DNA of 18,950 nucleotides from positions 1-18,950 of the IMG/VR virus record IMGVR_UViG_2778261447_000004. The stretch is one strand, 5' to 3'. Each line of letters starts with the position of its first letter. Positions within the stretch are counted from its first letter, which is position 1. The translations under genes and the position numbers were made by a program. Positions 1-18,950 of this stretch are shown in pieces. Under the pieces are notes generated by a model. That model searched no databases. It had not been told where the DNA came from and saw only the letters and a list, made by a program, of their open reading frames with translations. This DNA comes from a virus. Its lineage: Duplodnaviria; Heunggongvirae; Uroviricota; Caudoviricetes.

Positions 1-46
1 AGGTCGCTGTCTTCACAGCTTACGAACCTGAGGAGTAAGAGACCAG

Positions 47-66
47 GCGAGGGAGAAATCCCTCGC
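47..66. other. Perfect 8-bp inverted repeat gcgaggga/tccctcgc with a 4-nt loop (GAAA on +, UUUC on -); possible terminator-like hairpin 77 nt beyond the stop of the minus-strand lipoprotein gene
   Basis: Stem and loop read directly from the sequence. No clean U-tract follows on either strand, so terminator function is uncertain. Confidence 0.25.
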
Positions 67-142
67 CACCTCTGATGTGTCAGGCATTCTCAACGCACCC
101 GCACTTAACCCGCTTCGGCTGTTCCTTAGTTTGTCCTGATTT

Positions 143-496
143 TTATTTATTACTAATACATGATTTAATTCCTTGAATCCTCTTGTTTTTTCCATTGGTA
201 GGATCTAACACACCTCGAAGAGAATAAAAATCAATAGTGGTAGAGCCGTCTGCTGACTTATAAATGTCGGCATTATCTGCAACTGCTAATACACTGTAAT
301 ATTTACCAATTTTTTGAGAAGTGATAGTATACAAGAGAGGTACACGTTGCCACTCACTGAGAATGCATTCTTGTATTTCTTGTGGTGGAGAATTTGTTTT
401 AAATGAAATGATAATATCCTGCTCTTCTCTATAATTATAAGGGTTTACGCATCCAGAAATTGCGAAAGAAAACAGAAGAATAATGATCCTGTTCAT
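143..496 (-). CDS. Small lipoprotein (117 aa), function unknown; AT-rich accessory gene
   Basis: ATG at 496 preceded by AGAGG. N-terminus MNRIIILLFSFAISGCVN is a signal peptide with lipobox ISGC, and +2 residue Val suggests outer-membrane sorting. Visibly AT-rich. The ORF track's upstream extension to 526 lacks a ribosome-binding site. Confidence 0.6.
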   Translation of the reverse strand: MNRIIILLFSFAISGCVNPYNYREEQDIIISFKTNSPPQEIQECILSEWQRVPLLYTITSQKIGKYYSVLAVADNADIYKSADGSTTIDFYSLRGVLDPTNGKNKRIQGIKSCISNK

Positions 497-558
497 TTTT
501 TTGCCTCTTTTGAAAATATTACTCAATTATTTTAGTTGCGGTGTGTTATAAGCATTAA

Positions 559-858
559 CTATAAAATATTAGATTCATAATTTTGTCCGCCGTGGTAAAC
601 GCCAGCGATAAAGACTTTATTGCCATCAACGGCAAAAGCAATAATCGTTCTGTGTCGGAAATGAGTTACCCGCATCCCCTGGCGAATATCATCGCGTTTA
701 TTGCCCCGATGCGGGAATGTAGAAAACCCATCAAGATAATCAAGAAGCGCATTGGCATAATTGTCAGCAATGACGCTTCCTGCTTTCTCCGTTATATATC
801 TGTGCAGGTTTATTATCTGCTGTTCGGCCTCGGGGGTAATGATGACTTCATATGTCAT
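559..858 (-). CDS. parE: Type II toxin, ParE/RelE superfamily (99 aa)
   Basis: About 100 aa, basic, with ParE-like composition. Starts 5 nt after the stop of an upstream ribbon-helix-helix antitoxin ORF on the same strand, the canonical antitoxin-then-toxin layout. Family assignment is from memory. Confidence 0.7.
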   Translation of the reverse strand: MTYEVIITPEAEQQIINLHRYITEKAGSVIADNYANALLDYLDGFSTFPHRGNKRDDIRQGMRVTHFRHRTIIAFAVDGNKVFIAGVYHGGQNYESNIL

Positions 859-863
859 GCAGA

Positions 864-1121
864 TTACTTCCCGGATCGAATCGCGGCGCGAACCTGTGAA
901 ATGGAGCGTCCGTTGTTTGGATTTTCGCGGATAGAATCAAGAGAGGGGGCGGCTGAATGCGTTAACCACGCTTCGATTGCTTTATCGCGCTCATTCAGTG
1001 CACGAAGCCCTTCACGAATGACCTCGCTTTCTGAAGCATAGGCACCGGAAGCCACACGGGCGCGCACCATGTCAGCCATCTCGTTAGTTAATGTAATGCT
1101 GAATTGTTGGGTTGTACGCAT
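864..1121 (-). CDS. parD: Type II antitoxin, ParD/CopG-like ribbon-helix-helix (85 aa)
   Basis: Internal ATG at 1121 preceded by GTGAGG. Product MRTTQQFSITLTNEMADMVRARVASGAYASESEVIREGLRALNER fits the ribbon-helix-helix antitoxin pattern (strand, helix, G-x-S turn, helix). Immediately precedes the toxin ORF. Confidence 0.7.
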   Translation of the reverse strand: MRTTQQFSITLTNEMADMVRARVASGAYASESEVIREGLRALNERDKAIEAWLTHSAAPSLDSIRENPNNGRSISQVRAAIRSGK

Positions 1122-1202
1122 GGTAAACCTCACGGAGTAGGATAGAACACTATTCGATGATAGCACGCTGCCTGTTGACGACAACAGAAATCAGAGACAA
1201 TA
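1122..1202. promoter_or_regulatory. Divergent promoter/operator region between the minus-strand toxin-antitoxin operon and the plus-strand DUF968-rusA-Q genes
   Basis: Plus strand: TTGACG (1174-1179), 17-bp spacer, CAATAT (1197-1202). Minus strand: TTGTCG, 16-bp spacer, TATCAT upstream of the antitoxin. Both are weak-to-moderate sigma70 matches found by eye. Confidence 0.3.
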
Positions 1203-1256
1203 TTGCCGCACGCCAGCCTGAACAACTGGCACCTGCTGCGCCAGCAGAGAAAACAA

Positions 1257-1529
1257 ATGGCGCACAATACCAAAAATCACAATTCTGATGCCGTTCGTGC
1301 CAGCAGGCATGGGCGGCGTTCGCGCGTATTTAAAACCGACTGGTACCAACACCCTCCATGCACTGAAGAACAGGCCGAATGGCTGATTCAGTGTTACCGC
1401 AGACACGGATACGAGATTAAGAAAGCCCTCAGCCTCGATTATCGTCACTGGATAATCTCCGTCAGGCTTCCTTACTCAGAACGCCCACCGCGTCCGTCCC
1501 GCACATACCAGCAACGTATCTGGAGGTAA
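1257..1529 (+). CDS. Hypothetical basic protein (90 aa), nin-region ORF
   Basis: Open frame ending 1 nt before the GTG start of the next gene. ATG at 1257 has only a weak ribosome-binding site; a TTG at 1203 is the alternative start. No family recognised. Confidence 0.35.
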   Translation: MAHNTKNHNSDAVRASRHGRRSRVFKTDWYQHPPCTEEQAEWLIQCYRRHGYEIKKALSLDYRHWIISVRLPYSERPPRPSRTYQQRIWR

Positions 1530-1530
1530 C

Positions 1531-2580
1531 GTGCGGGTATTACTTCGACCTGTTCCGGTACCGGAACTCGGGCTGGTGGTCCTTAAGCCGGGCCGTGAAT
1601 CCATGCAGGTATTTCATAATCCTCGTGTGCTGGTGGAGCCGGAACCGAAAAGCATGCGTGGTCTGCCGTCCGGAGTCGTGCCTGCCGTTCGCCAGCCGCT
1701 GGCGGAGGACAAATCATTACTGCCATTTTTCAGCAATGAGCGGGTGATTCGTGCTGCTGGCGGTGCTGGTGCACTGTCTGACTGGCTGTCGCGTCATGTC
1801 AAATCCTGCCAGTGGCCTCATGGTGACTATCATCACAGTGAAACCGTCATACATCGTTACGGTACCGGTGCGATGGTATTGTGCTGGCACTGCGACAATC
1901 AGTTGCGTGACCAGACATCCGAATCACTTGGGCAACTTGCTCAGCAAAACCTGTCAGCATGGATGATTGACGTCATCCGTCACGCAATGAATGGCGCACA
2001 GGAGCGGGAATTATCGCTGGCTGAATTGTACTGCTGGGCTGCTGTAAATGATGTAGTGGATGCCATGACCGAAAATATGGCGCGTCGAATCCTGAAGCTT
2101 CCGGGTGAAAAAATCCGCTCAATATACCGCGAGAGCGACATCATACCGGGAGAACAGACTGCCACCAGCATACTGAAGCAGCGCACAAAAAATATTGTGC
2201 TACCGCCTCACGCCCACCAGCAACAGAACCCACCACAGGAAAAGACGGTGGTCAGCATTGCCGTTGATCCGGAGTCTCCTGAATCTTTCATGAAGCGACC
2301 TAAACGTCGCCGTTGGGTAAATGAGAAATATACGCGCTGGGTAAAGACACAGCCGTGTGCGTGTTGTGGTAAGCCAGCCGACGATCCCCATCACCTGATT
2401 GGTCATGGTCAGGGCGGAATGGGAACAAAATCCCACGATATTTTTACGCTACCGCTGTGCCGGGAGCATCACAATGAACTTCATGCTGATCCGCTGGCAT
2501 TTGAAGAAAAGCATGGTTCCCAGATTGATTTAATTTTTCGTTTTCTTGATCACGCCTTTGCAACCGGCGTGCTCGGGTAA
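1531..2580 (+). CDS. DUF968-type prophage protein (349 aa) with C-terminal Cys/His HNH-like motif; resembles YdfU of the E. coli Qin prophage
   Basis: GTG start with GGAGG 5 nt upstream. C-terminus CACCGKPADDPHHLIGHGQGGMGTKSHDIFTLPLCREHHNELHA is a zinc-binding HNH-like signature typical of DUF968. The length matches my recollection of YdfU, but I am not certain of it. Confidence 0.75.
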   Translation: MRVLLRPVPVPELGLVVLKPGRESMQVFHNPRVLVEPEPKSMRGLPSGVVPAVRQPLAEDKSLLPFFSNERVIRAAGGAGALSDWLSRHVKSCQWPHGDYHHSETVIHRYGTGAMVLCWHCDNQLRDQTSESLGQLAQQNLSAWMIDVIRHAMNGAQERELSLAELYCWAAVNDVVDAMTENMARRILKLPGEKIRSIYRESDIIPGEQTATSILKQRTKNIVLPPHAHQQQNPPQEKTVVSIAVDPESPESFMKRPKRRRWVNEKYTRWVKTQPCACCGKPADDPHHLIGHGQGGMGTKSHDIFTLPLCREHHNELHADPLAFEEKHGSQIDLIFRFLDHAFATGVLG

Positions 2581-2592
2581 AAGAGGTTACTG

Positions 2593-2967
2593 ATGCGTAT
2601 AGAGTTTGTTTTGCCTTACCCGCCGACGGTGAACACCTACTGGCGACGTCGTGGCAGCACATATTTTGTATCAAAAGCCGGTGAGTGTTATCGCCGTGAT
2701 GTGGCACTTATTGTTCGCCAGCAGCGGCTGAAATTAAACCTGTCCGGAAGGCTGGCGATAAAGATTATTGCAGAGCCACCGGATAAGCGCCGTCGTGACC
2801 TGGACAATATCCTGAAAGCACCACTGGATGCGCTGACGCATGCCGGACTTCTCATAGACGACGAGCAGTTTGATGAAATCAATATTGTGCGCGGTCAGCC
2901 TGTTCCTGGTGGGCGGCTGGGCGTGAAGATTTACGAAATAATGCATGACGGGGAGGTCCAAAAATGA
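2593..2967 (+). CDS. rusA: Crossover junction endodeoxyribonuclease RusA (Holliday junction resolvase)
   Basis: Ribosome-binding site AAGAGG. Contains the RusA signature PDKRRRDLDN and DALTHAGLLIDDEQ, alignable to E. coli RusA (PDRRRRDLDN, DALTKAGFWLDDAQ). Typical position just upstream of Q. Confidence 0.85.
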   Translation: MRIEFVLPYPPTVNTYWRRRGSTYFVSKAGECYRRDVALIVRQQRLKLNLSGRLAIKIIAEPPDKRRRDLDNILKAPLDALTHAGLLIDDEQFDEINIVRGQPVPGGRLGVKIYEIMHDGEVQK

Positions 2968-3785
2968 AACTGGAAGATTTACCGAAATACTATTCCCCAA
3001 AATCGCCAGGCCTGACTGATGCATCCGTCTCGACGTCAAAAGATGCGCTGAGCATCACTGATGTGATGGCTGCGCAGGGTATGACACAAAACCGGGCTGA
3101 GATGGGATTTTCTGCGTTCCTGGGGAAAATGGGCATCAGTATGAATGACAGAACGCGGGCAACAGAATTACTGGCAGATTATGCACTCAGTCGGTGCGAT
3201 CGCGTGGCGGCGTTGAGAAAACTTCCGGCAGAAATAAAACCGACAGTGATGCGCATTATGGCTTCGTACGCTTTTGAGGATTATGCCCGTAGTGCAGCGA
3301 GTAAAAAACAGTGCCCTTGTTGCGGTGGGAAAAAATTTATTGAAAGCGTAGTTTTTACAAACAAGGTCCAGTATCCGGATGGTAAACCGCCGGTATGGGC
3401 AAAGTGTACAAAGGGTGTGTATCCGTCTTACTGGGAAGAATGGAAAAAAGTCCGGGAAGTGGTAAAAGTTGCCTGTCCTGAATGCGGGGGAAAGGGTGAG
3501 GTCTCCACCGCCTGTAATGATTGCCGTGGGCGTGGTGTCGCCATTCATCGTGAAGAGTCGGTAAAACGTGGTATGCCTGTTATCAGAGACTGCCAGCGTT
3601 GTGGTGGTCGTGGCTATGAAAGATTACCGTCAACAGAGGCGTTTAATGCCATATGCAAAGTGACGAGCGCTATCACTCTTGATACGTGGAAAAAATCAGT
3701 GAAGCGTTTTTACGATACGCTGGTGGTTCGGTTTGACATTGAAGAGTCATGGGCGGAGCGGCAGTTGAAGAGGGTAACGCGATAG
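2964..3785 (+). CDS. Late-gene antiterminator Q-like protein (273 aa) with four DnaJ-type CxxCxGxG zinc-finger repeats
   Basis: Start overlaps the rusA stop (ATGA). Lies immediately upstream of a PR'-like promoter and tR'-like terminator. Cys-rich repeats CPCCGGKK, CPECGGKG, CNDCRGRG, CQRCGGRG. Assignment is by synteny and Zn-finger content, not confirmed homology. Confidence 0.6.
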   Translation: MKLEDLPKYYSPKSPGLTDASVSTSKDALSITDVMAAQGMTQNRAEMGFSAFLGKMGISMNDRTRATELLADYALSRCDRVAALRKLPAEIKPTVMRIMASYAFEDYARSAASKKQCPCCGGKKFIESVVFTNKVQYPDGKPPVWAKCTKGVYPSYWEEWKKVREVVKVACPECGGKGEVSTACNDCRGRGVAIHREESVKRGMPVIRDCQRCGGRGYERLPSTEAFNAICKVTSAITLDTWKKSVKRFYDTLVVRFDIEESWAERQLKRVTR

Positions 3786-3790
3786 TGTTG

Positions 3791-3833
3791 TTGATTTTTC
3801 CCGAATCTGTGGTAAATTCGCACTAACGATGGG
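3791..3833 (+). promoter_or_regulatory. Late promoter PR'-like with extended -10 and sigma70 pause element (qut region)
   Basis: -35 TTGATT (3791-3796), 16-bp spacer, extended -10 TGgTAAATT (3810-3818), then AACGATGGG (3825-3833). Lambda PR' has the same architecture (GGGTAAATT followed by AACGATGGG). Confidence 0.7.
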
Positions 3834-3867
3834 CGTTTTATACCTGACGTTAAAAGATTTTTTACAA

Positions 3868-3890
3868 CCCGCCGCCGTGCGGGTTTTTTT
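3868..3890 (+). terminator. Rho-independent terminator, tR'-like
   Basis: Stem CCCGC (3868-3872), loop CGCCGT, stem GCGGG (3879-3883), then seven T (3884-3890). Lies about 65 nt after the predicted late transcription start. Confidence 0.75.
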
Positions 3891-4011
3891 GTGTCCGAAA
3901 AACAGCACAGGACGTTAAACGCGCTGGTGGTTGCGAATACAGGTCTTTCAGCTTGCTGGCTTTTTAGACAAGAGTTATTGGTATGTCATGTTAACCAGAA
4001 GGGAAAAAGAC

Positions 4012-4209
4012 ATGCTAAAACAGCAAGATATGACAGAAACCGCCAGAGTGGTGCTTAATGAATTAAGCGTCACCGAACCGGCGACCGTCGGGGAGATTGC
4101 GCAGAATACTTACCTTTCACGCGAATGCTGCCAGTTAATACTGACCCAGCTTGTTATGGCGGGCCTGGCAGATTATCAGTTCGGTTGTTACAGACGCCTT
4201 CCGCAGTGA
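4012..4209 (+). CDS. Small hypothetical protein, possibly winged-helix DNA-binding (65 aa from the ATG at 4012)
   Basis: ORF 3931-4209; the ATG at 4012 has GGGAAA upstream, with alternative starts at 3931, 3988 and 4030. Segment TVGEIAQNTYLSRECCQLILTQLVMAGLADY resembles a helix-turn-helix recognition helix plus wing. No family recognised. Confidence 0.4.
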   Translation: MLKQQDMTETARVVLNELSVTEPATVGEIAQNTYLSRECCQLILTQLVMAGLADYQFGCYRRLPQ

Positions 4210-4359
4210 AGGCTTTTTAATTTGTGGTAATGGGCGGCTGGTGGGTGTTAGCGGCACCTGCCAGCCATCTGCTCATGCGTTGGGGTCACAAGCAAACCTC
4301 AGGCCCATCTGCTTTGCGCAAAAGCGGTATGAGCCTATCAGAGAAGCGCTTATTGATCT

Positions 4360-5412
4360 ATGGCTAATACTGTAAAAATATCCAGTTGTGAGTTAATCAA
4401 CGCTGATTGCCTGGAATTTATCCAGACCTTACCGGAAAACTCTGTCGATCTGATTGTCACAGACCCGCCATACTTTAAAGTGAAACACGAAGGCTGGGAT
4501 AACCAGTGGAAGGGCGATGATGATTACCTGAAATGGCTGGATCAGTGTCTAGCGCAGTTCTGGCGGGTGTTAAAACCTGCCGGAAGCCTTTACCTGTTCT
4601 GCGGTCATCGTCTGGCATTTGATACCGAAATCATGATGCGTGAACGCTTTAATGTGCTGAACCACATTATCTGGGCGAAGCCGTCCGGACGATGGAACGG
4701 GTGCAATAAAGAAAGTCTGCGCGCATATTTTCCTGCCACAGAGCGCGTTCTGTTTGCTGAACATTACCAGGGGCCATATCGCGGCAAAAGTGACGGCTAT
4801 GCAGCAAAAGAAAGGGAACTCAAACAGCACATAATGGCACCGCTGATTTCGTATTTCAGGGATGCTCGTGCCGAACTGGGTATAACGGCAAAACAAATTG
4901 CCGAAGCCACAGGTAAGAAAAATATGGTTTCCCACTGGTTTGGTGCCAGTCAGTGGCAGTTGCCGAATGAGGCTGACTATCGGAAGTTACAGGCACTGTT
5001 TTCCCGTATAGCGGCAGAGAAGTTTCAGGAACAACAACTGGAACAACCACACCACCAGCTGGTGGCATCTTATGATTCACTGAATCGCAAATATTCTGAA
5101 TTGCTGGATGAGTTTAAATCTCTCCGGCGCTATTTCTCCGTATCAGTCTCCGTGCCTTATACCGATGTCTGGACGCATAAGCCCGTTCAGTTCTACCCGG
5201 GGAAACATCCGTGTGAGAAACCGGCGGATATGCTCAGACAAATAATCAATGCCAGTAGTCGACCAGGTGATCTGGTTGCTGATTTTTTTATGGGATCCGG
5301 TTCCACAATAAAAGCAGCAATGGCGCTGGGGCGTCGGGCCTTAGGTGTTGAGCTTGAGTCAGAGCGGTTTAATCAGACAGTGAAAGAGATAAACGAGCTG
5401 GTGGGGAAATAA
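4360..5412 (+). CDS. Orphan DNA methyltransferase, beta-class N6-adenine/N4-cytosine type (350 aa)
   Basis: Catalytic motif IV DPPY near the N-terminus (LIVTDPPYF) and SAM-binding motif I FxGxG near the C-terminus (DFFMGSGST). Motif IV before motif I is the beta-class order. No adjacent restriction endonuclease ORF. Confidence 0.85.
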
Positions 5413-5418
5413 TCTGGT

Positions 5419-5440
5419 GGCCACGTCAGGTGGCCTTTTT
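5419..5440 (+). terminator. Rho-independent terminator between methyltransferase and holin
   Basis: Stem GGCCAC (5419-5424), loop GTCAG, stem GTGGCC (5430-5435), followed by TTTTTATTT. Confidence 0.6.
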
Positions 5441-5479
5441 ATTTCCATTACACAGCACCCGCATCTGCGAGGTGGGGTT

Positions 5480-5695
5480 ATGAAATCCATGGATAAGTTA
5501 ACAACGGGTGTCGCCTATGGCACCTCGGCAGGCAGTGCCGGGTACTGGTTTTTGCAGTGGATTGATCAGGTTAGTCCGTCACAGTGGGCTGCTATTGGTG
5601 TGCTGGGGAGTCTGGCACTGGGCTTTCTGACTTATCTGACGAATCTGTATTTCAAAATTAAAGAGGATCGGCGCAAAGTGGCGCGGGGAGAGTAG
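5480..5695 (+). CDS. S: Pinholin/antiholin, phage 21 S-type (71 aa, dual-start MKSM)
   Basis: Product [71 protein letters not shown] is near-identical to phage 21 S21 as I recall it. Two in-frame starts (5480 and 5489) are separated by a Lys codon, the classic antiholin/holin dual-start motif. Confidence 0.9.
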
Positions 5696-5698
5696 GCG

Positions 5699-6010
5699 AT
5701 GAATAAAAAATACGAACTGGTTATTAAAGGGATAAGTAGTCACCCGGATAAGGTTGTGGTTACTGTGGCGCTGGAGAGCGACGGCTATCCGACGCTGTTT
5801 TCGCCGCATGTGGTGATTAAGCTTGATCGTGTTGACGGCGCAGCGCTGGAGCTTTATGAAGCAGAGGCGAAAAAACGAGCGAAGAAGATTTTTATGGATG
5901 CTGCTGCCGGGTTATGTGAAGCGTGGTCGTTGCCGGAAAAGCGCCTCCATTCAGAGGCGCGGTATACCATAAAAATTAACGGTTCAGATAACTCAATTGC
6001 TGGTTTTTAA
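5699..6010 (+). CDS. Hypothetical protein between holin and endolysin (103 aa); possibly YdfR/DUF1327-like
   Basis: ATG with GGAGAG upstream, 3 nt after the holin stop. Same position and length as YdfR in the Qin prophage lysis cassette as I recall it. Sequence identity not verified. Confidence 0.55.
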   Translation: MNKKYELVIKGISSHPDKVVVTVALESDGYPTLFSPHVVIKLDRVDGAALELYEAEAKKRAKKIFMDAAAGLCEAWSLPEKRLHSEARYTIKINGSDNSIAGF

Positions 6011-6246
6011 CCTTTTGTCTCAGTTGGCTTTCCAATATCTTTCATTGGTAGCAGCATTTCGATATTGCTTTTGATATATGGATTATCTGCATGTTCTGTT
6101 AATTGATAAATGATAGCATTTTTTTCATTCTGGTCTAATACAGAAAACATAACTGCAATCATATATTTAAGAGCCTCAATTTCTCCTGTTGTTGAGTTGG
6201 GGGATGAACAGTCCGCTGTAACATTAATAAAAGTTTCTTTTTTCAT
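6007..6246 (-). CDS. Hypothetical small protein (79 aa), AT-rich antisense gene inside the lysis cassette
   Basis: ATG at 6246 preceded by AAGGA with 7-nt spacing. Visibly AT-rich compared with neighbours. Convergent with the 103-aa ORF, with a 4-bp overlap at the stops. No family recognised. Confidence 0.5.
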   Translation of the reverse strand: MKKETFINVTADCSSPNSTTGEIEALKYMIAVMFSVLDQNEKNAIIYQLTEHADNPYIKSNIEMLLPMKDIGKPTETKG

Positions 6247-6270
6247 ATCAGATCCTTAGATGGGGTAGCT

Positions 6271-6332
6271 CAGCCAACCACCCGAGCCTTAACCGGAACG
6301 CCAGTGCCCACTACACTACTGGCGGGCTGAGG
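6271..6332. other. Nested inverted repeats in the intergenic region between the antisense small gene and the endolysin
   Basis: CTCAGCC (6271-6277) pairs with GGCTGAG (6326-6332). Inner pair GCCAGT / ACTGGC has a 12-nt loop. No U-tract; function unknown. Confidence 0.3.
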
Positions 6333-6370
6333 CTTTAACATATCCAGGGTTCAGAAAACGATAAATATCC

Positions 6371-6904
6371 ATGAGCACAAAAATCAGATACGGCCTGTCG
6401 GCTGCCGTTCTGGCGTTGATTGCTGCAGGTGCATCCGCTCCCGTCATTCTTGACCAGTTTCTGGACGAAAAAGAAGGTAATCACACTACGGCATACCGTG
6501 ATGGCTCCGGTATATGGACCATCTGTCGGGGTGCCACGATGGTGGATGGAAAACCCGTTTTTCCCGGTATGAAACTGTCGAAGGAAAAATGCGACCAGGT
6601 CAACGCTATCGAACGGGATAAGGCGCTGGCATGGGTGGAGCGCAATATTAAAGTTCCACTGACCGAAGCACAGAAAGCGGGTATTGCGTCATTCTGTCCC
6701 TATAACATTGGCCCCGGTAAGTGTTTCCCGTCGACGTTTTATAAGCGGCTTAATGCCGGTGATCGTAAAGGTGCCTGTGAGTCGATTCGCTGGTGGATTA
6801 AGGACGGTGGGCGTGATTGCCGCACACGTTCAAATAACTGCTACGGACAGGTTATTCGTCGTGACCAGGAAAGCGCATTAGCCTGTTGGGGGATAGATCA
6901 GTGA
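6371..6904 (+). CDS. R: SAR endolysin, T4-lysozyme-like muramidase (177 aa)
   Basis: N-terminal weakly hydrophobic Gly/Ala-rich signal-arrest-release segment [21 protein letters not shown]. Catalytic E-x8-D-x5-T triad in [16 protein letters not shown]. Pairs with a pinholin as in phage 21. Confidence 0.85.
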
Positions 6905-7365
6905 GAAGAGTAGTCGCGATTATCTCTGCTCTGGTTATCTGCATCATCGTCTGCCTGTCATGGGCTGTTAATCATTACCGTGATAACGCCATTACCTACA
7001 AAGCCCAGCGCGACAAAAATGCCAGAGAACTGAAGCTGGCGAACGTGGCAATTACTGACATGCAGATGCGTCAGCGTGATGTTGCTGCGCTCGATGCAAA
7101 ATACACGAAGGAGTTAGCTGATGCGAAAGCTGAAAATGATGCTCTGCGTGATGATGTTGCCGCTGGTCGTCGTCGGTTGCACATCAAAGCAGTCTGTCAG
7201 TCAGTGCGTGAAGCCACCACCGCCTCCGGCGTGGATAATGCAACCAGCCCCCGACTGGAAGACACCGCTGAACGGGATTATTTCACCCTCAGAGACCGAT
7301 TGATGACGATGCAGAAGCAACTGGAAGGGGCGCAGGAATATATCCGCACCCAGTGCATTAAGTAG
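6901..7365 (+). CDS. Rz: Spanin inner-membrane subunit Rz (i-spanin)
   Basis: GTG start overlapping the endolysin stop (GTGA). Product [44 protein letters not shown] is near-identical to lambda Rz. Confidence 0.85.
7121..7303 (+). CDS. Rz1: Spanin outer-membrane lipoprotein subunit Rz1 (o-spanin), embedded in Rz in the +1 frame
   Basis: Product [60 protein letters not shown] with lipobox VVGC and proline-rich stretch, near-identical to lambda Rz1. GGAG 7 nt upstream. Confidence 0.85.
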
Positions 7366-7388
7366 CCTTTTTGTTATCAGGAGAATGT

Positions 7389-7595
7389 ATGAAGAAATTA
7401 CAGGTAACCGCAAAGCTCTTTAATGGAAGAATCCCGTTCCGGATTTTACAGCGTGGTCGTGTTCTGGCTGAAGGTACATTCAGTGGTAAATGCACGGAAT
7501 GTTATTCACGAATATATGAAGTGGATGCCTCGGATGAAGATATAACCGTTGAGTGTAATGCCGGGATTGTATCGGCCACATTGCTTCATGGGTGA
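7389..7595 (+). CDS. Hypothetical small protein (68 aa); stand-alone copy of a domain repeated in the 286-aa ORF
   Basis: ATG at 7389 preceded by AGGAG. By-eye alignment: KKLQVTAKLFNGRIPFRILQRGRVLAEGTFSGK...YEVDASDEDITVE...GIVSATLL versus residues about 113-185 of the 7961-8821 product KKALLVTANQLSGRVDFQVRQGGRVLVNDAFVGR...YDVDADDQDISIS...GIVLTAELL. Confidence 0.55.
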   Translation: MKKLQVTAKLFNGRIPFRILQRGRVLAEGTFSGKCTECYSRIYEVDASDEDITVECNAGIVSATLLHG

Positions 7596-7624
7596 ATTGG
7601 GTTGTCGCTGGAGGATGCAGGCAA

Positions 7625-7825
7625 ATGAATTACCAACTGGCAAAACTTTATCGTGGTAAACATTTCGCAGGGTATGGGATTGCAGTTAATGGTGAGTTAC
7701 TGGAAGGGCAGCTTTCCGCCAGGACAGAGTCACGTGGAGGCGAGCCACCAACAGTCACTGTGACTTTCAGACTGACAGCAGAACATATCGAGAATCAGCC
7801 CGTCATTCAACTGAACAGGGTGTGA
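7625..7825 (+). CDS. Hypothetical small protein (66 aa); weaker, possible third copy of the same domain
   Basis: ATG at 7625 with GGAGGA 9 nt upstream; a GTG at 7592 is the alternative start. AKLYRGKHFAGYGIAVNGELLEGQLSAR loosely aligns with AKLFNGRIPFRILQRGRVLAEGTFSGK of the preceding ORF. Confidence 0.5.
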   Translation: MNYQLAKLYRGKHFAGYGIAVNGELLEGQLSARTESRGGEPPTVTVTFRLTAEHIENQPVIQLNRV

Positions 7826-7832
7826 GGTATTT

Positions 7833-7961
7833 ATGCCATCACGAATCCCACGTGCCTGCCGTAAGCGTGGATGCGCAGGTACAATCACAGACAGTTCTGG
7901 TTACTGCGATAAACATCGTGTGCGACCGTGGTTGCTCGGTGTCTTTGTCAGGAGGTTTTGA
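7833..7961 (+). pseudogene. Short ORF (42 aa) resembling the N-terminal zinc-binding region of a phage HNH endonuclease; probable truncated remnant
   Basis: ATG at 7833 with GAGG 6 nt upstream. Product MPSRIPRACRKRGCAGTITDSSGYCDKHRVRPW... has the C-x3-GC ... GYC-x2-H pattern seen at the N-terminus of terminase-associated HNH endonucleases. Frame ends after 42 codons with TGA overlapping the ATG of the next ORF, where composition becomes AT-rich. Confidence 0.4.
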
Positions 7962-8821
7962 TGAAAGAGTTGCAAAAAATTAATTCAATAATGGAAAGGT
8001 TAAGTGCTCTTGAGCGTAAGCTGGACGATTGTGGAAAGCTGTGTGTTGAAAAGCAAAATGAGCTTTACCGGGAATTTTTTACAATCGTAAGTGAGCTGAT
8101 GCCAATTGTTAATAACTGCCTGATGACATCCAGATTTTTTAATGTCGATGCTACTACATCCAGAAAATTTTCTGTGAAAATTCAAGAAAGAGTTTCTGGT
8201 AGTGTGACAAGAGAGATGGCTGAACAGTTGGTGGCAATGAGCAATAAAACAAAAAGAAAAAAGGCATTGCTTGTAACAGCAAATCAGCTTTCAGGGCGCG
8301 TTGACTTTCAGGTCAGACAGGGTGGGCGTGTACTGGTAAATGATGCGTTCGTTGGACGTAGCTTTAGTCCTTACTCGATAAAATATGATGTTGATGCAGA
8401 TGATCAGGATATCAGCATTTCCTGGAAATCTGAGACAGCAGGGATTGTATTAACAGCAGAGTTGTTGAGTGATGATAAAAATGATGTCCAGCATCATTTG
8501 GACGAAAAGAATCATATTTCTGAAATTTGTATGAAGCCACGCAGCGGAATGACTTTATTGTCACGCACTCTTGCTGCTGGCTTTTCTGCACCGGAAAAAC
8601 GTGTGCTTCTGGTAGTGCCTGAAGATGCAGATATTCGACCACTGAATGGCTGTGATGTTATTAGTGCAAAAACATTGCATACCCGCGTCATTCCTGTACC
8701 GGATGTGGTCATTATTGATGATGTTGAGAAATGCAAGTCTGTTTCCTCAACTGCCACAATCAAGCGAATTTTACGTTGTAGCACGTCGGCTGTTGTATTC
8801 CGGAAGCAGTTACATAACTAA
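7961..8821 (+). CDS. Hypothetical protein (286 aa): N-terminal predicted helical region, central domain paralogous to the 68-aa ORF, unique C-terminal region
   Basis: ATG at 7961 with AGGAGG 5 nt upstream. Strongly AT-rich relative to the phage backbone. Internal domain homology described under 7389-7595. No family recognised. Confidence 0.65.
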   Translation: MKELQKINSIMERLSALERKLDDCGKLCVEKQNELYREFFTIVSELMPIVNNCLMTSRFFNVDATTSRKFSVKIQERVSGSVTREMAEQLVAMSNKTKRKKALLVTANQLSGRVDFQVRQGGRVLVNDAFVGRSFSPYSIKYDVDADDQDISISWKSETAGIVLTAELLSDDKNDVQHHLDEKNHISEICMKPRSGMTLLSRTLAAGFSAPEKRVLLVVPEDADIRPLNGCDVISAKTLHTRVIPVPDVVIIDDVEKCKSVSSTATIKRILRCSTSAVVFRKQLHN

Positions 8822-8944
8822 CCAGTTTTGTTTTGCAGAACATCCTCAACTAAAAGCTTATAGAAAGAGAGCCTGAGATATTTTTTCTGTCTCTCGTAGT
8901 TGTTTGTTTTTTTCGAACAGGCTTACAACTTACAGGATATAAAC

Positions 8945-9394
8945 ATGCAAGAAGAAGCAAATAAAATTCTTGTTGATTTATTGCAGAAGGCCAGCGATGG
9001 AATTGATTCCGCCATTGCATTCAGTCAGGCTCAGATTCCGGATGTTGTTCATCAGTTGCTGGTATGGAATATGGTTGATAGCCTGATTAAAACATTAATA
9101 GCCATTTCAACAATCCCTCTGGTTTTCTGGTTTATGAAGAAGCAGTGCCAAAGAGTTGAGACAGGTAAAATCGGTGATGAAGGATATTCATGGGAGAAGG
9201 GAAATCCCAAATACAGGCCGACAATGGTTTGGGATAGCAAAGGTGATATTAATCTTCTTATCGTGCCATTGGTTGGAGTTTTGACTATGTGGGGGATTTT
9301 TATTATTTGTGCAGTAACCAATATGACATGGTTAAAAATCTGGCTGGCACCTAAGTTATATCTAATCGAATACGCAGCATCACTAATTAAATAG
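8945..9394 (+). CDS. Hypothetical membrane protein with two predicted transmembrane helices (149 aa)
   Basis: ATG at 8945 with AGGA 7 nt upstream. Hydrophobic segments LIKTLIAISTIPLVFWFM and INLLIVPLVGVLTMWGIFIICAV. AT-rich. Followed by terminator-like hairpins. Confidence 0.6.
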   Translation: MQEEANKILVDLLQKASDGIDSAIAFSQAQIPDVVHQLLVWNMVDSLIKTLIAISTIPLVFWFMKKQCQRVETGKIGDEGYSWEKGNPKYRPTMVWDSKGDINLLIVPLVGVLTMWGIFIICAVTNMTWLKIWLAPKLYLIEYAASLIK

Positions 9395-9451
9395 TCCATT
9401 ACAAAAGCCATTCGCTACAGAGTGGCTTTGATAATGGCTTATGCCCTGTAC

Positions 9452-9477
9452 GGGATAACTTAACTGATATCCCTTTT
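9452..9477 (+). terminator. Putative rho-independent terminator closing the accessory cassette
   Basis: Stem GGGATA (9452-9457), 10-nt loop, stem TATCCC (9468-9473), then TTTT. A second weaker hairpin AAAGCCA...TGGCTTT lies at 9403-9428. Confidence 0.45.
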
Positions 9478-9688
9478 AACGGATAAAGGTATTCAAGCCT
9501 GACACATCATGCGCTGTATCGTCGCCGTATTCCCGTATTAACAGAGACCGTAGCCCGACGGGGAACTCCTCTGCGCGAGTGTGCGGGAATAATCAAAAAC
9601 GATGCACACCGGGTTTTACTGTGCTGACAGACGCAGGGTTACCCTCATAGTCGCTTTTCCGGTGCGATGGTGGAAGAAACCGGGATGT

Positions 9689-9883
9689 TTATTCATCATC
9701 TCTTTGGATTGATGTATATGCTCTCTTTTCTGACGTTAGTCTCCGACGGCAGGCTTCAATGACCCAGGCTGAGAAATTCCCGGACCCTTTTTGCTCAAGA
9801 GCGATGTTAATTTGTTCAATCATTTGGTTAGGAAAGCGGATGTTGCGGGTTGTTGTTCTGCGGGTTCTGTTCTTCGTTGACAT
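9689..9883 (-). CDS. Small ribbon-helix-helix-like DNA-binding protein (64 aa); resembles DUF3950/YlcI-type prophage proteins
   Basis: Product MSTKNRTRRTTTRNIRFPNQMIEQINIALEQKGSGNFSAWVIEACRRRL fits a ribbon-helix-helix pattern after a basic N-terminus. Only a weak ribosome-binding site. Family attribution is from memory. Confidence 0.5.
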   Translation of the reverse strand: MSTKNRTRRTTTRNIRFPNQMIEQINIALEQKGSGNFSAWVIEACRRRLTSEKRAYTSIQRDDE

Positions 9884-10031
9884 GAGGTTGCCCCGTATTC
9901 AGTGTCGCTGATTTGTATTGTCTGAAGTTGTTTTTACGTTAAGTTGATGCAGATCAATTAATACGATACCTGCGTCATAATTTATTATTTGACGTGGTTT
10001 GATGGCGTAGATGCACGTTGTGACATGTAGA

Positions 10032-10046
10032 TGATAATTATTATCA
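10032..10046. promoter_or_regulatory. Palindrome TGATAATTATTATCA matching the 7-1-7 Fur-box motif, about 35 bp upstream of cosN
   Basis: GATAAT-T-ATTATC is a perfect inverted repeat around a single central base (10033-10045). With flanking T and A it matches the Fur 7-1-7 consensus tGATAATnATTATCa. It could also be a chance AT-rich palindrome or a packaging-related site. Confidence 0.25.
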
Positions 10047-10081
10047 TTTTGCGGGTCCTTTCCGGCATGTGGACCGTTACG

Positions 10082-10093
10082 GGGCGTCGACCT
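10082..10093. other. cosN cohesive-end site (12-nt overhang), lambda-like
   Basis: GGGCGTCGACCT followed by CGCGGTTTTTCGCTATTTATGA matches the lambda left end GGGCGGCGACCTCGCGGGTTTTCGCTATTTATGA with one mismatch in the 12-mer. Preceded by GTTACG as at the lambda right end. Nu1 and A genes follow. Confidence 0.7.
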
Positions 10094-10309
10094 CGCGGTT
10101 TTTCGCTATTTATGAGATTTTTTGAGGGGGTGGTTGTTGTTTAATTGTTTGGTATATCTAATTGATAAGTAAGGTGAAAATAAAATAAATACAACAACCT
10201 TACGATGTGCTTTGATGTCATTAATGTGAAAAAATTAAATGATATCAAATGGTTTTGTAAAAACACATGGTTGTTGTATCGCTTTTTATCGATGACTTAT
10301 GGAGAGGAG

Positions 10310-10816
10310 ATGGCCTTTTTATTGAATAAAAGTGATATGGCCTCCTCCATCGGTATCTCTGTTCAGGCATTTGATAAATGGGGCGTTCCTCCTGTCGAGC
10401 GTCGGGGGAGGGAAGTTTTTTATGACGTTAAAACTGTACTGGAGATAGATCGCGAGCGGCGACAACACAATCATAGAACACCTGATGACGGGGGCGATCT
10501 GGAGGAAAGGCTGCTTCGGGCCAGAGCTGAACTGACAGAAGAACAGGCCGTAGCTCAAAAACTTAAAAATCAGGTAACCGAAGGTAAGCTCATCGATTCA
10601 GACTTCTGCGTTTTCGCCCTCAGCAAGCTGGCGATGGCATTGTCCAGTACGCTTGATTCTATTCCGTTATCCATGCAGCGACAGTTCCCGGATTTAACGC
10701 CACGTCATCTTGACCATCTGAAAACCCTTATTGCGAAGGGCGCAAATCAGTGTGCGCGGGCAGGGGATAAATTACCGGATTTGCTGGATGAATATATCAG
10801 AGCAACAACTGAATAA
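10310..10816 (+). CDS. nu1: Terminase small subunit Nu1
   Basis: ATG at 10310 with GGAGAGGAG upstream. Alignable to lambda Nu1: ALSKLAMALSSTLDSIPLSMQRQFPDLTPRHLDHLK versus VLSRIAGEIASILDGLPLSVQRRFPELENRHVDFLK. Stop overlaps the start of A as in lambda. Confidence 0.8.
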   Translation: MAFLLNKSDMASSIGISVQAFDKWGVPPVERRGREVFYDVKTVLEIDRERRQHNHRTPDDGGDLEERLLRARAELTEEQAVAQKLKNQVTEGKLIDSDFCVFALSKLAMALSSTLDSIPLSMQRQFPDLTPRHLDHLKTLIAKGANQCARAGDKLPDLLDEYIRATTE

Positions 10817-12716
10817 TCTGATGGCTGCCGTTTCGGTTGCGCTGCAGCCTCTGGTCAGGGTTGTACCGATGACGGCAGTTGAATGGGCTGACCAGTATTA
10901 TTATCTGCCGAAAGAATCCTCATACGGTGACGGCGAATGGAAAACGCTGCCGTTCCAGATCGCCATCATGAACAGTATGGGGAATGATCAGGTCCGCACT
11001 GTTAATCTGATTAAATCTGCCCGTATTGGTTATACAAAGATGTTGCTGGGGGTGGTCGGGTATTTTATTGAGCATAAATCCCGAAACAGTCTGCTTTTTC
11101 AGCCCACGGATTCTGCCGCTGAAGATTTTATGAAGTCTCACGTGGAGACGACGATTAGGGATGTGCCATGTCTGAAAGACCTTTCTCCATGGCTGGGGCG
11201 TAAACATCGTGACAATACTCTCACGCTGAAACGCTTTTCATCGGGTGTGGGCTTCTGGTGCCTGGGTGGTGCGGCAGCAAAAAACTACCGTGAAAAATCC
11301 GTGGACGTGGTCTGCTATGACGAACTCTCATCGTTTGAACCTGATGTTGAAAAAGAGGGCTCGCCAACCCTGCTGGGGGATAAGCGTATTGAGGGCTCTG
11401 TATGGCCAAAATCCATTCGCGGCTCGACGCCTAAAATCAAAGGCTCCTGCCAGATCGAAAAAGCCGCTAACGAGTCGGCACATTTCATGCGTTTTTATGT
11501 GCCCTGCCCGCACTGTGGGGAGGAGCAGTATCTGAAATTTGGCGATGAATCCACGCCTTTTGGCCTTAAATGGGAGAAGGACAGCCCCGAAAGCGTTTTC
11601 TACCTTTGTGAGCATCATGGCTGTGTGATCCATCAGTCTGAGCTTGACCAGAGTAACGGGCGGTGGATCTGTGAAAACACGGGCATGTGGACCCGTGACG
11701 GCCTGATGTTTTTCAGCGCCCGGGGTGATGAAATTCCGCCGCCGCGTTCCATCACTTTCCATATCTGGACGGCGTACAGTCCGTTCACCACCTGGGTACA
11801 GATTGTCTATGACTGGCTGGATGCACTGAAAGATCCCAACGGCCTGAAAACCTTTGTGAACACCACGCTGGGCGAGACCTGGGAAGAGGCCGTGGGCGAA
11901 AAACTCGATCACCAGGTACTGATGGATAAGGTTGTGCGTTACACGGCGGCGGTGCCTGCCCGGGTGGTTTATCTGACGGCGGGCATTGACTCGCAGCGAA
12001 ACCGTTTTGAGATGTATGTCTGGGGATGGGCTCCGGGAGAGGAAGCCTTTCTGGTGGATAAAATCATTATTATGGGGCGTCCCGATGAGGAAGAGACGCT
12101 GTTACGTGTGGATGCAGCGATCAACAAAAAATACTGCCATGCAGACGGAACCGAAATGACCATTTCCCGTGTCTGCTGGGACATCGGGGGGATCGATGGA
12201 GAAATCGTTTATCAGAGGTCAAAAAAACACGGTGTTTTCCGGGTGCTGCCGGTAAAAGGCGCATCTGTCTATGGCAAGCCGGTGATCACCATGCCAAAAA
12301 CCCGCAATCAGCGGGGCGTGTATCTGTGTGAAGTGGGGACAGACACCGCAAAAGAAATTCTCTATGCCCGTATGAAAGCCGCTCCCACGCCTGCGGATGA
12401 ATCCACGTCGTATGCCATCCGTTTTCCTGATGATCCGGAGATTTTTTCGCAGACAGAGGCGCAGCAACTGGTCGCGGAAGAGCTTGTGGAGAAGTGGGAA
12501 AAAGGAAAGATGCGTCTGCTGTGGGATAACAAAAAGCGGCGTAACGAAGCGCTGGACTGCCTGGTGTATGCCTACGCGGCATTACGTGTGTCCGTGCAAC
12601 GCTGGCAGCTTGATCTGGCTGTACTGGCAAAATCCCGGGAAGAAGAGACGACCCGGCCAACCCTTAAAGAACTGGCAGCGAAGCTGTCCGGAGGAGTGAA
12701 TGGTTACAGTCGCTGA
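10788..12716 (+). CDS. A: Terminase large subunit gpA (642 aa)
   Basis: Starts MNISEQQLNN (lambda MNISNSQVNR). Long collinear identity to lambda gpA including TAVEWAD, YYLPKES, MKRF..G.GFWCLGG and CPHCGEEQYLKFGD. Confidence 0.95.
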   Translation: MNISEQQLNNLMAAVSVALQPLVRVVPMTAVEWADQYYYLPKESSYGDGEWKTLPFQIAIMNSMGNDQVRTVNLIKSARIGYTKMLLGVVGYFIEHKSRNSLLFQPTDSAAEDFMKSHVETTIRDVPCLKDLSPWLGRKHRDNTLTLKRFSSGVGFWCLGGAAAKNYREKSVDVVCYDELSSFEPDVEKEGSPTLLGDKRIEGSVWPKSIRGSTPKIKGSCQIEKAANESAHFMRFYVPCPHCGEEQYLKFGDESTPFGLKWEKDSPESVFYLCEHHGCVIHQSELDQSNGRWICENTGMWTRDGLMFFSARGDEIPPPRSITFHIWTAYSPFTTWVQIVYDWLDALKDPNGLKTFVNTTLGETWEEAVGEKLDHQVLMDKVVRYTAAVPARVVYLTAGIDSQRNRFEMYVWGWAPGEEAFLVDKIIIMGRPDEEETLLRVDAAINKKYCHADGTEMTISRVCWDIGGIDGEIVYQRSKKHGVFRVLPVKGASVYGKPVITMPKTRNQRGVYLCEVGTDTAKEILYARMKAAPTPADESTSYAIRFPDDPEIFSQTEAQQLVAEELVEKWEKGKMRLLWDNKKRRNEALDCLVYAYAALRVSVQRWQLDLAVLAKSREEETTRPTLKELAAKLSGGVNGYSR

Positions 12717-12906
12717 ACTGCAGGCGCTGCGTCAGGCGCGCCTTGATTTATTAACCGGTAAACGGGTGGTGTCTGTCCAGAAAGATGGTCGCAGAATTGA
12801 ATATACGGCGGCTTCTCTGGATGAGCTTAACCGGGCGATCAATGATGCGGAGTCGGTACTGGGGACAACCCGACGTCGCCGTCGTCCGCTGGGAGTGAGG
12901 TTATGA
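12700..12906 (+). CDS. W: Head-tail joining protein gpW (68 aa)
   Basis: LLTGKRVVSVQKDGRRIEYTAAS matches lambda gpW [23 protein letters not shown]. Same length as lambda W; overlaps the end of A. Confidence 0.85.
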   Translation: MVTVAELQALRQARLDLLTGKRVVSVQKDGRRIEYTAASLDELNRAINDAESVLGTTRRRRRPLGVRL

Positions 12907-14495
12907 AAAGAACGCCTGTCCTGATTGATGTGAACGGCGTTCCGCTTCGTGAGAGTCTCAGCTACAACGGGGGCGGCGCAGGATTTGGCGGGCAAATGGA
13001 GGAGTGGTTGCCACCGGCGCAGAGTGCCGATGCGGCCCTGCTGCCCGCGTTGCGTCTGGGGAATGCCCGGGCAGATGATCTGGTGCGTAATAACGGAATA
13101 GCGGCTAATGCGGTGGCTCTGCATAAGGATCACATTGTCGGGCATATGTTTCTGATCAGCTACCGTCCGAACTGGCGCTGGCTGGGGATGCGGGAGACCG
13201 CAGCAAAAAGCTTTGTCGATGAGGTGGAGGCGGCCTGGTCGGAATACGCCGAAGGGATGTCTGGCGAGATCGACGTGGAAGGAAAACGCACGTTCACGGA
13301 ATTTATCCGTGAAGGTGTGGGCGTTCATGCGTTTAACGGCGAAATCTTTGTGCAGCCGGTCTGGGATGCGGAGACTACGCAGCTGTTTCGTACGCGTTTT
13401 AAAGCCGTGAGTCCGAAACGGGTGGACACGCCAGGATACGGTTTGGGGAACCGCTTTCTGCGGGCCGGGGTGGAGGTCGATCGGCATGGACGGGCCGTTG
13501 CGTACCATATCTGTGAGGATGATTTTCCGCTCTCTGGTAGTGGACGATGGGAACGGATCCCGCGTGAACTTCCCACCGGGCGTCCGGCCATGCTGCATAT
13601 TTTCGAGCCGGTTGAGGACGGGCAGACCCGTGGGGCTAATCAGTTTTACAGCGTCATGGAACGGCTGAAAATGCTCGATTCCCTGCAGGCAACACAGCTT
13701 CAGTCAGCCATAGTGAAGGCGATGTATGCAGCGACGATTGAAAGTGAACTTGATACCGAAAAGGCCTTTGAATATATCGCCGGTGCGCCGGAGGGGCAGA
13801 AGGATAATCCGCTTATTAATATTCTGGAGAAGTTCTCCAGCTGGTATGACACGAATAACGTGACACTGGGCGGTGTCAAAATTCCGCACCTTTTCCCCGG
13901 TGATGATCTGAAACTACAGACTGCGCAGGATTCAGACAATGGATTTTCTGCGCTTGAACAGGCGCTGCTGCGGTATATCGCCGCCGGTCTTGGCGTTTCC
14001 TACGAACAGTTGTCCCGTGATTACTCGAAGGTCAGTTATTCAAGTGCCCGCGCCTCCGCCAATGAGTCGTGGCGCTATTTTATGGGGCGGCGAAAATTTA
14101 TTGCGGCCCGGCTGGCCACGCAGATGTTTTCCTGCTGGCTGGAAGAGGCTCTTCTGCGGGGGATTATTCGTCCGCCACGGGCGCGTTTTGATTTTTATCA
14201 GGCGCGTTCATCCTGGTCACGGGCAGAGTGGATTGGAGCCGGAAGAATGGCCATTGACGGGCTCAAGGAGGTCCAGGAATCGGTGATGCGCATTGAGGCC
14301 GGACTGAGCACGTATGAGAAAGAGCTGGCGCTGATGGGTGAGGATTATCAGGACATTTTCCGCCAGCAGGTCAGGGAATCTGCAGAGCGGGAAAAAGCCG
14401 GACTCTCACGTCCGGTGTGGATAGCGCAGGCGTATCAGCAGCAGATAGCGGCGAGTCGCAGGCCGGAAGAGGAGACAACACCACGTGAGACGTAA
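12903..14495 (+). CDS. B: Portal protein gpB (530 aa)
   Basis: N-terminus MKRTPVLIDVNGVPLRESLSYNGGGAGFGGQM is essentially identical to lambda gpB as I recall it. ATGA overlap with W. Confidence 0.95.
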   Translation: MKRTPVLIDVNGVPLRESLSYNGGGAGFGGQMEEWLPPAQSADAALLPALRLGNARADDLVRNNGIAANAVALHKDHIVGHMFLISYRPNWRWLGMRETAAKSFVDEVEAAWSEYAEGMSGEIDVEGKRTFTEFIREGVGVHAFNGEIFVQPVWDAETTQLFRTRFKAVSPKRVDTPGYGLGNRFLRAGVEVDRHGRAVAYHICEDDFPLSGSGRWERIPRELPTGRPAMLHIFEPVEDGQTRGANQFYSVMERLKMLDSLQATQLQSAIVKAMYAATIESELDTEKAFEYIAGAPEGQKDNPLINILEKFSSWYDTNNVTLGGVKIPHLFPGDDLKLQTAQDSDNGFSALEQALLRYIAAGLGVSYEQLSRDYSKVSYSSARASANESWRYFMGRRKFIAARLATQMFSCWLEEALLRGIIRPPRARFDFYQARSSWSRAEWIGAGRMAIDGLKEVQESVMRIEAGLSTYEKELALMGEDYQDIFRQQVRESAEREKAGLSRPVWIAQAYQQQIAASRRPEEETTPRET

Positions 14496-15990
14496 TCTTT
14501 CACACATTATTGCCGCAGCATTCAATGAACCGCTGCTTCTGGAGCCCGCCTATGCGCGGGTTTTCTTTTGCGCGCTCGGGCGCGAGATGGGGGCAGCAAG
14601 TCTTTCGGTACCACAACAGCAGGTACAGCTTGATGCTCCCGGAATGCTGGCTGAAACGGACGAGTACATGGCCGGAGGTAAACGACCGGCCCGTGTTTAC
14701 CGGGTGGTGAACGGTATTGCTGTACTGCCGGTGACCGGCATGCTGGTGCACCGGCTGGGTGGTATGCGGCCATTTTCCGGAATGACAGGCTATGACGGCA
14801 TTGTCGCCTGTCTTCAGCAGGCAATGGCGGACACCGCTGTCCGGGGCGTACTGCTGGACATTGACAGTCCGGGCGGGCAGGCCGCAGGCGCGTTTGACTG
14901 TGCTGACATGATTTACCGCCTCCGTCAGCAGAAGCCGGTCTGGGCACTGTGCAATGACACGGCCTGTTCTGCAGCCATGCTGCTGGCGTCGGCCTGCTCC
15001 CGACGGCTGGTTACCCAGACATCCCGTATCGGCTCCATTGGCGTGATGATGAGCCATCTCAGCTATGCCGGTCATCTGGCGCAGGCCGGTGTGGATATCA
15101 CGCTGATTTATGCCGGGGCGCACAAGGTGGATGGCAATCAGTTTGAAGCCTTACCGGAAGAGGTGCGTCAGGACATGCAGCAGCGCATTGATGCGGCACA
15201 CCGGATGTTTGCCGAAAAAGTGGCGATGTATACCGGGCTGTCTGTGGATGTGGTCACGGGAACAGAGGCCGCCGTTTTTGAAGGTCAGTCCGGCATTGAG
15301 GCCGGGCTGGCGGATGAATTAGTCAATGCGTCGGATGCCATCAGTGTGATGACCACGGCGCTGTACACACATGATACAGGAGGCACTATGCCGCAATTAA
15401 CTGCAACGGAAGCCGCCGCGCAGGAGAACCAGCGAGTGATGGGGATCCTGACGAGTAAGGAAGCGAAAGGACGTGAACAGCTTGCCACGATGCTGGCGGG
15501 ACAACAGGGCATGAGCGTTGAACAGGCCCGGGAGATACTGGCCGCGGCGGCACCACAGCAGCCGGTGGCATCCGCGCAGAGTGAAGCCGATCGCATTATG
15601 GCGTGTGAAGAGGCGAAAGGTCGTGAACAACTGGCGGCAACGCTGGCGGCGATGCCGGAGATGACGGTGGAAAAAGCCCGCCCGATCCTGGCAGCTTCAC
15701 CGCAGGCGGATGCCGGACCATCACTCCGTGATCAGATCATGGCCCTGGATGAGGCAAAAGGGGCTGAGGCGCAGGCTGAACAGCTGGCTGCCTGCCCGGG
15801 AATGACCGTGGAGAACGCCCGGGCTGTGCTGGCTGCGGGATCAGGTAAGGCAGAACCGGTCTCTGCATCCACAACCGCCATGTTTGAACATTTCATGGCG
15901 AACCATTCACCGGCAGCGGTACAGGGTGGCGTGCCACAGACGTCAGCAGACGGTGATGCGGACGTGAAAATGCTCATGGCCATGCCATGA
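14485..15990 (+). CDS. C: Head maturation protease/scaffold gpC (501 aa), with expanded C-terminal repeat region
   Basis: GTG start overlapping the B stop. AFNEPLLLEPAYARVFFCAL matches lambda gpC AFNEPLMLEPAYARVFFCAL. About 60 aa longer than lambda C because of tandem repeats. Confidence 0.9.
   Translation: MRRNLSHIIAAAFNEPLLLEPAYARVFFCALGREMGAASLSVPQQQVQLDAPGMLAETDEYMAGGKRPARVYRVVNGIAVLPVTGMLVHRLGGMRPFSGMTGYDGIVACLQQAMADTAVRGVLLDIDSPGGQAAGAFDCADMIYRLRQQKPVWALCNDTACSAAMLLASACSRRLVTQTSRIGSIGVMMSHLSYAGHLAQAGVDITLIYAGAHKVDGNQFEALPEEVRQDMQQRIDAAHRMFAEKVAMYTGLSVDVVTGTEAAVFEGQSGIEAGLADELVNASDAISVMTTALYTHDTGGTMPQLTATEAAAQENQRVMGILTSKEAKGREQLATMLAGQQGMSVEQAREILAAAAPQQPVASAQSEADRIMACEEAKGREQLAATLAAMPEMTVEKARPILAASPQADAGPSLRDQIMALDEAKGAEAQAEQLAACPGMTVENARAVLAAGSGKAEPVSASTTAMFEHFMANHSPAAVQGGVPQTSADGDADVKMLMAMP
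15388..15990 (+). CDS. nu3: Scaffolding protein Nu3-like, in-frame internal start within C (200 aa)
   Basis: In-frame ATG at 15388 with a strong internal ACAGGAGG 4 nt upstream. In lambda, Nu3 is likewise an in-frame C-terminal product of the C reading frame. Confidence 0.55.
   Translation: MPQLTATEAAAQENQRVMGILTSKEAKGREQLATMLAGQQGMSVEQAREILAAAAPQQPVASAQSEADRIMACEEAKGREQLAATLAAMPEMTVEKARPILAASPQADAGPSLRDQIMALDEAKGAEAQAEQLAACPGMTVENARAVLAAGSGKAEPVSASTTAMFEHFMANHSPAAVQGGVPQTSADGDADVKMLMAMP
15451..15885 (+). repeat. Three tandem in-frame repeats of about 141-150 bp (about 47 aa) within the C/Nu3 scaffold region
   Basis: Protein modules TSKEAKGREQLATMLAGQQGMSVEQAREILAAAAPQQ / ACEEAKGREQLAATLAAMPEMTVEKARPILAASPQAD / ALDEAKGAEAQAEQLAACPGMTVENARAVLAAGSG, starting near 15451, 15601 and 15742. 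Lambda has a single copy (CEEAHGREEQARVLAETPGMTVKTARRILAAAPQ). Confidence 0.6.
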
Positions 15991-16026
15991 AGCCAGTGCT
16001 GACCATCAATAGGAGGTTTTTACAAT

Positions 16027-16374
16027 ATGGTAACGAAAACCATCACTGAACAGCGTGCGGAAGTACGTATTTTTGCCGGTAATGATCCGGCTCATACCGC
16101 CACAGGCAGCAGCGGGATTTCCTCGCCAACACCGGCACTGACGCCCCTGATGCTGGATGAAGCCACCGGGAAACTGGTGGTCTGGGACGGACAGAAAGCC
16201 GGTAGTGCGGTTGGCATACTGGTACTGCCGCTTGAAGGCACAGAGACGGTGCTGACGTATTACAAGTCGGGAACCTTTGCGACGGAGGCAATCCACTGGC
16301 CTGAAAGTGTGGATGAACACAAAAAGGCCAACGCCTTTGCCGGGAGTGCCCTGAGTCACGCGGCGCTGCCGTAA
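16027..16374 (+). CDS. D: Head decoration protein gpD
   Basis: DPAHTATGSSG...LTPLMLDEATGKLVVWDG...AVGILV...YYKSGTF matches lambda gpD. AGGAGG upstream. Confidence 0.9.
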   Translation: MVTKTITEQRAEVRIFAGNDPAHTATGSSGISSPTPALTPLMLDEATGKLVVWDGQKAGSAVGILVLPLEGTETVLTYYKSGTFATEAIHWPESVDEHKKANAFAGSALSHAALP

Positions 16375-16381
16375 CACGTTA

Positions 16382-16403
16382 TCAGGCCACCGCGGTGGCC
16401 TGA
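16382..16403. other. Perfect 22-bp palindrome TCAGGCCACCGCGGTGGCCTGA between D and E (stem-loop; possible attenuator or RNA-processing site)
   Basis: Sequence is its own reverse complement. Lies 8 nt after the D stop. Weakly T-rich downstream (ctgatttctg). Confidence 0.3.
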
Positions 16404-16431
16404 CTGATTTCTGAATGAAAGGAACTGATTT

Positions 16432-17460
16432 ATGGGATTGTTTACGACCCGCCAGTTACTCGGTTATACCGAACAAAAAGTGAAATTTCGTGCGCTGTTT
16501 CTGGAGCTGTTTTTCCGTCGTACGGTGAATTTCCATACCGAAGAGGTGATGCTGGACAAAATTACCGGAAAAACGCCGGTGGCGGCCTATGTCTCCCCGG
16601 TTGTTGAAGGAAAAGTGCTGCGTCATCGTGGTGGTGAAACCCGCGTGTTGCGTCCGGGCTACGTCAAGCCGAAACACGAATTTAATTCCCGGCAGGCGGT
16701 TGAGCGCCTTCCTGGTGAAGATCCGGCTCAACTGAATGATCCGGCTTACCGCCGTCTGCGTATCATTACCGATAACCTCAAACAGGAAGAGCACGCGATT
16801 GTCCAGGTGGAAGAAATGCAGGCGGTAAATGCCGTGCTGTATGGCAAATACACCATGGAAGGAGACCAGTTCGAGAAAATTGAGGTCGATTTTGGCAGGT
16901 CGACGAAGAATAACATTACGCAGGCCAGTGGTAAAAAATGGTCTGAGCACGATCGTGACACGTTCGATCCTGCGCATGATATTGACCTCTACTGCGACCA
17001 GGCCAGCGGCCTTGTGAATATTGCCATTATGGACGGTACCGTCTGGCGTCTGCTGAATGGTTTTAAGCTGTTCCGCGAAAAACTGGATACCCGTCGCGGT
17101 TCAAATTCGCAACTCGAAACGGCAGTGAAAGACCTGGGGGCGGTGGTGTCTTTCAAAGGGTATTACGGTGATCTGGCCATTGTGGTGGCGAAAACGTCTT
17201 ATGTGGCAGAGGACGGTACCGAAAAACGTTATCTGCCAGACGGCACGCTGGTCCTGGGGAATACTGCTGCAGATGGGATCCGTTGTTACGGTGCCATTCA
17301 GGATGCACAGGCGTTGTCTGAAGGCGTGGTGGCCTCTTCCCGTTATCCGAAACACTGGCTGACGGTGGGGGATCCCGCCCGTGAATTTACCATGACGCAG
17401 TCCGCGCCGCTGATGGTGTTGCCGGACCCGGATGAGTTTGTGGTGGTACAGGTGAAATAA
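16432..17460 (+). CDS. E: Major capsid protein gpE (342 aa)
   Basis: Collinear with lambda gpE: PGYVKPKHE, DPAYRR.RII, VEEMQAV.AVL.GKYTM, LDTRRGSNS.LETAVKDLG, GDPAREFTM.QSAPLM.L.DPDEFV.VQ. Confidence 0.95.
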   Translation: MGLFTTRQLLGYTEQKVKFRALFLELFFRRTVNFHTEEVMLDKITGKTPVAAYVSPVVEGKVLRHRGGETRVLRPGYVKPKHEFNSRQAVERLPGEDPAQLNDPAYRRLRIITDNLKQEEHAIVQVEEMQAVNAVLYGKYTMEGDQFEKIEVDFGRSTKNNITQASGKKWSEHDRDTFDPAHDIDLYCDQASGLVNIAIMDGTVWRLLNGFKLFREKLDTRRGSNSQLETAVKDLGAVVSFKGYYGDLAIVVAKTSYVAEDGTEKRYLPDGTLVLGNTAADGIRCYGAIQDAQALSEGVVASSRYPKHWLTVGDPAREFTMTQSAPLMVLPDPDEFVVVQVK

Positions 17461-17468
17461 TCCGTGAG

Positions 17469-17497
17469 CGGGGGCGAAATGCCCCCGTGTCTTTTTT
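17469..17497 (+). terminator. Rho-independent terminator or attenuator immediately after the major capsid gene
   Basis: Stem CGGGGGC (17469-17475), loop GAAAT, stem GCCCCCG (17481-17487), then TGTCTTTTTTC. Confidence 0.6.
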
Positions 17498-17511
17498 CAA
17501 AGAGGCCTGAT

Positions 17512-17874
17512 ATGGCAACGAAAGAGCAAAATCTGAAACGGCTTGATGAACTGGCCCGGATTCTGGGGCGTGAGCCGGATATATCCGGGAGTGCCGCAGA
17601 GATAGCGCAGCGGGTGGCGGAATGGGAAGAGGAAGCAGAGGACAAAAACCAGGCGAGTGATGAGAACGAAAGGCATTTGATGACGTATAGCCACTCCACT
17701 GGCGGGGATGAAATGAGCACTGTTCGTGTACTCAAAACCCTGCATGTGGCGGGAAAACATCCGCATGATGACAGTGATATGGAGATTGTTGTTACAGGTA
17801 TGACTGTCAGAGTTGATCCAGTGAATGTTGCGGAACTTGTCCTGGAGGGGCTTGTTACAGATGAAAGTTATTAA
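17512..17874 (+). CDS. FI: DNA-packaging / head assembly protein gpFI-like (120 aa)
   Basis: Position between E and FII. N-terminus MATKEQNLKRLDELARILGREPDISGSAAEIAQRVAEWEEE resembles lambda FI MTKDELIARLRSLGEQLNRDVSLTGTKEELALRVAELKEE. AGAGG upstream. Confidence 0.7.
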   Translation: MATKEQNLKRLDELARILGREPDISGSAAEIAQRVAEWEEEAEDKNQASDENERHLMTYSHSTGGDEMSTVRVLKTLHVAGKHPHDDSDMEIVVTGMTVRVDPVNVAELVLEGLVTDESY

Positions 17875-18223
17875 TATCAGGGATAACGGTTTTGATACAG
17901 CCATTGCCCGGGCTGATGAAACGATACGCGGGCATATGGGAACGTCAGCCACCATTACATCCGGTGAGCAGCCCGGCGCAGTAATACGTGGTGTTTTTGA
18001 TGACCCTGAAAATATCAGCTATGCCGGACAGGGCGTGCGCGTTGAAGGCTCCAGCCCGTCCCTGTTTGTCCGGACTGATGATGTGCGGCAGCTGCGGCGT
18101 GGAGACACGCTGACCATCGGTGAGGAAAACTTCTGGATAGACCGGGTTTCGCCGGATGATGGCGGAAGCTGTCATCTCTGGCTTGGGCGGGGCGTACCGC
18201 CTGCCGTTAACCGTCGCCGCTGA
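17861..18223 (+). CDS. FII: Head-tail connector gpFII
   Basis: FDTAIARADETIRGHMGTSATITSGEQPGAVIRGVFDDPENISYAGQGVRVEGSSPSLFVRTDDVRQLRRGDTLTIGEENFWIDRVSPDDGGSCHLWLGRGVPPAVNRRR is near-identical to lambda gpFII. Confidence 0.85.
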   Translation: MKVINIRDNGFDTAIARADETIRGHMGTSATITSGEQPGAVIRGVFDDPENISYAGQGVRVEGSSPSLFVRTDDVRQLRRGDTLTIGEENFWIDRVSPDDGGSCHLWLGRGVPPAVNRRR

Positions 18224-18234
18224 AAGGGGGATGT

Positions 18235-18810
18235 ATGGCCATACAGGGTCTTGAGCAGGCCGTTGAAAACCTCAGCCGTATCAGCAGAACGGCGGTGCCC
18301 GGTGCGTCAGCAATGGCCATTAACCGCGTGGCCACAACGGCGATTAATCAGTCTTCGTCTCAGGTCGCCCGTGAAACCCGGGTGCCGAGAAAACTTGTTA
18401 AAGAGCGATCCAGACTGAAACGGGCTACGGTCAGAAATCCGAACGCAAAAATTATCGTTAACCGCGGCGATCTTCCTGTGATTAAGCTGGGGATCAGGAT
18501 GCTGGGACGTCGCCCGAACAGCATACTCAAAGCCGGTCAGCATCGTTATCAGCGGGCATTCATCCAGCGACTGAATAATGGGCGCTGGCATGTTATGCAA
18601 CGTCTGCCAGAAGCCAGGTATGCGAAGGGCAATGACGATAAGGGAAGGAAAAAGCGTAATCGTCTTCCCATTCAGGTGGTGAAAATTCCGATGTCGGCCC
18701 CACTGAAACAGGCTTTTGATGAGAACGTTAACCGTATCCGACGCGAACGTCTGCCAAAAGAACTGAGCTATGCGCTGAAACAACAACTGAGGATTGTGAT
18801 AAAGCGATGA
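18235..18810 (+). CDS. Z: Tail assembly/completion protein gpZ
   Basis: MAIQGLEQAVENLSRISRTAVPGASAMAINRVA matches lambda gpZ MAIKGLEQAVENLSRISKTAVPGAAAMAINRVA, and the C-terminus RRERLPKEL.YAL..QLR.VIKR is shared. Confidence 0.9.
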   Translation: MAIQGLEQAVENLSRISRTAVPGASAMAINRVATTAINQSSSQVARETRVPRKLVKERSRLKRATVRNPNAKIIVNRGDLPVIKLGIRMLGRRPNSILKAGQHRYQRAFIQRLNNGRWHVMQRLPEARYAKGNDDKGRKKRNRLPIQVVKIPMSAPLKQAFDENVNRIRRERLPKELSYALKQQLRIVIKR

Positions 18811-18950
18811 AAAATACTGATATCCGTACAGCCGTACTGGATGCACTGGAGAAGCATGACACCGGGGCGACGCTTTTTGATGGTCGCCCCGCTGTTTTTG
18901 ATGAGGCGGATTTTCCGGCAGTTGCCGTTTATCTCACCGGCGCTGAATAC
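18808..18950 (+). CDS. U: Tail terminator gpU, N-terminal part (gene continues beyond the window)
   Basis: MKNTDIRTAVLDALEKHDTGATLFDGRPAVFDEADFPAVAVYLTGAEY matches the lambda gpU N-terminus. ATGA overlap with Z. Confidence 0.85.

Follow-up and report, generated by a model that had tools for sequence, protein, structure and literature searches.

The described systems closest to the locus analysed here are ParD-ParE toxin-antitoxin pairs and the lipoproteins of phages and prophages. Bor/Iss, a serum-resistance lipoprotein of lambda, is expressed in lysogens, and the Bor gene is found close to the lysis genes. Two small exclusion lipoproteins of the periplasm, Llp and Rtp45, act by blocking FhuA and LptD (PMC9586334, PMC12685063), and the ParE system of prophage CP4So, ParESO-CopASO, stabilises the excised prophage (PMC8706911). 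Solved ParD-ParE systems include those of Caulobacter (ParD1-ParE1; 3KXE), Mesorhizobium (ParD3-ParE3; 5CEG, 6X0A), M. tuberculosis (ParDE1; 8C24), V. cholerae (ParD2-ParE2; 7R5A) and P. aeruginosa (ParDE; 6XRW). Here, we analysed a locus at the left end of an 18,950-nt stretch of tailed-phage DNA (the window; positions 1 to 18,950 of IMG/VR record IMGVR_UViG_2778261447_000004). Taken as a whole, the locus is best explained by two independently acquired morons that lie side by side, a canonical parDE cassette (560-1204) and an uncharacterised lipoprotein gene in a cassette of its own (120-559), and we consider this reading quite probable.

Layout of the locus

The window is part of a lambda-like (lambdoid) prophage with a Qin-like hokD-rem-ydfU backbone. 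Three ORFs lie on the minus strand: parD (864-1121), parE (559-858) and the lipoprotein gene (143-496). The initial annotation had described a ParD/ParE pair 5 nt apart together with a lipoprotein gene, all antisense to the phage genes, and we confirmed the coordinates, the strand and the spacing, with exactly 5 nt (bases 859-863) between the parD stop codon and the parE ATG. The strand opposite the trio carries a DUF968/YdfU gene, rusA and a Q antiterminator gene; to the right of the cassette, a small ORF is followed by DUF968/ydfU and the Q gene. Pairwise comparison with homologous loci revealed purifying selection on all three genes, with 0 nonsynonymous changes in parD and dN/dS values of 0.09-0.17 for parE and 0.095 for the lipoprotein gene. 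Because dN/dS is low for all three, and because ParD and ParE pass curated HMM cut-offs, we regard them as real genes rather than chance ORFs. A 152-aa ORF on the plus strand (583-1041) is an antisense shadow of parDE.

The first 38 nt of the window (1-38, plus strand) are the 3' end of the type I toxin gene hokD (translation VAVFTAYEPEE, then stop), a left neighbour that lies outside the cassette and that the initial annotation had overlooked. RefSeq annotates hokD at this edge in strain GF60, which is 99.8% identical, and in five more genomes. Because the window opens with the end of hokD, we place the cassette in the rem slot of the Qin-like hokD-rem-ydfU backbone, where both units lie antisense to rightward phage transcription.

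Between the convergent hokD and lipoprotein genes, the sequence reads as a GC-rich hairpin, GGCGAGGGA-GAAA-TCCCTCGCC (46-67), which formed in an RNA fold of 30-160 and lies inside the shared hok backbone (1-119, boundary by BLAST). A search of the window for canonical intrinsic terminators found none. Scans of the window with Rfam (at gathering thresholds) and for tRNAs gave no match, the hokD remnant being too short for hok/sok models. Base composition changes along the locus, with a GC content of 0.30-0.37 in the lipoprotein gene versus 0.45-0.55 in parDE and 0.55-0.59 in the phage genes at the right.

The parDE cassette

Membership of ParD and ParE was judged at curated Pfam and NCBIfam cut-offs. 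ParD, an 85-aa ribbon-helix-helix antitoxin, scored 32.1 bits against PF03693 (cut-off 21) and 53.8 bits against TIGR02606 (cut-off 46.2), and it belongs to phrog_6494, 'antitoxin' (E 1.7e-56). ParE, a 99-aa ParE-type toxin, scored 41.3 bits against PF05016 (cut-off 23) over profile positions 1-89 of 89 and belongs to phrog_5232, 'toxin' (E 1.8e-41). The HMM search that the initial annotation had proposed for the pair thus placed both proteins above every cut-off. ParD residues 6-51 align to the ribbon-helix-helix regions of the ParD chains in PDB entries 3kxe, 7ycv, 7b22 and 8c24, and the identical protein (WP_001260977.1) is present in three other genomes. The 85 residues are counted from the ATG; the mechanical maximum for parD is a 106-aa ORF that starts with TTG (864-1184). 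The pair is an ordinary, already annotated toxin-antitoxin system, and this part of our analysis mainly confirms existing annotation.

A single promoter-like site lies upstream of parD on the minus strand (1157-1184; TTGTCG-16 nt-TATCAT with a TG) and is kept in three cassette contexts, this one and two others. A sigma-70-type promoter at this position would drive parD and then parE, whose cognate antitoxin gene is directly upstream of it. A search for operators upstream of parD revealed no significant repeats; the sole palindrome, TGTTG-TCGT-CAACA (1173-1186), has 5-bp arms that are not above chance, overlaps the -35 of the promoter-like site and is a candidate operator at most. By analogy with characterised ParDE systems, a ParD dimer would repress its own promoter via the N-terminal ribbon-helix-helix domain, and the C-terminal part of ParD would wrap and neutralise ParE. 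Once labile ParD was no longer replenished, freed ParE would poison DNA gyrase.

The promoter, parD and parE make up the cassette as it is moved between phages (560-1204, minus strand). This interval is common to the Stx phage ArgO145, where it lies in an unrelated neighbourhood. parDE is also found in lipoprotein-free prophages; homology to two parDE-only loci starts at 560, and the homology break falls exactly at the parE stop codon. Among 5426 complete E. coli genomes, 328 (~6%) carry the cassette, many of them STEC O26, O111 and O145. Carrying its own promoter, this toxin-antitoxin cassette of 645 bp hops between lambdoid and Stx-phage backbones.

The AlphaFold (AF2) model of ParE (pLDDT 87.2) consists of one N-terminal strand, a two-helix hairpin and then a three-stranded sheet. 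When the PDB was searched with this model using Foldseek, ranks 1-22 were all ParE-type toxins (TM 0.75-0.83), and RelBE2, YoeB, RelE and YafQ appeared from rank 23 on, with RelE-type RNases at TM 0.5-0.65. In the predicted structure, the fold is therefore that of the ParE branch, closer to ParE than to RelE-type RNases, in keeping with the ParE/RelE fold expected in the initial annotation. A profile search of the PDB detected ParE chains (of ParDE complexes) only, at E <= 0.01; sequence identity to the solved toxins is only 13-22%. By analogy, ParE is likely a gyrase poison.

Not all toxins with a ParE fold inhibit gyrase, and other modes of action are reported for the structural neighbours PrpT and PfiT. 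Together with the conserved Arg and His residues on the beta-sheet of the toxin (R51, R55, R59, R63, H66 and R70), the coverage of both RelE and ParE by PF05016 and by the RefSeq name, and the weaker detection of RelE, YoeB and YafQ structures, this could be taken to mean that the toxin, despite its ParE label, is a RelE-type ribosome-dependent mRNA endonuclease or has some other non-gyrase activity. We consider this distinctly unlikely. The RNase reading is at odds with the 22 best structural neighbours and with the PDB profile search; moreover, the partner of the toxin is a ParD-family ribbon-helix-helix antitoxin (TIGR02606) and not RelB, YefM or DinJ, and JGI names one homologue 'toxin ParE1/3/4'. 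With ParE taken as a likely gyrase poison, addiction to, or stabilisation of, the prophage is by analogy the likely consequence of parDE, and parDE may in addition defend the lysogen by abortive infection. Abortive infection is a known outcome of toxin-antitoxin systems, and parDE is both a cassette that is passed among unrelated phage backbones and the occupant of a prophage accessory slot next to another toxin gene, hokD, a kind of site in which prophages often have their defence genes. That parDE is mainly an abortive-infection system protecting the lysogen, and not a prophage addiction module, nevertheless seems unlikely to us. A defence role is without database support because no model in PADLOC-DB v2 matches ParD, ParE, the lipoprotein or the neighbouring small ORF, and the literature searched yielded no published phage-defence phenotype for ParDE. 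The prophage ParE-family precedent that was retrieved, ParESO-CopASO in CP4So, is one of maintenance (PMC8706911). Literature searches on this parDE allele, the ArgO145 toxin-antitoxin pair, prophage ParDE in STEC and phrog_914 found no experimental work. Returning to prophage addiction by a gyrase-poisoning toxin, we speculate that such a toxin in an SOS-inducible prophage could link antitoxin loss to prophage or Stx induction.

The lipoprotein gene and the phrog_914 family

The lipoprotein gene lies in an AT-rich moron cassette (120-559, minus strand) that hok-rem-ydfU prophages lack, as do most prophages with parDE; to its left, homology to a further locus ends at 119. The gene (143-496) encodes a 117-aa precursor of phrog_914, counted from an ATG that RefSeq annotates as the same start. 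Its N-terminus, MNR-IIILLFSFA-ISG-C16-V17, comprises a charged n-region, a hydrophobic h-region, a lipobox (ISGC16) and a non-Asp residue, V, at +2, which together with the low GC content bears out the initial description of an AT-rich, outer-membrane-type lipoprotein. The mature lipoprotein of ~100 residues is predicted from these signals to be anchored in the outer membrane and to face the periplasm. The lipobox Cys and two further cysteines (C44 and C113) are invariant in 32 family sequences with identity down to 21%, and an internal disulfide in the mature protein is probable. The AF2 model (pLDDT 81.7, pTM 0.75) has a beta-alpha-beta4-alpha fold. Fold searches with this model returned generic alpha+beta matches only, the fold class being common to unrelated bacterial lipoproteins (the BamC N-domain, Flpp3/DUF3568 and DcrB), and searches of PDB sequences with the single protein and with a profile found nothing meaningful.

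Upstream of the lipoprotein ATG are an RBS, AGAGG (504-508, minus strand), and, at 33-38 nt, a -10-like hexamer, TAAAAT (529-534, minus strand), with a poor -35. Homologues in six other contexts have TGCTAnnAT / CTTAAAT elements at the corresponding upstream position, with which the hexamer aligns (seven contexts compared in all). In the Rahnella homologue, this element falls within a promoter-like site ahead of the gene, a terminator-like hairpin with a T-run follows the gene, and the GC dip at the gene is seen again. The lipoprotein gene thus has the marks of a moron: atypical GC, variable insertion sites and a -10-like element, with a terminator-like hairpin seen in Rahnella and no terminator predicted in the window.

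All 32 family members match phrog_914, a small, uncharacterised family, apparently restricted to phage and prophage contexts. Two surveys of its loci revealed a preference for tail modules. In the first (8 of 10 loci in tail modules), the gene lies between M and L in four loci, between K and I in two loci and in phage OS31, and between H and M in one locus (inferred); one more homologue directly follows a Cor homologue, and another lies beside a resolvase gene and SopAB on a plasmid-like contig. The second survey covered 27 phrog_914 loci, 19 of them in tail modules: 15 are downstream of J, 4 are inside H-M-L, 5 have the order hokD, lipoprotein gene, parE, parD, and 3 are unplaced. Among the 15 loci downstream of J, 9 have gp22/gp23/cor between J and the lipoprotein gene. 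A plasmid collection searched with the homologue from the plasmid-like context gave no match, and a tblastn search of a phage collection with the lipoprotein gave a single weak match, in Serratia phage OS31. In all, phrog_914 genes occupy at least 5 different insertion sites. The lipoprotein gene moves on its own, and its family is normally housed in the tail module, within or just behind the tail-tip block of lambda-like siphophages and often near cor; unlike the family at large, the copy in the window lies far from tail genes, beside parDE.

We regard the two units as independent because ArgO145 and lipoprotein-free prophages have only parDE in common with the locus, because homology breaks at the parE stop and because 328 genomes carry parDE versus 7 of the 5426 for the lipoprotein gene. 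The initial annotation had listed the lipoprotein gene together with the toxin-antitoxin module, as its downstream neighbour, but it is not part of that module. One could picture a three-component system in which the lipoprotein is an effector, a sensor or an extra immunity component, co-transcribed from the parD promoter. The trio is on one strand, the gap between parE and the lipoprotein gene is only 62 nt, and terminator prediction in the window found none between the two genes, so co-transcription is possible. Moreover, this lipoprotein allele (at least 87% identity) directly follows parE in 7 of 7 E. coli genomes and 5 of 5 IMG/VR contigs that carry it. These 12 linked cases are, however, one lineage; 321 of the 328 parDE-bearing genomes are without the lipoprotein gene, and homologues with less than ~62% identity are all found at a distance from parDE, the majority of them in tail modules. 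A single system is also hard to square with the sharp GC difference between parDE and the lipoprotein gene, and with the -10-like element that the latter has kept for itself. We thus consider a three-component system very improbable, and rejected a three-gene module on the grounds of distribution, genomic context and the homology break, which leaves two separately acquired morons as the reading we adopt. As for function, the lipoprotein is most likely a prophage-expressed cell-envelope factor, and the mechanism we prefer is superinfection exclusion, in which it would bind, from within the periplasm, a phage receptor of the outer membrane, as do Cor, Llp and Rtp45. This assignment as a receptor-blocking exclusion factor is tentative, plausible from genomic context alone. 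Instead, the lipoprotein may be a lysogenic-conversion factor that aids the host outside phage-phage conflict, for example by conferring resistance to serum or complement, as Bor/Iss does, by helping the cell to tolerate envelope stress or to adhere, or by inhibiting an enzyme of the periplasm. An AT-rich, prophage-borne moron with its own promoter-like element is what Bor is in lambda, the fold class also occurs in the bacterial lipoproteins named above, and one homologue lies on a plasmid-like contig. We think such a factor rather unlikely, in view of the apparent restriction of phrog_914 to phages and prophages and of its persistent location beside tail-tip/receptor-binding genes and cor, which is the pattern of exclusion lipoproteins and unlike that of Bor.

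Family searches bear on both readings. Pfam gave no match for the window lipoprotein at E <= 0.1, and 0 of the 32 relatives matched Bor (PF06291), TraT or any other family above noise; weak matches to DUF6491 and LPAM_1 reflect lipoprotein signal peptides. A Bor or TraT identity was rejected accordingly, and we found no support for a Bor/Iss identity behind the serum-resistance-type factor that the initial annotation had suggested as an alternative to surface exclusion. phrog_1119 (Cor) did not match the window lipoprotein and matched 5 of the 32 relatives weakly (best E 3.3e-4). When aligned with hhalign to the Cor proteins of N15 and HK022, only 20-21 residues of signal peptide and lipobox align; the weak phrog_1119 matches are signal-peptide only, and membership in Cor was rejected as well.

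The consistent position of the family in the tail-tip block and beside cor yields a concrete hypothesis that is cheap to test, exclusion by receptor masking. If this is true, phrog_914 would be a new exclusion family, and the temperate siphophages of Enterobacterales might prove to use a receptor that is new. Such a receptor would differ from that of Cor, given that phrog_914 genes co-occur with cor. It is possible, though doubtful, that phrog_914 is an unrecognised family of periplasm-facing, outer-membrane exclusion lipoproteins with a receptor of this kind that travels with tail-tip/receptor-binding genes of lambda-like siphophages, and that in a small E. coli lineage its gene was relocated to a place by hokD, behind constitutively transcribed parDE, to give a 'self-preservation' islet of two addiction toxins and an exclusion factor.

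Comparison with known systems

The parDE pair resembles the solved ParD-ParE systems in its antitoxin-then-toxin order, the few nucleotides between its genes, the N-terminal ribbon-helix-helix domain and the typical sizes of 85 and 99 aa. Unlike the solved chromosomal and plasmid systems, it belongs to a cassette type carried by lambdoid prophages and Stx phages, and not by a plasmid or superintegron. In encoding a ParE-fold toxin on a prophage, the locus is like ParESO-CopASO (Shewanella prophage CP4So; PMC8706911), PfiT-PfiA (Pf phage; 9W3A) and PaaA2-ParE2 (E. coli O157:H7; 5CW7), with which it shares a likely role in prophage maintenance or control. The top structural neighbours of the window ParE include PfiT and ParE2. 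The antitoxin sets the locus apart, being a classical ParD (TIGR02606) in place of the CopA, PfiA and PaaA2 of those modules, and no PaaR-type third regulator gene adjoins parDE.

For the lipoprotein, the closest parallels are Cor (phi80, N15, HK022), Llp (T5) and Rtp45 (Rtp), which are likewise small phage lipoproteins with one or more internal cysteines, whose genes adjoin tail-tip/receptor-binding genes as independent transcription units; some phrog_914 members lie directly beside cor homologues. Compared with Cor, phrog_914 has a larger mature protein (~100 vs ~60 aa) and a beta-alpha-beta4-alpha fold, and sequence likeness is limited to the signal peptide and lipobox. Like lambda Bor/Iss, the lipoprotein is the product of a prophage moron and, by prediction, an outer-membrane lipoprotein with ~100 aa, but it matches neither the Bor family nor any other family in Pfam, and its typical genomic position differs.

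The backbone finds its counterpart in the cryptic prophage Qin of K-12. The initial annotation had seen in the locus a parallel to the relBE-hokD cluster of Qin. This holds in that hokD is present and the backbone is homologous, which goes beyond a parallel: both have hokD at the left, a small ORF, DUF968/ydfU and Q at the right, and a type II pair beside hokD. It does not hold for position and orientation. The relBE genes of Qin precede hokD and point the same way, whereas in the window parDE and the lipoprotein gene take the place of rem on the downstream side of hokD, in antisense orientation, and the toxin is of ParE type in place of RelE.

Gene layout between hokD and ydfU

The region at 143-1202 carries three minus-strand genes: parD (864-1121; 85 aa from an ATG preceded by GTGAGG), parE (559-858; 99 aa) and a lipoprotein gene (143-496; 117 aa), with 5 nt (859-863) separating the parD stop codon from the parE ATG. 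The initial annotation described these genes accurately in every detail, including their antisense orientation to the plus-strand phage genes, which comprise a small ORF (1257-1529; PHROGs family phrog_1212), a DUF968/YdfU gene (1531-2580), rusA (2593-2967) and a Q-type antiterminator gene (2964-3785). GC content is 0.30-0.37 in the lipoprotein gene, 0.45-0.55 in parDE and 0.55-0.59 in the phage genes on the right. A 152-aa plus-strand ORF (583-1041), antisense across parE and parD and without independent support, is most likely a shadow ORF. The small ORF lies directly 5' of the DUF968/YdfU gene every time in this window, GF60, JE86, an O158 prophage and PPompW-type prophages, and the two look like a conserved gene pair.

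Overlooked by the initial annotation was the 3' end of hokD (1-38, plus strand; the last 11 residues of HokD, VAVFTAYEPEE, and the stop codon), followed by a strong GC hairpin (46-67). This prophage thus has hokD, of toxin type I, beside parDE, of type II. An Rfam scan of the window gave no match, presumably because the window edge cuts off the hok/sok region, and positions 1-18950 contain no tRNA genes. The locus of E. coli GF60 is 99.8% identical over window 1-1600 and is annotated in the order hokD, hypothetical, RelE/ParE toxin, ParD antitoxin, hypothetical, DUF968; the GF60 prophage differs from the window in the Q/lysis/head region, a pattern of typical lambdoid mosaicism. At least 80% of the window is covered by none of the complete E. 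coli genomes, the best reaching 74% at ~91% identity. Near the immunity region of the GF60 prophage (early-left; 5553-6029 of that locus, L001) lies another toxin of the RelE/ParE family, paired with a "stability determinant" antitoxin, and the prophage further has a YdaS/YdaT pair and a QueH gene just upstream of hokD.

The parDE operon and its spread

HMM searches with ParE/RelE and ParD/CopG profiles placed both proteins above the cut-offs. ParD scored 32.1 bits against PF03693 (cut-off 21) and 53.8 bits against TIGR02606 (cut-off 46.2), and the ribbon-helix-helix regions of the solved ParDs 3KXE, 7YCV, 7B22 and 8C24 align with its residues 6-51. ParE scored 41.3 bits against PF05016 (cut-off 23) with the entire profile covered. 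In PHROGs, ParD matched phrog_6494 "antitoxin" (E 1.7e-56) and ParE matched phrog_5232 "toxin" (E 1.8e-41). Because PF05016 spans both ParE and RelE, we resolved the branch by PDB profile search and structure. A profile of 20 ParE homologs retrieved only ParE chains of ParDE complexes (6X0A, 7YCS, 5CEG, 8C24). The AlphaFold2 model of ParE (pLDDT 87.2, pTM 0.77) consists of a strand, two long helices and a three-stranded sheet, and its best 22 Foldseek neighbors are all ParE-type toxins (TM 0.75-0.83), including Mesorhizobium ParE3, PfiT, M. tuberculosis ParE1, PrpT, V. cholerae ParE2, P. aeruginosa ParE, Caulobacter ParE1 and E. coli O157 ParE2; RelE, YoeB and YafQ rank below them (TM 0.5-0.65). 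The ribbon-helix-helix antitoxin and ParE/RelE-fold toxin proposed initially are thus borne out, the fold being present in the model. Pairwise comparisons with homologous loci revealed purifying selection in all three genes, with no amino-acid changes in parD and dN/dS of 0.09-0.17 in parE and 0.095 in the lipoprotein gene.

Insert boundaries drawn by BLAST against four related loci revealed two separate inserts. Positions 1-119 and 1236-1700 are common to prophages with the order hok/gef, rem, small ORF, ydfU, rusA, Q, so 120-1235 takes the place of the rem segment. The segment 560-1204 occurs as a unit in Stx phage ArgO145, near the integrase end in a wholly different neighborhood, and in an E. 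coli O158 prophage lacking both hokD and the lipoprotein gene; homology to both loci ends at the parE stop codon. A promoter-like site (1184-1157, minus strand; TTGTCG, 16 nt, TATCAT, TG extension) is present in all three contexts, and the cassette therefore appears to bring its own promoter. Overlapping the -35 of this site is a palindrome with 5-bp arms (1173-1186), a candidate ParD operator, although such a repeat is no more than chance would give.

The cassette (at least 80% coverage) is found in 328 of 5426 complete E. coli genomes, always on the chromosome; many carriers are STEC O26, O111 or O145. Outside these genomes, the matches listed include three Stx2a-converting phages, one of them ArgO145, and RefSeq already annotates the pair as a type II toxin-antitoxin system. 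In O157:H7 strains the match is confined to the parD half (query 287-634, ~87% identity), which bears the annotation ParD family antitoxin; it could be an orphan, or a relative whose partner is another toxin. Across 559-1121, comparison with three loci (L002 and L003, which have parDE without the lipoprotein gene, and L020) showed parD to be 99.2-99.6% identical between contexts (dS 0.016-0.033) and the adjoining parE just 90-95% identical (dS 0.15-0.35). This sharp step inside the operon is suggestive of a recombination breakpoint close to where parD meets parE. The ParE C-terminal tail is variable, reading NYESNIL in the window and SYEADFL in the common allele.

The lipoprotein family and its genomic contexts

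The lipoprotein N-terminus, MNRIIILLFSFAISGC, has a basic n-region, a hydrophobic core and the lipobox I-S-G-C16 with Val at +2, which under the standard E. coli sorting rule predicts an outer-membrane lipoprotein, in keeping with the AT-rich, outer-membrane-type gene first described. The protein matched nothing in Pfam, NCBIfam or PADLOC; in PHROGs it matched phrog_914, "unknown function" (E 3.2e-25), as did all 32 aligned members. The family is small, with 12 relatives (E. coli, Rahnella, Serratia, metagenomes) among 5.8 billion proteins in a word-indexed search and just 43 (E <= 1e-3) among 1.84 billion cluster representatives searched exhaustively with a profile. The lipobox cysteine, C44, C113 and D77 are invariant in the 32 members, and R23, W49 and R106 nearly so. 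The AlphaFold2 model (pLDDT 81.7, pTM 0.75; beta-alpha-beta4-alpha) puts C44 on the first long helix and C113 on the C-terminal one, a placement that would suit a stapling disulfide in the periplasm.

Among the first loci retrieved, homologs lie between tail genes M and L (Rahnella and a metagenome contig), before M and presumably between H and M (L026), between K and I (two metagenomic prophages and the isolated Serratia phage vB_SspS_OS31), among tail chaperone and tape-measure genes (Serratia fonticola), and downstream of J, directly after a 74-aa ORF 45% identical to N15 Cor (L011). One further homolog (P0006; L015, 137-3370) is flanked, on short contigs, by a resolvase gene on one side and partition genes of the SopA/SopB type on the other, which suggests a plasmid or plasmid-prophage; tblastn of PLSDB with P0006 gave no match. 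Another 27 loci, taken from genomes in IMG/VR and GTDB, were classified through tblastn matches to reference proteins (tail, Cor, ParDE, HokD and YdfU). Fifteen place the gene downstream of J (nine with gp22/gp23/cor homologs in between), four inside H-M-L, and three are unclear. The remaining five, all with 87% identity or more to the window protein, have the order hokD, lipoprotein, parE, parD, small ORF, ydfU. No homolog below ~62% identity stood beside parDE among the loci surveyed. Seven of 5426 complete E. coli genomes carry the gene, always between hokD and parE.

The gene behaves as a moron, an independently acquired accessory phage gene. GC dips at the gene in Rahnella as in the window, and the Rahnella copy has a promoter-like site 5' (TTGCCT, 16 nt, TATCAT, with TG) and a hairpin with a T-run 3'. 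When the sequences 5' of the gene were aligned for seven contexts, a -10-like element fell at the same position relative to the ATG; it has the sequence TGCTAnnAT in four of them and CTAAAAT in the window (534-529; 33-38 nt before the ATG). The window has a poor -35 for this promoter and no terminator between parE and the lipoprotein gene, so read-through from the parD promoter may add to expression.

Two accessory units compared with known systems

We conclude that the region consists of two independent accessory units that happen to abut. The initial annotation had described a toxin-antitoxin module with the lipoprotein gene downstream; the separation of the more distant lipoprotein homologs from parDE speaks against a single module, and a three-gene system was rejected. 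Unit 1 is a canonical parDE operon, a pair that hundreds of genome annotations, and PHROGs, already include; our literature search found no experimental study of this allele. Given the structures of the ParDE family, the autoregulation of V. cholerae parDE2 (PMC10776004) and the inhibition of gyrase by ParE (PMC11925232, PMC6368863), ParD should repress its own promoter and neutralize ParE, and free ParE should poison gyrase. Prophage addiction or stabilization would be the simplest consequence, and ParESO-CopASO stabilizes prophage CP4So (PMC8706911). Abortive infection is possible, though neither protein matched a PADLOC model.

A parallel to the relBE-hokD cluster of Qin, a cryptic prophage of E. 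coli K-12, had also been drawn. The Qin order in the K-12 record is relB, relE, hokD, rem, ydfU, ydfT, all in one direction, which places the window cassette in a homologous region. Compared with relBE, the cassette lies across hokD, where it fills the rem slot, and its orientation is reversed.

Unit 2 would be a lysogen-expressed envelope lipoprotein of a family without described function. Both units belong to known kinds, the first to type II toxin-antitoxin pairs and the second to phage moron lipoproteins, and the sole lead of wider interest is the testable hypothesis that phrog_914 proteins act in exclusion. Many prophages have both a Cor homolog and a phrog_914 gene downstream of J, past N15 gp22/gp23-like genes (L011 3153-3848; L038, L039, L042, L044-L046, L048, L049, L056); they are directly adjacent in L011, and elsewhere ~1.7 kb of uncharacterized DNA lies between them. 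The lipoprotein does not belong to the Cor family, since hhalign aligned the signal peptide and lipobox only. In its placement by receptor-binding tail genes and cor, phrog_914 resembles the small periplasmic exclusion lipoproteins Cor, Llp, which blocks FhuA (PMC9586334), and Rtp45, which blocks LptD (PMC12685063). This likeness leads us to favor receptor masking, quite tentatively, as its activity; if so, co-occurrence with cor would imply a target different from that of Cor.

Follow-up and report, generated by a model that had tools for sequence, protein, structure and literature searches.

A winged-helix gene and a conserved structured RNA leader that may control an M.EcoGII-family methyltransferase in a lambdoid prophage late operon

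The cassette and its late-operon setting

The viral sequence analyzed here (IMG/VR record IMGVR_UViG_2778261447_000004, positions 1 to 18,950; hereafter the window, 18,950 nt in full) carries at 3891-5440 a self-contained cargo cassette within the late operon of a lambdoid prophage (Table 1). The cassette consists of a terminator, a conserved DNA motif, a gene for a 65-aa winged-helix protein, a second terminator, a structured RNA leader of about 130 nt, a methyltransferase gene and a final terminator. It is set in the wider order Q, PR'-like promoter, terminator, cassette, holin, lysozyme, Rz, Nu1 and terminase, with DUF1327 between the holin and the lysozyme. Neither open reading frames nor family profiles revealed a restriction endonuclease gene adjoining the methyltransferase or within the cassette, and the enzyme is thus an orphan. 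A preliminary description of this DNA had placed a winged-helix ORF and an orphan methyltransferase between PR'/tR' and the holin, at the position where Stx phages carry their toxin genes. The position and the gene content hold; the cassette does not replace stx, since in phiP27, 1720a-02 and many Stx2a/2c/2d phages Q is followed by the winged-helix ORF, the methyltransferase, (tRNAs) and then stx.

Two further gene models were discarded. The overlapping ORFs 3891-4058 and 4151-4375 have no family matches and were judged chance ORFs. Read-through fusion of the small ORF to the methyltransferase, which lies in the same frame 150 nt away, is contradicted by in-frame TAA, TAG and TGA codons between them and by 1-nt indels in homologues.

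Upstream of the cassette, the sequence 3791-3818 is probably a PR'-like late promoter. Its -10 element, TAAATT, is that of lambda PR', and it scores 8 of 12 consensus positions, where the threshold of our promoter scan was 9. Homology to SfV begins at 3825, the expected transcription start of this promoter, and homology to phiP27 and Stx phages begins at about 3862.

Three sites combine a G+C-rich hairpin with an immediate U-run and are predicted intrinsic terminators. The cassette had previously been described as bracketed by terminators, in agreement with the hairpins 3866-3885 (followed by U7) and 5419-5435 (followed by U5) at its edges. The third, overlapping the winged-helix stop codon, had been overlooked. 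A hairpin with a T-run precedes the winged-helix gene in nearly all related loci, and its stem covaries. The stem at 4196-4213 likewise covaries among loci (GCCUUC/GAAGGC, GCUGCC/GGCGGU, GCCUCC/GGGGGC) and is absent in Providencia, and the SfV annotation has a terminator at the equivalent of 5419-5443. Between 2900 and 6500, 10 terminator-like sites were observed, compared with 3.7 +/- 2.3 in shuffled sequences.

Table 1. Features of the cassette and its flanks in the window
Feature	Position	Strand	Evidence and details
Q antiterminator gene (context, outside the cassette)	2964..3785	+	PF03589, E = 3.5e-51; DnaJ-type CXXCXGXG zinc-finger repeat
PR'-like late promoter, TTGATT, 16 nt, TGgTAAATT	3791..3818	+	Read from sequence; putative
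tR'-like intrinsic terminator (predicted), left edge of cassette	3866..3892	+	Hairpin 3866-3885, seven-pair stem and U7; -11.0 kcal/mol
Invariant two-block motif, CTTGCTG-N13-AGAGTTAT-N2-GTATGTCA	3952..3988	+	Conserved position and sequence
65-aa winged-helix protein gene (PHROG 331)	4012..4209	+	phrog_331 (annotated as of unknown function), E = 3.7e-37
Terminator-like hairpin overlapping the winged-helix stop codon	4196..4223	+	Hairpin 4196-4213, six-pair stem and UUUUU; -8.9 kcal/mol, z = -2.4
Leader domain 1: P1 (AUGGGC / GCUCAU) around a 12-bp hairpin with a 3'-side AUCU bulge	4230..4276	+	-30.4 kcal/mol, z = -4.4
Leader domain 2: irregular long hairpin P2-P3-P4	4284..4358	+	-27.8 kcal/mol, z = -2.9
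M.EcoGII-family beta-class N6-adenine DNA methyltransferase, 350 aa	4360..5412	+	PF01555 N6_N4_Mtase, E = 5e-43
Intrinsic terminator (predicted), right edge of cassette	5419..5443	+	Hairpin 5419-5435, stem GGCCAC/GUGGCC and UUUUU; -12.2 kcal/mol, z = -2.5
P21-type class II holin gene (context)	5480..5695	+	PF04971, E = 1.6e-34; start ATG 5480; dual-start motif MKSM

An M.EcoGII-family methyltransferase

The window enzyme is a member of the M.EcoGII family. Its earlier assignment as a 350-aa beta-class methyltransferase is supported by the PF01555 match and by a DPPY motif (aa 35-38, nt 4462-4473) that precedes the FxGxG motif, here F-M-G-S-G (aa 310-314, nt 5287-5301); the order is beta because motif IV (DPPY) lies N-terminal to motif I (FxGxG). 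Both motifs are whole. At 350 aa versus 349 aa, the enzyme is identical to M.EcoGII at 288 of 349 positions (83%) over the full length, including the central region, with 2 gaps, and it is 88% identical to Anc291, although the M.EcoGII and Anc291 reference sequences were machine-read from supplementary tables and contain a few reading errors. Identity is 94% to SfV orf48 and 83% to the enzyme of phage 1720a-02, which Murray et al. 2018 (PMC5778455, cited throughout from excerpts) named as a close M.EcoGII homologue. Values of dN/dS for the gene are 0.06-0.11.

The excerpts describe M.EcoGII as methylating adenines whatever the sequence context (PMC5778455), and Anc291 acts on both DNA and RNA, its RNA methylation having shown no discernible motif (PMC11551740). 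The window enzyme is bracketed by these two experimentally non-specific enzymes, and M.PflMI, the nearest site-specific relative, falls outside their clade. By homology to the two tested enzymes, the window enzyme would be expected to methylate adenines in any sequence context. For the target sequence that the preliminary description hoped to predict, the answer suggested by homology is that any adenine may serve. Such non-specificity would make a heritable epigenetic role in the lysogen, which had also been suggested, unlikely.

Host regulation by a sequence-specific or lysogen-expressed enzyme nevertheless has some points in its favor: orphan phage methyltransferases can be regulatory (PMC12707154), and the 17% of positions that differ from M.EcoGII lie partly in the central target-recognition region. 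We consider this reading very improbable in view of the bracketing enzymes, of the three predicted terminators and predicted occluded start site, which argue against expression in the lysogen, and of the report, in the excerpted text, that M.EcoGI and M.EcoGII leave no signature on the lysogen methylome (PMC5778455). Both enzymes are described as prophage-borne, unexpressed in the lysogen, harmful when expressed and presumed to overcome restriction (PMC5778455, excerpts; PMC12707154). A literature search on expression of M.EcoGII-type enzymes after prophage induction returned nothing relevant.

A small winged-helix protein and its upstream motif

The winged-helix gene was first delimited mechanically as a 92-aa ORF beginning at a TTG (3931-4209), and the preliminary description gave its length as 65-92 aa. 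Homologues are 63-67 aa long and share the N-terminus MLKQQDMTE, which sets the start at ATG 4012 and the length at 65 aa. The 92-aa version has no family matches, its reading frame is unconserved upstream of 4012, and the extension is judged noncoding because indels 5' of 4012 are not multiples of three. The 65-aa gene is conserved and has a coding signal, with dN/dS values of 0.04-0.48 that indicate purifying selection and that rise to 0.38-0.48 in between-allele comparisons.

An AlphaFold2 model (pLDDT 92.8, pTM 0.79) predicts the topology H1-b-H2-H3-hairpin wing, with helices at residues 9-16, 26-33 and 37-49, a strand at residue 24 and strands at 53-56 and 59-62. Foldseek matched the model to MarR, OhrR and IclR winged helices at TM-scores of 0.77-0.80, which are generic matches, and the predicted structure thus agrees with the fold suggested previously. 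The 318 homologues are confined to Enterobacterales-type prophages. They appear in NCBI as "TrmB family" or "DprA-like WH" proteins. Membership in TrmB (PF01978) or DprA-like WH (PF17782), the families behind these names, is unsupported: the protein matched no Pfam family at E <= 0.01 and no NCBIfam at E <= 1, and a precomputed PF17782 match occurs in 2 of 120 homologues among the matches listed. The best hit in a sequence search of solved structures, SarZ/MarR, reached only E of about 0.5. The protein has a slightly acidic composition. LILTQLVMAGL, the helix conserved best, consists largely of hydrophobic residues, which is atypical for nucleic-acid recognition. Helix 3 is retained by homologues as far as the most remote ones (motif hhh[E/T]Q[L/M/F]). 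Of the three cysteines (39, 40 and 58), only two positions are broadly conserved.

The two-block motif upstream of this gene lies 58-61 nt from the winged-helix ATG (69-70 nt in Providencia) in 33 of 35 genome and phage loci, and the spacer between its blocks is fixed in length and variable in sequence. The motif is not palindromic, and RNAalifold predicted no structure for it. As a sigma-70 promoter it is a poor match (TTGCTG / TATTGG or TATCTG, with no T at -7), and by eye it fits no sigma-54, sigma-32 or sigma-E promoter, CII site, LexA box or boxA. TGTGAAAAT, a promoter candidate in the stretch that joins the winged-helix gene to the leader, was also rejected, the -10-like hexamer being unconserved across loci (GGTAAT, TGAAAT, TGGAAT).

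These features could be explained if the winged-helix protein were a DNA-binding transcription factor, either controller-like or a prophage-expressed repressor, acting on 3952-3988, on other cassette DNA or on host genes. Its closest modelled folds are the DNA-binding winged helices of MarR, OhrR and IclR, the invariant motif with its fixed-length spacer and lack of predicted RNA structure lies a short way 5' of the gene, and the terminator directly 3' of the gene could make it a separate transcription unit. In another clade, which has a second, unrelated leader type, the stretch from the winged-helix-like ORF to the methyltransferase includes a LexA-box-like sequence as well as a -10 element, suggesting separate transcription there. 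However, the motif is a poor promoter that was not called by the scan, no palindromic operator is evident, the protein matches no known regulator family in Pfam or NCBIfam, and it is small and acidic, without an obvious dimerisation element. We therefore regard a role as transcription factor as rather unlikely.

A conserved two-domain RNA leader

The 150-nt gap between the two genes (4210-4359), previously taken as an empty spacer, is a conserved two-domain structured RNA, and in most cross-genus comparisons no other part of the cassette is as well conserved at the nucleotide level. Set against other genera, the leader of the window is mostly 75-82% identical in nucleotides, and less so (57-71%) for Providencia, Hafnia and one Buttiauxella locus (L022). 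Across genera, both flanking genes are saturated at synonymous sites (dS above 1 or undefined); coding identity is 53-76% for the winged-helix gene and 60-74% for the methyltransferase.

Domain 1 is the most persistent part of the leader, and some short-spacer loci have it alone. None of 200 shuffled sequences folded as well, and 11 of the 12 hairpin pairs show compensatory changes in the independent set. In domain 2, all three helices vary in a paired manner: P2 covaries (AAGC/GCUU, GGGC/GCCC, GGAC/GUUY), a G-C pair in P3 becomes A-U, and P4 covaries. Counted from the methyltransferase AUG, the 3' strand of P2 (GCUU..UGAUC, 4348-4358) reaches to position -2. Minimum-free-energy folding puts positions -14 to -4 in base pairs for most homologues, and no Shine-Dalgarno sequence occurs at normal spacing before this AUG.

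Our first scan of viral contigs gave only relatives of at least 95% identity, which served to assess linkage rather than covariation; a second scan therefore started from the Plesiomonas enzyme. In the training-related set, 96.1% of cells were paired, and 11 pairs had double changes versus 3.8 +/- 1.4 in shuffles. In the independent divergent set, pairing was 88.5% (74.0% when shuffled), compensatory double changes occurred in 26 of 37 pairs, and double-change cells numbered 206 versus 67 +/- 6.6. The covariation score of this set, 0.374 versus 0.144 in shuffles, was reached by none of 500 shuffles, and slid controls gave 0.045-0.096. Helix P2b was only 64% paired. G.U pairs are frequent (pair 17-37, for instance, has 14 U.G, and 26 G.U occur at 8-50 and 64-140), and a sense-strand RNA is therefore favored over a DNA palindrome or operator, including for domain 1.

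Searches against Rfam 15 found no match at E <= 1 inside 4210-4359, a search that included all known SAM and SAH riboswitch classes as well as ribozymes and prophage small RNAs, and no match at E <= 0.5 in the leaders of seven related loci. Among individual candidates, AgvB and AsxR, which are prophage anti-sRNAs, map elsewhere, 3' of the cargo gene, and the Pas sRNA paper makes no mention of a methyltransferase. An RfaH ops element in GGCGGCUGGUG misfits at the critical T6, in a segment that varies freely as a helix arm. A switch helix formed by the 3' strand of P1 with the 5' strand of P2 would be perfect in Plesiomonas but is unsupported overall, since most loci form only 5 of 7 pairs, with two central mismatches.

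We think the leader is, on balance, a functional cis-regulator on its own, and we judge this likelier than action of the winged-helix protein through it, which seems rather doubtful. The leader could also act other than as a translational gate: as an RNase III processing or stability element, a metabolite-sensing riboswitch with a ligand such as SAM or SAH, or a site of methyltransferase autorepression. Domain 1, an irregular 18-bp hairpin with an asymmetric internal loop, resembles phage RNase III sites. Sequence-invariant stems and internal loops beside variable hairpin arms are typical of RNAs that bind a ligand or a protein, association with the methyltransferase is tighter for the leader than for the winged-helix gene, and M.EcoGII binds and methylates RNA (PMC5778455, excerpts; PMC11551740). 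The Rfam result weighs against the known SAM and SAH classes, however, and the end of P2 right at the start codon is most simply explained by control of initiation. A non-gate role is thus possible, but we lean against it.

Distribution and linkage of the cassette parts

The cassette is already catalogued and common in prophages, and its methyltransferase is not novel. It is present in 2934 of 5426 complete E. coli genomes, and in SfV, mEp460, cdtI, phiP27, 1720a-02 and the Hafnia phage yong2 it follows Q and precedes either the lysis genes or stx. In 34 of the 35 loci that have the winged-helix gene, the start of the methyltransferase is 326-354 nt 3' of the start of that gene, and the leader is directly 5' of the methyltransferase in all 80 viral loci with a close methyltransferase homologue. 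Among 80 diverse viral loci, 36 have both leader and winged-helix gene by motif (38 when the HMM-positive loci L130 and L131 are counted). In about 17-19 the leader is present but no winged-helix ORF could be recognised, and in another 18 a winged-helix-like ORF occurs while this type of leader is absent. This separability in distant relatives weakens the case for a strict protein-plus-RNA partnership. The SfV-type and mEp460-type winged-helix alleles are 53% identical, whereas their adjoining leaders are identical and their methyltransferases 94-95% identical, and the variable part of the protein is therefore not co-evolving with the RNA or the enzyme.

Such patterns could indicate an independent function for the winged-helix protein, with a purely genetic link to the enzyme, for example in counter-defence, by shielding DNA rich in m6A from m6A-dependent type IV nucleases or binding a host defence protein, with the leader regulating the methyltransferase alone. 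The occurrence of gene and leader apart, the divergent alleles and their raised dN/dS are consistent with this reading, and prokaryotic winged-helix domains can sense m6A DNA according to excerpts of two reports (PMC11037411; bioRxiv 2023.06.07.544091). Yet no DpnI-type m6A-sensing winged helix was among the best 50 structural matches and PADLOC returned no match for the protein, and the near-invariant gene order and spacing across Enterobacterales, with conservation of helix 3, argues for coupling to something conserved in the cassette. A separate function consequently seems unlikely.

A proposed route to late expression

We consider it probable that the cassette is a Q-dependent anti-restriction module whose M.EcoGII-type enzyme is silent in lysogens and, we infer, gated post-transcriptionally. 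In a lysogen, PR' transcripts would end at the first terminator, and read-through would meet the second. Message reaching the methyltransferase would be poorly translated, because a normally spaced Shine-Dalgarno sequence is lacking and P2 pairs the bases just 5' of the AUG, and the toxic enzyme would stay off. After induction, Q-modified RNA polymerase would pass all three terminators, and the enzyme would be made late and methylate many adenines on replicated phage DNA, potentially protecting progeny in the next host from restriction systems that are blocked by m6A. The core of the earlier reading, a late Q-dependent transcript that likely protects progeny DNA, appears to match the published view of the M.EcoGII family. 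Heavy m6A would also expose DNA to m6A-dependent type IV restriction, and the net benefit of methylation would therefore be host-dependent.

The weakest step in this scheme is the gate, for which the winged-helix protein, the leader or both are the most likely candidates, by analogy with Mu com-mom. Since M.EcoGII is active without a partner protein (PMC11551740), the winged-helix protein is probably dispensable for catalysis. More tentatively, the cassette may embody an undescribed control system, in which a new family of two-domain leaders of about 130 nt, specific to M.EcoGII-family genes (with the second leader type elsewhere), holds the start site closed until the 65-aa protein opens it late, as a non-homologous lambdoid counterpart of com-mom. 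This fuller proposal is possible, though less than probable.

M.EcoGII is widely used as a tool enzyme for chromatin and RNA footprinting. More than half of complete E. coli genomes have relatives of it in their prophages, Stx phages among them, and we found no account in the literature of how phages silence and then switch on such a toxic enzyme. The cassette offers handles on this control: three serial predicted terminators, a start without a normal ribosome-binding site that is engaged in base pairs of a strongly covarying RNA, and an always-adjacent small winged-helix protein. What appears to be new is the structured leader. We found no description in the literature of this RNA or of the small protein encoded beside it, and the two may control the enzyme. 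If leader and protein do form a translational gate, they would represent convergent evolution with Mu com-mom and a new class of cis-regulatory RNA, and might be put to use as a compact switch that controls the expression of toxic nucleic-acid-modifying enzymes; otherwise the cassette remains an ordinary, already annotated anti-restriction cargo gene.

Comparison with known systems

The closest characterized relatives are M.EcoGII and M.EcoGI of the E. coli O104:H4 C227-11 prophages (PMC5778455, excerpts), which resemble the window enzyme in full-length identity (83%), beta-class order, a central HTH-like target-recognition region and carriage by prophages. They differ in that the published work concerns the enzyme, and the activity of the window enzyme is predicted. 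Phage 1720a-02 has the same winged-helix gene and leader 5' of its methyltransferase homologue, and neither an upstream winged-helix gene nor a structured leader was found in the excerpted text of PMC5778455.

The same cassette is recognizable in SfV orf47-orf48, phiP27 L23-L24, mEp460 gp52-gp53, cdtI and the "hypothetical protein plus DNA methylase" pairs of Stx2a/2c/2d phages, with 84-92% nucleotide identity over about 1.6 kb and the same order and spacing. Flanking terminators are annotated in SfV, as found in the window. Stx phages differ in having tRNA genes and stx after the cassette, where the window proceeds directly to the holin, and mEp460, cdtI and Stx2c phages carry a divergent winged-helix allele (52-53% identity).

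Lambdoid late-operon morons such as stx and bor (Juhala et al. 2000, cited in PMC4104026) share the position between PR'/tR' and the lysis genes, the bounding terminators and movement among phages with different Q genes. Classical morons have their own promoter and are expressed in the lysogen, whereas no convincing promoter was found in the cassette and the M.EcoGII family is reported, in excerpts, to be lysogen-silent. Restriction-modification controller (C) proteins are, like the putative nucleic-acid-binding protein of the window, small and encoded just 5' of a gene that is harmful if untimely. They are XRE-type helix-turn-helix dimers that act on palindromic C-boxes in their own promoter, whereas the window protein is a predicted winged helix with no C-box seen and no restriction enzyme, and does not belong among them.

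A further parallel is with Mu and its relatives. In Mu, Com binds the mom leader and opens a translation-inhibiting structure (PMC6483171), and in FluMu-type prophages the non-specific adenine methyltransferases Hin1523, Hia5 and Nme1821 are encoded 3' of com homologues, and their genes have putative Com sites near the 5' end (PMC3299994). The resemblance is functional only and the window protein is not a member of the Com family: there is no homology, and Com is a zinc-finger protein, whereas the window protein is a predicted winged helix that lacks a four-cysteine site. The enzymes differ as well: Mom does not belong to the methyltransferases, and those of the Hia5 type are Dam-like, their DPPY being near residue 194. 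Mu uses the C activator where the window phage is lambdoid with Q antitermination. In Mu com-mom and in the FluMu/Pnme1 com-hin1523, hia5 and nma1821 operons, as apparently in the window, a small protein gene is directly 5' of a toxic, late, sequence-promiscuous adenine-modifying anti-restriction enzyme, the timing and role being presumed for the window. The FluMu-type enzymes are non-specific m6A methyltransferases, as the window enzyme is by homology, and the mom leader occludes the start site of its enzyme, as the window leader is predicted to do.

A covarying leader RNA at the methyltransferase start

The methyltransferase family in this cassette is well known and very common, and annotations of the cassette itself go back to SfV and phiP27; what is new here is the evidence that the "spacer" between the winged-helix and methyltransferase genes is an RNA with strong covariation, located where a toxic gene starts. 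The gap measures 150 nt in the window and 142–154 nt in 32 loci ranging from Escherichia to Providencia and Plesiomonas, and contains invariant blocks in the locus alignment. Leader identity between the window and other genera is mostly 75–82% (57–71% for Providencia, Hafnia and the Buttiauxella locus L022), while synonymous sites in both flanking genes are saturated and coding identity is 53–76% for the winged-helix gene and 60–74% for the methyltransferase gene. RNAalifold and manual inspection resolved two domains (Table).

A covariance model built on 29 loci found a single copy per locus, in every case abutting the methyltransferase start, in 34/34 genome and phage loci and in all 80 viral contigs carrying a close homologue of the methyltransferase. 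In the training-related set, 96.1% of cells were paired and both sides had changed at 11 pairs (3.8 ± 1.4 in shuffles); frequent G·U pairs indicate an RNA read from the sense strand and not a palindrome in the DNA. An independent set comprised 80 viral loci whose methyltransferases are 63–86% identical to the Plesiomonas enzyme. The model matched 60 of them, 55 at full length and five with domain 1 alone retained before the AUG. Across 40 distinct sequences from this set, 88.5% of cells were paired (74.0% shuffled), double changes occurred at 26 of 37 pairs (206 such cells versus 67 ± 6.6), and the covariation score was 0.374 versus 0.144, a value reached by 0/500 shuffles, although these alignments were fitted to the covariance model and are thereby biased toward the structure. 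Sliding the partners by 1–3 columns reduced the score to 0.045–0.096, and single pairs showed up to five pair types (pair 17–38: AU 13, UA 8, GC 7, CG 6, UG 2). With slid controls this low and pair types this diverse, chance or phylogeny alone is unlikely to account for the covariation. The leader matched no Rfam 15 family and was not described in the literature found by term searches.

The flanking genes

The methyltransferase (350 aa) matches N6_N4_Mtase (E = 5e-43), carries DPPY (aa 35–38) ahead of FxGxG (aa 310–314), and has no accompanying nuclease gene, bearing out the preliminary description of an orphan beta-class enzyme. Over its whole length it is 83% identical to M.EcoGII, as given, with a few machine-reading errors, in the supplementary table of PMC11551740. 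It is also 94% identical to SfV orf48, 83% identical to the phage 1720a-02 enzyme, which Murray et al. (PMC5778455) name as very similar to M.EcoGII, and 88% identical to the reconstructed ancestor Anc291, which has been made and methylates both DNA and RNA, the latter with no discernible sequence motif (PMC11551740). This close homology to M.EcoGII and Anc291 answers the earlier question of a target sequence: the enzyme is predicted to methylate any adenine, with no specific site. The only solved structures to match are distant beta-class enzymes, and they do so just in the two catalytic half-domains; the central 165 residues form an HTH-like target-recognition and linker region particular to the M.EcoGII family. 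According to Murray et al., M.EcoGI and M.EcoGII go unexpressed in the lysogen and are harmful to the cell once expressed; the authors propose that they aid phages against restriction.

The small upstream ORF, previously given as 65–92 aa, is a real gene, since its dN/dS is 0.04–0.48 against other genera. Its length is 65 aa, shorter than the mechanical ORF: homologues (63–67 aa) start at MLKQQDMTE, corresponding to ATG 4012, and the reading frame is not maintained upstream. AlphaFold2, run on a 22-sequence alignment, predicts a canonical winged helix (pLDDT 92.8), in agreement with the winged-helix-like segment noted earlier. Foldseek returned generic winged helices at E of about 1e-3 (MarR, OhrR, IclR, O-methyltransferase N-terminal domains, T4 MotA), with the SelB RNA-binding domain at rank 48. 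The sole family match was PHROG 331 (E = 3.7e-37), which has no assigned function; Pfam, NCBIfam and PADLOC gave nothing. Many homologues are labeled "TrmB family transcriptional regulator" or "DprA-like winged helix" at NCBI, and both profiles fell below significance for the window protein. This narrow family numbers 318 homologues, with 59 representatives in a set of 1.84 billion cluster representatives, from hosts including Escherichia, Shigella, Salmonella, Klebsiella, Citrobacter, Buttiauxella, Hafnia, Providencia, Plesiomonas and similar genera.

Most of the conservation in the protein falls in its first nine residues and in helix 3 (CQLILTQLVMAGL); helices 1–2 and the wing are variable. 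There are at least two alleles, 52–53% identical, for example in SfV (L001) and mEp460 (L005), beside identical leaders and methyltransferases that are 94–95% identical. Such divergence next to identical leaders implies either that recombination breakpoints lie within the cassette or that helices 1–2 and the wing are under diversifying selection.

Upstream of this gene lies an invariant motif, CTTGCTG-N13-AGAGTTAT-N2-GTATGTCA (window 3952–3988), fixed 58–61 nt before the ATG in 33/35 loci. Its spacer varies in sequence and no RNA structure was predicted. The motif has the look of a DNA site made of two blocks. The layout is promoter-like, yet the sigma-70 match is poor, and no recognizable promoter class or operator matched.

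Linkage of protein and RNA

In Enterobacterales the winged-helix gene, leader and methyltransferase gene always occur together, the methyltransferase starting 326–354 nt past the winged-helix start in 34/35 loci. In the 80 more distant viral loci, the helix-3 motif hhh[E/T]Q[L/M/F] served to recognize winged-helix-like ORFs: 36 loci combine such an ORF with the full leader (38 counting the HMM-positive L130 and L131), about 17–19 have the leader with no such ORF within 650 nt, and 18 have the ORF without the window-type leader. The protein and the window-type leader are not strictly co-dependent.

Ten loci lacking the window-type leader (L125, L128, L137, L175, L180, L181, L187, L189, L192 and L193) share a different conserved leader (Table), also with no Rfam match. 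A LexA-box-like CTGTATATAAACACAG and an extended –10 element, TGaTAAaCT, stand ahead of this second leader and suggest SOS-controlled methyltransferase transcription in this clade. With this second type, long structured leaders seem to be a general property of the methyltransferase gene family, and restriction of expression to SOS or the late phase seems a recurring theme.

Genomic context and distribution

The window is the late region of a lambdoid prophage, with Nu1, gpA terminase, portal protein, S49 protease and major capsid protein E genes downstream of Rz. The terminators said to bracket the cassette both fit the hairpin-plus-U-run pattern, and there is a third within it (Table).

Features of the window and of the second leader type
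Feature	Position	Elements or match	Remarks
DUF968/HNH protein gene	1531–2580		Upstream of RusA
RusA gene	2593–2967		Upstream of Q
Q antiterminator gene	2964–3785	PF03589	
PR'-like promoter	TTGATT 3791–3796; TGgTAAATT 3810–3818	16-nt spacing	By-eye reading; between Q and cassette
Terminator	3866–3892 (hairpin 3866–3885)	Hairpin + U7	–11.0 kcal/mol
Winged-helix gene	4012–4209		
Terminator	4196–4213		–8.9 kcal/mol; overlaps winged-helix stop codon
Leader domain 1	4230–4276	P1 (AUGGGC / GCUCAU) around 12-bp hairpin	
Leader domain 2	4284–4358	Long irregular hairpin P2-P3-P4	3' strand GCUU..UGAUC stops 2 nt 5' of AUG
Methyltransferase gene	4360–5412		
Terminator	Hairpin 5419–5435	Hairpin + U-run	–12.2 kcal/mol
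P21-type holin gene	ATG 5480 to 5695		Followed by DUF1327 protein, lysozyme and Rz genes
Second leader type	Locus positions 2300–2500	GCCUUGAGUACCUGAGACCCA, hairpin, UGGAGAGGAAGCA, G+C-rich hairpin, UUCAAGGCUCU, AGGAGA, AUG	~200 nt upstream of methyltransferase start

Several neighboring features were also recorded. The Q protein is long (273 aa): the Q family profile matches it in two stretches, and the DnaJ-type CXXCXGXG zinc-finger repeat scores 29.6 bits, below the Pfam cut-off of 32.7. The PR'-like promoter and first terminator would yield a short transcript (3825–3892, ~65–70 nt), placed where lambda has its 6S RNA and Stx phages have StxS; a weak Rfam Trp_leader match at 3824–3892 (E = 0.76) is probably merely the terminator there. 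The holin begins MKSMDK, with two Met codons three codons apart (5480–5491), the same dual start that gives phage 21 its holin and antiholin. The ~360-nt gap between the DUF1327 and lysozyme genes (6007–6370) holds a minus-strand ORF of 79 aa (6007–6246) and two minus-strand promoter-like sites (6137–6110 and 6109–6082); neither this ORF nor the plus-strand ORFs between Rz and Nu1 (7928–8821, 297 aa; 8900–9394, 164 aa) had a Pfam match.

The nearest genomic copies, at 99.5–99.8% identity, are on E. coli chromosomes, and the 1.7-kb segment is present in 2934/5426 complete E. coli genomes, with up to eight copies per genome. It matches 54 phage records, including SfV, mEp460, the cdtI phage, phiP27, 1720a-02 and many Stx2a, 2c and 2d phages. 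In SfV, mEp460 and Hafnia phage yong2 the cassette lies between Q and holin, as in the window, and in phiP27 and 1720a-02 between Q and the tRNA-stx block, so it shares a late-operon cargo site with stx, without replacing it. In phages with unrelated Q genes, homology begins at ~3862 and stops between 5378 and 5480; the mobile unit therefore includes the upstream terminator.

Decayed copies also occur, in which the winged-helix gene has an internal deletion (L023), frameshift (L024) or premature stop (L031), or the leader is present with no detectable methyltransferase (L025); these fit cryptic prophages. Loci labeled Bacillus sp. (L006, a 2.5-kb contig of a metagenome-assembled genome) and Chryseobacterium sp. 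(L015) are probably mis-binned or contaminated, since their protein identities are typical of Enterobacterales.

A possible translational gate and its analogy to com-mom

No Shine-Dalgarno sequence stands at normal spacing from the methyltransferase start. The purine-rich runs closest to it, GAGAAG in the window and AAAAAGG in other clades, lie ~12–20 nt upstream, and most homologues are predicted to fold with positions –14 to –4 paired in P2. The simplest reading is that the leader would hold translation initiation low. If anything opens it, the candidates are the winged-helix protein, the methyltransferase (which binds RNA), RNase III and a ligand. The finding of the preliminary description is real and its interpretation essentially correct; the covarying leader and, in Enterobacterales, the obligatorily adjacent winged-helix protein suggest a testable control system.

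By analogy, we hypothesize that the lambdoid cassette may work in a com-mom-like manner. In FluMu-type prophages, mom is replaced by the non-specific m6A methyltransferases Hin1523, Hia5 and Nme1821, downstream of com homologues; the methyltransferase gene carries putative Com sites at its 5' end (PMC3299994). The winged-helix protein lacks the defining zinc finger of Com, and we claim no membership in that family. The two systems are laid out alike from unrelated components: the lambdoid cassette uses a winged helix where Mu-type operons have a zinc finger, Q antitermination in place of the C activator, and an enzyme of the beta class.

What the first reader, a model, noticed from the sequence alone, without database searches (positions are those of the whole stretch)
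6007..6332. Antisense AT-rich small gene and structured intergenic element inserted between holin and endolysin
Lysis cassettes are normally compact and co-directional. Here a 79-aa ORF with a good AAGGA ribosome-binding site lies on the opposite strand between the 103-aa ORF and the SAR endolysin, overlapping the upstream ORF's stop by 4 bp. It is AT-rich, and its upstream region contains nested inverted repeats (6271-6332). Convergent transcription into the late operon could modulate lysis timing, or the gene may be an independently expressed lysogenic-conversion gene.
Basis: seen in the sequence. Interest (0 to 1): 0.55.

Follow-up and report, generated by a model that had tools for sequence, protein, structure and literature searches.

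The report
Reverse moron with conserved RNA leader
The small backwards-facing gene in this prophage's lysis cassette is a real accessory gene ("reverse moron") related to phage HK022 gp23, and the folded stretch in front of it is one copy of a conserved structured RNA leader, absent from Rfam 15, that precedes many unrelated small genes in lambda-like phages.

Summary
A 79-codon minus-strand ORF (6007-6246) has an AAGGA ribosome-binding site, overlaps the upstream stop by 4 bp, has 31-34% GC, and has nested inverted repeats upstream. The upstream 103-aa ORF is YdfR/DUF1327, not the holin.

The ORF is a real gene. dN/dS is 0.19-0.32, it has homologs across Enterobacterales, and it is a distant homolog of HK022 gp23 ("srb", annotated as a moron product).

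The "structured intergenic element" is the more interesting part. It is a roughly 85-nt 5' leader (6248-6333, minus strand) with a promoter-like region. The same leader sits in front of HK022 gp23, HK97 gp23 ("reverse moron product"), ES18 gp25 and at least 120 IMG/VR contigs. There it precedes about 20 unrelated small cargo genes, almost always antisense to late genes.

Two helices are kept by compensatory changes, and the G·U intermediates fit only the ORF-sense strand. No Rfam family matches.

Inferred mechanism: a self-contained cassette expressed in the lysogen and overrun by Q-dependent late transcription on induction. The function of the protein (a confident three-helix bundle) is unknown. 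A role in lysis timing is neither supported nor excluded.

The parts
6007..6246 (-). ORF79: a 79-aa protein of the HK022 gp23 ('srb')-like reverse-moron family, predicted to be a three-helix bundle.
   Evidence: ORF listed. PGAP annotates it as a hypothetical protein (WP_032354427.1) in AR_0085. It matches phrog_21218 over its full length, E 5.7e-47. dN/dS is 0.19-0.32. Homologs are listed. hhalign to HK022 gp23 gives probability 92.8%, E 4.1e-7. AF2 pLDDT is 89.7.
6253..6257 (-). Shine-Dalgarno sequence AAGGA, 6 nt upstream of the ATG.
   Evidence: Sequence read. AAGGA or GAGGA is conserved at this place in the leader alignments.
6248..6333 (-). Conserved structured 5' leader. P1 pairs 6325-6330 with 6270-6275. 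The P2 hairpin pairs 6318-6324 with 6299-6305. P3 pairs 6278-6283 with 6263-6268.
   Evidence: Covariance model R1 scores 43 bits, E 1.7e-10, the only significant hit in the window. Independent model R2, built without this lineage, scores 23.6 bits, E 6.9e-6, and is the only hit with E<1. RNAalifold predicts P1+P2.
6337..6365 (-). Promoter-like region: a -10-like TATGTT at 6337-6342 and a -35-like TTTATC at 6360-6365. It abuts the endolysin start codon at 6371.
   Evidence: Read. A TAnnnT hexamer sits at a constant 6 nt before UCAGCC in all lineages. The strict sigma-70 scan did not call it. There is no experimental support.
5935..5960 (-). Terminator-like hairpin for ORF79 (GCGCCUC-6 nt-GAGGCGC followed by UUUU), lying inside the 3' end of ydfR.
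5699..6010 (+). ydfR (DUF1327), the forward partner. It converges on ORF79, and their stop codons overlap by 4 bp.
   Evidence: PF07041, E 1.9e-27. ES18 has the same tail-to-tail pairing of a DUF1327 gene (gp24) with a reverse moron (gp25).
6119..6125 (-). A7 homopolymer inside ORF79, a frameshift hot spot.
   Evidence: An A6 allele gives the 48-aa form P0007 in L007-L012. An A8 allele is present in SLK172 (L005).
6011..6053 (.). The 3' end of ORF79 that survives as a remnant in ydfR-endolysin junctions lacking the gene.
   Evidence: Alignment with mEp460. About 267 E. coli genomes match only query positions 1-104, which is window 5950-6053.
6371..6904 (+). Endolysin (Phage_lysozyme), the next late gene. 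Its start codon marks the upstream border of the cassette.
   Evidence: PF00959, E 1.3e-24. Homology with the L007-type loci begins exactly at this ATG.

Best explanation
ORF79 is a 'reverse moron'. It is a self-contained accessory expression cassette embedded backwards in the Q-dependent late operon of a lambdoid prophage.

Shown here. (a) The ORF is a protein-coding gene under purifying selection. It belongs to a small family restricted to Enterobacterales that includes HK022 gp23. (b) It carries a conserved upstream module: a promoter-like region plus a leader of about 85 nt. Helices P2 and P3 of the leader are maintained by compensatory substitutions, and the G·U intermediates fit only the ORF-sense strand. 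(c) The same module precedes about 20 unrelated small cargo genes in HK022, HK97, ES18 and many uncultivated lambdoid phages, almost always antisense to the surrounding late genes. (d) A hairpin-U4 element follows the ORF inside ydfR.

Inferred. Host RNA polymerase transcribes the cassette in the lysogen, when the late operon is silent. The leader pairs the extreme 5' end (P1) and presents invariant loops. It probably sets mRNA stability or translation, or serves as a common handle for a trans-acting factor. After induction, Q-modified polymerase runs head-on through the cassette and makes a fully complementary RNA, which shuts the gene off. This is the 'noncontiguous operon' logic described for phi80 taiEcA.

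The protein is a soluble three-helix bundle with no recognisable relatives of known function. My best guess is a lysogen-expressed accessory function that works by binding a partner protein, most likely interference with other phages.
For: Gene reality. dN/dS is 0.19-0.32 in the ORF frame, the lowest of the six frames on average. Homologs of 41-51% identity occur in Salmonella, Serratia and Klebsiella, and 72 clusters are found with a wider profile. hhalign of the ORF79 subfamily against HK022 gp23 gives probability 92.8%, E 4.1e-7. BLAST clustering links the two. The AF2 model has pLDDT 89.7.

Cassette and orientation. All homolog loci are antisense to late genes. Across 94 non-redundant leader contexts, 319 of 344 large ORFs within 4 kb lie on the opposite strand. 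HK97 gp23 is annotated 'reverse moron product', HK022 gp23 'moron gene product' and ES18 gp25 'possible moron'.

Leader. A 28-nt pattern hits at least 120 IMG/VR contigs. The unconstrained inner P2 pairs occur as AGT/ACT, AGC/GCT, AAC/GTT, TGC/GCA and GGT/ACC, with only G·U intermediates. In the pair counts, P2 is 99% paired with 5 pairs changed on both sides, and P3 is 90.6% paired with 3 such pairs; 0 of 500 shuffles reach the observed values for four of the five measures (1 of 500 for the number of pairs changed on both sides), and the slid controls are far lower. Further variants retrieved without any constraint on P2 also show compensatory changes. The CM hits upstream of HK022 gp23 (93 bits), ES18 gp25 (80.8 bits) and HK97 gp23 (55.1 bits). 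An independent CM finds the window copy as its only hit.

Cargo diversity. Moron-like composition. Terminator-like hairpin. Model for silencing: PMC11364771.
Against: There are no expression data of any kind.

The strict sigma-70 scan finds no promoter upstream. The -35-like hexamer is poor. In the window the upstream half of the canonical promoter region (the TACTG palindrome and the late-strand terminator) is missing.

Folding energies of single leaders are not better than shuffles. P1 is invariant, so it has no covariation support, and it crosses P3. The two may not form together.

The search patterns fixed UCAGCC and the outer P2 pairs, which biases part of the sample.

Frameshifted alleles at the A7 tract are common. 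P0007 is listed in 351 index blocks. The protein is therefore often dispensable, or the RNA matters more than the protein.

The protein's function is a guess. Pfam, NCBIfam, PADLOC, the PDB and BFVD give nothing informative.
Confidence: 0.7

Rival explanations
1. The functional product is the antisense RNA, not the protein. The roughly 400-nt minus-strand transcript pairs with the late mRNA across the ydfR-endolysin junction. It would tune lysis timing of the resident phage, or destroy late transcripts of related superinfecting phages, as shown for STnc6030 of Salmonella prophage BTP1.
For: The transcript would be fully complementary to the late mRNA from about 5935 to 6330. The commonest E. 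coli allele is frameshifted, yet it keeps the leader and the rest of the sequence intact. The precedent is PMC7067206.
Against: Purifying selection acts on the reading frame. Protein homologs persist down to 41% identity with DNA that is no longer alignable. The same leader drives unrelated cargo at tail and terminase positions, so the cassette is not tied to the lysis genes. An antisense effect could still exist alongside the protein.
Confidence: 0.15
2. The conserved upstream block works only at the DNA level. It would be a promoter/operator, or a homology 'linker' that lets cargo genes be swapped by recombination. The apparent RNA helices would be incidental.
For: The block is highly conserved in sequence, and P1 never varies. 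Canonical copies carry palindromes over the -35/spacer region. Conserved flanks around variable cargo are what recombinational shuffling would produce. Folding energies are unremarkable.
Against: Compensatory double changes occur in P2 and P3. Every single-step intermediate is G·U on the ORF-sense strand, which would be C·A on the other strand or irrelevant in duplex DNA. This polarity is not expected for a DNA site. Both roles could coexist.
Confidence: 0.1
3. ORF79 is a decaying remnant or a chance ORF with no present function.
For: Frameshifted and truncated alleles are frequent. The gene has been deleted from most ydfR-endolysin junctions. No family of known function matches.
Against: dN/dS is well below 1. 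Intact homologs occur in at least six genera. The fold prediction is confident. The expression signals are conserved.
Confidence: 0.05

Closest known systems
HK022 gp23 ('srb protein; moron gene product'), HK97 gp23 ('reverse moron product') and ES18 gp25 ('possible moron')
   Same: These have the same conserved promoter-leader module (CM 93, 55.1 and 80.8 bits). They share the antisense orientation within late genes and the tail-to-tail overlap with a forward moron: HK97 gp22, HK022 gp22, and ES18 gp24, which is a DUF1327 protein like YdfR. HK022 gp23 is also a protein homolog of ORF79.
   Different: Those cassettes sit in the tail-gene cluster, whereas this one sits inside the lysis cassette between ydfR and the endolysin. 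The HK97 gp23 and ES18 gp25 proteins are unrelated to ORF79 by BLAST. The window copy lacks the upstream late-strand terminator and the TACTG palindrome of the canonical module. None of these proteins has a known function.
Lambda bor / E. coli iss (antisense moron downstream of Rz)
   Different: Bor/Iss is an outer-membrane lipoprotein. ORF79 has no signal peptide or lipobox (Asp precedes the only Cys, read) and is predicted to be a soluble helical bundle. There is no sequence relation.
phi80 taiEcA 'noncontiguous operon' (He et al. 2024, PMC11364771)
   Same: A prophage accessory gene in divergent orientation interrupts the Q-controlled late operon. It is proposed to be on in the lysogen and switched off during the lytic cycle.
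   Different: TaiEcA is a 26-kDa protein that blocks tail assembly. It is unrelated in sequence, and no shared leader has been reported. The behaviour of ORF79 is inferred, not measured.
STnc6030 antisense RNA of Salmonella prophage BTP1 (Owen et al. 2020, PMC7067206)
   Same: It is transcribed in the lysogen, antisense to late genes, and confers immunity to superinfection.
   Different: STnc6030 is non-coding and longer than 700 nt. Here a conserved ORF under selection is present.
HK97 gp15 moron (Cumby et al. 2012; review PMC3594210)
   Same: This is the prototype moron: extra DNA between conserved late genes, with deviant GC and its own promoter and terminator. It has a prophage-expressed superinfection-exclusion function.
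   Different: gp15 is an inner-membrane protein transcribed in the forward direction. It has no shared leader and no homology.

Membership tests
Moron (Juhala et al. 2000; Cumby et al. 2012, PMC3594210) | Extra DNA between genes that are adjacent in related phages. | tested here: met
   In mEp460 and many E. coli prophages ydfR is directly followed by the endolysin. They keep a 43-47 bp remnant, so the polarity of the event is deletion there.
Moron (Juhala et al. 2000; Cumby et al. 2012, PMC3594210) | Base composition differs from the neighbouring genes. | tested here: met
   GC is 0.31-0.34 against about 0.5 in the flanks.
Moron (Juhala et al. 2000; Cumby et al. 2012, PMC3594210) | Has its own promoter. 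| tested here: inconclusive
   A conserved TAnnnT hexamer sits 6 nt before the leader in all lineages. The -35 is poor and the sigma-70 scan made no call.
Moron (Juhala et al. 2000; Cumby et al. 2012, PMC3594210) | Has its own terminator. | tested here: inconclusive
   A 7-bp GC-rich hairpin plus U4 lies at 5935-5960 on the minus strand, z -2.3. It falls below the scan's U-run threshold.
Moron (Juhala et al. 2000; Cumby et al. 2012, PMC3594210) | Expressed from the repressed prophage. | not testable with these tools
   Needs RNA-seq or a reporter in a lysogen.
HK022 gp23 ('srb')-like small proteins (includes phrog_21218) | Sequence homology. | tested here: met
   phrog_21218, E 5.7e-47. hhalign to HK022 gp23 gives probability 92.8%, E 4.1e-7. 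Both fall in one BLAST cluster. A family profile search retrieves 72 clusters.
HK022 gp23 ('srb')-like small proteins (includes phrog_21218) | Length of 65-80 aa with an N-terminal extended segment followed by three helices. | tested here: met
   Alignment A9. The AF2 model has helices at 16-35, 39-50 and 56-68, pLDDT 89.7.
Reverse-moron 5' leader RNA (defined here; models R1/R2) | Scores against a covariance model built without this lineage. | tested here: met
   R2 scores 23.6 bits, E 6.9e-6, and is the only hit with E<1 in the window.
Reverse-moron 5' leader RNA (defined here; models R1/R2) | P2 hairpin and P3 helix can form. | tested here: met
   The window copy forms a 7-bp P2 and a 6-bp P3 with one G·U.
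Reverse-moron 5' leader RNA (defined here; models R1/R2) | P1 pairing of the 5' end (UCAGCC) with GGCUGA. | tested here: inconclusive
   The two strands are complementary 6/6 in the window, and RNAalifold predicts the pairing. It never varies, so there is no covariation. It also crosses P3.
Reverse-moron 5' leader RNA (defined here; models R1/R2) | Is transcribed and starts at or near UCAGCC. | not testable with these tools
   Inferred only from the fixed spacing to the -10-like hexamer.
Any Rfam 15 family (sRNAs, leaders, riboswitches, tRNA-like) | Match to a curated covariance model. | tested here: not met
   No hit in the window at gathering threshold or at E up to 10. There is none on the leader in canonical loci or in HK022. 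ARAGORN finds no tRNA.
Known anti-phage defence proteins (PADLOC-DB 2.0) | Match to a defence-system HMM. | tested here: not met
   No hit for ORF79, YdfR, HK022 gp23 or the larger cargo proteins. The only signal is a weak PDC-M14A match (E 3e-4) for one zinc-ribbon cargo.
Noncontiguous-operon antisense moron (phi80 taiEcA type) | Gene in opposite orientation interrupting the Q-controlled late operon. | tested here: met
   The antitermination protein, holin, ydfR, endolysin and Rz all lie on the + strand, with ORF79 on the - strand among them.
Noncontiguous-operon antisense moron (phi80 taiEcA type) | Switched off during the lytic cycle. | not testable with these tools
   Needs a time course after induction.

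The most novel reading that the evidence does not exclude
The leader is a previously undescribed, portable cis-regulatory RNA. It would be either a pseudoknot or a two-state P1/P3 switch with an anti-Shine-Dalgarno-like arm. It would place a whole repertoire of hypervariable prophage cargo genes under one common post-transcriptional control, exerted by a host or phage factor such as CsrA, RNase E/YdfR or the ribosome. Its conserved sequence would also serve as the recombination handle that lets cargo genes be exchanged between lambdoid phages, rather like a gene-cassette system.
Probability: 0.3. Interest if true: 0.8.

Novelty: new variant of a known kind. Interest (0 to 1): 0.58.

Why it matters
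Morons are where temperate phages keep the genes that change their hosts: virulence, exclusion, defence and counter-defence functions. How these genes are expressed is usually treated case by case.

A shared promoter plus structured leader in front of about twenty unrelated cargo families would give three things. First, a simple sequence tag for finding lysogen-expressed accessory genes in Enterobacterales prophages. Most are unannotated or labelled 'hypothetical', and the leader itself is unannotated in RefSeq. Second, a candidate common regulatory input for them. Third, a new RNA family for Rfam with good covariation.

For this locus the result removes the puzzle of an 'odd' antisense gene in a lysis cassette. 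It is a standard reverse-moron cassette paired with ydfR.

Tried and rejected
- **tRNA or tRNA-like origin** of the GGGGTAGCTCAGCC stretch. ARAGORN finds nothing.
- **Rfam.** There is no family at gathering or permissive thresholds, in the window or in canonical loci. The STnc100 hits in related loci lie elsewhere, upstream of the holins.
- **Pfam, NCBIfam and PADLOC for ORF79.** Nothing useful. The NCBIfam FadR hit (E 0.016, 15 bits against a cut-off of 200) is noise.
- **First AF2 run with 5 sequences.** It was poor (pLDDT 66) and Foldseek against the PDB found nothing.
- **PDB profile hit to the DC-SIGNR neck (E 1.7e-13).** It is an artefact of six coiled-coil repeats at about 8 bits each. 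It is not homology.
- **Protein-based scan of genome contigs.** It found no relative. That collection holds one genome per species and the element is sporadic.
- **Second DNA pattern (TCAGCC..GATGGCTGATTA).** It returned mostly chance hits. Only 7 of 49 loci passed the CM.
- **LexA box in canonical promoters.** By reading, the palindrome is CTG-N9-CAG, not CTG-N10-CAG. I rejected it.
- **Sigma-54 -24/-12 element.** The spacing and conservation do not fit (read).
- **Lipoprotein like Bor/Iss.** There is no hydrophobic signal sequence, and Asp occupies position -1 before the Cys.
- **uORF reading of AUGGCUGAUUACCUCUGA.** The AUG lies 1 nt after GGAGG and the frame is not consistently closed. I consider it unlikely.
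- **Literature.** I found no paper explaining 'srb' and none describing the leader. Juhala et al. 2000 is not in the held library.
Full report
**Where we are.** The window is a lambdoid E. coli prophage. Positions 1208-7328 are 97.5% identical to the chromosome of strain AR_0085, and the 451 bases around the finding are 100% identical. On the + strand the order is: RusA; a Q-type antitermination protein; an N6/N4 DNA methylase (4360-5412); an S21-type holin (ending at 5695; PF04971); YdfR/DUF1327 (5699-6010); a gap; a phage lysozyme (6371-6904); and Rz with the embedded Rz1. The finding lies in the gap.

**Checking the observation.**
- The minus-strand ORF is 6007-6246, 79 aa.
- AAGGA lies at 6253-6257, 6 nt before the ATG.
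- The ORF overlaps the stop codon of the 103-aa ORF by 4 bp.
- GC is 0.31-0.34 against about 0.5 in the flanks.
- Two nested inverted repeats lie at 6269-6331.

Two qualifications apply. The 103-aa ORF is not the holin but a DUF1327 protein. Judged by folding energy alone, the repeats are not special: z-scores run from -1.6 to +0.3 against dinucleotide shuffles.

**Is the ORF a gene?** Yes.
- PGAP annotates it as a hypothetical protein, and it matches phrog_21218 over its full length.
- Of 5426 complete E. coli genomes, 97 carry the whole module at about 85% DNA identity.
- Among four divergent lineages, dN/dS is 0.19-0.32 in the ORF's frame, the lowest of the six frames on average.
- An exhaustive HMM search, followed by an indexed search, found relatives of 41-51% identity in Salmonella, Serratia and Klebsiella.
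- A broader profile found 72 clusters, also in Citrobacter, Enterobacter and Yersinia. All are 'hypothetical' and none has a Pfam domain.
- With that alignment AlphaFold2 gives a confident model (pLDDT 89.7, pTM 0.73): an extended N-terminal segment followed by three helices.

**Inserted or deleted?** Junctions without the gene still carry the first 43-47 bp after the ydfR stop, which is the 3' end of ORF79. They then jump to a GATAAAT repeat next to the endolysin start. This is seen in phage mEp460 and about 267 E. coli genomes. These junctions are therefore deletion derivatives of a ydfR-ORF79 pair.

A frameshifted 48-aa allele (A7 to A6 at 6119-6125) is the commonest form in the protein collection. 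It sits in a different lysis cassette (holin_8 / holin_3_7 / Peptidase_M15_4). Homology with the window there runs exactly from the start codon of the next late gene to the hairpin in the ydfR-like 3' end. A second lineage has the opposite slip, A8. So the module is mobile as a unit, and the protein is often lost.

**The upstream element.** I compared the 200 nt upstream of the distant homologs. The 'structured element' is conserved across genera even where the proteins are only about 45% identical. The inner hairpin changes by compensatory substitutions:
- CGTCAGTG/CACTGACG in Salmonella;
- CGTCCATG/CATGGACG in Serratia;
- TATCTGTG/CACAGTTA in Klebsiella.

A 28-nt pattern leaves the three inner pairs free. 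The free positions occur as AGT/ACT, AGC/GCT, AAC/GTT, TGC/GCA and GGT/ACC. Nearly all single-step intermediates are G·U on the ORF-sense strand, which would be C·A on the other strand. The same polarity appears in the E. coli lineages and in the downstream hairpin.

On a 77-sequence alignment I counted pairs for a three-helix model:
- P1, UCAGCC/GGCUGA: 98% paired but invariant.
- P2, the 8-bp hairpin: 99% paired, with 5 pairs changed on both sides.
- P3, (C)AGAGG/CCUCU(G): 90.6% paired, with 3 pairs changed on both sides.

For four of the five whole-structure measures, 0 of 500 shuffles reached the observed value; for the number of pairs changed on both sides it was 1 of 500. All slid controls were far lower.

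Seven more copies were retrieved with a pattern that does not constrain P2 or P3. They add fully compensated variants, such as CGTTCGTG/CACGAACG and CGCCTGCG/CGCAGGCG in P2, and GCGGAGA/TTTCCGC in P3.

RNAalifold on its own predicts P1+P2. P1 and P3 cross. They form either a tight pseudoknot, with 3-nt connecting loops, or two exclusive states. I cannot decide which.

A covariance model built only from IMG/VR copies finds the window copy (6248-6333, minus strand) as its single hit: 23.6 bits, E about 7e-6. No Rfam 15 family matches, in the window or in canonical copies.

**What the leader precedes.** Downstream of the leader, after a conserved AAGGA, come very different small ORFs of 56-210 aa. 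BLASTP does not link about 20 of the groups. The largest group (30 distinct sequences) contains ORF79 and HK022 gp23. Others include DUF1883, an aspartyl-protease-like protein and a zinc-ribbon protein. Most have no family.

Across 94 non-redundant contexts, 319 of 344 large ORFs within 4 kb lie on the opposite strand. The cassettes occur between tail genes, between the lysis and terminase genes, between Q and the holin, and, as here, inside the lysis cassette. In most cases a convergent small ORF on the late strand overlaps the 3' end of the cargo gene.

Upstream, canonical copies share four features in order: a late-strand intrinsic terminator, a TACTG-N9-CAGG palindrome, an inverted repeat over the -35/spacer region, and a TAnnnT hexamer exactly 6 nt before UCAGCC. 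The window copy is cut off at the endolysin start codon and lacks the first two of these.

**Link to known biology.** BLAST of a consensus promoter-leader against named phages hits HK022, HK97, HK633, mEp043, mEp213, ES18, SPN3UB and others. The records annotate the downstream genes as follows:
- HK97 gp23: 'reverse moron product';
- HK022 gp23: 'srb protein; moron gene product';
- ES18 gp25: 'possible moron'.

Each is tail-to-tail with a forward moron. In ES18 that forward moron is a DUF1327 protein, as here. The CM scores these leaders at 55-93 bits. HK022 gp23 is a homolog of ORF79 (hhalign probability 92.8%, E 4e-7).

The object therefore belongs to the class for which the word 'moron' was coined (review PMC3594210). 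The phi80 taiEcA work supplies a tested model for such a layout: an antisense accessory gene interrupts the Q operon, is on in the lysogen and is off in the lytic cycle (PMC11364771). STnc6030 of prophage BTP1 shows that a lysogen-expressed RNA antisense to late genes can itself give immunity (PMC7067206).

I found no paper describing the shared leader, and none explaining 'srb'. The original HK97/HK022 paper is not in the library, so an early mention of the conserved upstream sequence cannot be excluded.

**Mechanism: what is shown and what is inferred.**
- Shown: the gene is real and under selection. The leader is a conserved structured element on the ORF-sense strand. The cassette is portable, carries variable cargo and is antisense to late genes.
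- Inferred: the start of transcription lies near 6330. Termination occurs at the hairpin-U4 at 5935-5960. The gene is expressed in the lysogen. It is silenced by head-on Q-modified transcription and by the complementary late RNA.
- Speculative: what the leader does. Options are 5'-end protection by P1, binding of a common factor, or a P1/P3 switch. Most copies have GGA motifs in the P2 loop and at the Shine-Dalgarno sequence. The 3' arm of P3 (GAUUACCUCU) resembles the 16S rRNA 3' end.
- Also speculative: what the protein does. My best guess is a prophage-expressed protein that interferes with other phages.

A dedicated role in lysis timing is not supported by the distribution of the cassette, but it cannot be excluded.

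**Verdict.** As a gene, this is a new member of a known kind: a reverse moron of the HK022 gp23 family. The covariation-supported leader is shared by many unrelated cargo genes, is not catalogued in Rfam 15 and was not described in any paper I could find. It is what raises the interest.

Noticed in passing
window 6119-6125 (minus-strand A7 tract inside ORF79); L005, L007-L012: Two independent frameshifts occur at the same homopolymer. An A6 allele gives the 48-aa form P0007, listed in 351 index blocks. An A8 allele is present in strain SLK172. Downstream of the slip the restored frame is still open. This could be mutational hot-spot pseudogenisation or on/off switching.
   Followed up: partly
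window 6011-6053; L002 (mEp460) 2062-2116: ydfR-endolysin junctions that lack the antisense gene keep 43-47 bp of its 3' end. The right-hand deletion end lies at a short GATAAAT direct repeat next to the endolysin start codon.
   Followed up: partly
window 5699-6010 (ydfR): A 2026 paper (PMC13232886) reports that Qin YdfR binds the catalytic N-terminal half of RNase E and co-purifies RNA. The convergent ORF79 mRNA has a leader whose 5' end is predicted to be base-paired. A functional link between the two partners is untested.
   Followed up: no
L045-L164, about 60-110 nt upstream of the leader: Canonical cassettes begin with an intrinsic terminator that reads on the late-gene strand (GC-rich hairpin plus T6). 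The ribosome-binding site of the next late gene follows immediately. After the terminator come a TACTG-N9-CAGG palindrome and an inverted repeat over the -35/spacer region. These are possible operator sites. The spacing is one base short of a LexA box.
   Followed up: partly
leader, P3 region; window 6263-6283 and consensus in A6: The consensus GGAGGG-AUGGCUGAUUACCUCUGA contains an SD-like arm, an AUG and an arm resembling the 16S rRNA 3' end (GAUCACCUCCUUA). Read as a uORF it would encode MADYL, but the AUG lies only 1 nt after GGAGG and the frame is not consistently closed.
   Followed up: partly
[not shown]
   Followed up: no
L013 7014-7219, L014 2717-2918 / 3467-3836, L016 7265-7480: Related Klebsiella, Salmonella and Serratia prophages have one to three STnc100 (RF02076) copies upstream of their holins. 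L016 also has two tRNA genes. The window has no STnc100 hit and carries a DNA methylase gene between Q and the holin.
   Followed up: no
L054 (IMG/VR 2582580856_000003), leaders at 4302-4378 and 2250-2326; also L057, L109, L185: Some phage contigs carry two copies of the leader with different cargo genes, for example an Srb-like 73-aa protein and a 154-aa aspartyl-protease-like protein in L054.
   Followed up: partly
L007 4236-4667 and equivalents in L008-L012: In the second lysis-cassette type, the late-strand gene that converges on the frameshifted ORF79 (109-143 aa, no Pfam hit on record) ends with a YdfR-like C-terminus. The recombination joint therefore lies inside the ydfR 3' end, at the terminator hairpin.
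   Followed up: partly

What the first reader, a model, noticed from the sequence alone, without database searches (positions are those of the whole stretch)
7389..9480. AT-rich accessory cassette between Rz/Rz1 and cos: candidate undescribed phage-encoded system
In lambda the Rz-to-cos interval is a known site for accessory genes (bor). Here it holds four to five ORFs with good ribosome-binding sites and no recognisable family: two small proteins (68 and 66 aa), a 286-aa protein with a predicted helical N-terminus, and a 149-aa two-helix membrane protein. The last two are markedly AT-rich compared with the flanking lambda-type genes, and the cassette ends in terminator-like hairpins. This is the architecture expected of a horizontally acquired exclusion, abortive-infection, defence or host-interaction module, but the function is entirely unassigned.
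Basis: partly seen in the sequence, partly recalled or inferred. Interest (0 to 1): 0.8.

Follow-up and report, generated by a model that had tools for sequence, protein, structure and literature searches.

The report
Patchwork of uncharacterised phage accessory genes
The stretch between the lysis genes and the packaging site of this E. coli prophage holds real genes of unknown function. They are a recombination patchwork of independently moving accessory genes, not one new defence system, and the most interesting is a widespread small membrane protein.

Summary
Four conserved genes lie between Rz and cos, none has a hit in Pfam, NCBIfam, PADLOC or the PDB, and C and D are AT-rich (GC 0.41 and 0.39, against 0.51-0.52 in the flanks).

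The "single cassette" reading does not hold.
- A, B and a 31-codon HNH endonuclease stump are the remains of an Rz-A-B-HNH-terminase boundary. That boundary is cut at 7925/7926.
- C and D form a separate AT-rich module shared at 95-100% identity with N15-like linear phage-plasmids and other lambda-type prophages.
- Only 1 of 5,426 complete E. coli genomes carries all four genes together.
- C and D each occur alone.

D (149 aa, two membrane helices) belongs to a large family of temperate-phage proteins in Proteobacteria. It moves as a single gene between three places: just after N, just after Rz, and between portal and terminase.

C (286 aa) is rare and found only in E. coli. Its middle beta domain is a paralogue of A.

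Both C and D are under purifying selection. No function is shown. My best guess is that D is a stand-alone inner-membrane protein acting in phage competition. The rivals are a lysis accessory, a counter-defence protein, or a Rex-like C-D pair. Interest is moderate: an ordinary mosaic hotspot, with D a good candidate for experiments.

The parts
7389..7595 (+). Gene A, 68 aa. A small all-beta protein of a family usually encoded just after Rz in E. coli and Stx prophages. Paralogue of the middle domain of C.
   Evidence: ORF and RBS. Matches PHROG 2571 positions 100-158, E = 7e-24. 45% identical to C residues 101-169, E = 3e-14. Homologues lie right after Rz in Stx1, Stx2a and Stx2c phages.
7625..7825 (+). 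Gene B, 66 aa, unknown function. Normally precedes an intact HNH endonuclease gene.
   Evidence: PHROG 10235, E = 6e-29. The same protein (WP_072262440) precedes an intact HNH and a P27-type terminase in JNEC-KY180. 41-48% aa homologues occur in a Klebsiella and a Yersinia phage.
7833..7925 (+). N-terminal stump (31 codons) of an HNH endonuclease gene; a pseudogene. The mosaic junction lies at 7925/7926.
   Evidence: PHROG 144 (HNH endonuclease) positions 17-47, E = 7e-8. NCBI annotates it as incomplete in TUM1886 and DG342-2. Homology to the intact-HNH locus L007 ends at 7925, and homology to the N15-like loci starts at 7920-7926.
7961..8821 (+). Gene C, 286 aa, cytoplasmic. Three parts: a helical N-terminus (residues 1-97), a beta domain (about 99-170, like A) and an alpha/beta C-terminal domain (about 200-280).
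8822..8944 (+). C-D spacer. T-rich, GC 0.35, with a weak hairpin.
   Evidence: The fold is not better than shuffles (z = -0.86). No promoter or terminator was called, except a sigma70-like match that overlaps the D start.
8945..9394 (+). Gene D, 149 aa. A two-helix inner-membrane protein with a highly conserved N-terminal 43 residues and C-terminal 22 residues.
   Evidence: PHROG 3054, E = 3e-61. 498 homologous clusters. Alignment shows the conserved ends. Hydropathy and charge distribution. AF2 helical model, pLDDT 68. dN/dS 0.11-0.17. Found in 136 of 5,426 E. coli genomes and in 23 species-level loci of other genera.
9396..9437 (+). Strong hairpin just after D. It has no U-tract, so it is at best a weak terminator.
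   Evidence: MFE of the 116-nt stretch is -35.9 kcal/mol, z = -4.85, and 0 of 200 shuffles fold as well. The terminator scan did not call it.
9511..9695 (.). Conserved non-coding segment. In N15-like phage-plasmids, two copies of it flank C-D as direct repeats of about 190 bp.
   Evidence: BLAST of the window against L006 and L002. Repeats at L006 17779-17965 and 19562-19749, 86-98% identical. No Rfam match and no fold better than shuffles.
9689..9883 (-). YlcI/YnfO (DUF3950) gene on the opposite strand. It belongs to the lambda-type cos-proximal backbone, not to the accessory genes.
   Evidence: Pfam DUF3950, E = 2e-20; NCBIfam YlcI_YnfO_N. Annotated in TUM1886.
10082..10093 (+). cosN-like sequence GGGCGTCGACCT, marking the right-hand limit of the Rz-to-cos slot.
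   Evidence: Read from the sequence. It differs at one base from lambda cosN, GGGCGGCGACCT (my own knowledge of lambda). The Nu1/A terminase genes follow.

Best explanation
The interval is a recombination patchwork at the lysis/packaging boundary of a lambdoid prophage. It is not a four-gene system.

Shown:
1. A, B and the first 31 codons of an HNH endonuclease gene are what remains of an Rz-A-B-HNH-small-terminase arrangement. That arrangement belongs to phages with HK97/P27-type packaging, and here it is cut at 7925/7926.
2. From 7926 onward, an AT-rich module carrying C and D is joined on, together with a lambda-type YlcI-cos-Nu1-A packaging module. The same C-D module lies between DUF4406 and cos in N15-like linear phage-plasmids and in other lambda-type prophages.
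3. C and D can be separated. D is a single-gene accessory element of a large family of temperate-phage inner-membrane proteins. It recurs directly after N in the early-left operon, directly after Rz, or alone on the opposite strand between portal and terminase. C is a rare E. coli protein built from a helical N-terminus, a copy of the A-type beta domain, and an alpha/beta domain.

Inferred:
- Here all four genes are read as part of the Q-dependent late transcript.
- D inserts into the inner membrane with its basic loop in the cytoplasm and its two highly conserved ends on the periplasmic side.
- D works by itself at the membrane during phage development. It most likely acts in competition between phages, either blocking entry of a second phage or protecting the infected cell's membrane.
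- C is at most an optional cytoplasmic partner.
For: Mosaic structure:
- Homology to the intact-HNH locus ends at 7925. Homology to the N15-like loci spans 7920-9678.
- Only 1 of 5,426 complete E. coli genomes, and no phage record, holds at least 80% of the interval.

How the units are distributed:
- A+B together occur in 30 genomes, and B occurs in about 85 more.
- C occurs in 35 genomes, 14 of them on plasmids of about 46 kb that carry protelomerase and SopAB.
- D occurs in 136 genomes.
- D is present at 99.8% identity without C on the same backbone. There C has been neatly deleted between short repeats, leaving C's 24-nt leader behind.
- An 80%-identical C lies between Rz and Nu1 with no D.
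- D alleles behind a C that is 99.8% identical range from 87% to 99.8% identity.

Contexts of D:
- After N in HF4s, Oslo (beside sieB) and EC31.
- Across 23 species-level loci, about 9-10 are near N or the immunity region. About 8-9 are in or beside the lysis cassette, five of these within 8 nt of Rz or overlapping it.
- Two lie on the opposite strand between portal and terminase.

Real genes: dN/dS is 0.25 for C and 0.11-0.17 for D.

Membrane topology of D: two hydrophobic segments, 8 K/R in the loop against 2 in the N-terminal tail, and very conserved ends.

Not a known system: no hit in PADLOC, Pfam or NCBIfam for the window proteins or for 40 D relatives. No similarity to any ORF of lambda (including rexA, rexB, sieB, bor), P22 (sieA, sieB, 17, ral), N15 or HK97 (including gp15).
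Against: - No functional data exist for any of the four proteins, so the exclusion role for D is a guess from location, size and membrane topology.
- All 28 full-length C genes in complete E. coli genomes have D about 124 nt downstream. C could therefore depend on D.
- D lies directly after, or overlaps, the spanin gene in several genera, which fits a role in lysis equally well.
- Its place among ral and gene 17 in early-left operons fits counter-defence equally well.
- No promoter was detected. Expression in the lysogen, which classic prophage exclusion needs, is therefore unsupported.
- The extreme conservation of D's ends across hosts points to a conserved host target or to self-assembly, not to variable phage parts.
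- Both structure models are of low to moderate confidence.
Confidence: 0.55

Rival explanations
1. C and D form a two-part exclusion or abortive-infection module like lambda RexA/RexB. C is a cytoplasmic sensor of about 280 aa. On sensing a second phage it triggers D, a membrane effector of about 145 aa, which depolarises the cell.
For: - Gene order and sizes mirror rexA (279 aa) followed by rexB (144 aa).
- 28 of 28 full-length C genes in complete E. coli genomes are followed by D.
- The pair moves as one AT-rich block between N15-like plasmids and lambda-type prophages.
- C has a coiled-coil-like N-terminus plus globular domains.
Against: - No sequence similarity to RexA or RexB.
- D has 2 hydrophobic helices, not 4.
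- D occurs alone in most genomes that carry it and in many genera. A diverged C occurs alone.
- D alleles are swapped behind an unchanged C.
- All C genes linked to D are at least 95.9% identical, so the linkage may simply reflect recent common descent.
- The pair is in line with the late operon, not in the immunity region, and no promoter was found.
Confidence: 0.15
2. D is an accessory of the lysis cassette: a small membrane protein that tunes the timing or completion of lysis, for example by acting on the holin, a membrane-anchored endolysin or the spanins.
For: - In Buttiauxella, Dryocola, Proteus and Providencia loci, D starts within 8 nt of the Rz gene or overlaps it. In Pantoea and another locus it follows holin-lysozyme-Rz.
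- In the window it lies in the late operon, 1.6 kb downstream of Rz.
- It is a two-helix membrane protein.
Against: - About as many family members lie just after N in the early-left operon, far from the lysis genes. Two lie on the opposite strand between portal and terminase.
- No holin family is hit by any of 40 members.
- D's ends are highly conserved, whereas holins and spanins are very diverse.
Confidence: 0.2
3. D is a host-takeover or counter-defence protein made during lytic growth. It would protect the infected cell's membrane, or block a conserved host membrane protein, in the way that ral, P22 gene 17 or T4 rII counter host or prophage defences.
For: - In P22-like and lambda-like phages D occupies the slot between N and cIII/kil that holds ral and gene 17. 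It is transcribed in the pL direction and starts 8 nt after N in HF4s.
- It is always in line with lytic operons here, with no promoter found.
- The very conserved ends across genera suggest a conserved host target.
Against: - There is no similarity to any known anti-defence protein in the libraries searched.
- The opposite-strand copies between portal and terminase look like self-transcribed genes expressed from the prophage.
- No data exist on any target.
Confidence: 0.2
4. One reading: the four ORFs A-D are one horizontally acquired defence or exclusion cassette that works as a unit.
For: The four genes are adjacent, on the same strand and unannotated. C and D are AT-rich.
Against: - Two mosaic segments are joined inside a truncated HNH gene.
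- All four occur together in only 1 of 5,426 genomes.
- A+B occur without C/D, C/D occur without A+B, and D occurs without C.
- No PADLOC hit.
Confidence: 0.03

Closest known systems
Accessory slot between Rz and cos in lambdoid phages (lambda bor; N15 genes 56-59; HK97 KilA-N and HNH)
   Same: Same genomic position and the same variability of content. AT-rich inserts lie between conserved lysis and packaging genes. In N15-like plasmids, C-D replace the gene 58 methyltransferase and gp59 between DUF4406 and cos.
   Different: bor is on the opposite strand with its own promoter, and encodes an outer-membrane lipoprotein expressed in lysogens. A-D are all on the late-operon strand, have no detected promoter, and share no sequence similarity with bor.
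Lambda RexA/RexB exclusion pair
   Same: A cytoplasmic protein of about 280 aa is followed by a membrane protein of about 145 aa.
   Different: - No sequence similarity.
- D has 2 rather than 4 membrane helices.
- The pair is not in the immunity region.
- C and D each occur alone.
Small inner-membrane superinfection-exclusion proteins (P22 SieA, HK97 gp15, T4 Imm)
   Same: Single small inner-membrane proteins carried as accessory genes at variable sites in phage genomes. D is likewise a stand-alone membrane protein found in several accessory slots. SieA is described in PMC10883804 and gp15 in PMC3594210.
   Different: - No similarity to SieA or gp15.
- D lacks the SieA motif FxRYPxEAxxFNK and has 2 helices rather than 3.
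- gp15 is only 62 aa.
- T4 Imm was not compared.
- No exclusion phenotype is known for D.
HNH endonuclease next to the terminase in HK97/P27-type packaging modules
   Same: The stump at 7833-7925 matches the N-terminus of this family and sits where the intact gene lies in JNEC-KY180 and HK97.
   Different: Here it is cut after 31 codons and joined to a lambda-type Nu1/A module, which does not use an HNH partner.
PHROG families 2571 (C, A), 10235 (B) and 3054 (D)
   Same: Full-length, highly significant matches. The families are therefore already catalogued.
   Different: All are listed as 'unknown function'. No Pfam or NCBIfam family exists.

Membership tests
Known anti-phage defence systems (PADLOC-DB 2.0) | Protein matches a model of a known or candidate defence system | tested here: not met
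   No hit at E <= 1 for A, B, the HNH stump, C, D or YlcI. No hit for 40 D-family members.
Lambda RexA/RexB | Sequence homology to RexA or RexB | tested here: not met
   Profiles of the C and D families against all lambda ORFs in 33.0-48.5 kb gave E > 0.5. PDB sequence searches returned nothing, or one chance-level match at E = 1.1.
Lambda RexA/RexB | Obligate gene pair in the immunity region, co-transcribed with the repressor; membrane partner has four helices | tested here: not met
   C-D lie in the late operon between Rz and cos. D occurs alone and C occurs alone. D has two hydrophobic segments.
P22 SieA / SieB, HK97 gp15 (membrane exclusion proteins) | Sequence homology; for SieA, three membrane helices and the motif FxRYPxEAxxFNK (PMC10883804) | tested here: not met
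   The D-family profile against all P22 and HK97 ORFs gave E > 1. The motif is absent from the D alignment.
Superinfection exclusion (by function) | Expression blocks DNA entry or growth of a second phage | not testable with these tools
   Needs plaque assays with D expressed alone.
Moron (self-contained accessory transcription unit) | Inserted between genes that are adjacent in related phages, with deviant base composition | tested here: met
   C-D are absent between HNH and terminase, or between DUF4406 and cos, in relatives. C alone is absent in DG342-2. GC is 0.39-0.41 against 0.52.
Moron (self-contained accessory transcription unit) | Own promoter upstream and own terminator downstream | tested here: inconclusive
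   There is no excess of promoter-like sites: 9 found against 8.7 expected. The only nearby match overlaps the D start. There is no canonical terminator, but a strong hairpin without a U-tract follows D.
Holins / lysis-cassette membrane proteins | Match to a holin or lysis family | tested here: not met
   No Pfam holin family is hit by D or by 40 relatives. The true holin here is the S21-type gene at 5480-5695.
Holins / lysis-cassette membrane proteins | Consistent position inside the lysis cassette | tested here: inconclusive
   About 8-9 of 23 species-level loci have D in or beside the lysis cassette, five of them within 8 nt of Rz or overlapping it. About 9-10 have it beside N or the immunity region.
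P-loop / RecA-like NTPases (C-terminal domain of C) | Walker A motif GxxxxGK[ST] | tested here: not met
   The nearest candidate is KPRSGMT, with Met where the Lys should be (read). No Pfam P-loop family is hit.
P-loop / RecA-like NTPases (C-terminal domain of C) | RecA-like alpha/beta fold | tested here: inconclusive
HNH endonuclease (ORF 7833-7961) | Intact protein with the catalytic HNH motif | tested here: not met
   Only profile positions 17-47 of 175 are matched. Homology to the intact gene stops at 7925. NCBI marks the gene as incomplete.

The most novel reading that the evidence does not exclude
The D family may be a new, widespread class of phage-encoded inner-membrane effector. It is highly conserved from Escherichia to Pseudomonas and Achromobacter prophages. 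It would act alone, or in E. coli together with the rare C protein as a Rex-like sensor-effector pair, to exclude or abort competing phages by a mechanism unrelated to any described exclusion protein.
Probability: 0.2. Interest if true: 0.65.

Novelty: new member of a known kind. Interest (0 to 1): 0.4.

Why it matters
The practical value is in narrowing the experiment. The four-gene 'system' breaks down into separate units, so cloning the whole cassette would be the wrong design.

D is the unit worth testing, for these reasons:
- It is a compact, strongly conserved membrane protein.
- It is present in about 2.5% of complete E. coli genomes and in prophages of many Proteobacteria.
- It has no Pfam family.
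- It recurs in the slots where phages keep exclusion, anti-restriction and lysis functions.

Finding its role would annotate hundreds of protein clusters at once. The locus also documents recent gene flow between N15-like linear phage-plasmids and integrated lambda-type prophages.

Tried and rejected
- **Family libraries:** Pfam, NCBIfam and PADLOC gave no hits for A, B, C or D. PHROGs gave only families of unknown function.
- **Solved structures by sequence:** single proteins and profiles gave nothing, apart from chance-level matches at E of about 1.1.
- **Exhaustive search for distant relatives of C:** across 1.84 billion representatives, only fragments and A-like small proteins turned up.
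- **Structure prediction:** D has pLDDT 68 and is a simple helical hairpin, so I ran no fold search on it. C has pLDDT 57.
- **Rfam:** no RNA family in 5300-10400.
- **Promoter and terminator scan:** no excess over shuffled sequence.
- **Folding of non-coding stretches:** the C-D spacer and the 9530-9670 segment fold no better than shuffles.
- **Profiles of C and D against phage ORFs:** nothing in any ORF of lambda (33.0-48.5 kb only), P22, N15 or HK97, so homology to RexA/B, SieA/B, bor, gene 17, ral and gp15 is rejected.
- **Literature:** searches by accession numbers, phage names and topic found no paper on these proteins.
Full report
**What the window is.** It is the late region of a lambdoid E. 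coli prophage. In order, it holds:
- a ParE toxin on the minus strand, DUF968, RusA, antiterminator Q and an N6/N4 DNA methylase;
- an S21-type holin, a DUF1327 gene, lysozyme and Rz/Rz1;
- the interval in question;
- a minus-strand YlcI/DUF3950 gene, a cos site, and lambda-type Nu1, A, W, B, C, D and E genes.

The interval is 99.8% identical to the chromosome of E. coli TUM1886, where NCBI annotates the same ORFs.

| Gene | Coordinates | Length | GC |
|---|---|---|---|
| A | 7389-7595 | 68 aa | 0.44 |
| B | 7625-7825 | 66 aa | 0.48 |
| C | 7961-8821 | 286 aa | 0.407 |
| D | 8945-9394 | 149 aa | 0.389 |

- A, B and C have clear Shine-Dalgarno motifs. D has a weaker one.
- The neighbouring lysis and terminase genes have GC of about 0.52.
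- D has two strongly hydrophobic segments.
- The C model is helical over its first 97 residues, at low confidence.
- A strong hairpin follows D at 9396-9437 (z = -4.85). It has no U-tract and the terminator scan did not call it.
- None of the four proteins matches Pfam, NCBIfam, PADLOC or the sequences of solved structures. They match only PHROGs of unknown function.
- The ORFs are genes, not chance. C has dN/dS of 0.25 against an 80%-identical relative, with similar values in all three domains. D has 0.11-0.17 against most relatives. A and B have diverged homologues in other phages.

Two points were missed. The 'fifth ORF' is the first 31 codons of an HNH endonuclease gene. A is homologous to residues 101-169 of C, at 45% identity and E = 3e-14.

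**The interval is a patchwork.** In the Stx1d prophage of strain JNEC-KY180 the order is Rz, an A-like gene, B (the identical protein), an intact HNH endonuclease, a P27-type small terminase and the large terminase. HK97 also has an HNH gene just before cos.
- Homology between that locus and the window stops at 7925, inside the HNH gene.
- From 7920-7926 onward the window instead matches N15-like elements, through to 9678.
- So A, B and the HNH stump are the leftover edge of one packaging type. C, D and the lambda-type cos/Nu1/A module have been joined onto it.
- In line with this, only 1 of 5,426 complete E. coli genomes, and no phage record, carries at least 80% of the interval.
- A+B together occur in 30 genomes, and B occurs in about 85 more.

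**The C-D module.** C occurs in 35 of 5,426 complete E. coli genomes, 28 of them full length. All copies are at least 95.9% identical in DNA.
- Fourteen copies are on plasmids of about 46 kb. These plasmids carry a protelomerase, SopAB, a large RepA and a full lambda-like virion module, so they are N15-like linear phage-plasmids. Phage PhiR46_1 is one of these.
- There, C-D lie between DUF4406 and cos. Phage N15 itself has a cytosine methyltransferase and gp59 in that place.
- In these plasmids the module is bracketed by direct repeats of about 190 bp. The repeats correspond to window 9511-9695.
- The same DUF4406-C-D-Nu1 arrangement also occurs in integrated lambda-type prophages.

**C and D are separable.**
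- D occurs in 136 genomes, far more than C.
- Strain DG342-2 has the same backbone and a D that is 99.8% identical, but it lacks exactly 7950-8887. The deletion lies between short repeats (TCTTTGTC and TTTCTGTC) and leaves C's 24-nt leader fused to the HNH stump. C was therefore lost and D kept.
- The most diverged full-length C (80% aa identity) lies between Rz and Nu1 with no D.
- D alleles behind an almost unchanged C range from 87% to 99.8% identity.
- On the other side, all 28 full-length C genes in complete E. coli genomes do have D about 124 nt downstream. All of these belong to one recent lineage, so common descent can explain the linkage. A dependence of C on D is still not excluded.

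**What D is.** D belongs to a large family: 498 clusters at E <= 0.001 in the word-indexed search, mostly Enterobacteriaceae. Relatives reach Proteus, Providencia, Rahnella, Pseudomonas and Achromobacter.

The alignment shows the following layout:

| Segment | Approx. residues | Feature |
|---|---|---|
| N-terminal tail | 1-43 | almost invariant |
| First membrane helix | 44-64 | variable |
| Loop | 65-104 | basic |
| Second membrane helix | 105-127 | variable |
| C-terminal tail | last 22 | almost invariant (WLKIWLAPKLYLIEYAASLIK) |

- The loop carries 8 Lys/Arg against 2 in the acidic N-terminal tail. By the positive-inside rule, the loop should be cytoplasmic and both conserved ends periplasmic. 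This is an inference.
- The AF2 model is a helical hairpin at pLDDT 68.

The family roams as a single gene:
- It lies directly after the antiterminator N in the early-left operon of HF4s (8 nt after N), Oslo (beside sieB) and an E. coli P22-like prophage. In P22 and lambda that slot holds ral, gene 17 and sieB.
- Among 23 species-level loci, about 9-10 are near N or the immunity region. About 8-9 are in or beside the lysis cassette; in five of these D starts within 8 nt of Rz or overlaps it.
- Two copies (Pseudomonas, Rahnella) stand alone on the opposite strand between portal and terminase genes.

**What C is.** An exhaustive search of 1.84 billion representatives found only one full-length cluster. 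All named full-length relatives are from E. coli. C has three parts:
- **Helical N-terminus.** This part also exists as a 67-aa ORF upstream of the terminase in Citrobacter prophages.
- **Beta domain.** It is predicted at pLDDT 70-81. It belongs to the same family as A and as many small proteins of about 70 aa encoded right after Rz in E. coli and Stx prophages.

**How it most likely works.** Shown: the mosaic origin, the independence of the units, the purifying selection and the membrane character of D. Inferred:
- In this prophage all four genes are on the late-operon strand with no detectable promoter. They are probably made late in lytic growth, by read-through from the Q-modified late transcript.
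- D acts by itself in the inner membrane.
- Because D sits in slots that hold exclusion, anti-restriction and lysis functions, I think a role in competition between phages is most likely. That role would be blocking a second phage or protecting the infected cell's membrane. My confidence in that specific function is only about 0.3.
- The main rivals are a lysis accessory (supported by the tight coupling to Rz in several genera), an early counter-defence or host-takeover protein (supported by the N-proximal slot and the conserved ends), and a Rex-like C-D pair (supported by the gene sizes and order and the 28/28 linkage).

**Comparison with known systems.**
- The C and D family profiles find nothing in any ORF of lambda (33.0-48.5 kb only; rexA, rexB, sieB, bor), P22 (sieA, sieB, 17, ral), N15 or HK97 (including the gp15 exclusion moron).
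- D lacks the SieA motif described in PMC10883804.
- The resemblance to RexA/RexB is limited to sizes and order. Number of membrane helices, location and obligate pairing all fail.
- The locus fits the general idea of accessory genes inserted at module boundaries. It does not meet the strict moron criterion of an own promoter and terminator.

**Verdict.** The 'undescribed four-gene system' interpretation is not supported. What remains is an ordinary mosaic accessory hotspot that contains one good experimental candidate (D) and one rare composite protein (C). The families are already catalogued as PHROGs of unknown function, so I class this as a new member of a known kind and rate interest at about 0.4.

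Noticed in passing
window 5699-6246: A second accessory slot lies inside the lysis cassette, in an AT-rich patch (GC 0.39-0.41) between the S21-type holin and the lysozyme. It holds a DUF1327 gene (5699-6010, +) and a 79-aa ORF with no family match (6007-6246, -).
   Followed up: partly
L006 17779-17965 and 19562-19749; window 9511-9695: In N15-like phage-plasmids the C-D module is flanked by direct repeats of about 190 bp (86-98% identical). This suggests it was inserted or duplicated by recombination at that sequence. The window keeps one copy, downstream of D.
   Followed up: partly
L015-L017 5001-5204 (Citrobacter prophages): A 67-aa ORF matching only the N-terminal helical part of C lies just upstream of the small terminase gene. 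It is indexed in 58 blocks of the contig collection. It is either a remnant of C or a free-standing module.
   Followed up: no
protein P0145 (E. coli, 181 aa); window 5960-6010: An A-like beta domain is fused to a tail carrying the motif EARYTIKINSSDNSIAGF. Almost the same motif ends the window's DUF1327 protein, which hints at domain shuffling among small proteins encoded near the lysis genes.
   Followed up: no
L029 and L031, 6001-6498 (Pseudomonas lundensis, Rahnella sp.): D-family genes stand alone on the opposite strand between portal-like and terminase-like genes. This is the layout of a self-transcribed accessory gene.
   Followed up: no
L034 6771-7013 (Pseudocitrobacter faecalis): An A-family gene (36% identity) lies about 400 bp downstream of a D-family gene and upstream of the terminase. 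The two families therefore also meet in a distant genus.
   Followed up: no
E. coli CFSAN029787, RMDEC364, VL46 (hits H47-H49); FDAARGOS_943 (L041 2501-3360): The module shows signs of decay. IS5-family insertions lie within the C-D region in three strains, and C is frameshifted in FDAARGOS_943. Seven genomes keep only 353-585 bp of C.
   Followed up: no
window 6371-6460 and 5480-5695: The lysozyme starts with a hydrophobic stretch ([25 protein letters not shown]). It is paired with a P21-type holin, which resembles the membrane-anchored endolysin plus pinholin type of lysis system. This rests on my own knowledge of phage 21 lysis.
   Followed up: no
window 143-858 (- strand): A ParE-family toxin gene (559-858) sits next to an unassigned 127-aa ORF (143-526) at the left end of the window. 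This may be a toxin-antitoxin pair.
   Followed up: no
window 4360-5412: An N6/N4 DNA methyltransferase gene lies between Q and the holin, the position where Stx phages carry the toxin genes.
   Followed up: no

What the first reader, a model, noticed from the sequence alone, without database searches (positions are those of the whole stretch)
7389..8821. A roughly 70-aa domain present as a free-standing protein and again inside the 286-aa protein
The 68-aa product aligns by eye at about 35-40 percent identity with residues about 113-185 of the 286-aa protein (shared blocks L.VTA..L.GR..F...Q.GRVL....F.G, Y.VDA.D.DI.., GIV..A.LL). The 66-aa product shows a weaker match to the same region. Paralogous small and embedded copies in one locus suggest a decoy/regulator and effector arrangement, or a modular binding domain.
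Basis: seen in the sequence. Interest (0 to 1): 0.6.

Follow-up and report, generated by a model that had tools for sequence, protein, structure and literature searches.

The report
Shared beta-sandwich domain in two prophage proteins
A small prophage protein and the middle of a larger neighbouring protein really do share one domain of unknown function, but the two genes were brought side by side by a single phage module swap and are not a conserved pair, so this is ordinary phage mosaicism.

Summary
The main observation holds. The 68-aa product (7389-7595) matches residues 101-169 of the 286-aa product (7961-8821) at 45% identity (E 3e-14, z = 22 against shuffles). An independent family profile also finds the embedded copy (5e-19). 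The claimed weaker match of the 66-aa product does not hold by BLASTP, shuffles or profile-profile comparison.

The domain is a six-stranded beta-sandwich (AlphaFold2 pLDDT 91). It has no Pfam, NCBIfam, PADLOC or PDB relative. Most members of its family are free-standing 68-81 aa proteins of enterobacterial temperate phages, usually encoded just after the spanin genes and before the terminase. The 286-aa protein (coiled coil, sandwich, alpha/beta domain) is a rare Escherichia/Shigella fusion, carried largely by N15-like plasmid prophages.

The pair is not conserved. Only 1 of 5426 complete E. coli genomes has both genes adjacent, while 28 carry the full-length large gene and roughly 880 carry the small-ORF region. 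A recombination junction at about 7920, inside a truncated HNH gene and at an intergenic palindrome, explains the adjacency. A dedicated decoy/effector pair is therefore unsupported. "Modular domain" is supported. The function remains inferred: a late-expressed accessory binding module.

The parts
7389..7595 (+). 68-aa free-standing copy of the beta-sandwich domain. It starts 23 nt after the Rz stop codon, with AGGAG 5 nt upstream of the ATG.
   Evidence: AlphaFold2 pLDDT 91.4, six strands. dN/dS is 0.33 against the 74-aa homologue in L004.
7625..7825 (+). 66-aa ORF (phrog_10235 family). It is a neighbour only and is not related to the domain.
7833..7919 (+). 5' remnant of an HNH endonuclease gene. 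The open frame runs on to 7961, but homology to intact HNH genes stops at about 7921.
   Evidence: PGAP annotates it as a pseudogene in TUM1886. The intact 116-aa HNH gene is present in L028, L033 and L035. One search gives the junction alignment.
7920..7937 (.). Degenerate copy of the intergenic palindrome GTGCGACC-GT-GGTCGCAC. It marks the recombination junction between the lysis-side module and the 286/149/Nu1 module.
7961..8821 (+). 286-aa three-part protein (phrog_2571), 40.7% GC. Relative to E. coli TUM9803, which lacks it, the gene lies within a stretch of about 940 bp (about 7950-8890) that is present or absent as a unit.
7961..8251 (+). N-terminal helical region of the 286-aa protein. 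Residues 1-56 form a predicted helical hairpin or coiled coil, and residues 81-97 form a further helix.
   Evidence: Confidence is low to moderate (pLDDT 57-70 for residues 1-50, below 40 for 51-98).
8261..8467 (+). Embedded copy of the beta-sandwich domain, residues 101-169 of the 286-aa protein.
   Evidence: (pLDDT 71-78).
8552..8809 (+). C-terminal alpha/beta domain of the 286-aa protein, residues about 198-283. It has its own free-standing homologue (P0093, 111 aa) and a weak, non-significant resemblance to P-loop proteins.
8945..9394 (+). 149-aa membrane protein (phrog_3054). It travels with the 286-aa gene here and in PhiR46_1, but also occurs without it (TUM9803, L038).
6886..7365 (+). 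Rz spanin gene, with Rz1 embedded at 7121-7303. This is the last lysis gene and lies directly upstream of the small ORF.

Best explanation
The window is a lambdoid E. coli prophage.

Shown: the 68-aa gene is an intact member of a family of mostly free-standing, single-domain, six-stranded beta-sandwich proteins of 68-81 aa, found in temperate phages of Enterobacterales. In most members examined it is the first gene after the spanin genes, in the accessory stretch between the lysis cassette and the terminase. The 286-aa gene is a rare fusion, seen in Escherichia and Shigella, in which the same domain sits between an N-terminal helical region and a C-terminal alpha/beta domain. It lies within a low-GC stretch of about 940 bp that is present or absent as a unit, and it is carried largely by N15-like linear plasmid prophages. 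The two old paralogues became neighbours through one module exchange. The lysis-68-66-HNH left arm of an HK97-type-terminase phage was joined, at an intergenic palindrome inside what is now an HNH remnant (about 7920), to the 286-149-YnfO-Nu1 right arm of a lambda/N15-type phage.

Inferred: both genes have strong ribosome-binding sites, and no own promoter or terminator was detected. They are therefore probably read as part of the late (Q-dependent) transcript. The sandwich most likely acts as a cytoplasmic binding or oligomerisation module. The free-standing form would work alone as a late accessory factor, most plausibly in phage-host or phage-phage conflict. In the 286-aa protein the same module would supply recognition or assembly to the flanking domains. 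The two are not a dedicated regulator/effector pair.
For: Homology is shown.

The small ORF is a real gene. The word-indexed search returned 47 relatives, mostly 68-90 aa. The exhaustive HMMER search returned 43 representatives, of which only one is a full-length 286-type protein. dN/dS is 0.33. The AlphaFold2 model has pLDDT 91.4 and pTM 0.75.

The position after the lysis genes recurs with four different kinds of last lysis gene: Rz in the window, L004 and 56 of 80 IMG/VR loci with a gap of about 23-29 nt; DUF2514 in L011-13; DUF2570/LysC in L005-8, one short ORF further downstream; and a 60-65 aa lipoprotein with an LVGC lipobox, read as spanin-like by eye only.

Independence of the two genes rests. 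PhiR46_1 has the 286-aa gene but no small copy and is an N15-like plasmid prophage with telL/telR and ParAB. Fourteen of the 35 E. coli genome hits to the 286-aa gene lie on plasmids, most of them about 46 kb.

The identical 68-aa protein occurs in two arrangements, and the junction has been mapped. The 286-aa gene lies in a present/absent stretch bounded by a TGTC microhomology.

The copies are old paralogues: DNA identity is about 56%, and the embedded copy is 28-41% identical to every family member.

On transcription, no promoter or terminator excess was found and the ribosome-binding sites are strong.

The accessory context is supported by members that sit next to Acb2/Tad1-hairpin genes upstream of Nu1, near ParDE and a kinase, or between Q and the holin.
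Confidence: 0.6

Rival explanations
1. The small family is a lysis-cassette accessory that modulates lysis timing or membrane integrity. The 286-aa protein would be a larger lysis-associated paralogue. This resembles the Bacillus prophage lytic-cassette pair XepA (two-domain) and YomS (a free-standing copy of one XepA domain).
Confidence: 0.17
2. One reading: the small protein is a decoy or regulator of the 286-aa effector, and together they form a functional two-gene system.
For: The two share a domain at 45% identity. They are adjacent and on the same strand. The arrangement recurs in several draft genomes (L030-32, L034, L036).
Against: The pair is adjacent in 1 of 5426 complete genomes, and 27 of the 28 genomes with the full-length large gene lack an adjacent small ORF. 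The N15-like carriers have no small copy at all. None of 80 viral loci with the small gene has the large one within 3 kb. The adjacency is explained by one recombination junction. An HNH remnant and an unrelated 66-aa gene lie between the two.
Confidence: 0.08
3. The 68-aa ORF is a dead internal fragment of a former 286-type gene, left behind by recombination.
For: Its only strong PHROG match is to positions 100-158 of the large-protein family phrog_2571. The region does contain a true gene remnant, the truncated HNH gene.
Against: The free-standing form is the common, diverse form across Escherichia, Salmonella and Yersinia. The members examined in full share a Met-Lys start and lengths of about 68-81 aa. 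The ORF covers the complete fold, has a strong ribosome-binding site, and has dN/dS of 0.33. Full-length 286-type proteins are far rarer than the small form.
Confidence: 0.03

Closest known systems
PHROG family phrog_2571 (unknown function)
   Same: The 286-aa protein matches it end to end (E 6.7e-164, residues 1-286 on profile positions 1-291 of 291). The 68-aa protein matches its positions 100-158 (E 6.7e-24).
   Different: The PHROG has no annotated function. The small free-standing proteins are the larger and more diverse group and are not full-length members of it.
[quoted passage not shown]
   Different: There is no sequence relation. XepA consists of two sandwiches joined by a linker and forms pentamers, whereas the 286-aa protein is a helical region, a sandwich and an alpha/beta domain. 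The oligomeric state and cytotoxicity of the proteins here are unknown.
Generic small beta-sandwich modules (PNGase F domain, CBM6/35/36, lambda J domain, FlgD)
   Different: Identity is 3-16%, no family stands out, and no carbohydrate-binding or calcium-binding motif was tested. The proteins here have no signal peptide, so an extracellular sugar-binding role is unlikely.
Accessory ('moron') genes in the stretch between lysis genes and terminase of lambdoid phages, such as lambda bor (own knowledge)
   Same: They occupy the same variable, low-GC position in the genome and show patchy, cassette-like presence or absence.
   Different: Bor is a lipoprotein transcribed from its own promoter in the lysogen. 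The genes here have no detectable promoter or signal peptide and lie on the late strand.

Membership tests
phrog_2571 | Full-length match to the family profile | tested here: met
   286-aa protein: E 6.7e-164, residues 1-286 on profile 1-291/291. The 68-aa protein covers only profile positions 100-158, so it shares a domain with the family but is not a full member.
Unnamed family of free-standing small beta-sandwich phage proteins (68-81 aa) | A single domain spanning the whole protein, with a Met-Lys start, conserved Q21, G33 and K34, and the FxVxQxG(R/K)xL block | tested here: met
   Alignment A2. The independent profile hits the 68-aa frame at 5e-29 and the embedded copy at 5e-19. The embedded copy has R in place of K34.
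Unnamed family of free-standing small beta-sandwich phage proteins (68-81 aa) | Six-stranded all-beta fold | tested here: met
   AlphaFold2 pLDDT 91.4 for the 68-aa protein. The same strand pattern appears at residues 100-169 of the 286-aa model, pLDDT 71-78.
Two-gene regulator/effector (or toxin/antidote-like) system | Conserved co-occurrence and adjacency of the two genes across genomes | tested here: not met
   The pair is adjacent in 1 of 5426 complete E. coli genomes, and each gene is common without the other.
Two-gene regulator/effector (or toxin/antidote-like) system | Physical interaction between the two products | not testable with these tools
XepA/YomS lytic-cassette proteins | Sequence or specific fold homology to XepA or YomS | tested here: inconclusive
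XepA/YomS lytic-cassette proteins | Pentameric assembly and cytotoxicity | not testable with these tools
   These require experiment or multimer modelling.
[quoted passage not shown] | Walker A motif GxxxxGK[ST] | tested here: not met
   The aligned position reads RSGMT, with Met where the Lys would be. The best PDB matches (cystovirus P4, Wzc) have E 0.2-1, which is not significant. The domain is only about 90 residues long.
Known anti-phage defence system proteins (PADLOC-DB v2) | Match to any model | tested here: not met
   No hit at E<=1 for the 68-, 66-, 286-, 149- and 64-aa proteins.
Pfam / NCBIfam families | Match to any curated model | tested here: not met
   No hits for the 68-, 66- or 286-aa proteins. 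Pfam was searched at E<=0.01 for all three and at E<=10 for the 68- and 286-aa proteins. NCBIfam was searched at E<=0.1.

The most novel reading that the evidence does not exclude
The small beta-sandwich proteins would be a new class of late-expressed phage counter-defence or lysis-control factors, fixed at the junction between spanin and terminase genes across enterobacterial temperate phages. The 286-aa protein would be an oligomeric effector that uses the same sandwich for assembly or target capture. Where both are present, the free copy would co-assemble with the large protein and tune its activity.
Probability: 0.1. Interest if true: 0.6.

Novelty: new member of a known kind. Interest (0 to 1): 0.28.

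Why it matters
The finding defines an uncurated domain family, absent from Pfam and NCBIfam and without a PDB relative. The family has a confident predicted fold and a strikingly regular position after the spanin genes in enterobacterial temperate phages, including Shiga-toxin phages. That makes it a cheap and well-delimited target for functional screens of lysis timing or anti-defence activity. The locus is also a clean worked example of how a phage module swap at a short palindromic boundary element can place old paralogues side by side and mimic a two-gene "system". Beyond that it is ordinary phage mosaicism.

Tried and rejected
- The 66-aa protein as a third copy of the domain: rejected.
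- A second degenerate copy inside the 286-aa protein (BLASTP E 0.03): rejected by shuffling.
- Recent local duplication: rejected, since DNA identity is about 56% and the embedded copy is about equally distant from all family members.
- Fold search with the low-confidence 286-aa model against the PDB: only noise, with TM-scores below 0.2.
- AFDB50 library: not available.
- PDB sequence searches: nothing significant.
- Pfam at E<=10, NCBIfam and PADLOC: nothing.
- Relation between the 204-aa gene upstream of the small gene in L020 and the N-terminus of the 286-aa protein: none.
- Literature search by protein accession and PHROG id: no papers.
- Scan of species-representative genomes: the first alignment was too diverse, and the second gave 23 pattern matches, none of them confirmed. 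Taxonomic breadth therefore rests on the protein searches and IMG/VR.
- Promoter and terminator scan: no excess over shuffles, so nothing was concluded from single sites.

Full report
**Setting.** The window is a contig of an E. coli assembly (NOCS01000072.1 of GCA_002549495.1, locus L029) and carries a lambdoid prophage. The gene order from Pfam and PHROG scans is:
- ParE toxin (minus strand)
- DUF968
- RusA
- antiterminator Q
- a DNA methylase
- a P21-type holin (5417-5695)
- a DUF1327 gene (5699-6010)
- lysozyme (6371-6904)
- Rz (6886-7365), with Rz1 embedded at 7121-7303
- the 68-aa ORF (7389-7595)
- the 66-aa ORF (7625-7825)
- a 5' remnant of an HNH endonuclease gene (from 7833)
- the 286-aa ORF (7961-8821)
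- a 149-aa membrane protein (8945-9394)
- a YlcI/YnfO (DUF3950) gene on the minus strand (9689-9883)
- Nu1 (10205-10816), then the large terminase and lambda-type head genes

GC content falls from about 0.50 in the lysis genes to 0.40-0.44 across 7500-9500.

**The observation.** The 68-aa product aligns with residues 101-169 of the 286-aa product at 45% identity with two small gaps (BLASTP E 3e-14). The local alignment score is 120, against 26.5 +/- 4.2 for 2000 shuffles of the small protein. That is z = 22, and no shuffle came near it. As an independent test I built a profile from 23 other family members. Both window sequences, their two closest relatives and both embedded-domain sequences were left out. 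Searched against the six-frame translation of the window, this profile hits the 68-aa frame (5e-29) and the 286-aa frame (5e-19, at the same residues) and nothing else. The coordinates roughly fit counting from the upstream GTG at 7928, whereas the ATG at 7961 has an AGGAGG 5 nt upstream and is the start used in public annotation.

The claimed weaker match of the 66-aa product is not there. BLASTP finds nothing at E<=100 and shuffle z-scores are 0.3 and 1.9. Profile-profile comparison of an 11-member alignment of its family against the domain family and against the large-protein alignment gives probability 0.1%. A hint of a second copy in the C-terminal part of the large protein (E 0.03) also fails shuffling.

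**What the domain is.** With a 28-sequence alignment, AlphaFold2 models the 68-aa protein at pLDDT 91.4 and pTM 0.75. The model is six beta-strands that fill the whole chain. The 286-aa model is poor overall (pLDDT 56.5). It shows the same six-strand pattern at residues 100-169 with pLDDT 71-78. An N-terminal helical hairpin (2-56) and a helix at 81-97 precede the sandwich, and a C-terminal alpha/beta domain (about 199-281, pLDDT about 65) follows it.

**The family.** The word-indexed search found 47 relatives of the 68-aa protein. Most are 68-90 aa, they come mostly from Escherichia and Salmonella, and identity goes down to about 57%. An exhaustive HMMER search of 1.84 billion representatives found only 43 proteins. 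The query was a profile combining large and small forms. The hits break down as follows:
- One full-length 286-type representative.
- About 30 clusters, mostly of small free-standing proteins and extending to Yersinia.
- A few other architectures: P0081 (225 aa, domain at the C-terminus), P0071 and P0082 (181 and 169 aa, domain at the N-terminus), and P0083/85/90/91 (117-126 aa, with short tails).

Across the family K2, Q21 and G33 are invariant, and V6, F17, L26, K34, Y43 and V45 are nearly so. The small ORF is under purifying selection: dN/dS is 0.33 against the 74-aa homologue in phage PPyecE_EH1910. The free-standing protein is therefore the usual, older form, and the 286-aa protein is a rare derived fusion. 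The word-indexed search found it only in Escherichia/Shigella, at 80% identity or more for full-length members. The embedded copy is 28-41% identical to every family member, and the two window copies are about 56% identical in DNA. The window copies are old paralogues, not a local duplication.

**Where the genes sit.** The small gene starts 23 nt after Rz in the window and in PPyecE_EH1910. In 56 of 80 IMG/VR loci an Rz homologue ends about 23-29 nt upstream of it. In a subgroup whose proteins start with MKR, it follows a 60-65 aa lipoprotein (LVGC lipobox) that I read by eye as spanin-like. P0083 follows a DUF2514 spanin by 42 nt. The Yersinia member P0089 lies one short ORF after a DUF2570/LysC spanin pair.

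Other members lie elsewhere in accessory DNA:
- P0080 and P0081 lie next to an Acb2/Tad1-hairpin gene just upstream of Nu1.
- P0076 lies near ParDE, a protein kinase and ERF.
- P0079 lies near Ail/Lom.
- P0071 lies between Q and the holins.

No promoter or terminator excess was found around the window genes, and all three ORFs have good ribosome-binding sites. Transcription as part of the late operon is the simplest reading, but this is inferred.

**Why the two copies are neighbours.** Among 5426 complete E. coli genomes, 35 carry the 286-aa gene. Twenty-eight of these copies are full-length, and 14 of the 35 lie on plasmid records, most of them about 46 kb. About 880 genomes carry the small-ORF region. 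Only one genome, TUM1886, has both genes adjacent as in the window. PhiR46_1 carries the 286-aa and 149-aa genes after Rz but has no small copy. It is an N15-like linear plasmid prophage with telL/telR sites and ParAB. TUM9803 has the small-ORF region and the 149-aa gene but lacks about 940 bp containing the 286-aa gene. A TGTC microhomology lies at both ends of that stretch.

The identical 68-aa protein occurs in two arrangements:
- Rz-68-66-intact HNH (116 aa)-HK97-type terminase (L028, L033, L035).
- Rz-68-66-HNH remnant-286-149-YnfO-Nu1 (the window, L030-32, L034, L036).

Aligning the three types places the junction at 7918-7922. The window follows the intact-HNH type up to ...GATAAACATCGTG and follows PhiR46_1 from GTGCGACCGTGG... 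onwards. The junction coincides with an 18-bp palindrome, GTGCGACC-GT-GGTCGCAC. This palindrome recurs in intergenic positions three times in PhiR46_1 and in an unrelated metagenomic phage. One module exchange therefore joined a lysis-side arm carrying the small gene to a terminase-side arm carrying the large gene.

**Mechanism.** The following points are shown: the shared fold, the modular use of the domain, the independent distribution of the two genes, and the recombinational origin of their adjacency. The rest is inferred. The sandwich is most likely a cytoplasmic binding or oligomerisation module made late in infection. The free form would act alone as an accessory factor. I favour a role in phage-host or phage-phage conflict, for four reasons: its patchy distribution, its accessory-region contexts, the Acb2/Tad1 neighbours, and its fusion to varied partners. 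Probability for that specific role is about 0.35.

[quoted passage not shown] It reads RSGMT where GK[ST] would be. At most it is a degenerate P-loop-like remnant, and I do not file it as an NTPase.

**Verdict.** The homology is real, the third member is spurious, and the locus is not a dedicated two-gene system. All database names for these proteins are "hypothetical protein", and I found no paper on them. It is an uncharacterised but ordinary phage accessory domain family, and the adjacency is a product of mosaicism.

Noticed in passing
window 7920-7937; L001 (PhiR46_1) 704-719, 3742-3757, 3962-3977; L020 447-462, 2856-2871; L021 1858-1873: An 18-bp perfect palindrome, GTGCGACC-GT-GGTCGCAC (degenerate in the window), recurs in intergenic positions just after accessory genes in an N15-like plasmid prophage and in an unrelated metagenomic phage. 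In the window it marks the recombination junction. It could be a module-boundary or recombination element, or a protein-binding site.
   Followed up: partly
window 7833-7961: A 5' remnant of an HNH endonuclease gene. It has 34-38 codons of real homology and then reads into foreign sequence. The intact 116-aa gene, followed by an HK97-type terminase, is present in relatives that carry the identical 68-aa protein (L028, L033, L035).
   Followed up: yes
window 5699-6010 (+) and 6007-6246 (-): A DUF1327 gene sits between the holin and the endolysin inside the lysis cassette, followed by a 79-aa ORF on the opposite strand. The last 18 or so residues of the DUF1327 protein reappear in the middle of P0071, a 181-aa fusion that starts with the beta-sandwich domain.
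   Followed up: no
window 8552-8809 (residues ~198-283 of the 286-aa protein); P0093: The C-terminal alpha/beta domain has its own free-standing homologue of 111 aa, found in a phage early region near RNase H, DUF4942 and Ea22 genes (L009). It also shows a weak, non-significant P-loop-like pattern (RSGMT ... DVVIIDD). Two of the three parts of the 286-aa protein, the sandwich and this C-terminal domain, therefore also exist as separate small proteins.
   Followed up: partly
L020 4001-4598, L021 3003-3600, L010 131-1147: Distant family members (P0080, 81 aa; P0081, 225 aa) are directly followed by a gene with the Acb2/Tad1 hairpin domain (anti-CBASS / anti-Thoeris sponge family), just upstream of Nu1. 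In L020 the small gene overlaps the end of a 204-aa gene by 4 nt. In P0081 a related upstream protein is fused to the domain.
   Followed up: partly
window 8945-9394: A 149-aa protein with predicted membrane helices (phrog_3054) follows the 286-aa gene. It also occurs without that gene (TUM9803, L038) and in unrelated phages (HF4s, Gally, Oslo). Its function is unknown.
   Followed up: no
E. coli complete genomes: Seven genomes carry truncated copies of the 286-aa gene: the first 585 nt on four plasmids of about 46-75 kb, and the first 353 nt on three chromosomes. This suggests repeated decay or further recombination within the gene.
   Followed up: no
L003 3024-3293 (TUM9803); L037-L041, L069: Several genomes have C-terminally extended versions of the small ORF (79-108 aa), caused by frameshift or loss of the stop codon. 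This shows that the 3' end of the gene is unstable.
   Followed up: no
window 559-858 (-): A ParE-family toxin gene lies near the left end of the window, presumably part of a ParDE pair in the prophage early region.
   Followed up: no

Follow-up and report, generated by a model that had tools for sequence, protein, structure and literature searches.

The 18,950-nucleotide stretch of viral DNA analysed here, referred to as the window, corresponds to the late region of an E. coli lambdoid prophage. Between its lysis genes and its cos it carries an open reading frame of 42 codons, the stop codon of which overlaps the start of a 286-aa gene. The question raised by this locus is whether so short a frame is what recombination left of a longer gene, a functional peptide or leader, or an artefact. 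In the initial annotation, it was read as the N-terminus of a terminase-associated HNH endonuclease, cut short by an insertion or a replacement at the boundary of an AT-rich insert, with a leader peptide coupled to the next gene as the alternative. Based on the comparisons reported here, the ORF would be, with a probability of about 0.9, a pseudogene remnant from one illegitimate recombination between two lambdoid phage genomes. The features needed for the argument are the following.

4360-5412, plus strand: DNA methylase gene
6371-6904: lysozyme gene
6886-7365: Rz
7389-7595, plus strand: 68-aa ORF just after Rz
7625-7825, plus strand: 66-aa ORF, phrog_10235 (E=9.5e-30)
7833-7961, plus strand: 42-codon chimeric ORF (HNH remnant), stop included; ATG start; peptide MPSRIPRACRKRGCAGTITDSSGYCDKHRVRPWLLGVFVRRF
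7833-7920, plus strand: HNH-derived part of this ORF, codons 1-29 and 1 nt, with the zinc-ribbon pattern C9-x4-C14 ... C25-x2-H28
7920-7937, no strand assigned: putative decayed N15-type SopB centromere repeat GTGCGACCGTGGTTGCTC, 18 bp, from a sequence match
7950-8887, plus strand: 938-bp indel cassette with a Shine-Dalgarno sequence and the 286-aa gene; two relatives (L002 and L131) join 7949 to 8888
7961-8821, plus strand: 286-aa gene, phrog_2571
8945-9394, plus strand: 149-aa gene, phrog_3054, predicted membrane protein, part of the incoming module
9396-9695, plus strand: non-coding segment X, matched at 90% by positions 4001-4303 of locus L129
9689-9883, minus strand: ylcI
10082-10093, plus strand: probable lambda-type cosN cohesive end GGGCGTCGACCT, followed by GCGGTTTTTCGCTATTTATGAG, as read from the sequence
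10205-12716, plus strand: lambda-type terminase, Nu1-family small subunit and then gpA (PF07471, E=2e-20)
10791-12716, plus strand: gpA large subunit with an ATPase domain and its own endonuclease domain (PF05876, E=1.1e-54; PF20454, E=2.9e-70)
after the terminase: gpW, lambda-family portal, S49 protease and E-type capsid protein

The layout of the ORF is as initially described. A GAGG motif lies 5-8 nt 5' of the ATG, and the A of the TGA at 7959-7961 is also the first base of the ATG at 7961-7963, where the 286-aa gene starts; this gene has a separate AGGAGG at 7950-7955. No promoter or terminator above shuffle expectation was detected near 7800-8000, no Rfam family reached its gathering score in the whole window, the tRNA scan found none, and the predicted RNA fold of the junction region is no better than that of shuffled sequences (z=-0.4).

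HNH identity of the short frame

A search of the peptide against phage HNH endonucleases, proposed with the initial annotation, revealed similarity within its first 34 residues. The PHROG profile phrog_144 (HNH endonuclease) matches aa 1-31 with E=6.7e-8, and in tblastn the phiP27 HNH protein is 85% identical over aa 1-34 (E=8e-13), as are the HNH endonucleases of several E. coli phages. At the DNA level, the frame is ~97% identical to intact E. coli 116-aa HNH genes (WP_001140099.1) up to base 7920, being separated from them by three substitutions only, two synonymous and one causing T18I. This similarity is far above chance, and the assignment of the Cys/His N-terminus to terminase-associated HNH proteins thereby holds. 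The homology was detected solely by BLAST and the PHROG profile, neither Pfam nor NCBIfam having matched the 42-aa peptide or the 62-aa peptide of a relative. An N-terminal zinc ribbon (CxxxxC ... CxxH) has been defined for HNH endonucleases of this kind, named Group 1 by Xu and Gupta in 2013 (PMC3592412), and the pattern is complete in the remnant (C9-x4-C14, C25-x2-H28).

What follows the zinc ribbon in the intact protein is absent. The 116-aa HNH protein aligns end to end, from residue 1, with the structure of a Geobacillus phage HNH endonuclease (PDB code: 5H0M), and its catalytic domain (PF01844) occupies aa 66-112. Of this domain there is no trace in the whole window, where a tblastn search with the intact protein found nothing past aa 34 in any frame and no other HNH piece. 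The remnant lacks the His-Asn-His residues, the [CxxC]2 motif and PF01844 that define the catalytic domain. Nor does it lie beside a P27/HK97-type terminase, the downstream terminase being lambda Nu1 plus gpA, with the 286-aa, 149-aa and ylcI genes in between. Judged by its sequence, the ORF at 7833-7961 would be an HNH remnant and no working member of the family.

In strains TUM1886 and 135, the NCBI annotation gives a near-identical sequence the label "HNH endonuclease, incomplete; missing C-terminus". The remnant is, in this respect, an ordinary recombination scar that already stood in the records as an incomplete HNH pseudogene. Annotation across records is inconsistent: in E. coli TUM9803 (NZ_CP135671.1, 2258592-2258656, homologous to window 7885-7949), the remnant is labelled "DUF8602 domain-containing protein" and is not marked as a pseudogene.

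Two parental arrangements and the junction

Alignment with prophages that carry an intact HNH gene, which had also been suggested, mapped the breakpoint at 7920. On its left side, the window corresponds to a prophage type represented by L006, where the same 66-aa ORF lies directly 5' of an intact 116-aa HNH gene followed by the small and large terminase genes (P27-family TerS + TerL); identity over window 7640-7925 is 97.2%, and the 66-aa ORF accompanies the HNH gene in this prophage type. In the three loci inspected (L004, phiP27, which is L005, and L006), the intact HNH gene is directly 5' of the small and then the large terminase, with the portal next; L004 and L006 have a small terminase assigned to the P27 family, and that of the remaining locus is unclassified. 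On its right side, the window corresponds to L129, a chromosomal prophage of E. coli LH50-c, with 98.7% identity running uninterrupted over window 7920-13499 (5.6 kb) and continuing to the end of the fetched locus. The first homologous base on this side is the first base of a perfect palindrome in L129. Codons 30-42 of the ORF are consequently incoming DNA, made of the palindrome and a spacer.

In an ungapped four-way alignment, identity with the intact HNH genes persists through 7920 and identity with the right parent starts at 7920, an overlap of 1 nt. If the partner was instead a copy of the repeat proximal to DUF4406, the overlap becomes 5 nt (TCGTG, 7916-7920). No right parent with this 5-nt context directly 5' of the palindrome and 286-aa gene (IR-286) is present among the fetched loci; the exact right-hand parent was not found, and the sampled parents with the order X, palindrome, 286-aa gene give only 1 nt of microhomology. 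With either copy of the repeat, the aligned sequences point to an illegitimate join at the level of microhomology (1-5 nt). The two parents, the abrupt switch between them and the few shared nucleotides are those of a mosaic junction; in the general model of phage mosaicism, the mosaic module junctions of lambdoid phages are produced by illegitimate recombination.

The truncated gene does mark the left junction of acquired DNA, with L006 and L129 typifying the two parents. As to whether it is the scar of an insertion or of a replacement, only the second alternative stands: since the homology on the right runs through cos and the lambda-type terminase, the whole packaging module would have been replaced and nothing inserted into the HNH gene, and tblastn detected no right-hand HNH junction within the window. 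The boundary of an AT-rich insert needs a similar correction. The GC profile, computed as had been advised, shows a step from 0.51 (7651-7950) to 0.37 (7951-8250) across the 3' end of the ORF, but the 286-aa gene belongs to a separate 938-bp indel in the incoming DNA. The flanks of this cassette present TGTC microhomology and imperfect GrTATCTTTGTC-like direct repeats.

The HNH region is matched by ~1,000 of the 5,426 complete E. coli genomes and the short junction query by ~900, whereas the join of HNH to palindrome occurs, according to BLAST, in 16 of them. Several of these 16 are one strain deposited more than once, and different countries and hosts are represented. The same join is found in one IMG/VR contig, and an exact scan of the GTDB species representatives did not find it. 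Each junction sequence inspected has the same two substitutions in the palindrome. Only one genome, TUM1886, shares the 42-aa form with the window; the remaining 15 junction genomes match only to 7949. Two sequences of the strain-135 type were examined (L002 and L131), both without bases 7950-8887, and in L002 the remnant ORF reads on into a different 62-aa tail. Because the junction and the two palindrome substitutions are the same across copies, the data point to one origin of the truncation, with the 286-aa cassette probably lost or gained afterwards.

These observations bear directly on two other explanations of the short ORF. An error of sequencing or assembly, or an HNH gene broken by no more than a frameshift or nonsense mutation, would account for the length of the ORF and for nothing else; past codon 34, no frame of the window contains HNH-like sequence, 16 complete genomes and one metagenomic viral contig share the identical junction, and each flank matches a different parent over hundreds to thousands of bases. 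With the flank alignments and the tblastn search of the window refuting it, its probability is practically nil. A functional short ORF, either a stand-alone zinc-ribbon peptide or a leader that couples translation to the 286-aa gene through TGATG, is regarded as very unlikely. The good ribosome-binding site, the ATG and the CxxxxC...CxxH pattern are all intact, the stop codon overlaps the downstream ATG, translating ribosomes would melt a weak hairpin at 7922-7935, and stand-alone zinc-ribbon proteins beside HNH genes are described in other phages (PMC3592412). Against a leader, the 286-aa gene is equipped with its own strong ribosome-binding site, and the upstream ORF is not kept with the downstream gene among relatives: all 17 sampled perfect-palindrome copies of IR-286 are preceded by the unrelated sequence GTATTCAGGAGC (segment X), the 286-aa gene is lacking from L002 and L131, whose BLAST pattern is shared by 15 of the 16 junction genomes, and the 42-aa form, far from being an intact short gene of many phages, was found in one of 5,426 genomes. 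The leader alternative of the initial annotation is for these reasons not supported, although incidental translational coupling may occur in this lineage. Against a peptide, the catalytic HNH partner is absent from the window, and every phage match listed (13 reach aa 33-34) belongs to a full-length gene for an HNH or homing endonuclease, or to a stretch without annotation, with no zinc-ribbon-only version among them. The remnant reading has its own difficulty in that the start codon, the ribosome-binding site and the complete zinc-ribbon motif are intact; with three substitutions only it may not be decaying, and a residual role may exist.

The incoming module and the palindrome at its edge

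The DNA to the right of the junction is a lambda-type module preceded by accessory genes. Homologues of the 286-aa protein are confined to Escherichia (15 clusters), neither Pfam nor NCBIfam matches it, and its AlphaFold model has a mean pLDDT of 53.7, which, with a shallow Escherichia-only alignment, is too poor for a fold search. PADLOC assigned no defence system to the 286-aa, 149-aa, 68-aa or 66-aa proteins. The module formed by palindrome and 286-aa gene occurs in 48 of the 5,426 genomes, with 37 of its places on chromosomes and 15 on plasmids. The product of the 68-aa ORF at 7389-7595 shares 45% identity with residues 101-169 of the 286-aa protein encoded 400 bp downstream (BLASTP E=3e-14) and also matches phrog_2571 at profile positions 100-158, being either a free-standing copy or a fragment of the central beta-rich domain of that protein.

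Segment X, which has no Rfam match, is 84% identical over window 9511-9695 to the stretch between two palindromes of L127 and L130. A second X copy (a segment of 190-300 bp, 84-90% identical; L127 17779-17965) lies just 5' of the palindrome in the right-parent type and in N15-like plasmids, and in these relatives the cassette of palindrome, 286-aa gene and 149-aa gene is bracketed by direct X repeats. The window holds the downstream X copy only, the upstream copy having been lost at the HNH junction. Beyond ylcI, the cohesive end GGGCGTCGACCT shows one difference from GGGCGGCGACCT, which we take to be the lambda cohesive end; that of N15 is GGGCGGCGTCCG.

Upstream of the lysis genes, the N6/N4 DNA methylase gene (4360-5412) shows 67-69% DNA identity to the methylase genes that occupy the equivalent position in N15 and an N15-like plasmid, and is another module common to this prophage and the telomere phage-plasmids. 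A low-GC patch at 5850-6300 (0.36-0.39), between a DUF1327 gene and the lysozyme gene, contains a minus-strand 79-aa ORF (6007-6246) and resembles an insertion of moron type into the lysis cassette.

The edge of the incoming DNA carries the 18-bp element GTGCGACCGTGGTTGCTC, a two-mismatch copy (16/18) of the palindrome GTGCGACCGTGGTCGCAC. With respect to the consensus GTGCGACC-NN-GGTCGCAC, the left arm is conserved in 8 of 8 positions and the right arm in 6 of 8, so that its symmetry is broken. It is the only match in the window, where 0.01 would be expected by chance. Perfect copies occupy the homologous place in L129 (4309-4326), L130, L003 and L127, and occur as well in the plasmids of ~46 kb that have the 286-aa and 149-aa genes in common with the window; the perfect palindrome of L129 folds somewhat better than shuffled sequences (z=-2.05). 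This palindrome forms the core common to IR1-IR4, four centromere sites that bind SopB and are dispersed over N15 (Lane and colleagues, PMC7205306, Table 4). In the N15 record, one IR site lies within repA, another follows the Q-like gene, a third follows gene 51, and the fourth is found near the right end, between genes 58 and 59. Candidate functions as an operator, a terminator or a restriction site were dropped once this match to the literature had been made. Plasmid pEC21Z151-46K, which is N15-like (protelomerase, SopA, a ParB-family protein and the CyRepA1 replication protein), has five palindrome sites, the last two just 5' of the 286-aa gene; in L127 the palindromes are at 7889, 10332, 14711, 17751 and 17971. 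By sequence match, the incoming module starts with a putative N15-type partition site. The 18.9-kb window contains no sopA or sopB in its ORF lists and Pfam scans. Since the chromosomes of TUM1886 and strain 135, as recorded, contain near-identical sequence with the same junction, the window probably comes from an integrated prophage, in which plasmid partition would not be needed.

The position of the palindrome raises the possibility that it directed the join, bound by SopB or extruded as a hairpin and causing replication to stall or DNA to break, with N15-type repeats acting as hot spots of mosaicism. This we consider unlikely. The right-parent homology does begin exactly at the first base of the palindrome, and two direct copies flank segment X in N15-like plasmids. 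When the 40-nt flanks of 157 palindrome instances were clustered, one left flank of the lysis-to-cos region (the end of X) had four unrelated partners on its right, one right flank was found with two different left flanks, and the DUF4406-end flank with two different right flanks, in each case among the IMG/VR matches listed. At the counterparts of IR1-IR3, flanks that differ resemble, among the matches listed, ordinary divergence and not mosaicism. Moreover, the palindrome lies within the Rz-to-cos stretch, where the compared loci differ in accessory genes and a coincidence of boundaries is expected anyway; in the IR4-type context the break is ~14 nt from the repeat, and the left-parent side resembles the site over 1-5 nt only. 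It is likewise doubtful that palindromes, including those of integrated lambdoid prophages, serve generally as preferred breakpoints of module exchange through a SopB roadblock or a cruciform, and improbable that recombination directed by partition sites shapes the accessory region from lysis genes to cos in E. coli phages, with the HNH truncation among its products. The repeat would be compatible with a conserved island at module borders as well as with a recombination hot spot. The perfect palindrome was found by exact scan in at least 120 IMG/VR stretches, with up to four copies per stretch among the matches listed. The form GTGCGACC-NN-GGTCGCAC is widespread in enterobacterial phage contigs (IMG/VR loci L007-L126), integrated lambdoid prophages included.

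Origin of the remnant and relation to known systems

The course of events most consistent with these data is a single illegitimate exchange. The left partner would have been a prophage with a late operon in which lysis genes were followed by the 66-aa ORF, the 116-aa HNH gene, a P27-family small terminase and the large terminase. The right partner would have been a second lambdoid phage, whose packaging module was of lambda type and came after an accessory cassette that is also found in N15-like telomere phage-plasmids and begins with an N15-type SopB centromere repeat. Their DNAs would have been joined at 7920, after HNH codon 29, with 1 nt shared or 5 nt (TCGTG) if the DUF4406-proximal copy took part, and the catalytic HNH domain, the old cos and the old terminase would have been lost in the exchange. 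Having kept its ribosome-binding site and start, the remnant probably still yields, on translation, a zinc-ribbon peptide of 42 aa that ends in a nonsense tail. Its overlap with the 286-aa gene at TGATG seems accidental because the TGA happens to be the first in-frame stop after the junction.

To our knowledge, a lambda-type terminase has no need for an HNH partner, and lambda encodes none. Since gpA has an endonuclease domain of its own and lambda does without such a partner, loss of the HNH gene would have cost the recombinant nothing. In HK97, by comparison, the HNH protein gp74 is needed for cos cleavage, "unlike lambda" (PMC9410871).

As a scar, the remnant is of the textbook type, recording the exchange of an HNH-dependent packaging module for a lambda-type one, and it is useful as a precise, dated marker of this exchange, with one origin and a presence in 16 of 5,426 complete E. 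coli genomes. What this analysis adds to the existing annotation is that the junction would abut a decayed N15-type centromere repeat. That an N15-like partition repeat has been carried into integrated prophages and lies at several mosaic joints is of more interest than the remnant itself. The chromosomal palindromes might interact with SopB supplied by a co-resident N15-like plasmid, and the hot-spot proposal, if true, would link plasmid-partition biology to phage mosaicism.

Compared with the terminase-associated HNH endonucleases (HK97 gp74, phiP27 L34, WP_001140099.1 and 5H0M), the remnant agrees in its first 29 residues, its ribosome-binding site and its upstream neighbour; however, it lacks everything after codon 29, and the adjoining terminase is lambda Nu1/gpA and not of the P27/HK97 type. 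The palindrome resembles N15 IR4 and the fourth and fifth repeats of pEC21Z151-46K in lying between lysis-region genes and cos, and differs from the N15 repeats by the two substitutions in its right arm; N15 IR1-IR4 are in turn related to sopC of the F plasmid. Finally, the junction corresponds to the mosaic junctions of lambdoid phages in its switch of parentage within 1-5 nt, its location near a gene boundary of the incoming side, the gene fragment left behind and the step in composition. Nothing essential distinguishes it from them, the sole unusual point being the partition-site palindrome at the incoming edge.

What the first reader, a model, noticed from the sequence alone, without database searches (positions are those of the whole stretch)
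8945..9394. Two-helix membrane protein as terminal gene of the cassette
Small phage-encoded membrane proteins at accessory positions often act in superinfection exclusion, as abortive-infection effectors, or as toxins. This one has two strongly hydrophobic helices separated by a charged loop (KKQCQRVETGKIGDEGYSWEKGNPKYRP) and is cotranscribed after the 286-aa gene.
Basis: inference. Interest (0 to 1): 0.5.

Follow-up and report, generated by a model that had tools for sequence, protein, structure and literature searches.

The report
Orphan phage two-helix membrane protein
The 149-residue membrane protein is real, but it is a stand-alone member of a very large uncharacterised phage family (Shigella phage Sf6 gene 34-like), not a fixed partner of the neighbouring 286-residue gene, and its function has never been tested.

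Summary
Window 8945-9394 (+) encodes a 149-aa protein with two hydrophobic helices (about residues 43-64 and 102-125). The gene is under purifying selection (dN/dS 0.06-0.16).

The "terminal gene of a cassette" reading does not hold. The protein belongs to phrog_3054, which includes Sf6 gene 34. This family has at least 2,558 clusters at 50% identity, no Pfam model and no known function. It occurs in virulent phages (N4-like, rV5-like, Vibrio, Pseudomonas) as well as temperate ones. Its usual place in temperate phages is the early-left operon just after the antiterminator N or ral. Only 5 of 77 informative metagenomic viral loci have the 286-aa gene upstream. A 99%-identical copy exists in a contig that differs from the window by a clean 938-bp indel removing that gene. 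The 286-aa protein family is confined to Escherichia.

What the family conserves is the N-terminal 42 residues and the C-terminal 22 residues. Both helices and the loop vary freely. Charge bias suggests the termini face the periplasm.

Best guess, inferred only: an accessory inner-membrane protein made during lytic growth that blocks superinfection. Interest is modest.

The parts
8945..9394 (+). 149-aa membrane protein gene of the phrog_3054 / Sf6 gene 34-like family, stop codon included. Residues 1-42 are a conserved acidic N-terminal helical segment. Residues ~43-64 form the first hydrophobic helix, 65-101 the charged loop, ~102-125 the second hydrophobic helix, and 128-149 a conserved amphipathic C-terminal helix.
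8931..8934 (+). Shine-Dalgarno-like AGGA, 8 nt upstream of the ATG
   Evidence: read directly from the sequence
8888..8944 (+). Upstream non-coding segment that travels with the gene in late-region copies. It is shared with loci L026, L104 and L002. No consensus sigma-70 promoter was found in it.
9392..9445 (+). Stable stem-loop beginning at the stop codon (-22.9 kcal/mol, z = -4.9, no U-run). It is conserved in late-region copies. It could be a 3' stabiliser or a weak terminator.
7961..8821 (+). Neighbouring 286-aa gene (phrog_2571, function unknown, Escherichia only). It is listed because the finding links the two genes. It lies inside a 938-bp indel (7950-8887) and is not a conserved partner.

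Best explanation
Shown: the gene encodes a stand-alone, mobile, accessory inner-membrane protein of the phrog_3054 family, whose named member is Shigella phage Sf6 gene 34 protein.

Architecture: a conserved acidic N-terminal helical segment (about 42 aa), two poorly conserved hydrophobic helices, a loop between them that varies from 10 to 74 aa and is rich in Lys/Arg, and a conserved C-terminal amphipathic helix (WLKIWxAPKLYLIEYAAxLxK).

Inferred:
- The positive-inside rule puts the loop in the cytoplasm and both conserved termini in the periplasm.
- The hydrophobic helices act mainly as anchors. The second evolves almost neutrally.
- The paired termini are the working surface.
- The protein is made during lytic growth. 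Here that would be by read-through of the Q-dependent late transcript; in most relatives it would be from the N-antiterminated early-left operon.

Mechanism I consider most likely: superinfection exclusion at the inner membrane. The periplasmic face would interfere with genome entry by later-arriving phages, as T4 Imm, P22 SieA and HK97 gp15 do. It would act on its own, not with the 286-aa gene. I put the identity and stand-alone part at about 0.85 and the exclusion mechanism at about 0.35-0.4.
For: Family membership:
- Full-length match to phrog_3054, E = 2.9e-61.
- All 72 diverse relatives match the same PHROG.
- Profile comparison (hhalign) with Sf6 gp34 gives probability 100%, E = 3e-44.

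Size and spread:
- 2,558 clusters at 50% identity, all 115-185 aa among the 150 listed, no domain fusions.
- Present in virulent N4-like, rV5-like, Vibrio, Pseudomonas and Rheinheimera phages, and in P22-like and lambdoid phages.

Accessory and mobile nature:
- Phage N4 has no family member annotated at the site that the homologue occupies in N4-like phage B2, after the RNA polymerase II genes.
- The gene occurs at two classic accessory slots. One is after N or ral, the slot where lambda carries sieB. The other is between Rz and the small terminase gene.
- Copies after N are flanked by terminator-like hairpins.
- The gene is an intragenic mosaic. All four combinations of end type and loop type exist.

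Conservation pattern:
- The termini are nearly invariant; the helices and loop vary.
- dN/dS is at most 0.25 in the termini and about 1.05 in the second hydrophobic helix.

Topology: in 72 sequences the N tail averages 2.5 K+R and 6.0 D+E, while the loop averages 6.8 K+R. The loop has more K+R than both tails together in 47 sequences and fewer in 15.

Independence from the 286-aa gene.
Against: - No experiment exists for any family member. Literature searches for the accessions and PHROG ids returned nothing.
- No homology to any known exclusion protein. Profile-comparison probability is at most 0.14% for P22 SieA, lambda SieB and RexB. No Pfam or PADLOC family was hit.
- No convincing promoter lies in front of the gene, so expression from the repressed prophage is unsupported. 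Prophage expression is the usual requirement for exclusion in temperate phages.
- The same termini are conserved across phages of many genera. That fits a conserved host target or self-assembly better than phage-specific blocking of entry.
- Topology rests only on charge counting. The AlphaFold2 model is of low confidence (pLDDT 64.7), and fold search gave nothing.
Confidence: 0.4

Rival explanations
1. Host-takeover or counter-defence factor. An early membrane protein acts on a conserved host envelope component, for example the divisome, FtsH or insertases, or a membrane-acting abortive-infection effector. It would benefit the phage's own lytic cycle rather than exclude other phages.
For: - Found in early gene clusters of strictly virulent phages: after the RNA polymerase II genes in N4-like phage B2, beside an AAA ATPase in phage alia, beside a DUF2800 nuclease in a Vibrio phage, and beside NAD-salvage genes in Barba19A.
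- In temperate phages it sits among ral, cIII, kil and gam or abc, which are all host-modulating genes.
- The same terminal motifs are conserved across phages of Escherichia, Vibrio, Pseudomonas and Rheinheimera, which implies a conserved target.
- No promoter for prophage expression was found.
Against: - No target is known and no neighbouring gene is conserved.
- Some copies are late genes, directly coupled to Rz. That timing is odd for a takeover function.
- Patchy distribution shows the gene is dispensable.
Confidence: 0.3
2. Lysis accessory protein, such as an antiholin or lysis-timing regulator, attached to the lysis cassette.
For: - In the window it follows holin, endolysin and Rz in the late operon.
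- In Proteus, Providencia, Buttiauxella, Dryocola and Pantoea prophages its start abuts or overlaps the stop of the Rz (or overlapping Rz1-frame) ORF.
- Small proteins with two hydrophobic helices are typical lysis regulators.
Against: - At least 46 of 80 IMG/VR (metagenomic viral contig) loci have it after N in the early-left operon, far from the lysis genes. Only 7 have it after Rz.
- In the N4-like phage B2 the homologue lies next to RNA polymerase genes, with no lysis gene among its neighbours.
- No Pfam holin family was hit.
- The window has its own holin at 5417-5695.
Confidence: 0.1
3. One reading: the membrane effector or toxin of a two-gene abortive-infection cassette. The 286-aa protein would be the sensor, in the manner of RexA/RexB.
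For: - The two genes are adjacent on the same strand with no predicted terminator between them.
- The sizes, 286 and 149 aa, recall RexA (279) and RexB (144).
- The pair recurs in N15-like phage-plasmids and some lambdoid prophages. There it is flanked by 190-300-bp direct repeats, as if it moved as one module.
- The C-terminal domain of the 286-aa protein gives faint matches to P-loop or RecA-like folds, all with E > 0.001.
Against: - The pairing is seen in 5 of 77 informative loci and only in Escherichia.
- A 99%-identical membrane gene exists without the partner.
- The partner is truncated in phage YDC107_1, where the membrane gene is absent.
- There are no PADLOC hits for either protein.
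- Profile comparison gives probability 0.13% against RexB and 2.4% for the 286-aa protein against RexA.
- RexB has four transmembrane helices (from established knowledge); this protein has two.
- The family is abundant in virulent phages, where a prophage defence cassette makes no sense.
Confidence: 0.07

Closest known systems
Shigella phage Sf6 gene 34 protein (NP_958210.1) and the PHROG family phrog_3054
   Same: Homologous over the full length (profile-comparison probability 100%, E = 3e-44; PHROG E = 2.9e-61). Both have the same N- and C-terminal motifs and the same arrangement of two hydrophobic helices. Both are accessory genes in mosaic phage genomes.
   Different: Sf6 gp34 and most relatives lie in the early-left operon (N, ral, gp34, terminator tL2A). 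The window copy lies in the late operon between Rz and the small terminase gene. Neither has a known function.
Lambda and P22 SieB (superinfection exclusion B)
   Same: Small membrane-associated accessory protein. Most family members occupy the slot just downstream of N, where lambda carries sieB.
   Different: No sequence relation (profile-comparison probability 0.14%; no Pfam SieB hit). Lambda sieB is on the opposite strand to N. The window copy is not in that slot at all.
T4 Imm, P22 SieA and HK97 gp15 (inner-membrane proteins that block phage DNA entry)
   Same: Small inner-membrane proteins. Each is encoded by a single gene, needs no partner, and is made by the phage to exclude later phages. 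This is a functional analogy only.
   Different: No homology (P22 SieA profile-comparison probability 0.12%; no Pfam immunity family hit). The helix number and sizes of these proteins are recalled from the literature and were not tested here. No exclusion phenotype has been shown for this family.
Lambda RexB of the RexAB abortive-infection system
   Same: Similar size (144 against 149 aa). It is an inner-membrane protein encoded next to a gene of about 280 aa.
   Different: RexB has four transmembrane helices; this protein has two. No homology and no PADLOC hit. The neighbour is unrelated to RexA, and the pairing is not conserved.

Membership tests
phrog_3054 / Sf6 gene 34-like phage membrane proteins | Full-length match to the family profile | tested here: met
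   hmmscan E = 2.9e-61, residues 1-149 on profile positions 1-137 of 137. Profile comparison with Sf6 gp34 gives probability 100%.
phrog_3054 / Sf6 gene 34-like phage membrane proteins | Conserved N motif (L..LL.KA..G.D.A..F...QIPDVV.QLL.W) and C motif (WLKIW.APKLYLIEYAA.L.K) flanking two hydrophobic helices, in a protein of 115-185 aa | tested here: met
   Alignments A1 and A4. F26, P32, L39 and Y143 are invariant. The window protein has all of them.
RexAB-type abortive infection (RexB effector) | Homology to RexB, with four transmembrane helices | tested here: not met
   No PADLOC hit at E <= 1. Profile-comparison probability 0.13%. Only two hydrophobic helices are present.
RexAB-type abortive infection (RexB effector) | Obligate RexA-like partner encoded alongside | tested here: not met
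   The 286-aa neighbour against RexA gives probability 2.4%. The neighbour is absent from 72 of 77 informative loci and from the 99%-identical copy in L026.
SieB (Pfam SieB family; lambda and P22) | Sequence homology to SieB | tested here: not met
   No Pfam hit at E <= 1 for the window protein, or at E <= 0.1 for 72 relatives. Profile-comparison probability 0.14%.
SieB (Pfam SieB family; lambda and P22) | Expression from its own promoter in the lysogen | tested here: inconclusive
   No consensus sigma-70 site in the 123-nt spacer. Only weak hexamers are visible by eye upstream of the copies after N. RNA data are needed.
P22 SieA | Sequence homology | tested here: not met
   Profile-comparison probability 0.12%.
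Holins and antiholins | Match to a holin family profile and conserved linkage to an endolysin | tested here: not met
   No Pfam holin family hit. A separate holin lies at 5417-5695. Most family members are in early regions away from lysis genes.
Moron (autonomous promoter-gene-terminator unit expressed from the prophage) | Own terminator and mosaic insertion boundaries | tested here: met
   Terminator-like hairpins flank the copies in L029, L100 and L005. A stem-loop with z = -4.9 follows the window copy. The gene has different neighbours in different phages.
Moron (autonomous promoter-gene-terminator unit expressed from the prophage) | Own promoter active in the lysogen | tested here: inconclusive
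   No promoter-like site lies upstream of the ATG. This cannot be settled without transcript data.

The most novel reading that the evidence does not exclude
The phrog_3054 family has at least 2,558 clusters at 50% identity, no Pfam model and no literature. It would be a pan-proteobacterial phage membrane module whose conserved, periplasm-facing N- and C-terminal helices hit one conserved envelope target. That would give a new, widespread single-gene mechanism of superinfection exclusion or envelope takeover, shared by virulent and temperate phages. The swappable loop and second-helix segment would tune its specificity.
Probability: 0.25. Interest if true: 0.6.

Novelty: new member of a known kind. 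Interest (0 to 1): 0.33.

Why it matters
The gene itself is ordinary. Near-identical copies are annotated as hypothetical proteins in about 2.5% of complete E. coli genomes.

The family is more interesting:
- It is very large and spans virulent and temperate phages of several genera.
- It is missing from Pfam and has no assigned function.
- Its conservation pattern is unusual for a small membrane protein: nearly invariant soluble termini, with freely drifting membrane helices and a loop that recombines.

An expression and phage-challenge experiment on one member would annotate thousands of phage genes. It would also show whether this is a common single-gene exclusion or takeover device.

For the scan, the main lesson is negative. 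Adjacency to the 286-aa gene does not make a functional cassette.

Tried and rejected
Searches that returned nothing:
- Pfam, NCBIfam and PADLOC scans of both proteins.
- Pfam on 72 diverse relatives, which gave only scattered chance hits.
- Sequence search of the Protein Data Bank. The 286-aa protein had no hit. The family profile hit only a designed coiled coil, which I treat as spurious.
- Literature searches by accession or PHROG id and by topic.

Structure:
- AlphaFold2 models were of low confidence (64.7 and 57.6).
- Foldseek of the membrane protein against viral models gave E >= 1.6.
- Foldseek of the 286-aa protein against the PDB gave no hit at E <= 0.001. There were only faint partial matches of its C-terminal domain to P-loop or RecA-like folds.
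- The afdb50 library was unavailable.

Homology to known proteins, all rejected: SieA, SieB and RexB for the membrane protein, and RexA for the 286-aa protein.

Ideas rejected:
- A conserved partnership with the downstream ATPase seen in phage alia. The neighbours differ in every virulent phage examined.
- The longer TTG-start ORF (8900-9394) and the antisense 119-aa ORF (9052-9411). I do not treat either as a gene, because all homologues start at the ATG.

I found no convincing sigma-70 promoter for the gene.

Full report
**Setting.** The window is the late region of a lambdoid prophage of E. coli. All genes named here are on the + strand unless marked.
- HNH endonuclease 1531-2580
- RusA 2593-2967
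- Antiterminator Q 2964-3785
- DNA methyltransferase 4360-5412
- Holin 5417-5695
- Endolysin 6371-6904
- Rz spanin 6886-7365
- Two small ORFs, 7371-7595 and 7592-7825
- The 286-aa gene 7961-8821
- The gene in question 8945-9394
- A YlcI/YnfO gene on the minus strand, 9689-9883
- Small terminase subunit from 10205, large terminase subunit 10731-12716, then head genes

The gene therefore lies in the accessory slot between Rz and the small terminase gene.

**Observation.**
- An AGGA ribosome-binding site lies 8 nt before the ATG.
- Hydropathy shows two hydrophobic stretches. Residues 46-64 peak at 1.76 and residues 104-122 peak at 2.58. A strongly hydrophilic loop lies between them.
- The AlphaFold2 model has low confidence (pLDDT 64.7). 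It is all-helical: 2-30, 33-68, 106-125 and 128-147.
- The ORF is a real gene. It has 498 homologue clusters. dN/dS is 0.06-0.16 against relatives at 68-91% identity.
- RefSeq annotates it. A copy at 80% or higher nucleotide identity is present in 136 of 5,426 complete E. coli genomes.

**What it belongs to.**
- Pfam, NCBIfam and PADLOC give nothing.
- PHROGs gives a full-length match to phrog_3054, function unknown (E = 2.9e-61).
- A profile search of 1.84 billion representative proteins finds 2,558 clusters at E <= 0.001 and 1,215 at E <= 1e-10. All 150 listed are 70-184 aa, including some fragments, and none carries an extra domain.
- All 72 diverse members match phrog_3054, and none matches a Pfam family convincingly.
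- A translated search of sequenced phages finds the gene in 180 records. These include virulent N4-like phages (Shigella phage B2, FSL SP-058/076), rV5-like Justusliebigvirus phages, many Vibrio phages, Pseudomonas and Rheinheimera phages, and temperate P22-like and lambdoid phages (CUS-3, HF4s, SPN9CC, HK633).
- Sf6 gene 34 protein is a member (profile-comparison probability 100%).
- No paper mentions the accessions or the PHROG ids.

**The cassette idea fails.**
- Among 80 IMG/VR (metagenomic viral contig) loci, only 5 of the 77 with enough upstream sequence have the 286-aa gene in front.
- 46 have an N-like antiterminator within 1.2 kb upstream on the same strand. Most of the remaining 25 have a cI-like repressor or ral upstream. 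7 follow Rz.
- Annotated examples agree. CUS-3 has cI, N, ral, then the gene. HF4s has N, then the gene after 8 nt. Sf6 has N, gp36, ral, gp34, then terminator tL2A. Lambda carries sieB in this slot.
- In other genera the gene directly follows Rz, HNH, methyltransferase, Ant or ParB genes, and never a homologue of the 286-aa protein.
- Contig L026 has a 99%-identical copy. It is collinear with the window except for a 938-bp indel, 7950-8887. That indel is exactly the 286-aa gene with its ribosome-binding site, and its junction has a TGTC microhomology.
- The 286-aa family has only 15 clusters, all from Escherichia.
- In phage YDC107_1 that gene is truncated and the membrane gene is missing.
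- The 286-aa protein is 100% identical between the window and PhiR46_1, while the membrane protein is only 82% identical.

One point favours a local module. In L001, L002 and L106 the pair is flanked by a 190-300-bp direct repeat. That applies to one Escherichia lineage only.

**Anatomy of the family.** Across 72 members that are 30-55% identical to the window protein, conservation is concentrated in two segments.
- The first about 42 residues: L..LL.KA..G.D.A..F...QIPDVV.QLL.W, with F26, P32 and L39 invariant.
- The last about 22 residues: WLKIW.APKLYLIEYAA.L.K, with Y143 invariant and A135, P136, K137 and E142 present in over 90%.

Both hydrophobic helices vary in sequence, and the loop varies in sequence and in length, from 10 to 74 aa.

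Between close alleles, dN/dS differs by segment.

| Segment | dN/dS |
|---|---|
| N- and C-termini | at most 0.25 |
| Loop | 0.2-0.3 |
| Second hydrophobic helix | about 1.05 |

The gene is also an intragenic mosaic.
- The window's nt 1-126 and 391-450 match the late-region type, L002 (2 of 126 and 1 of 60 differences).
- Its nt 201-330 match the type found after N, L029 (2 of 130 differences, against 28 of 130 for L002).
- All four combinations of end type and loop type exist.

I infer that the termini carry the function and the helices are anchors. The central segment is exchanged by recombination between the conserved ends.

**Topology (inferred).** These are charge counts from the 72 sequences.

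| Segment | Mean length (aa) | Mean K+R | Mean D+E |
|---|---|---|---|
| N tail | 46.6 | 2.5 | 6.0 |
| Loop | 39.6 | 6.8 | 6.1 |
| C tail | 25.4 | 2.6 | 1.6 |

- In the loop, the Lys/Arg residues usually cluster right after the first helix.
- The loop has more K+R than both tails together in 47 sequences and fewer in 15.
- By the positive-inside rule, the loop is cytoplasmic and both conserved termini are periplasmic.
- An acidic N tail with few positive charges is the kind that can cross the membrane without a signal peptide. That point is from established knowledge, not tested here.
- This is only a prediction. No dedicated topology predictor was available.

**Expression (inferred).**
- The 123-nt spacer after the 286-aa gene has no terminator-like site and no usable promoter-like site. 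It is not unusually structured (z = -1.3).
- About 57 nt upstream of the ATG, and a strong stem-loop right after the stop codon (-22.9 kcal/mol, z = -4.9), travel with the gene in late-region copies.
- Copies after N are bracketed by canonical hairpin-plus-U-run terminators.

The simplest reading is expression during lytic growth. Here that would be late, by Q-dependent read-through. In most relatives it would be delayed-early, by N-dependent read-through. Expression from the repressed prophage is not supported, and it is not excluded.

**Mechanism.** Nothing is shown experimentally. Five features suggest a gene involved in conflict at the cell envelope:
- distribution that differs even between related phages;
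- mosaic boundaries;
- two accessory slots;
- presence in virulent phages;
- a membrane location.

| Reading | Probability |
|---|---|
| Single-gene superinfection exclusion at the inner membrane | about 0.35-0.4 |
| Host-takeover or counter-defence role on a conserved envelope target | about 0.3 |
| Lysis-timing accessory | about 0.1 |

- Exclusion ranks first because it is the commonest known role of such proteins, and because lambda carries sieB in the slot after N.
- The takeover reading fits the conserved termini and the lack of a prophage promoter better.
- The lysis reading is weakened by the early-region context of most members.
- Homology to SieA, SieB, RexB and RexA was tested and rejected.

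**The 286-aa neighbour.**
- The model is of low confidence (pLDDT 57.6). It suggests an N-terminal helical hairpin, a beta domain (100-170) and a C-terminal alpha/beta domain (188-279).
- The C-terminal domain gives only faint partial Foldseek matches to P-loop or RecA-like folds, all with E > 0.001.
- It lacks a Walker A motif, as read from the sequence.
- Its function remains unknown.

**Verdict.** The feature is real, and the description of the protein is correct. The cassette interpretation is not supported. The gene is an ordinary member of a very large, catalogued but uncharacterised phage membrane-protein family. Interest is modest for this locus. The family as a whole is a reasonable target for a simple expression and phage-challenge experiment.

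Noticed in passing
window 7950-8887: The whole 286-aa gene with its ribosome-binding site is a clean 938-bp indel relative to IMG/VR (metagenomic viral) contig L026. L026 is otherwise collinear with the window at 92-96% identity on both sides. The junction has a TGTC microhomology.
   Followed up: yes
window 7371-7595 (+): A 74-aa ORF directly after Rz is a diverged fragment (about 45% identity) of the 286-aa gene family, matching phrog_2571 positions 98-158. It looks like the remnant of a second copy and points to repeated recombination at this slot.
   Followed up: partly
window 8945-9394; loci L002, L029, L100, L104: The membrane-protein gene is an intragenic mosaic. Its 5' 126 nt and 3' 60 nt are of the late-region allele. 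Nt 201-330 are of the allele found after N in other phages. All four combinations of end type and loop type occur. dN/dS in the second hydrophobic helix is about 1.05.
   Followed up: yes
L001 8665-8967, L002 6001-6187, L106 7784-7970, compared with window 9396-9695: In these relatives, a 190-300-bp copy of the sequence that follows the membrane gene also lies just upstream of the 286-aa gene. Direct repeats therefore flank the two-gene module there. The window lacks the upstream copy.
   Followed up: partly
window 9392-9445 (+): A very stable stem-loop begins at the stop codon (-22.9 kcal/mol, z = -4.9; none of 200 shuffles folds as well). It has no U-run. It is conserved in late-region copies. 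Its role, as terminator or RNA stabiliser, is unknown.
   Followed up: partly
L106 (plasmid pEC21Z151-46K, NZ_CP101200.1); L115 (phage YDC107_1, Ravinvirus): The same gene pair occurs on 46-kb N15-like phage-plasmids of E. coli. In YDC107_1 the 286-aa gene is cut to 199 aa and the membrane gene is absent.
   Followed up: partly
L107 3973-4962 (Shigella phage B2 gp84): In this N4-like virulent phage, the gene next to the family member encodes a protein with collagen repeats and a YadA-like outer-membrane anchor domain. That is an unusual thing to find in a phage early region.
   Followed up: no
window 5699-6010 (+) and 4360-5412 (+): An uncharacterised 103-aa ORF lies between the holin and the endolysin. 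It matches phrog_2091, phrog_2735 and phrog_1085, all of unknown function. A DNA methyltransferase gene lies between Q and the holin. Both are further accessory genes inside the late operon.
   Followed up: no
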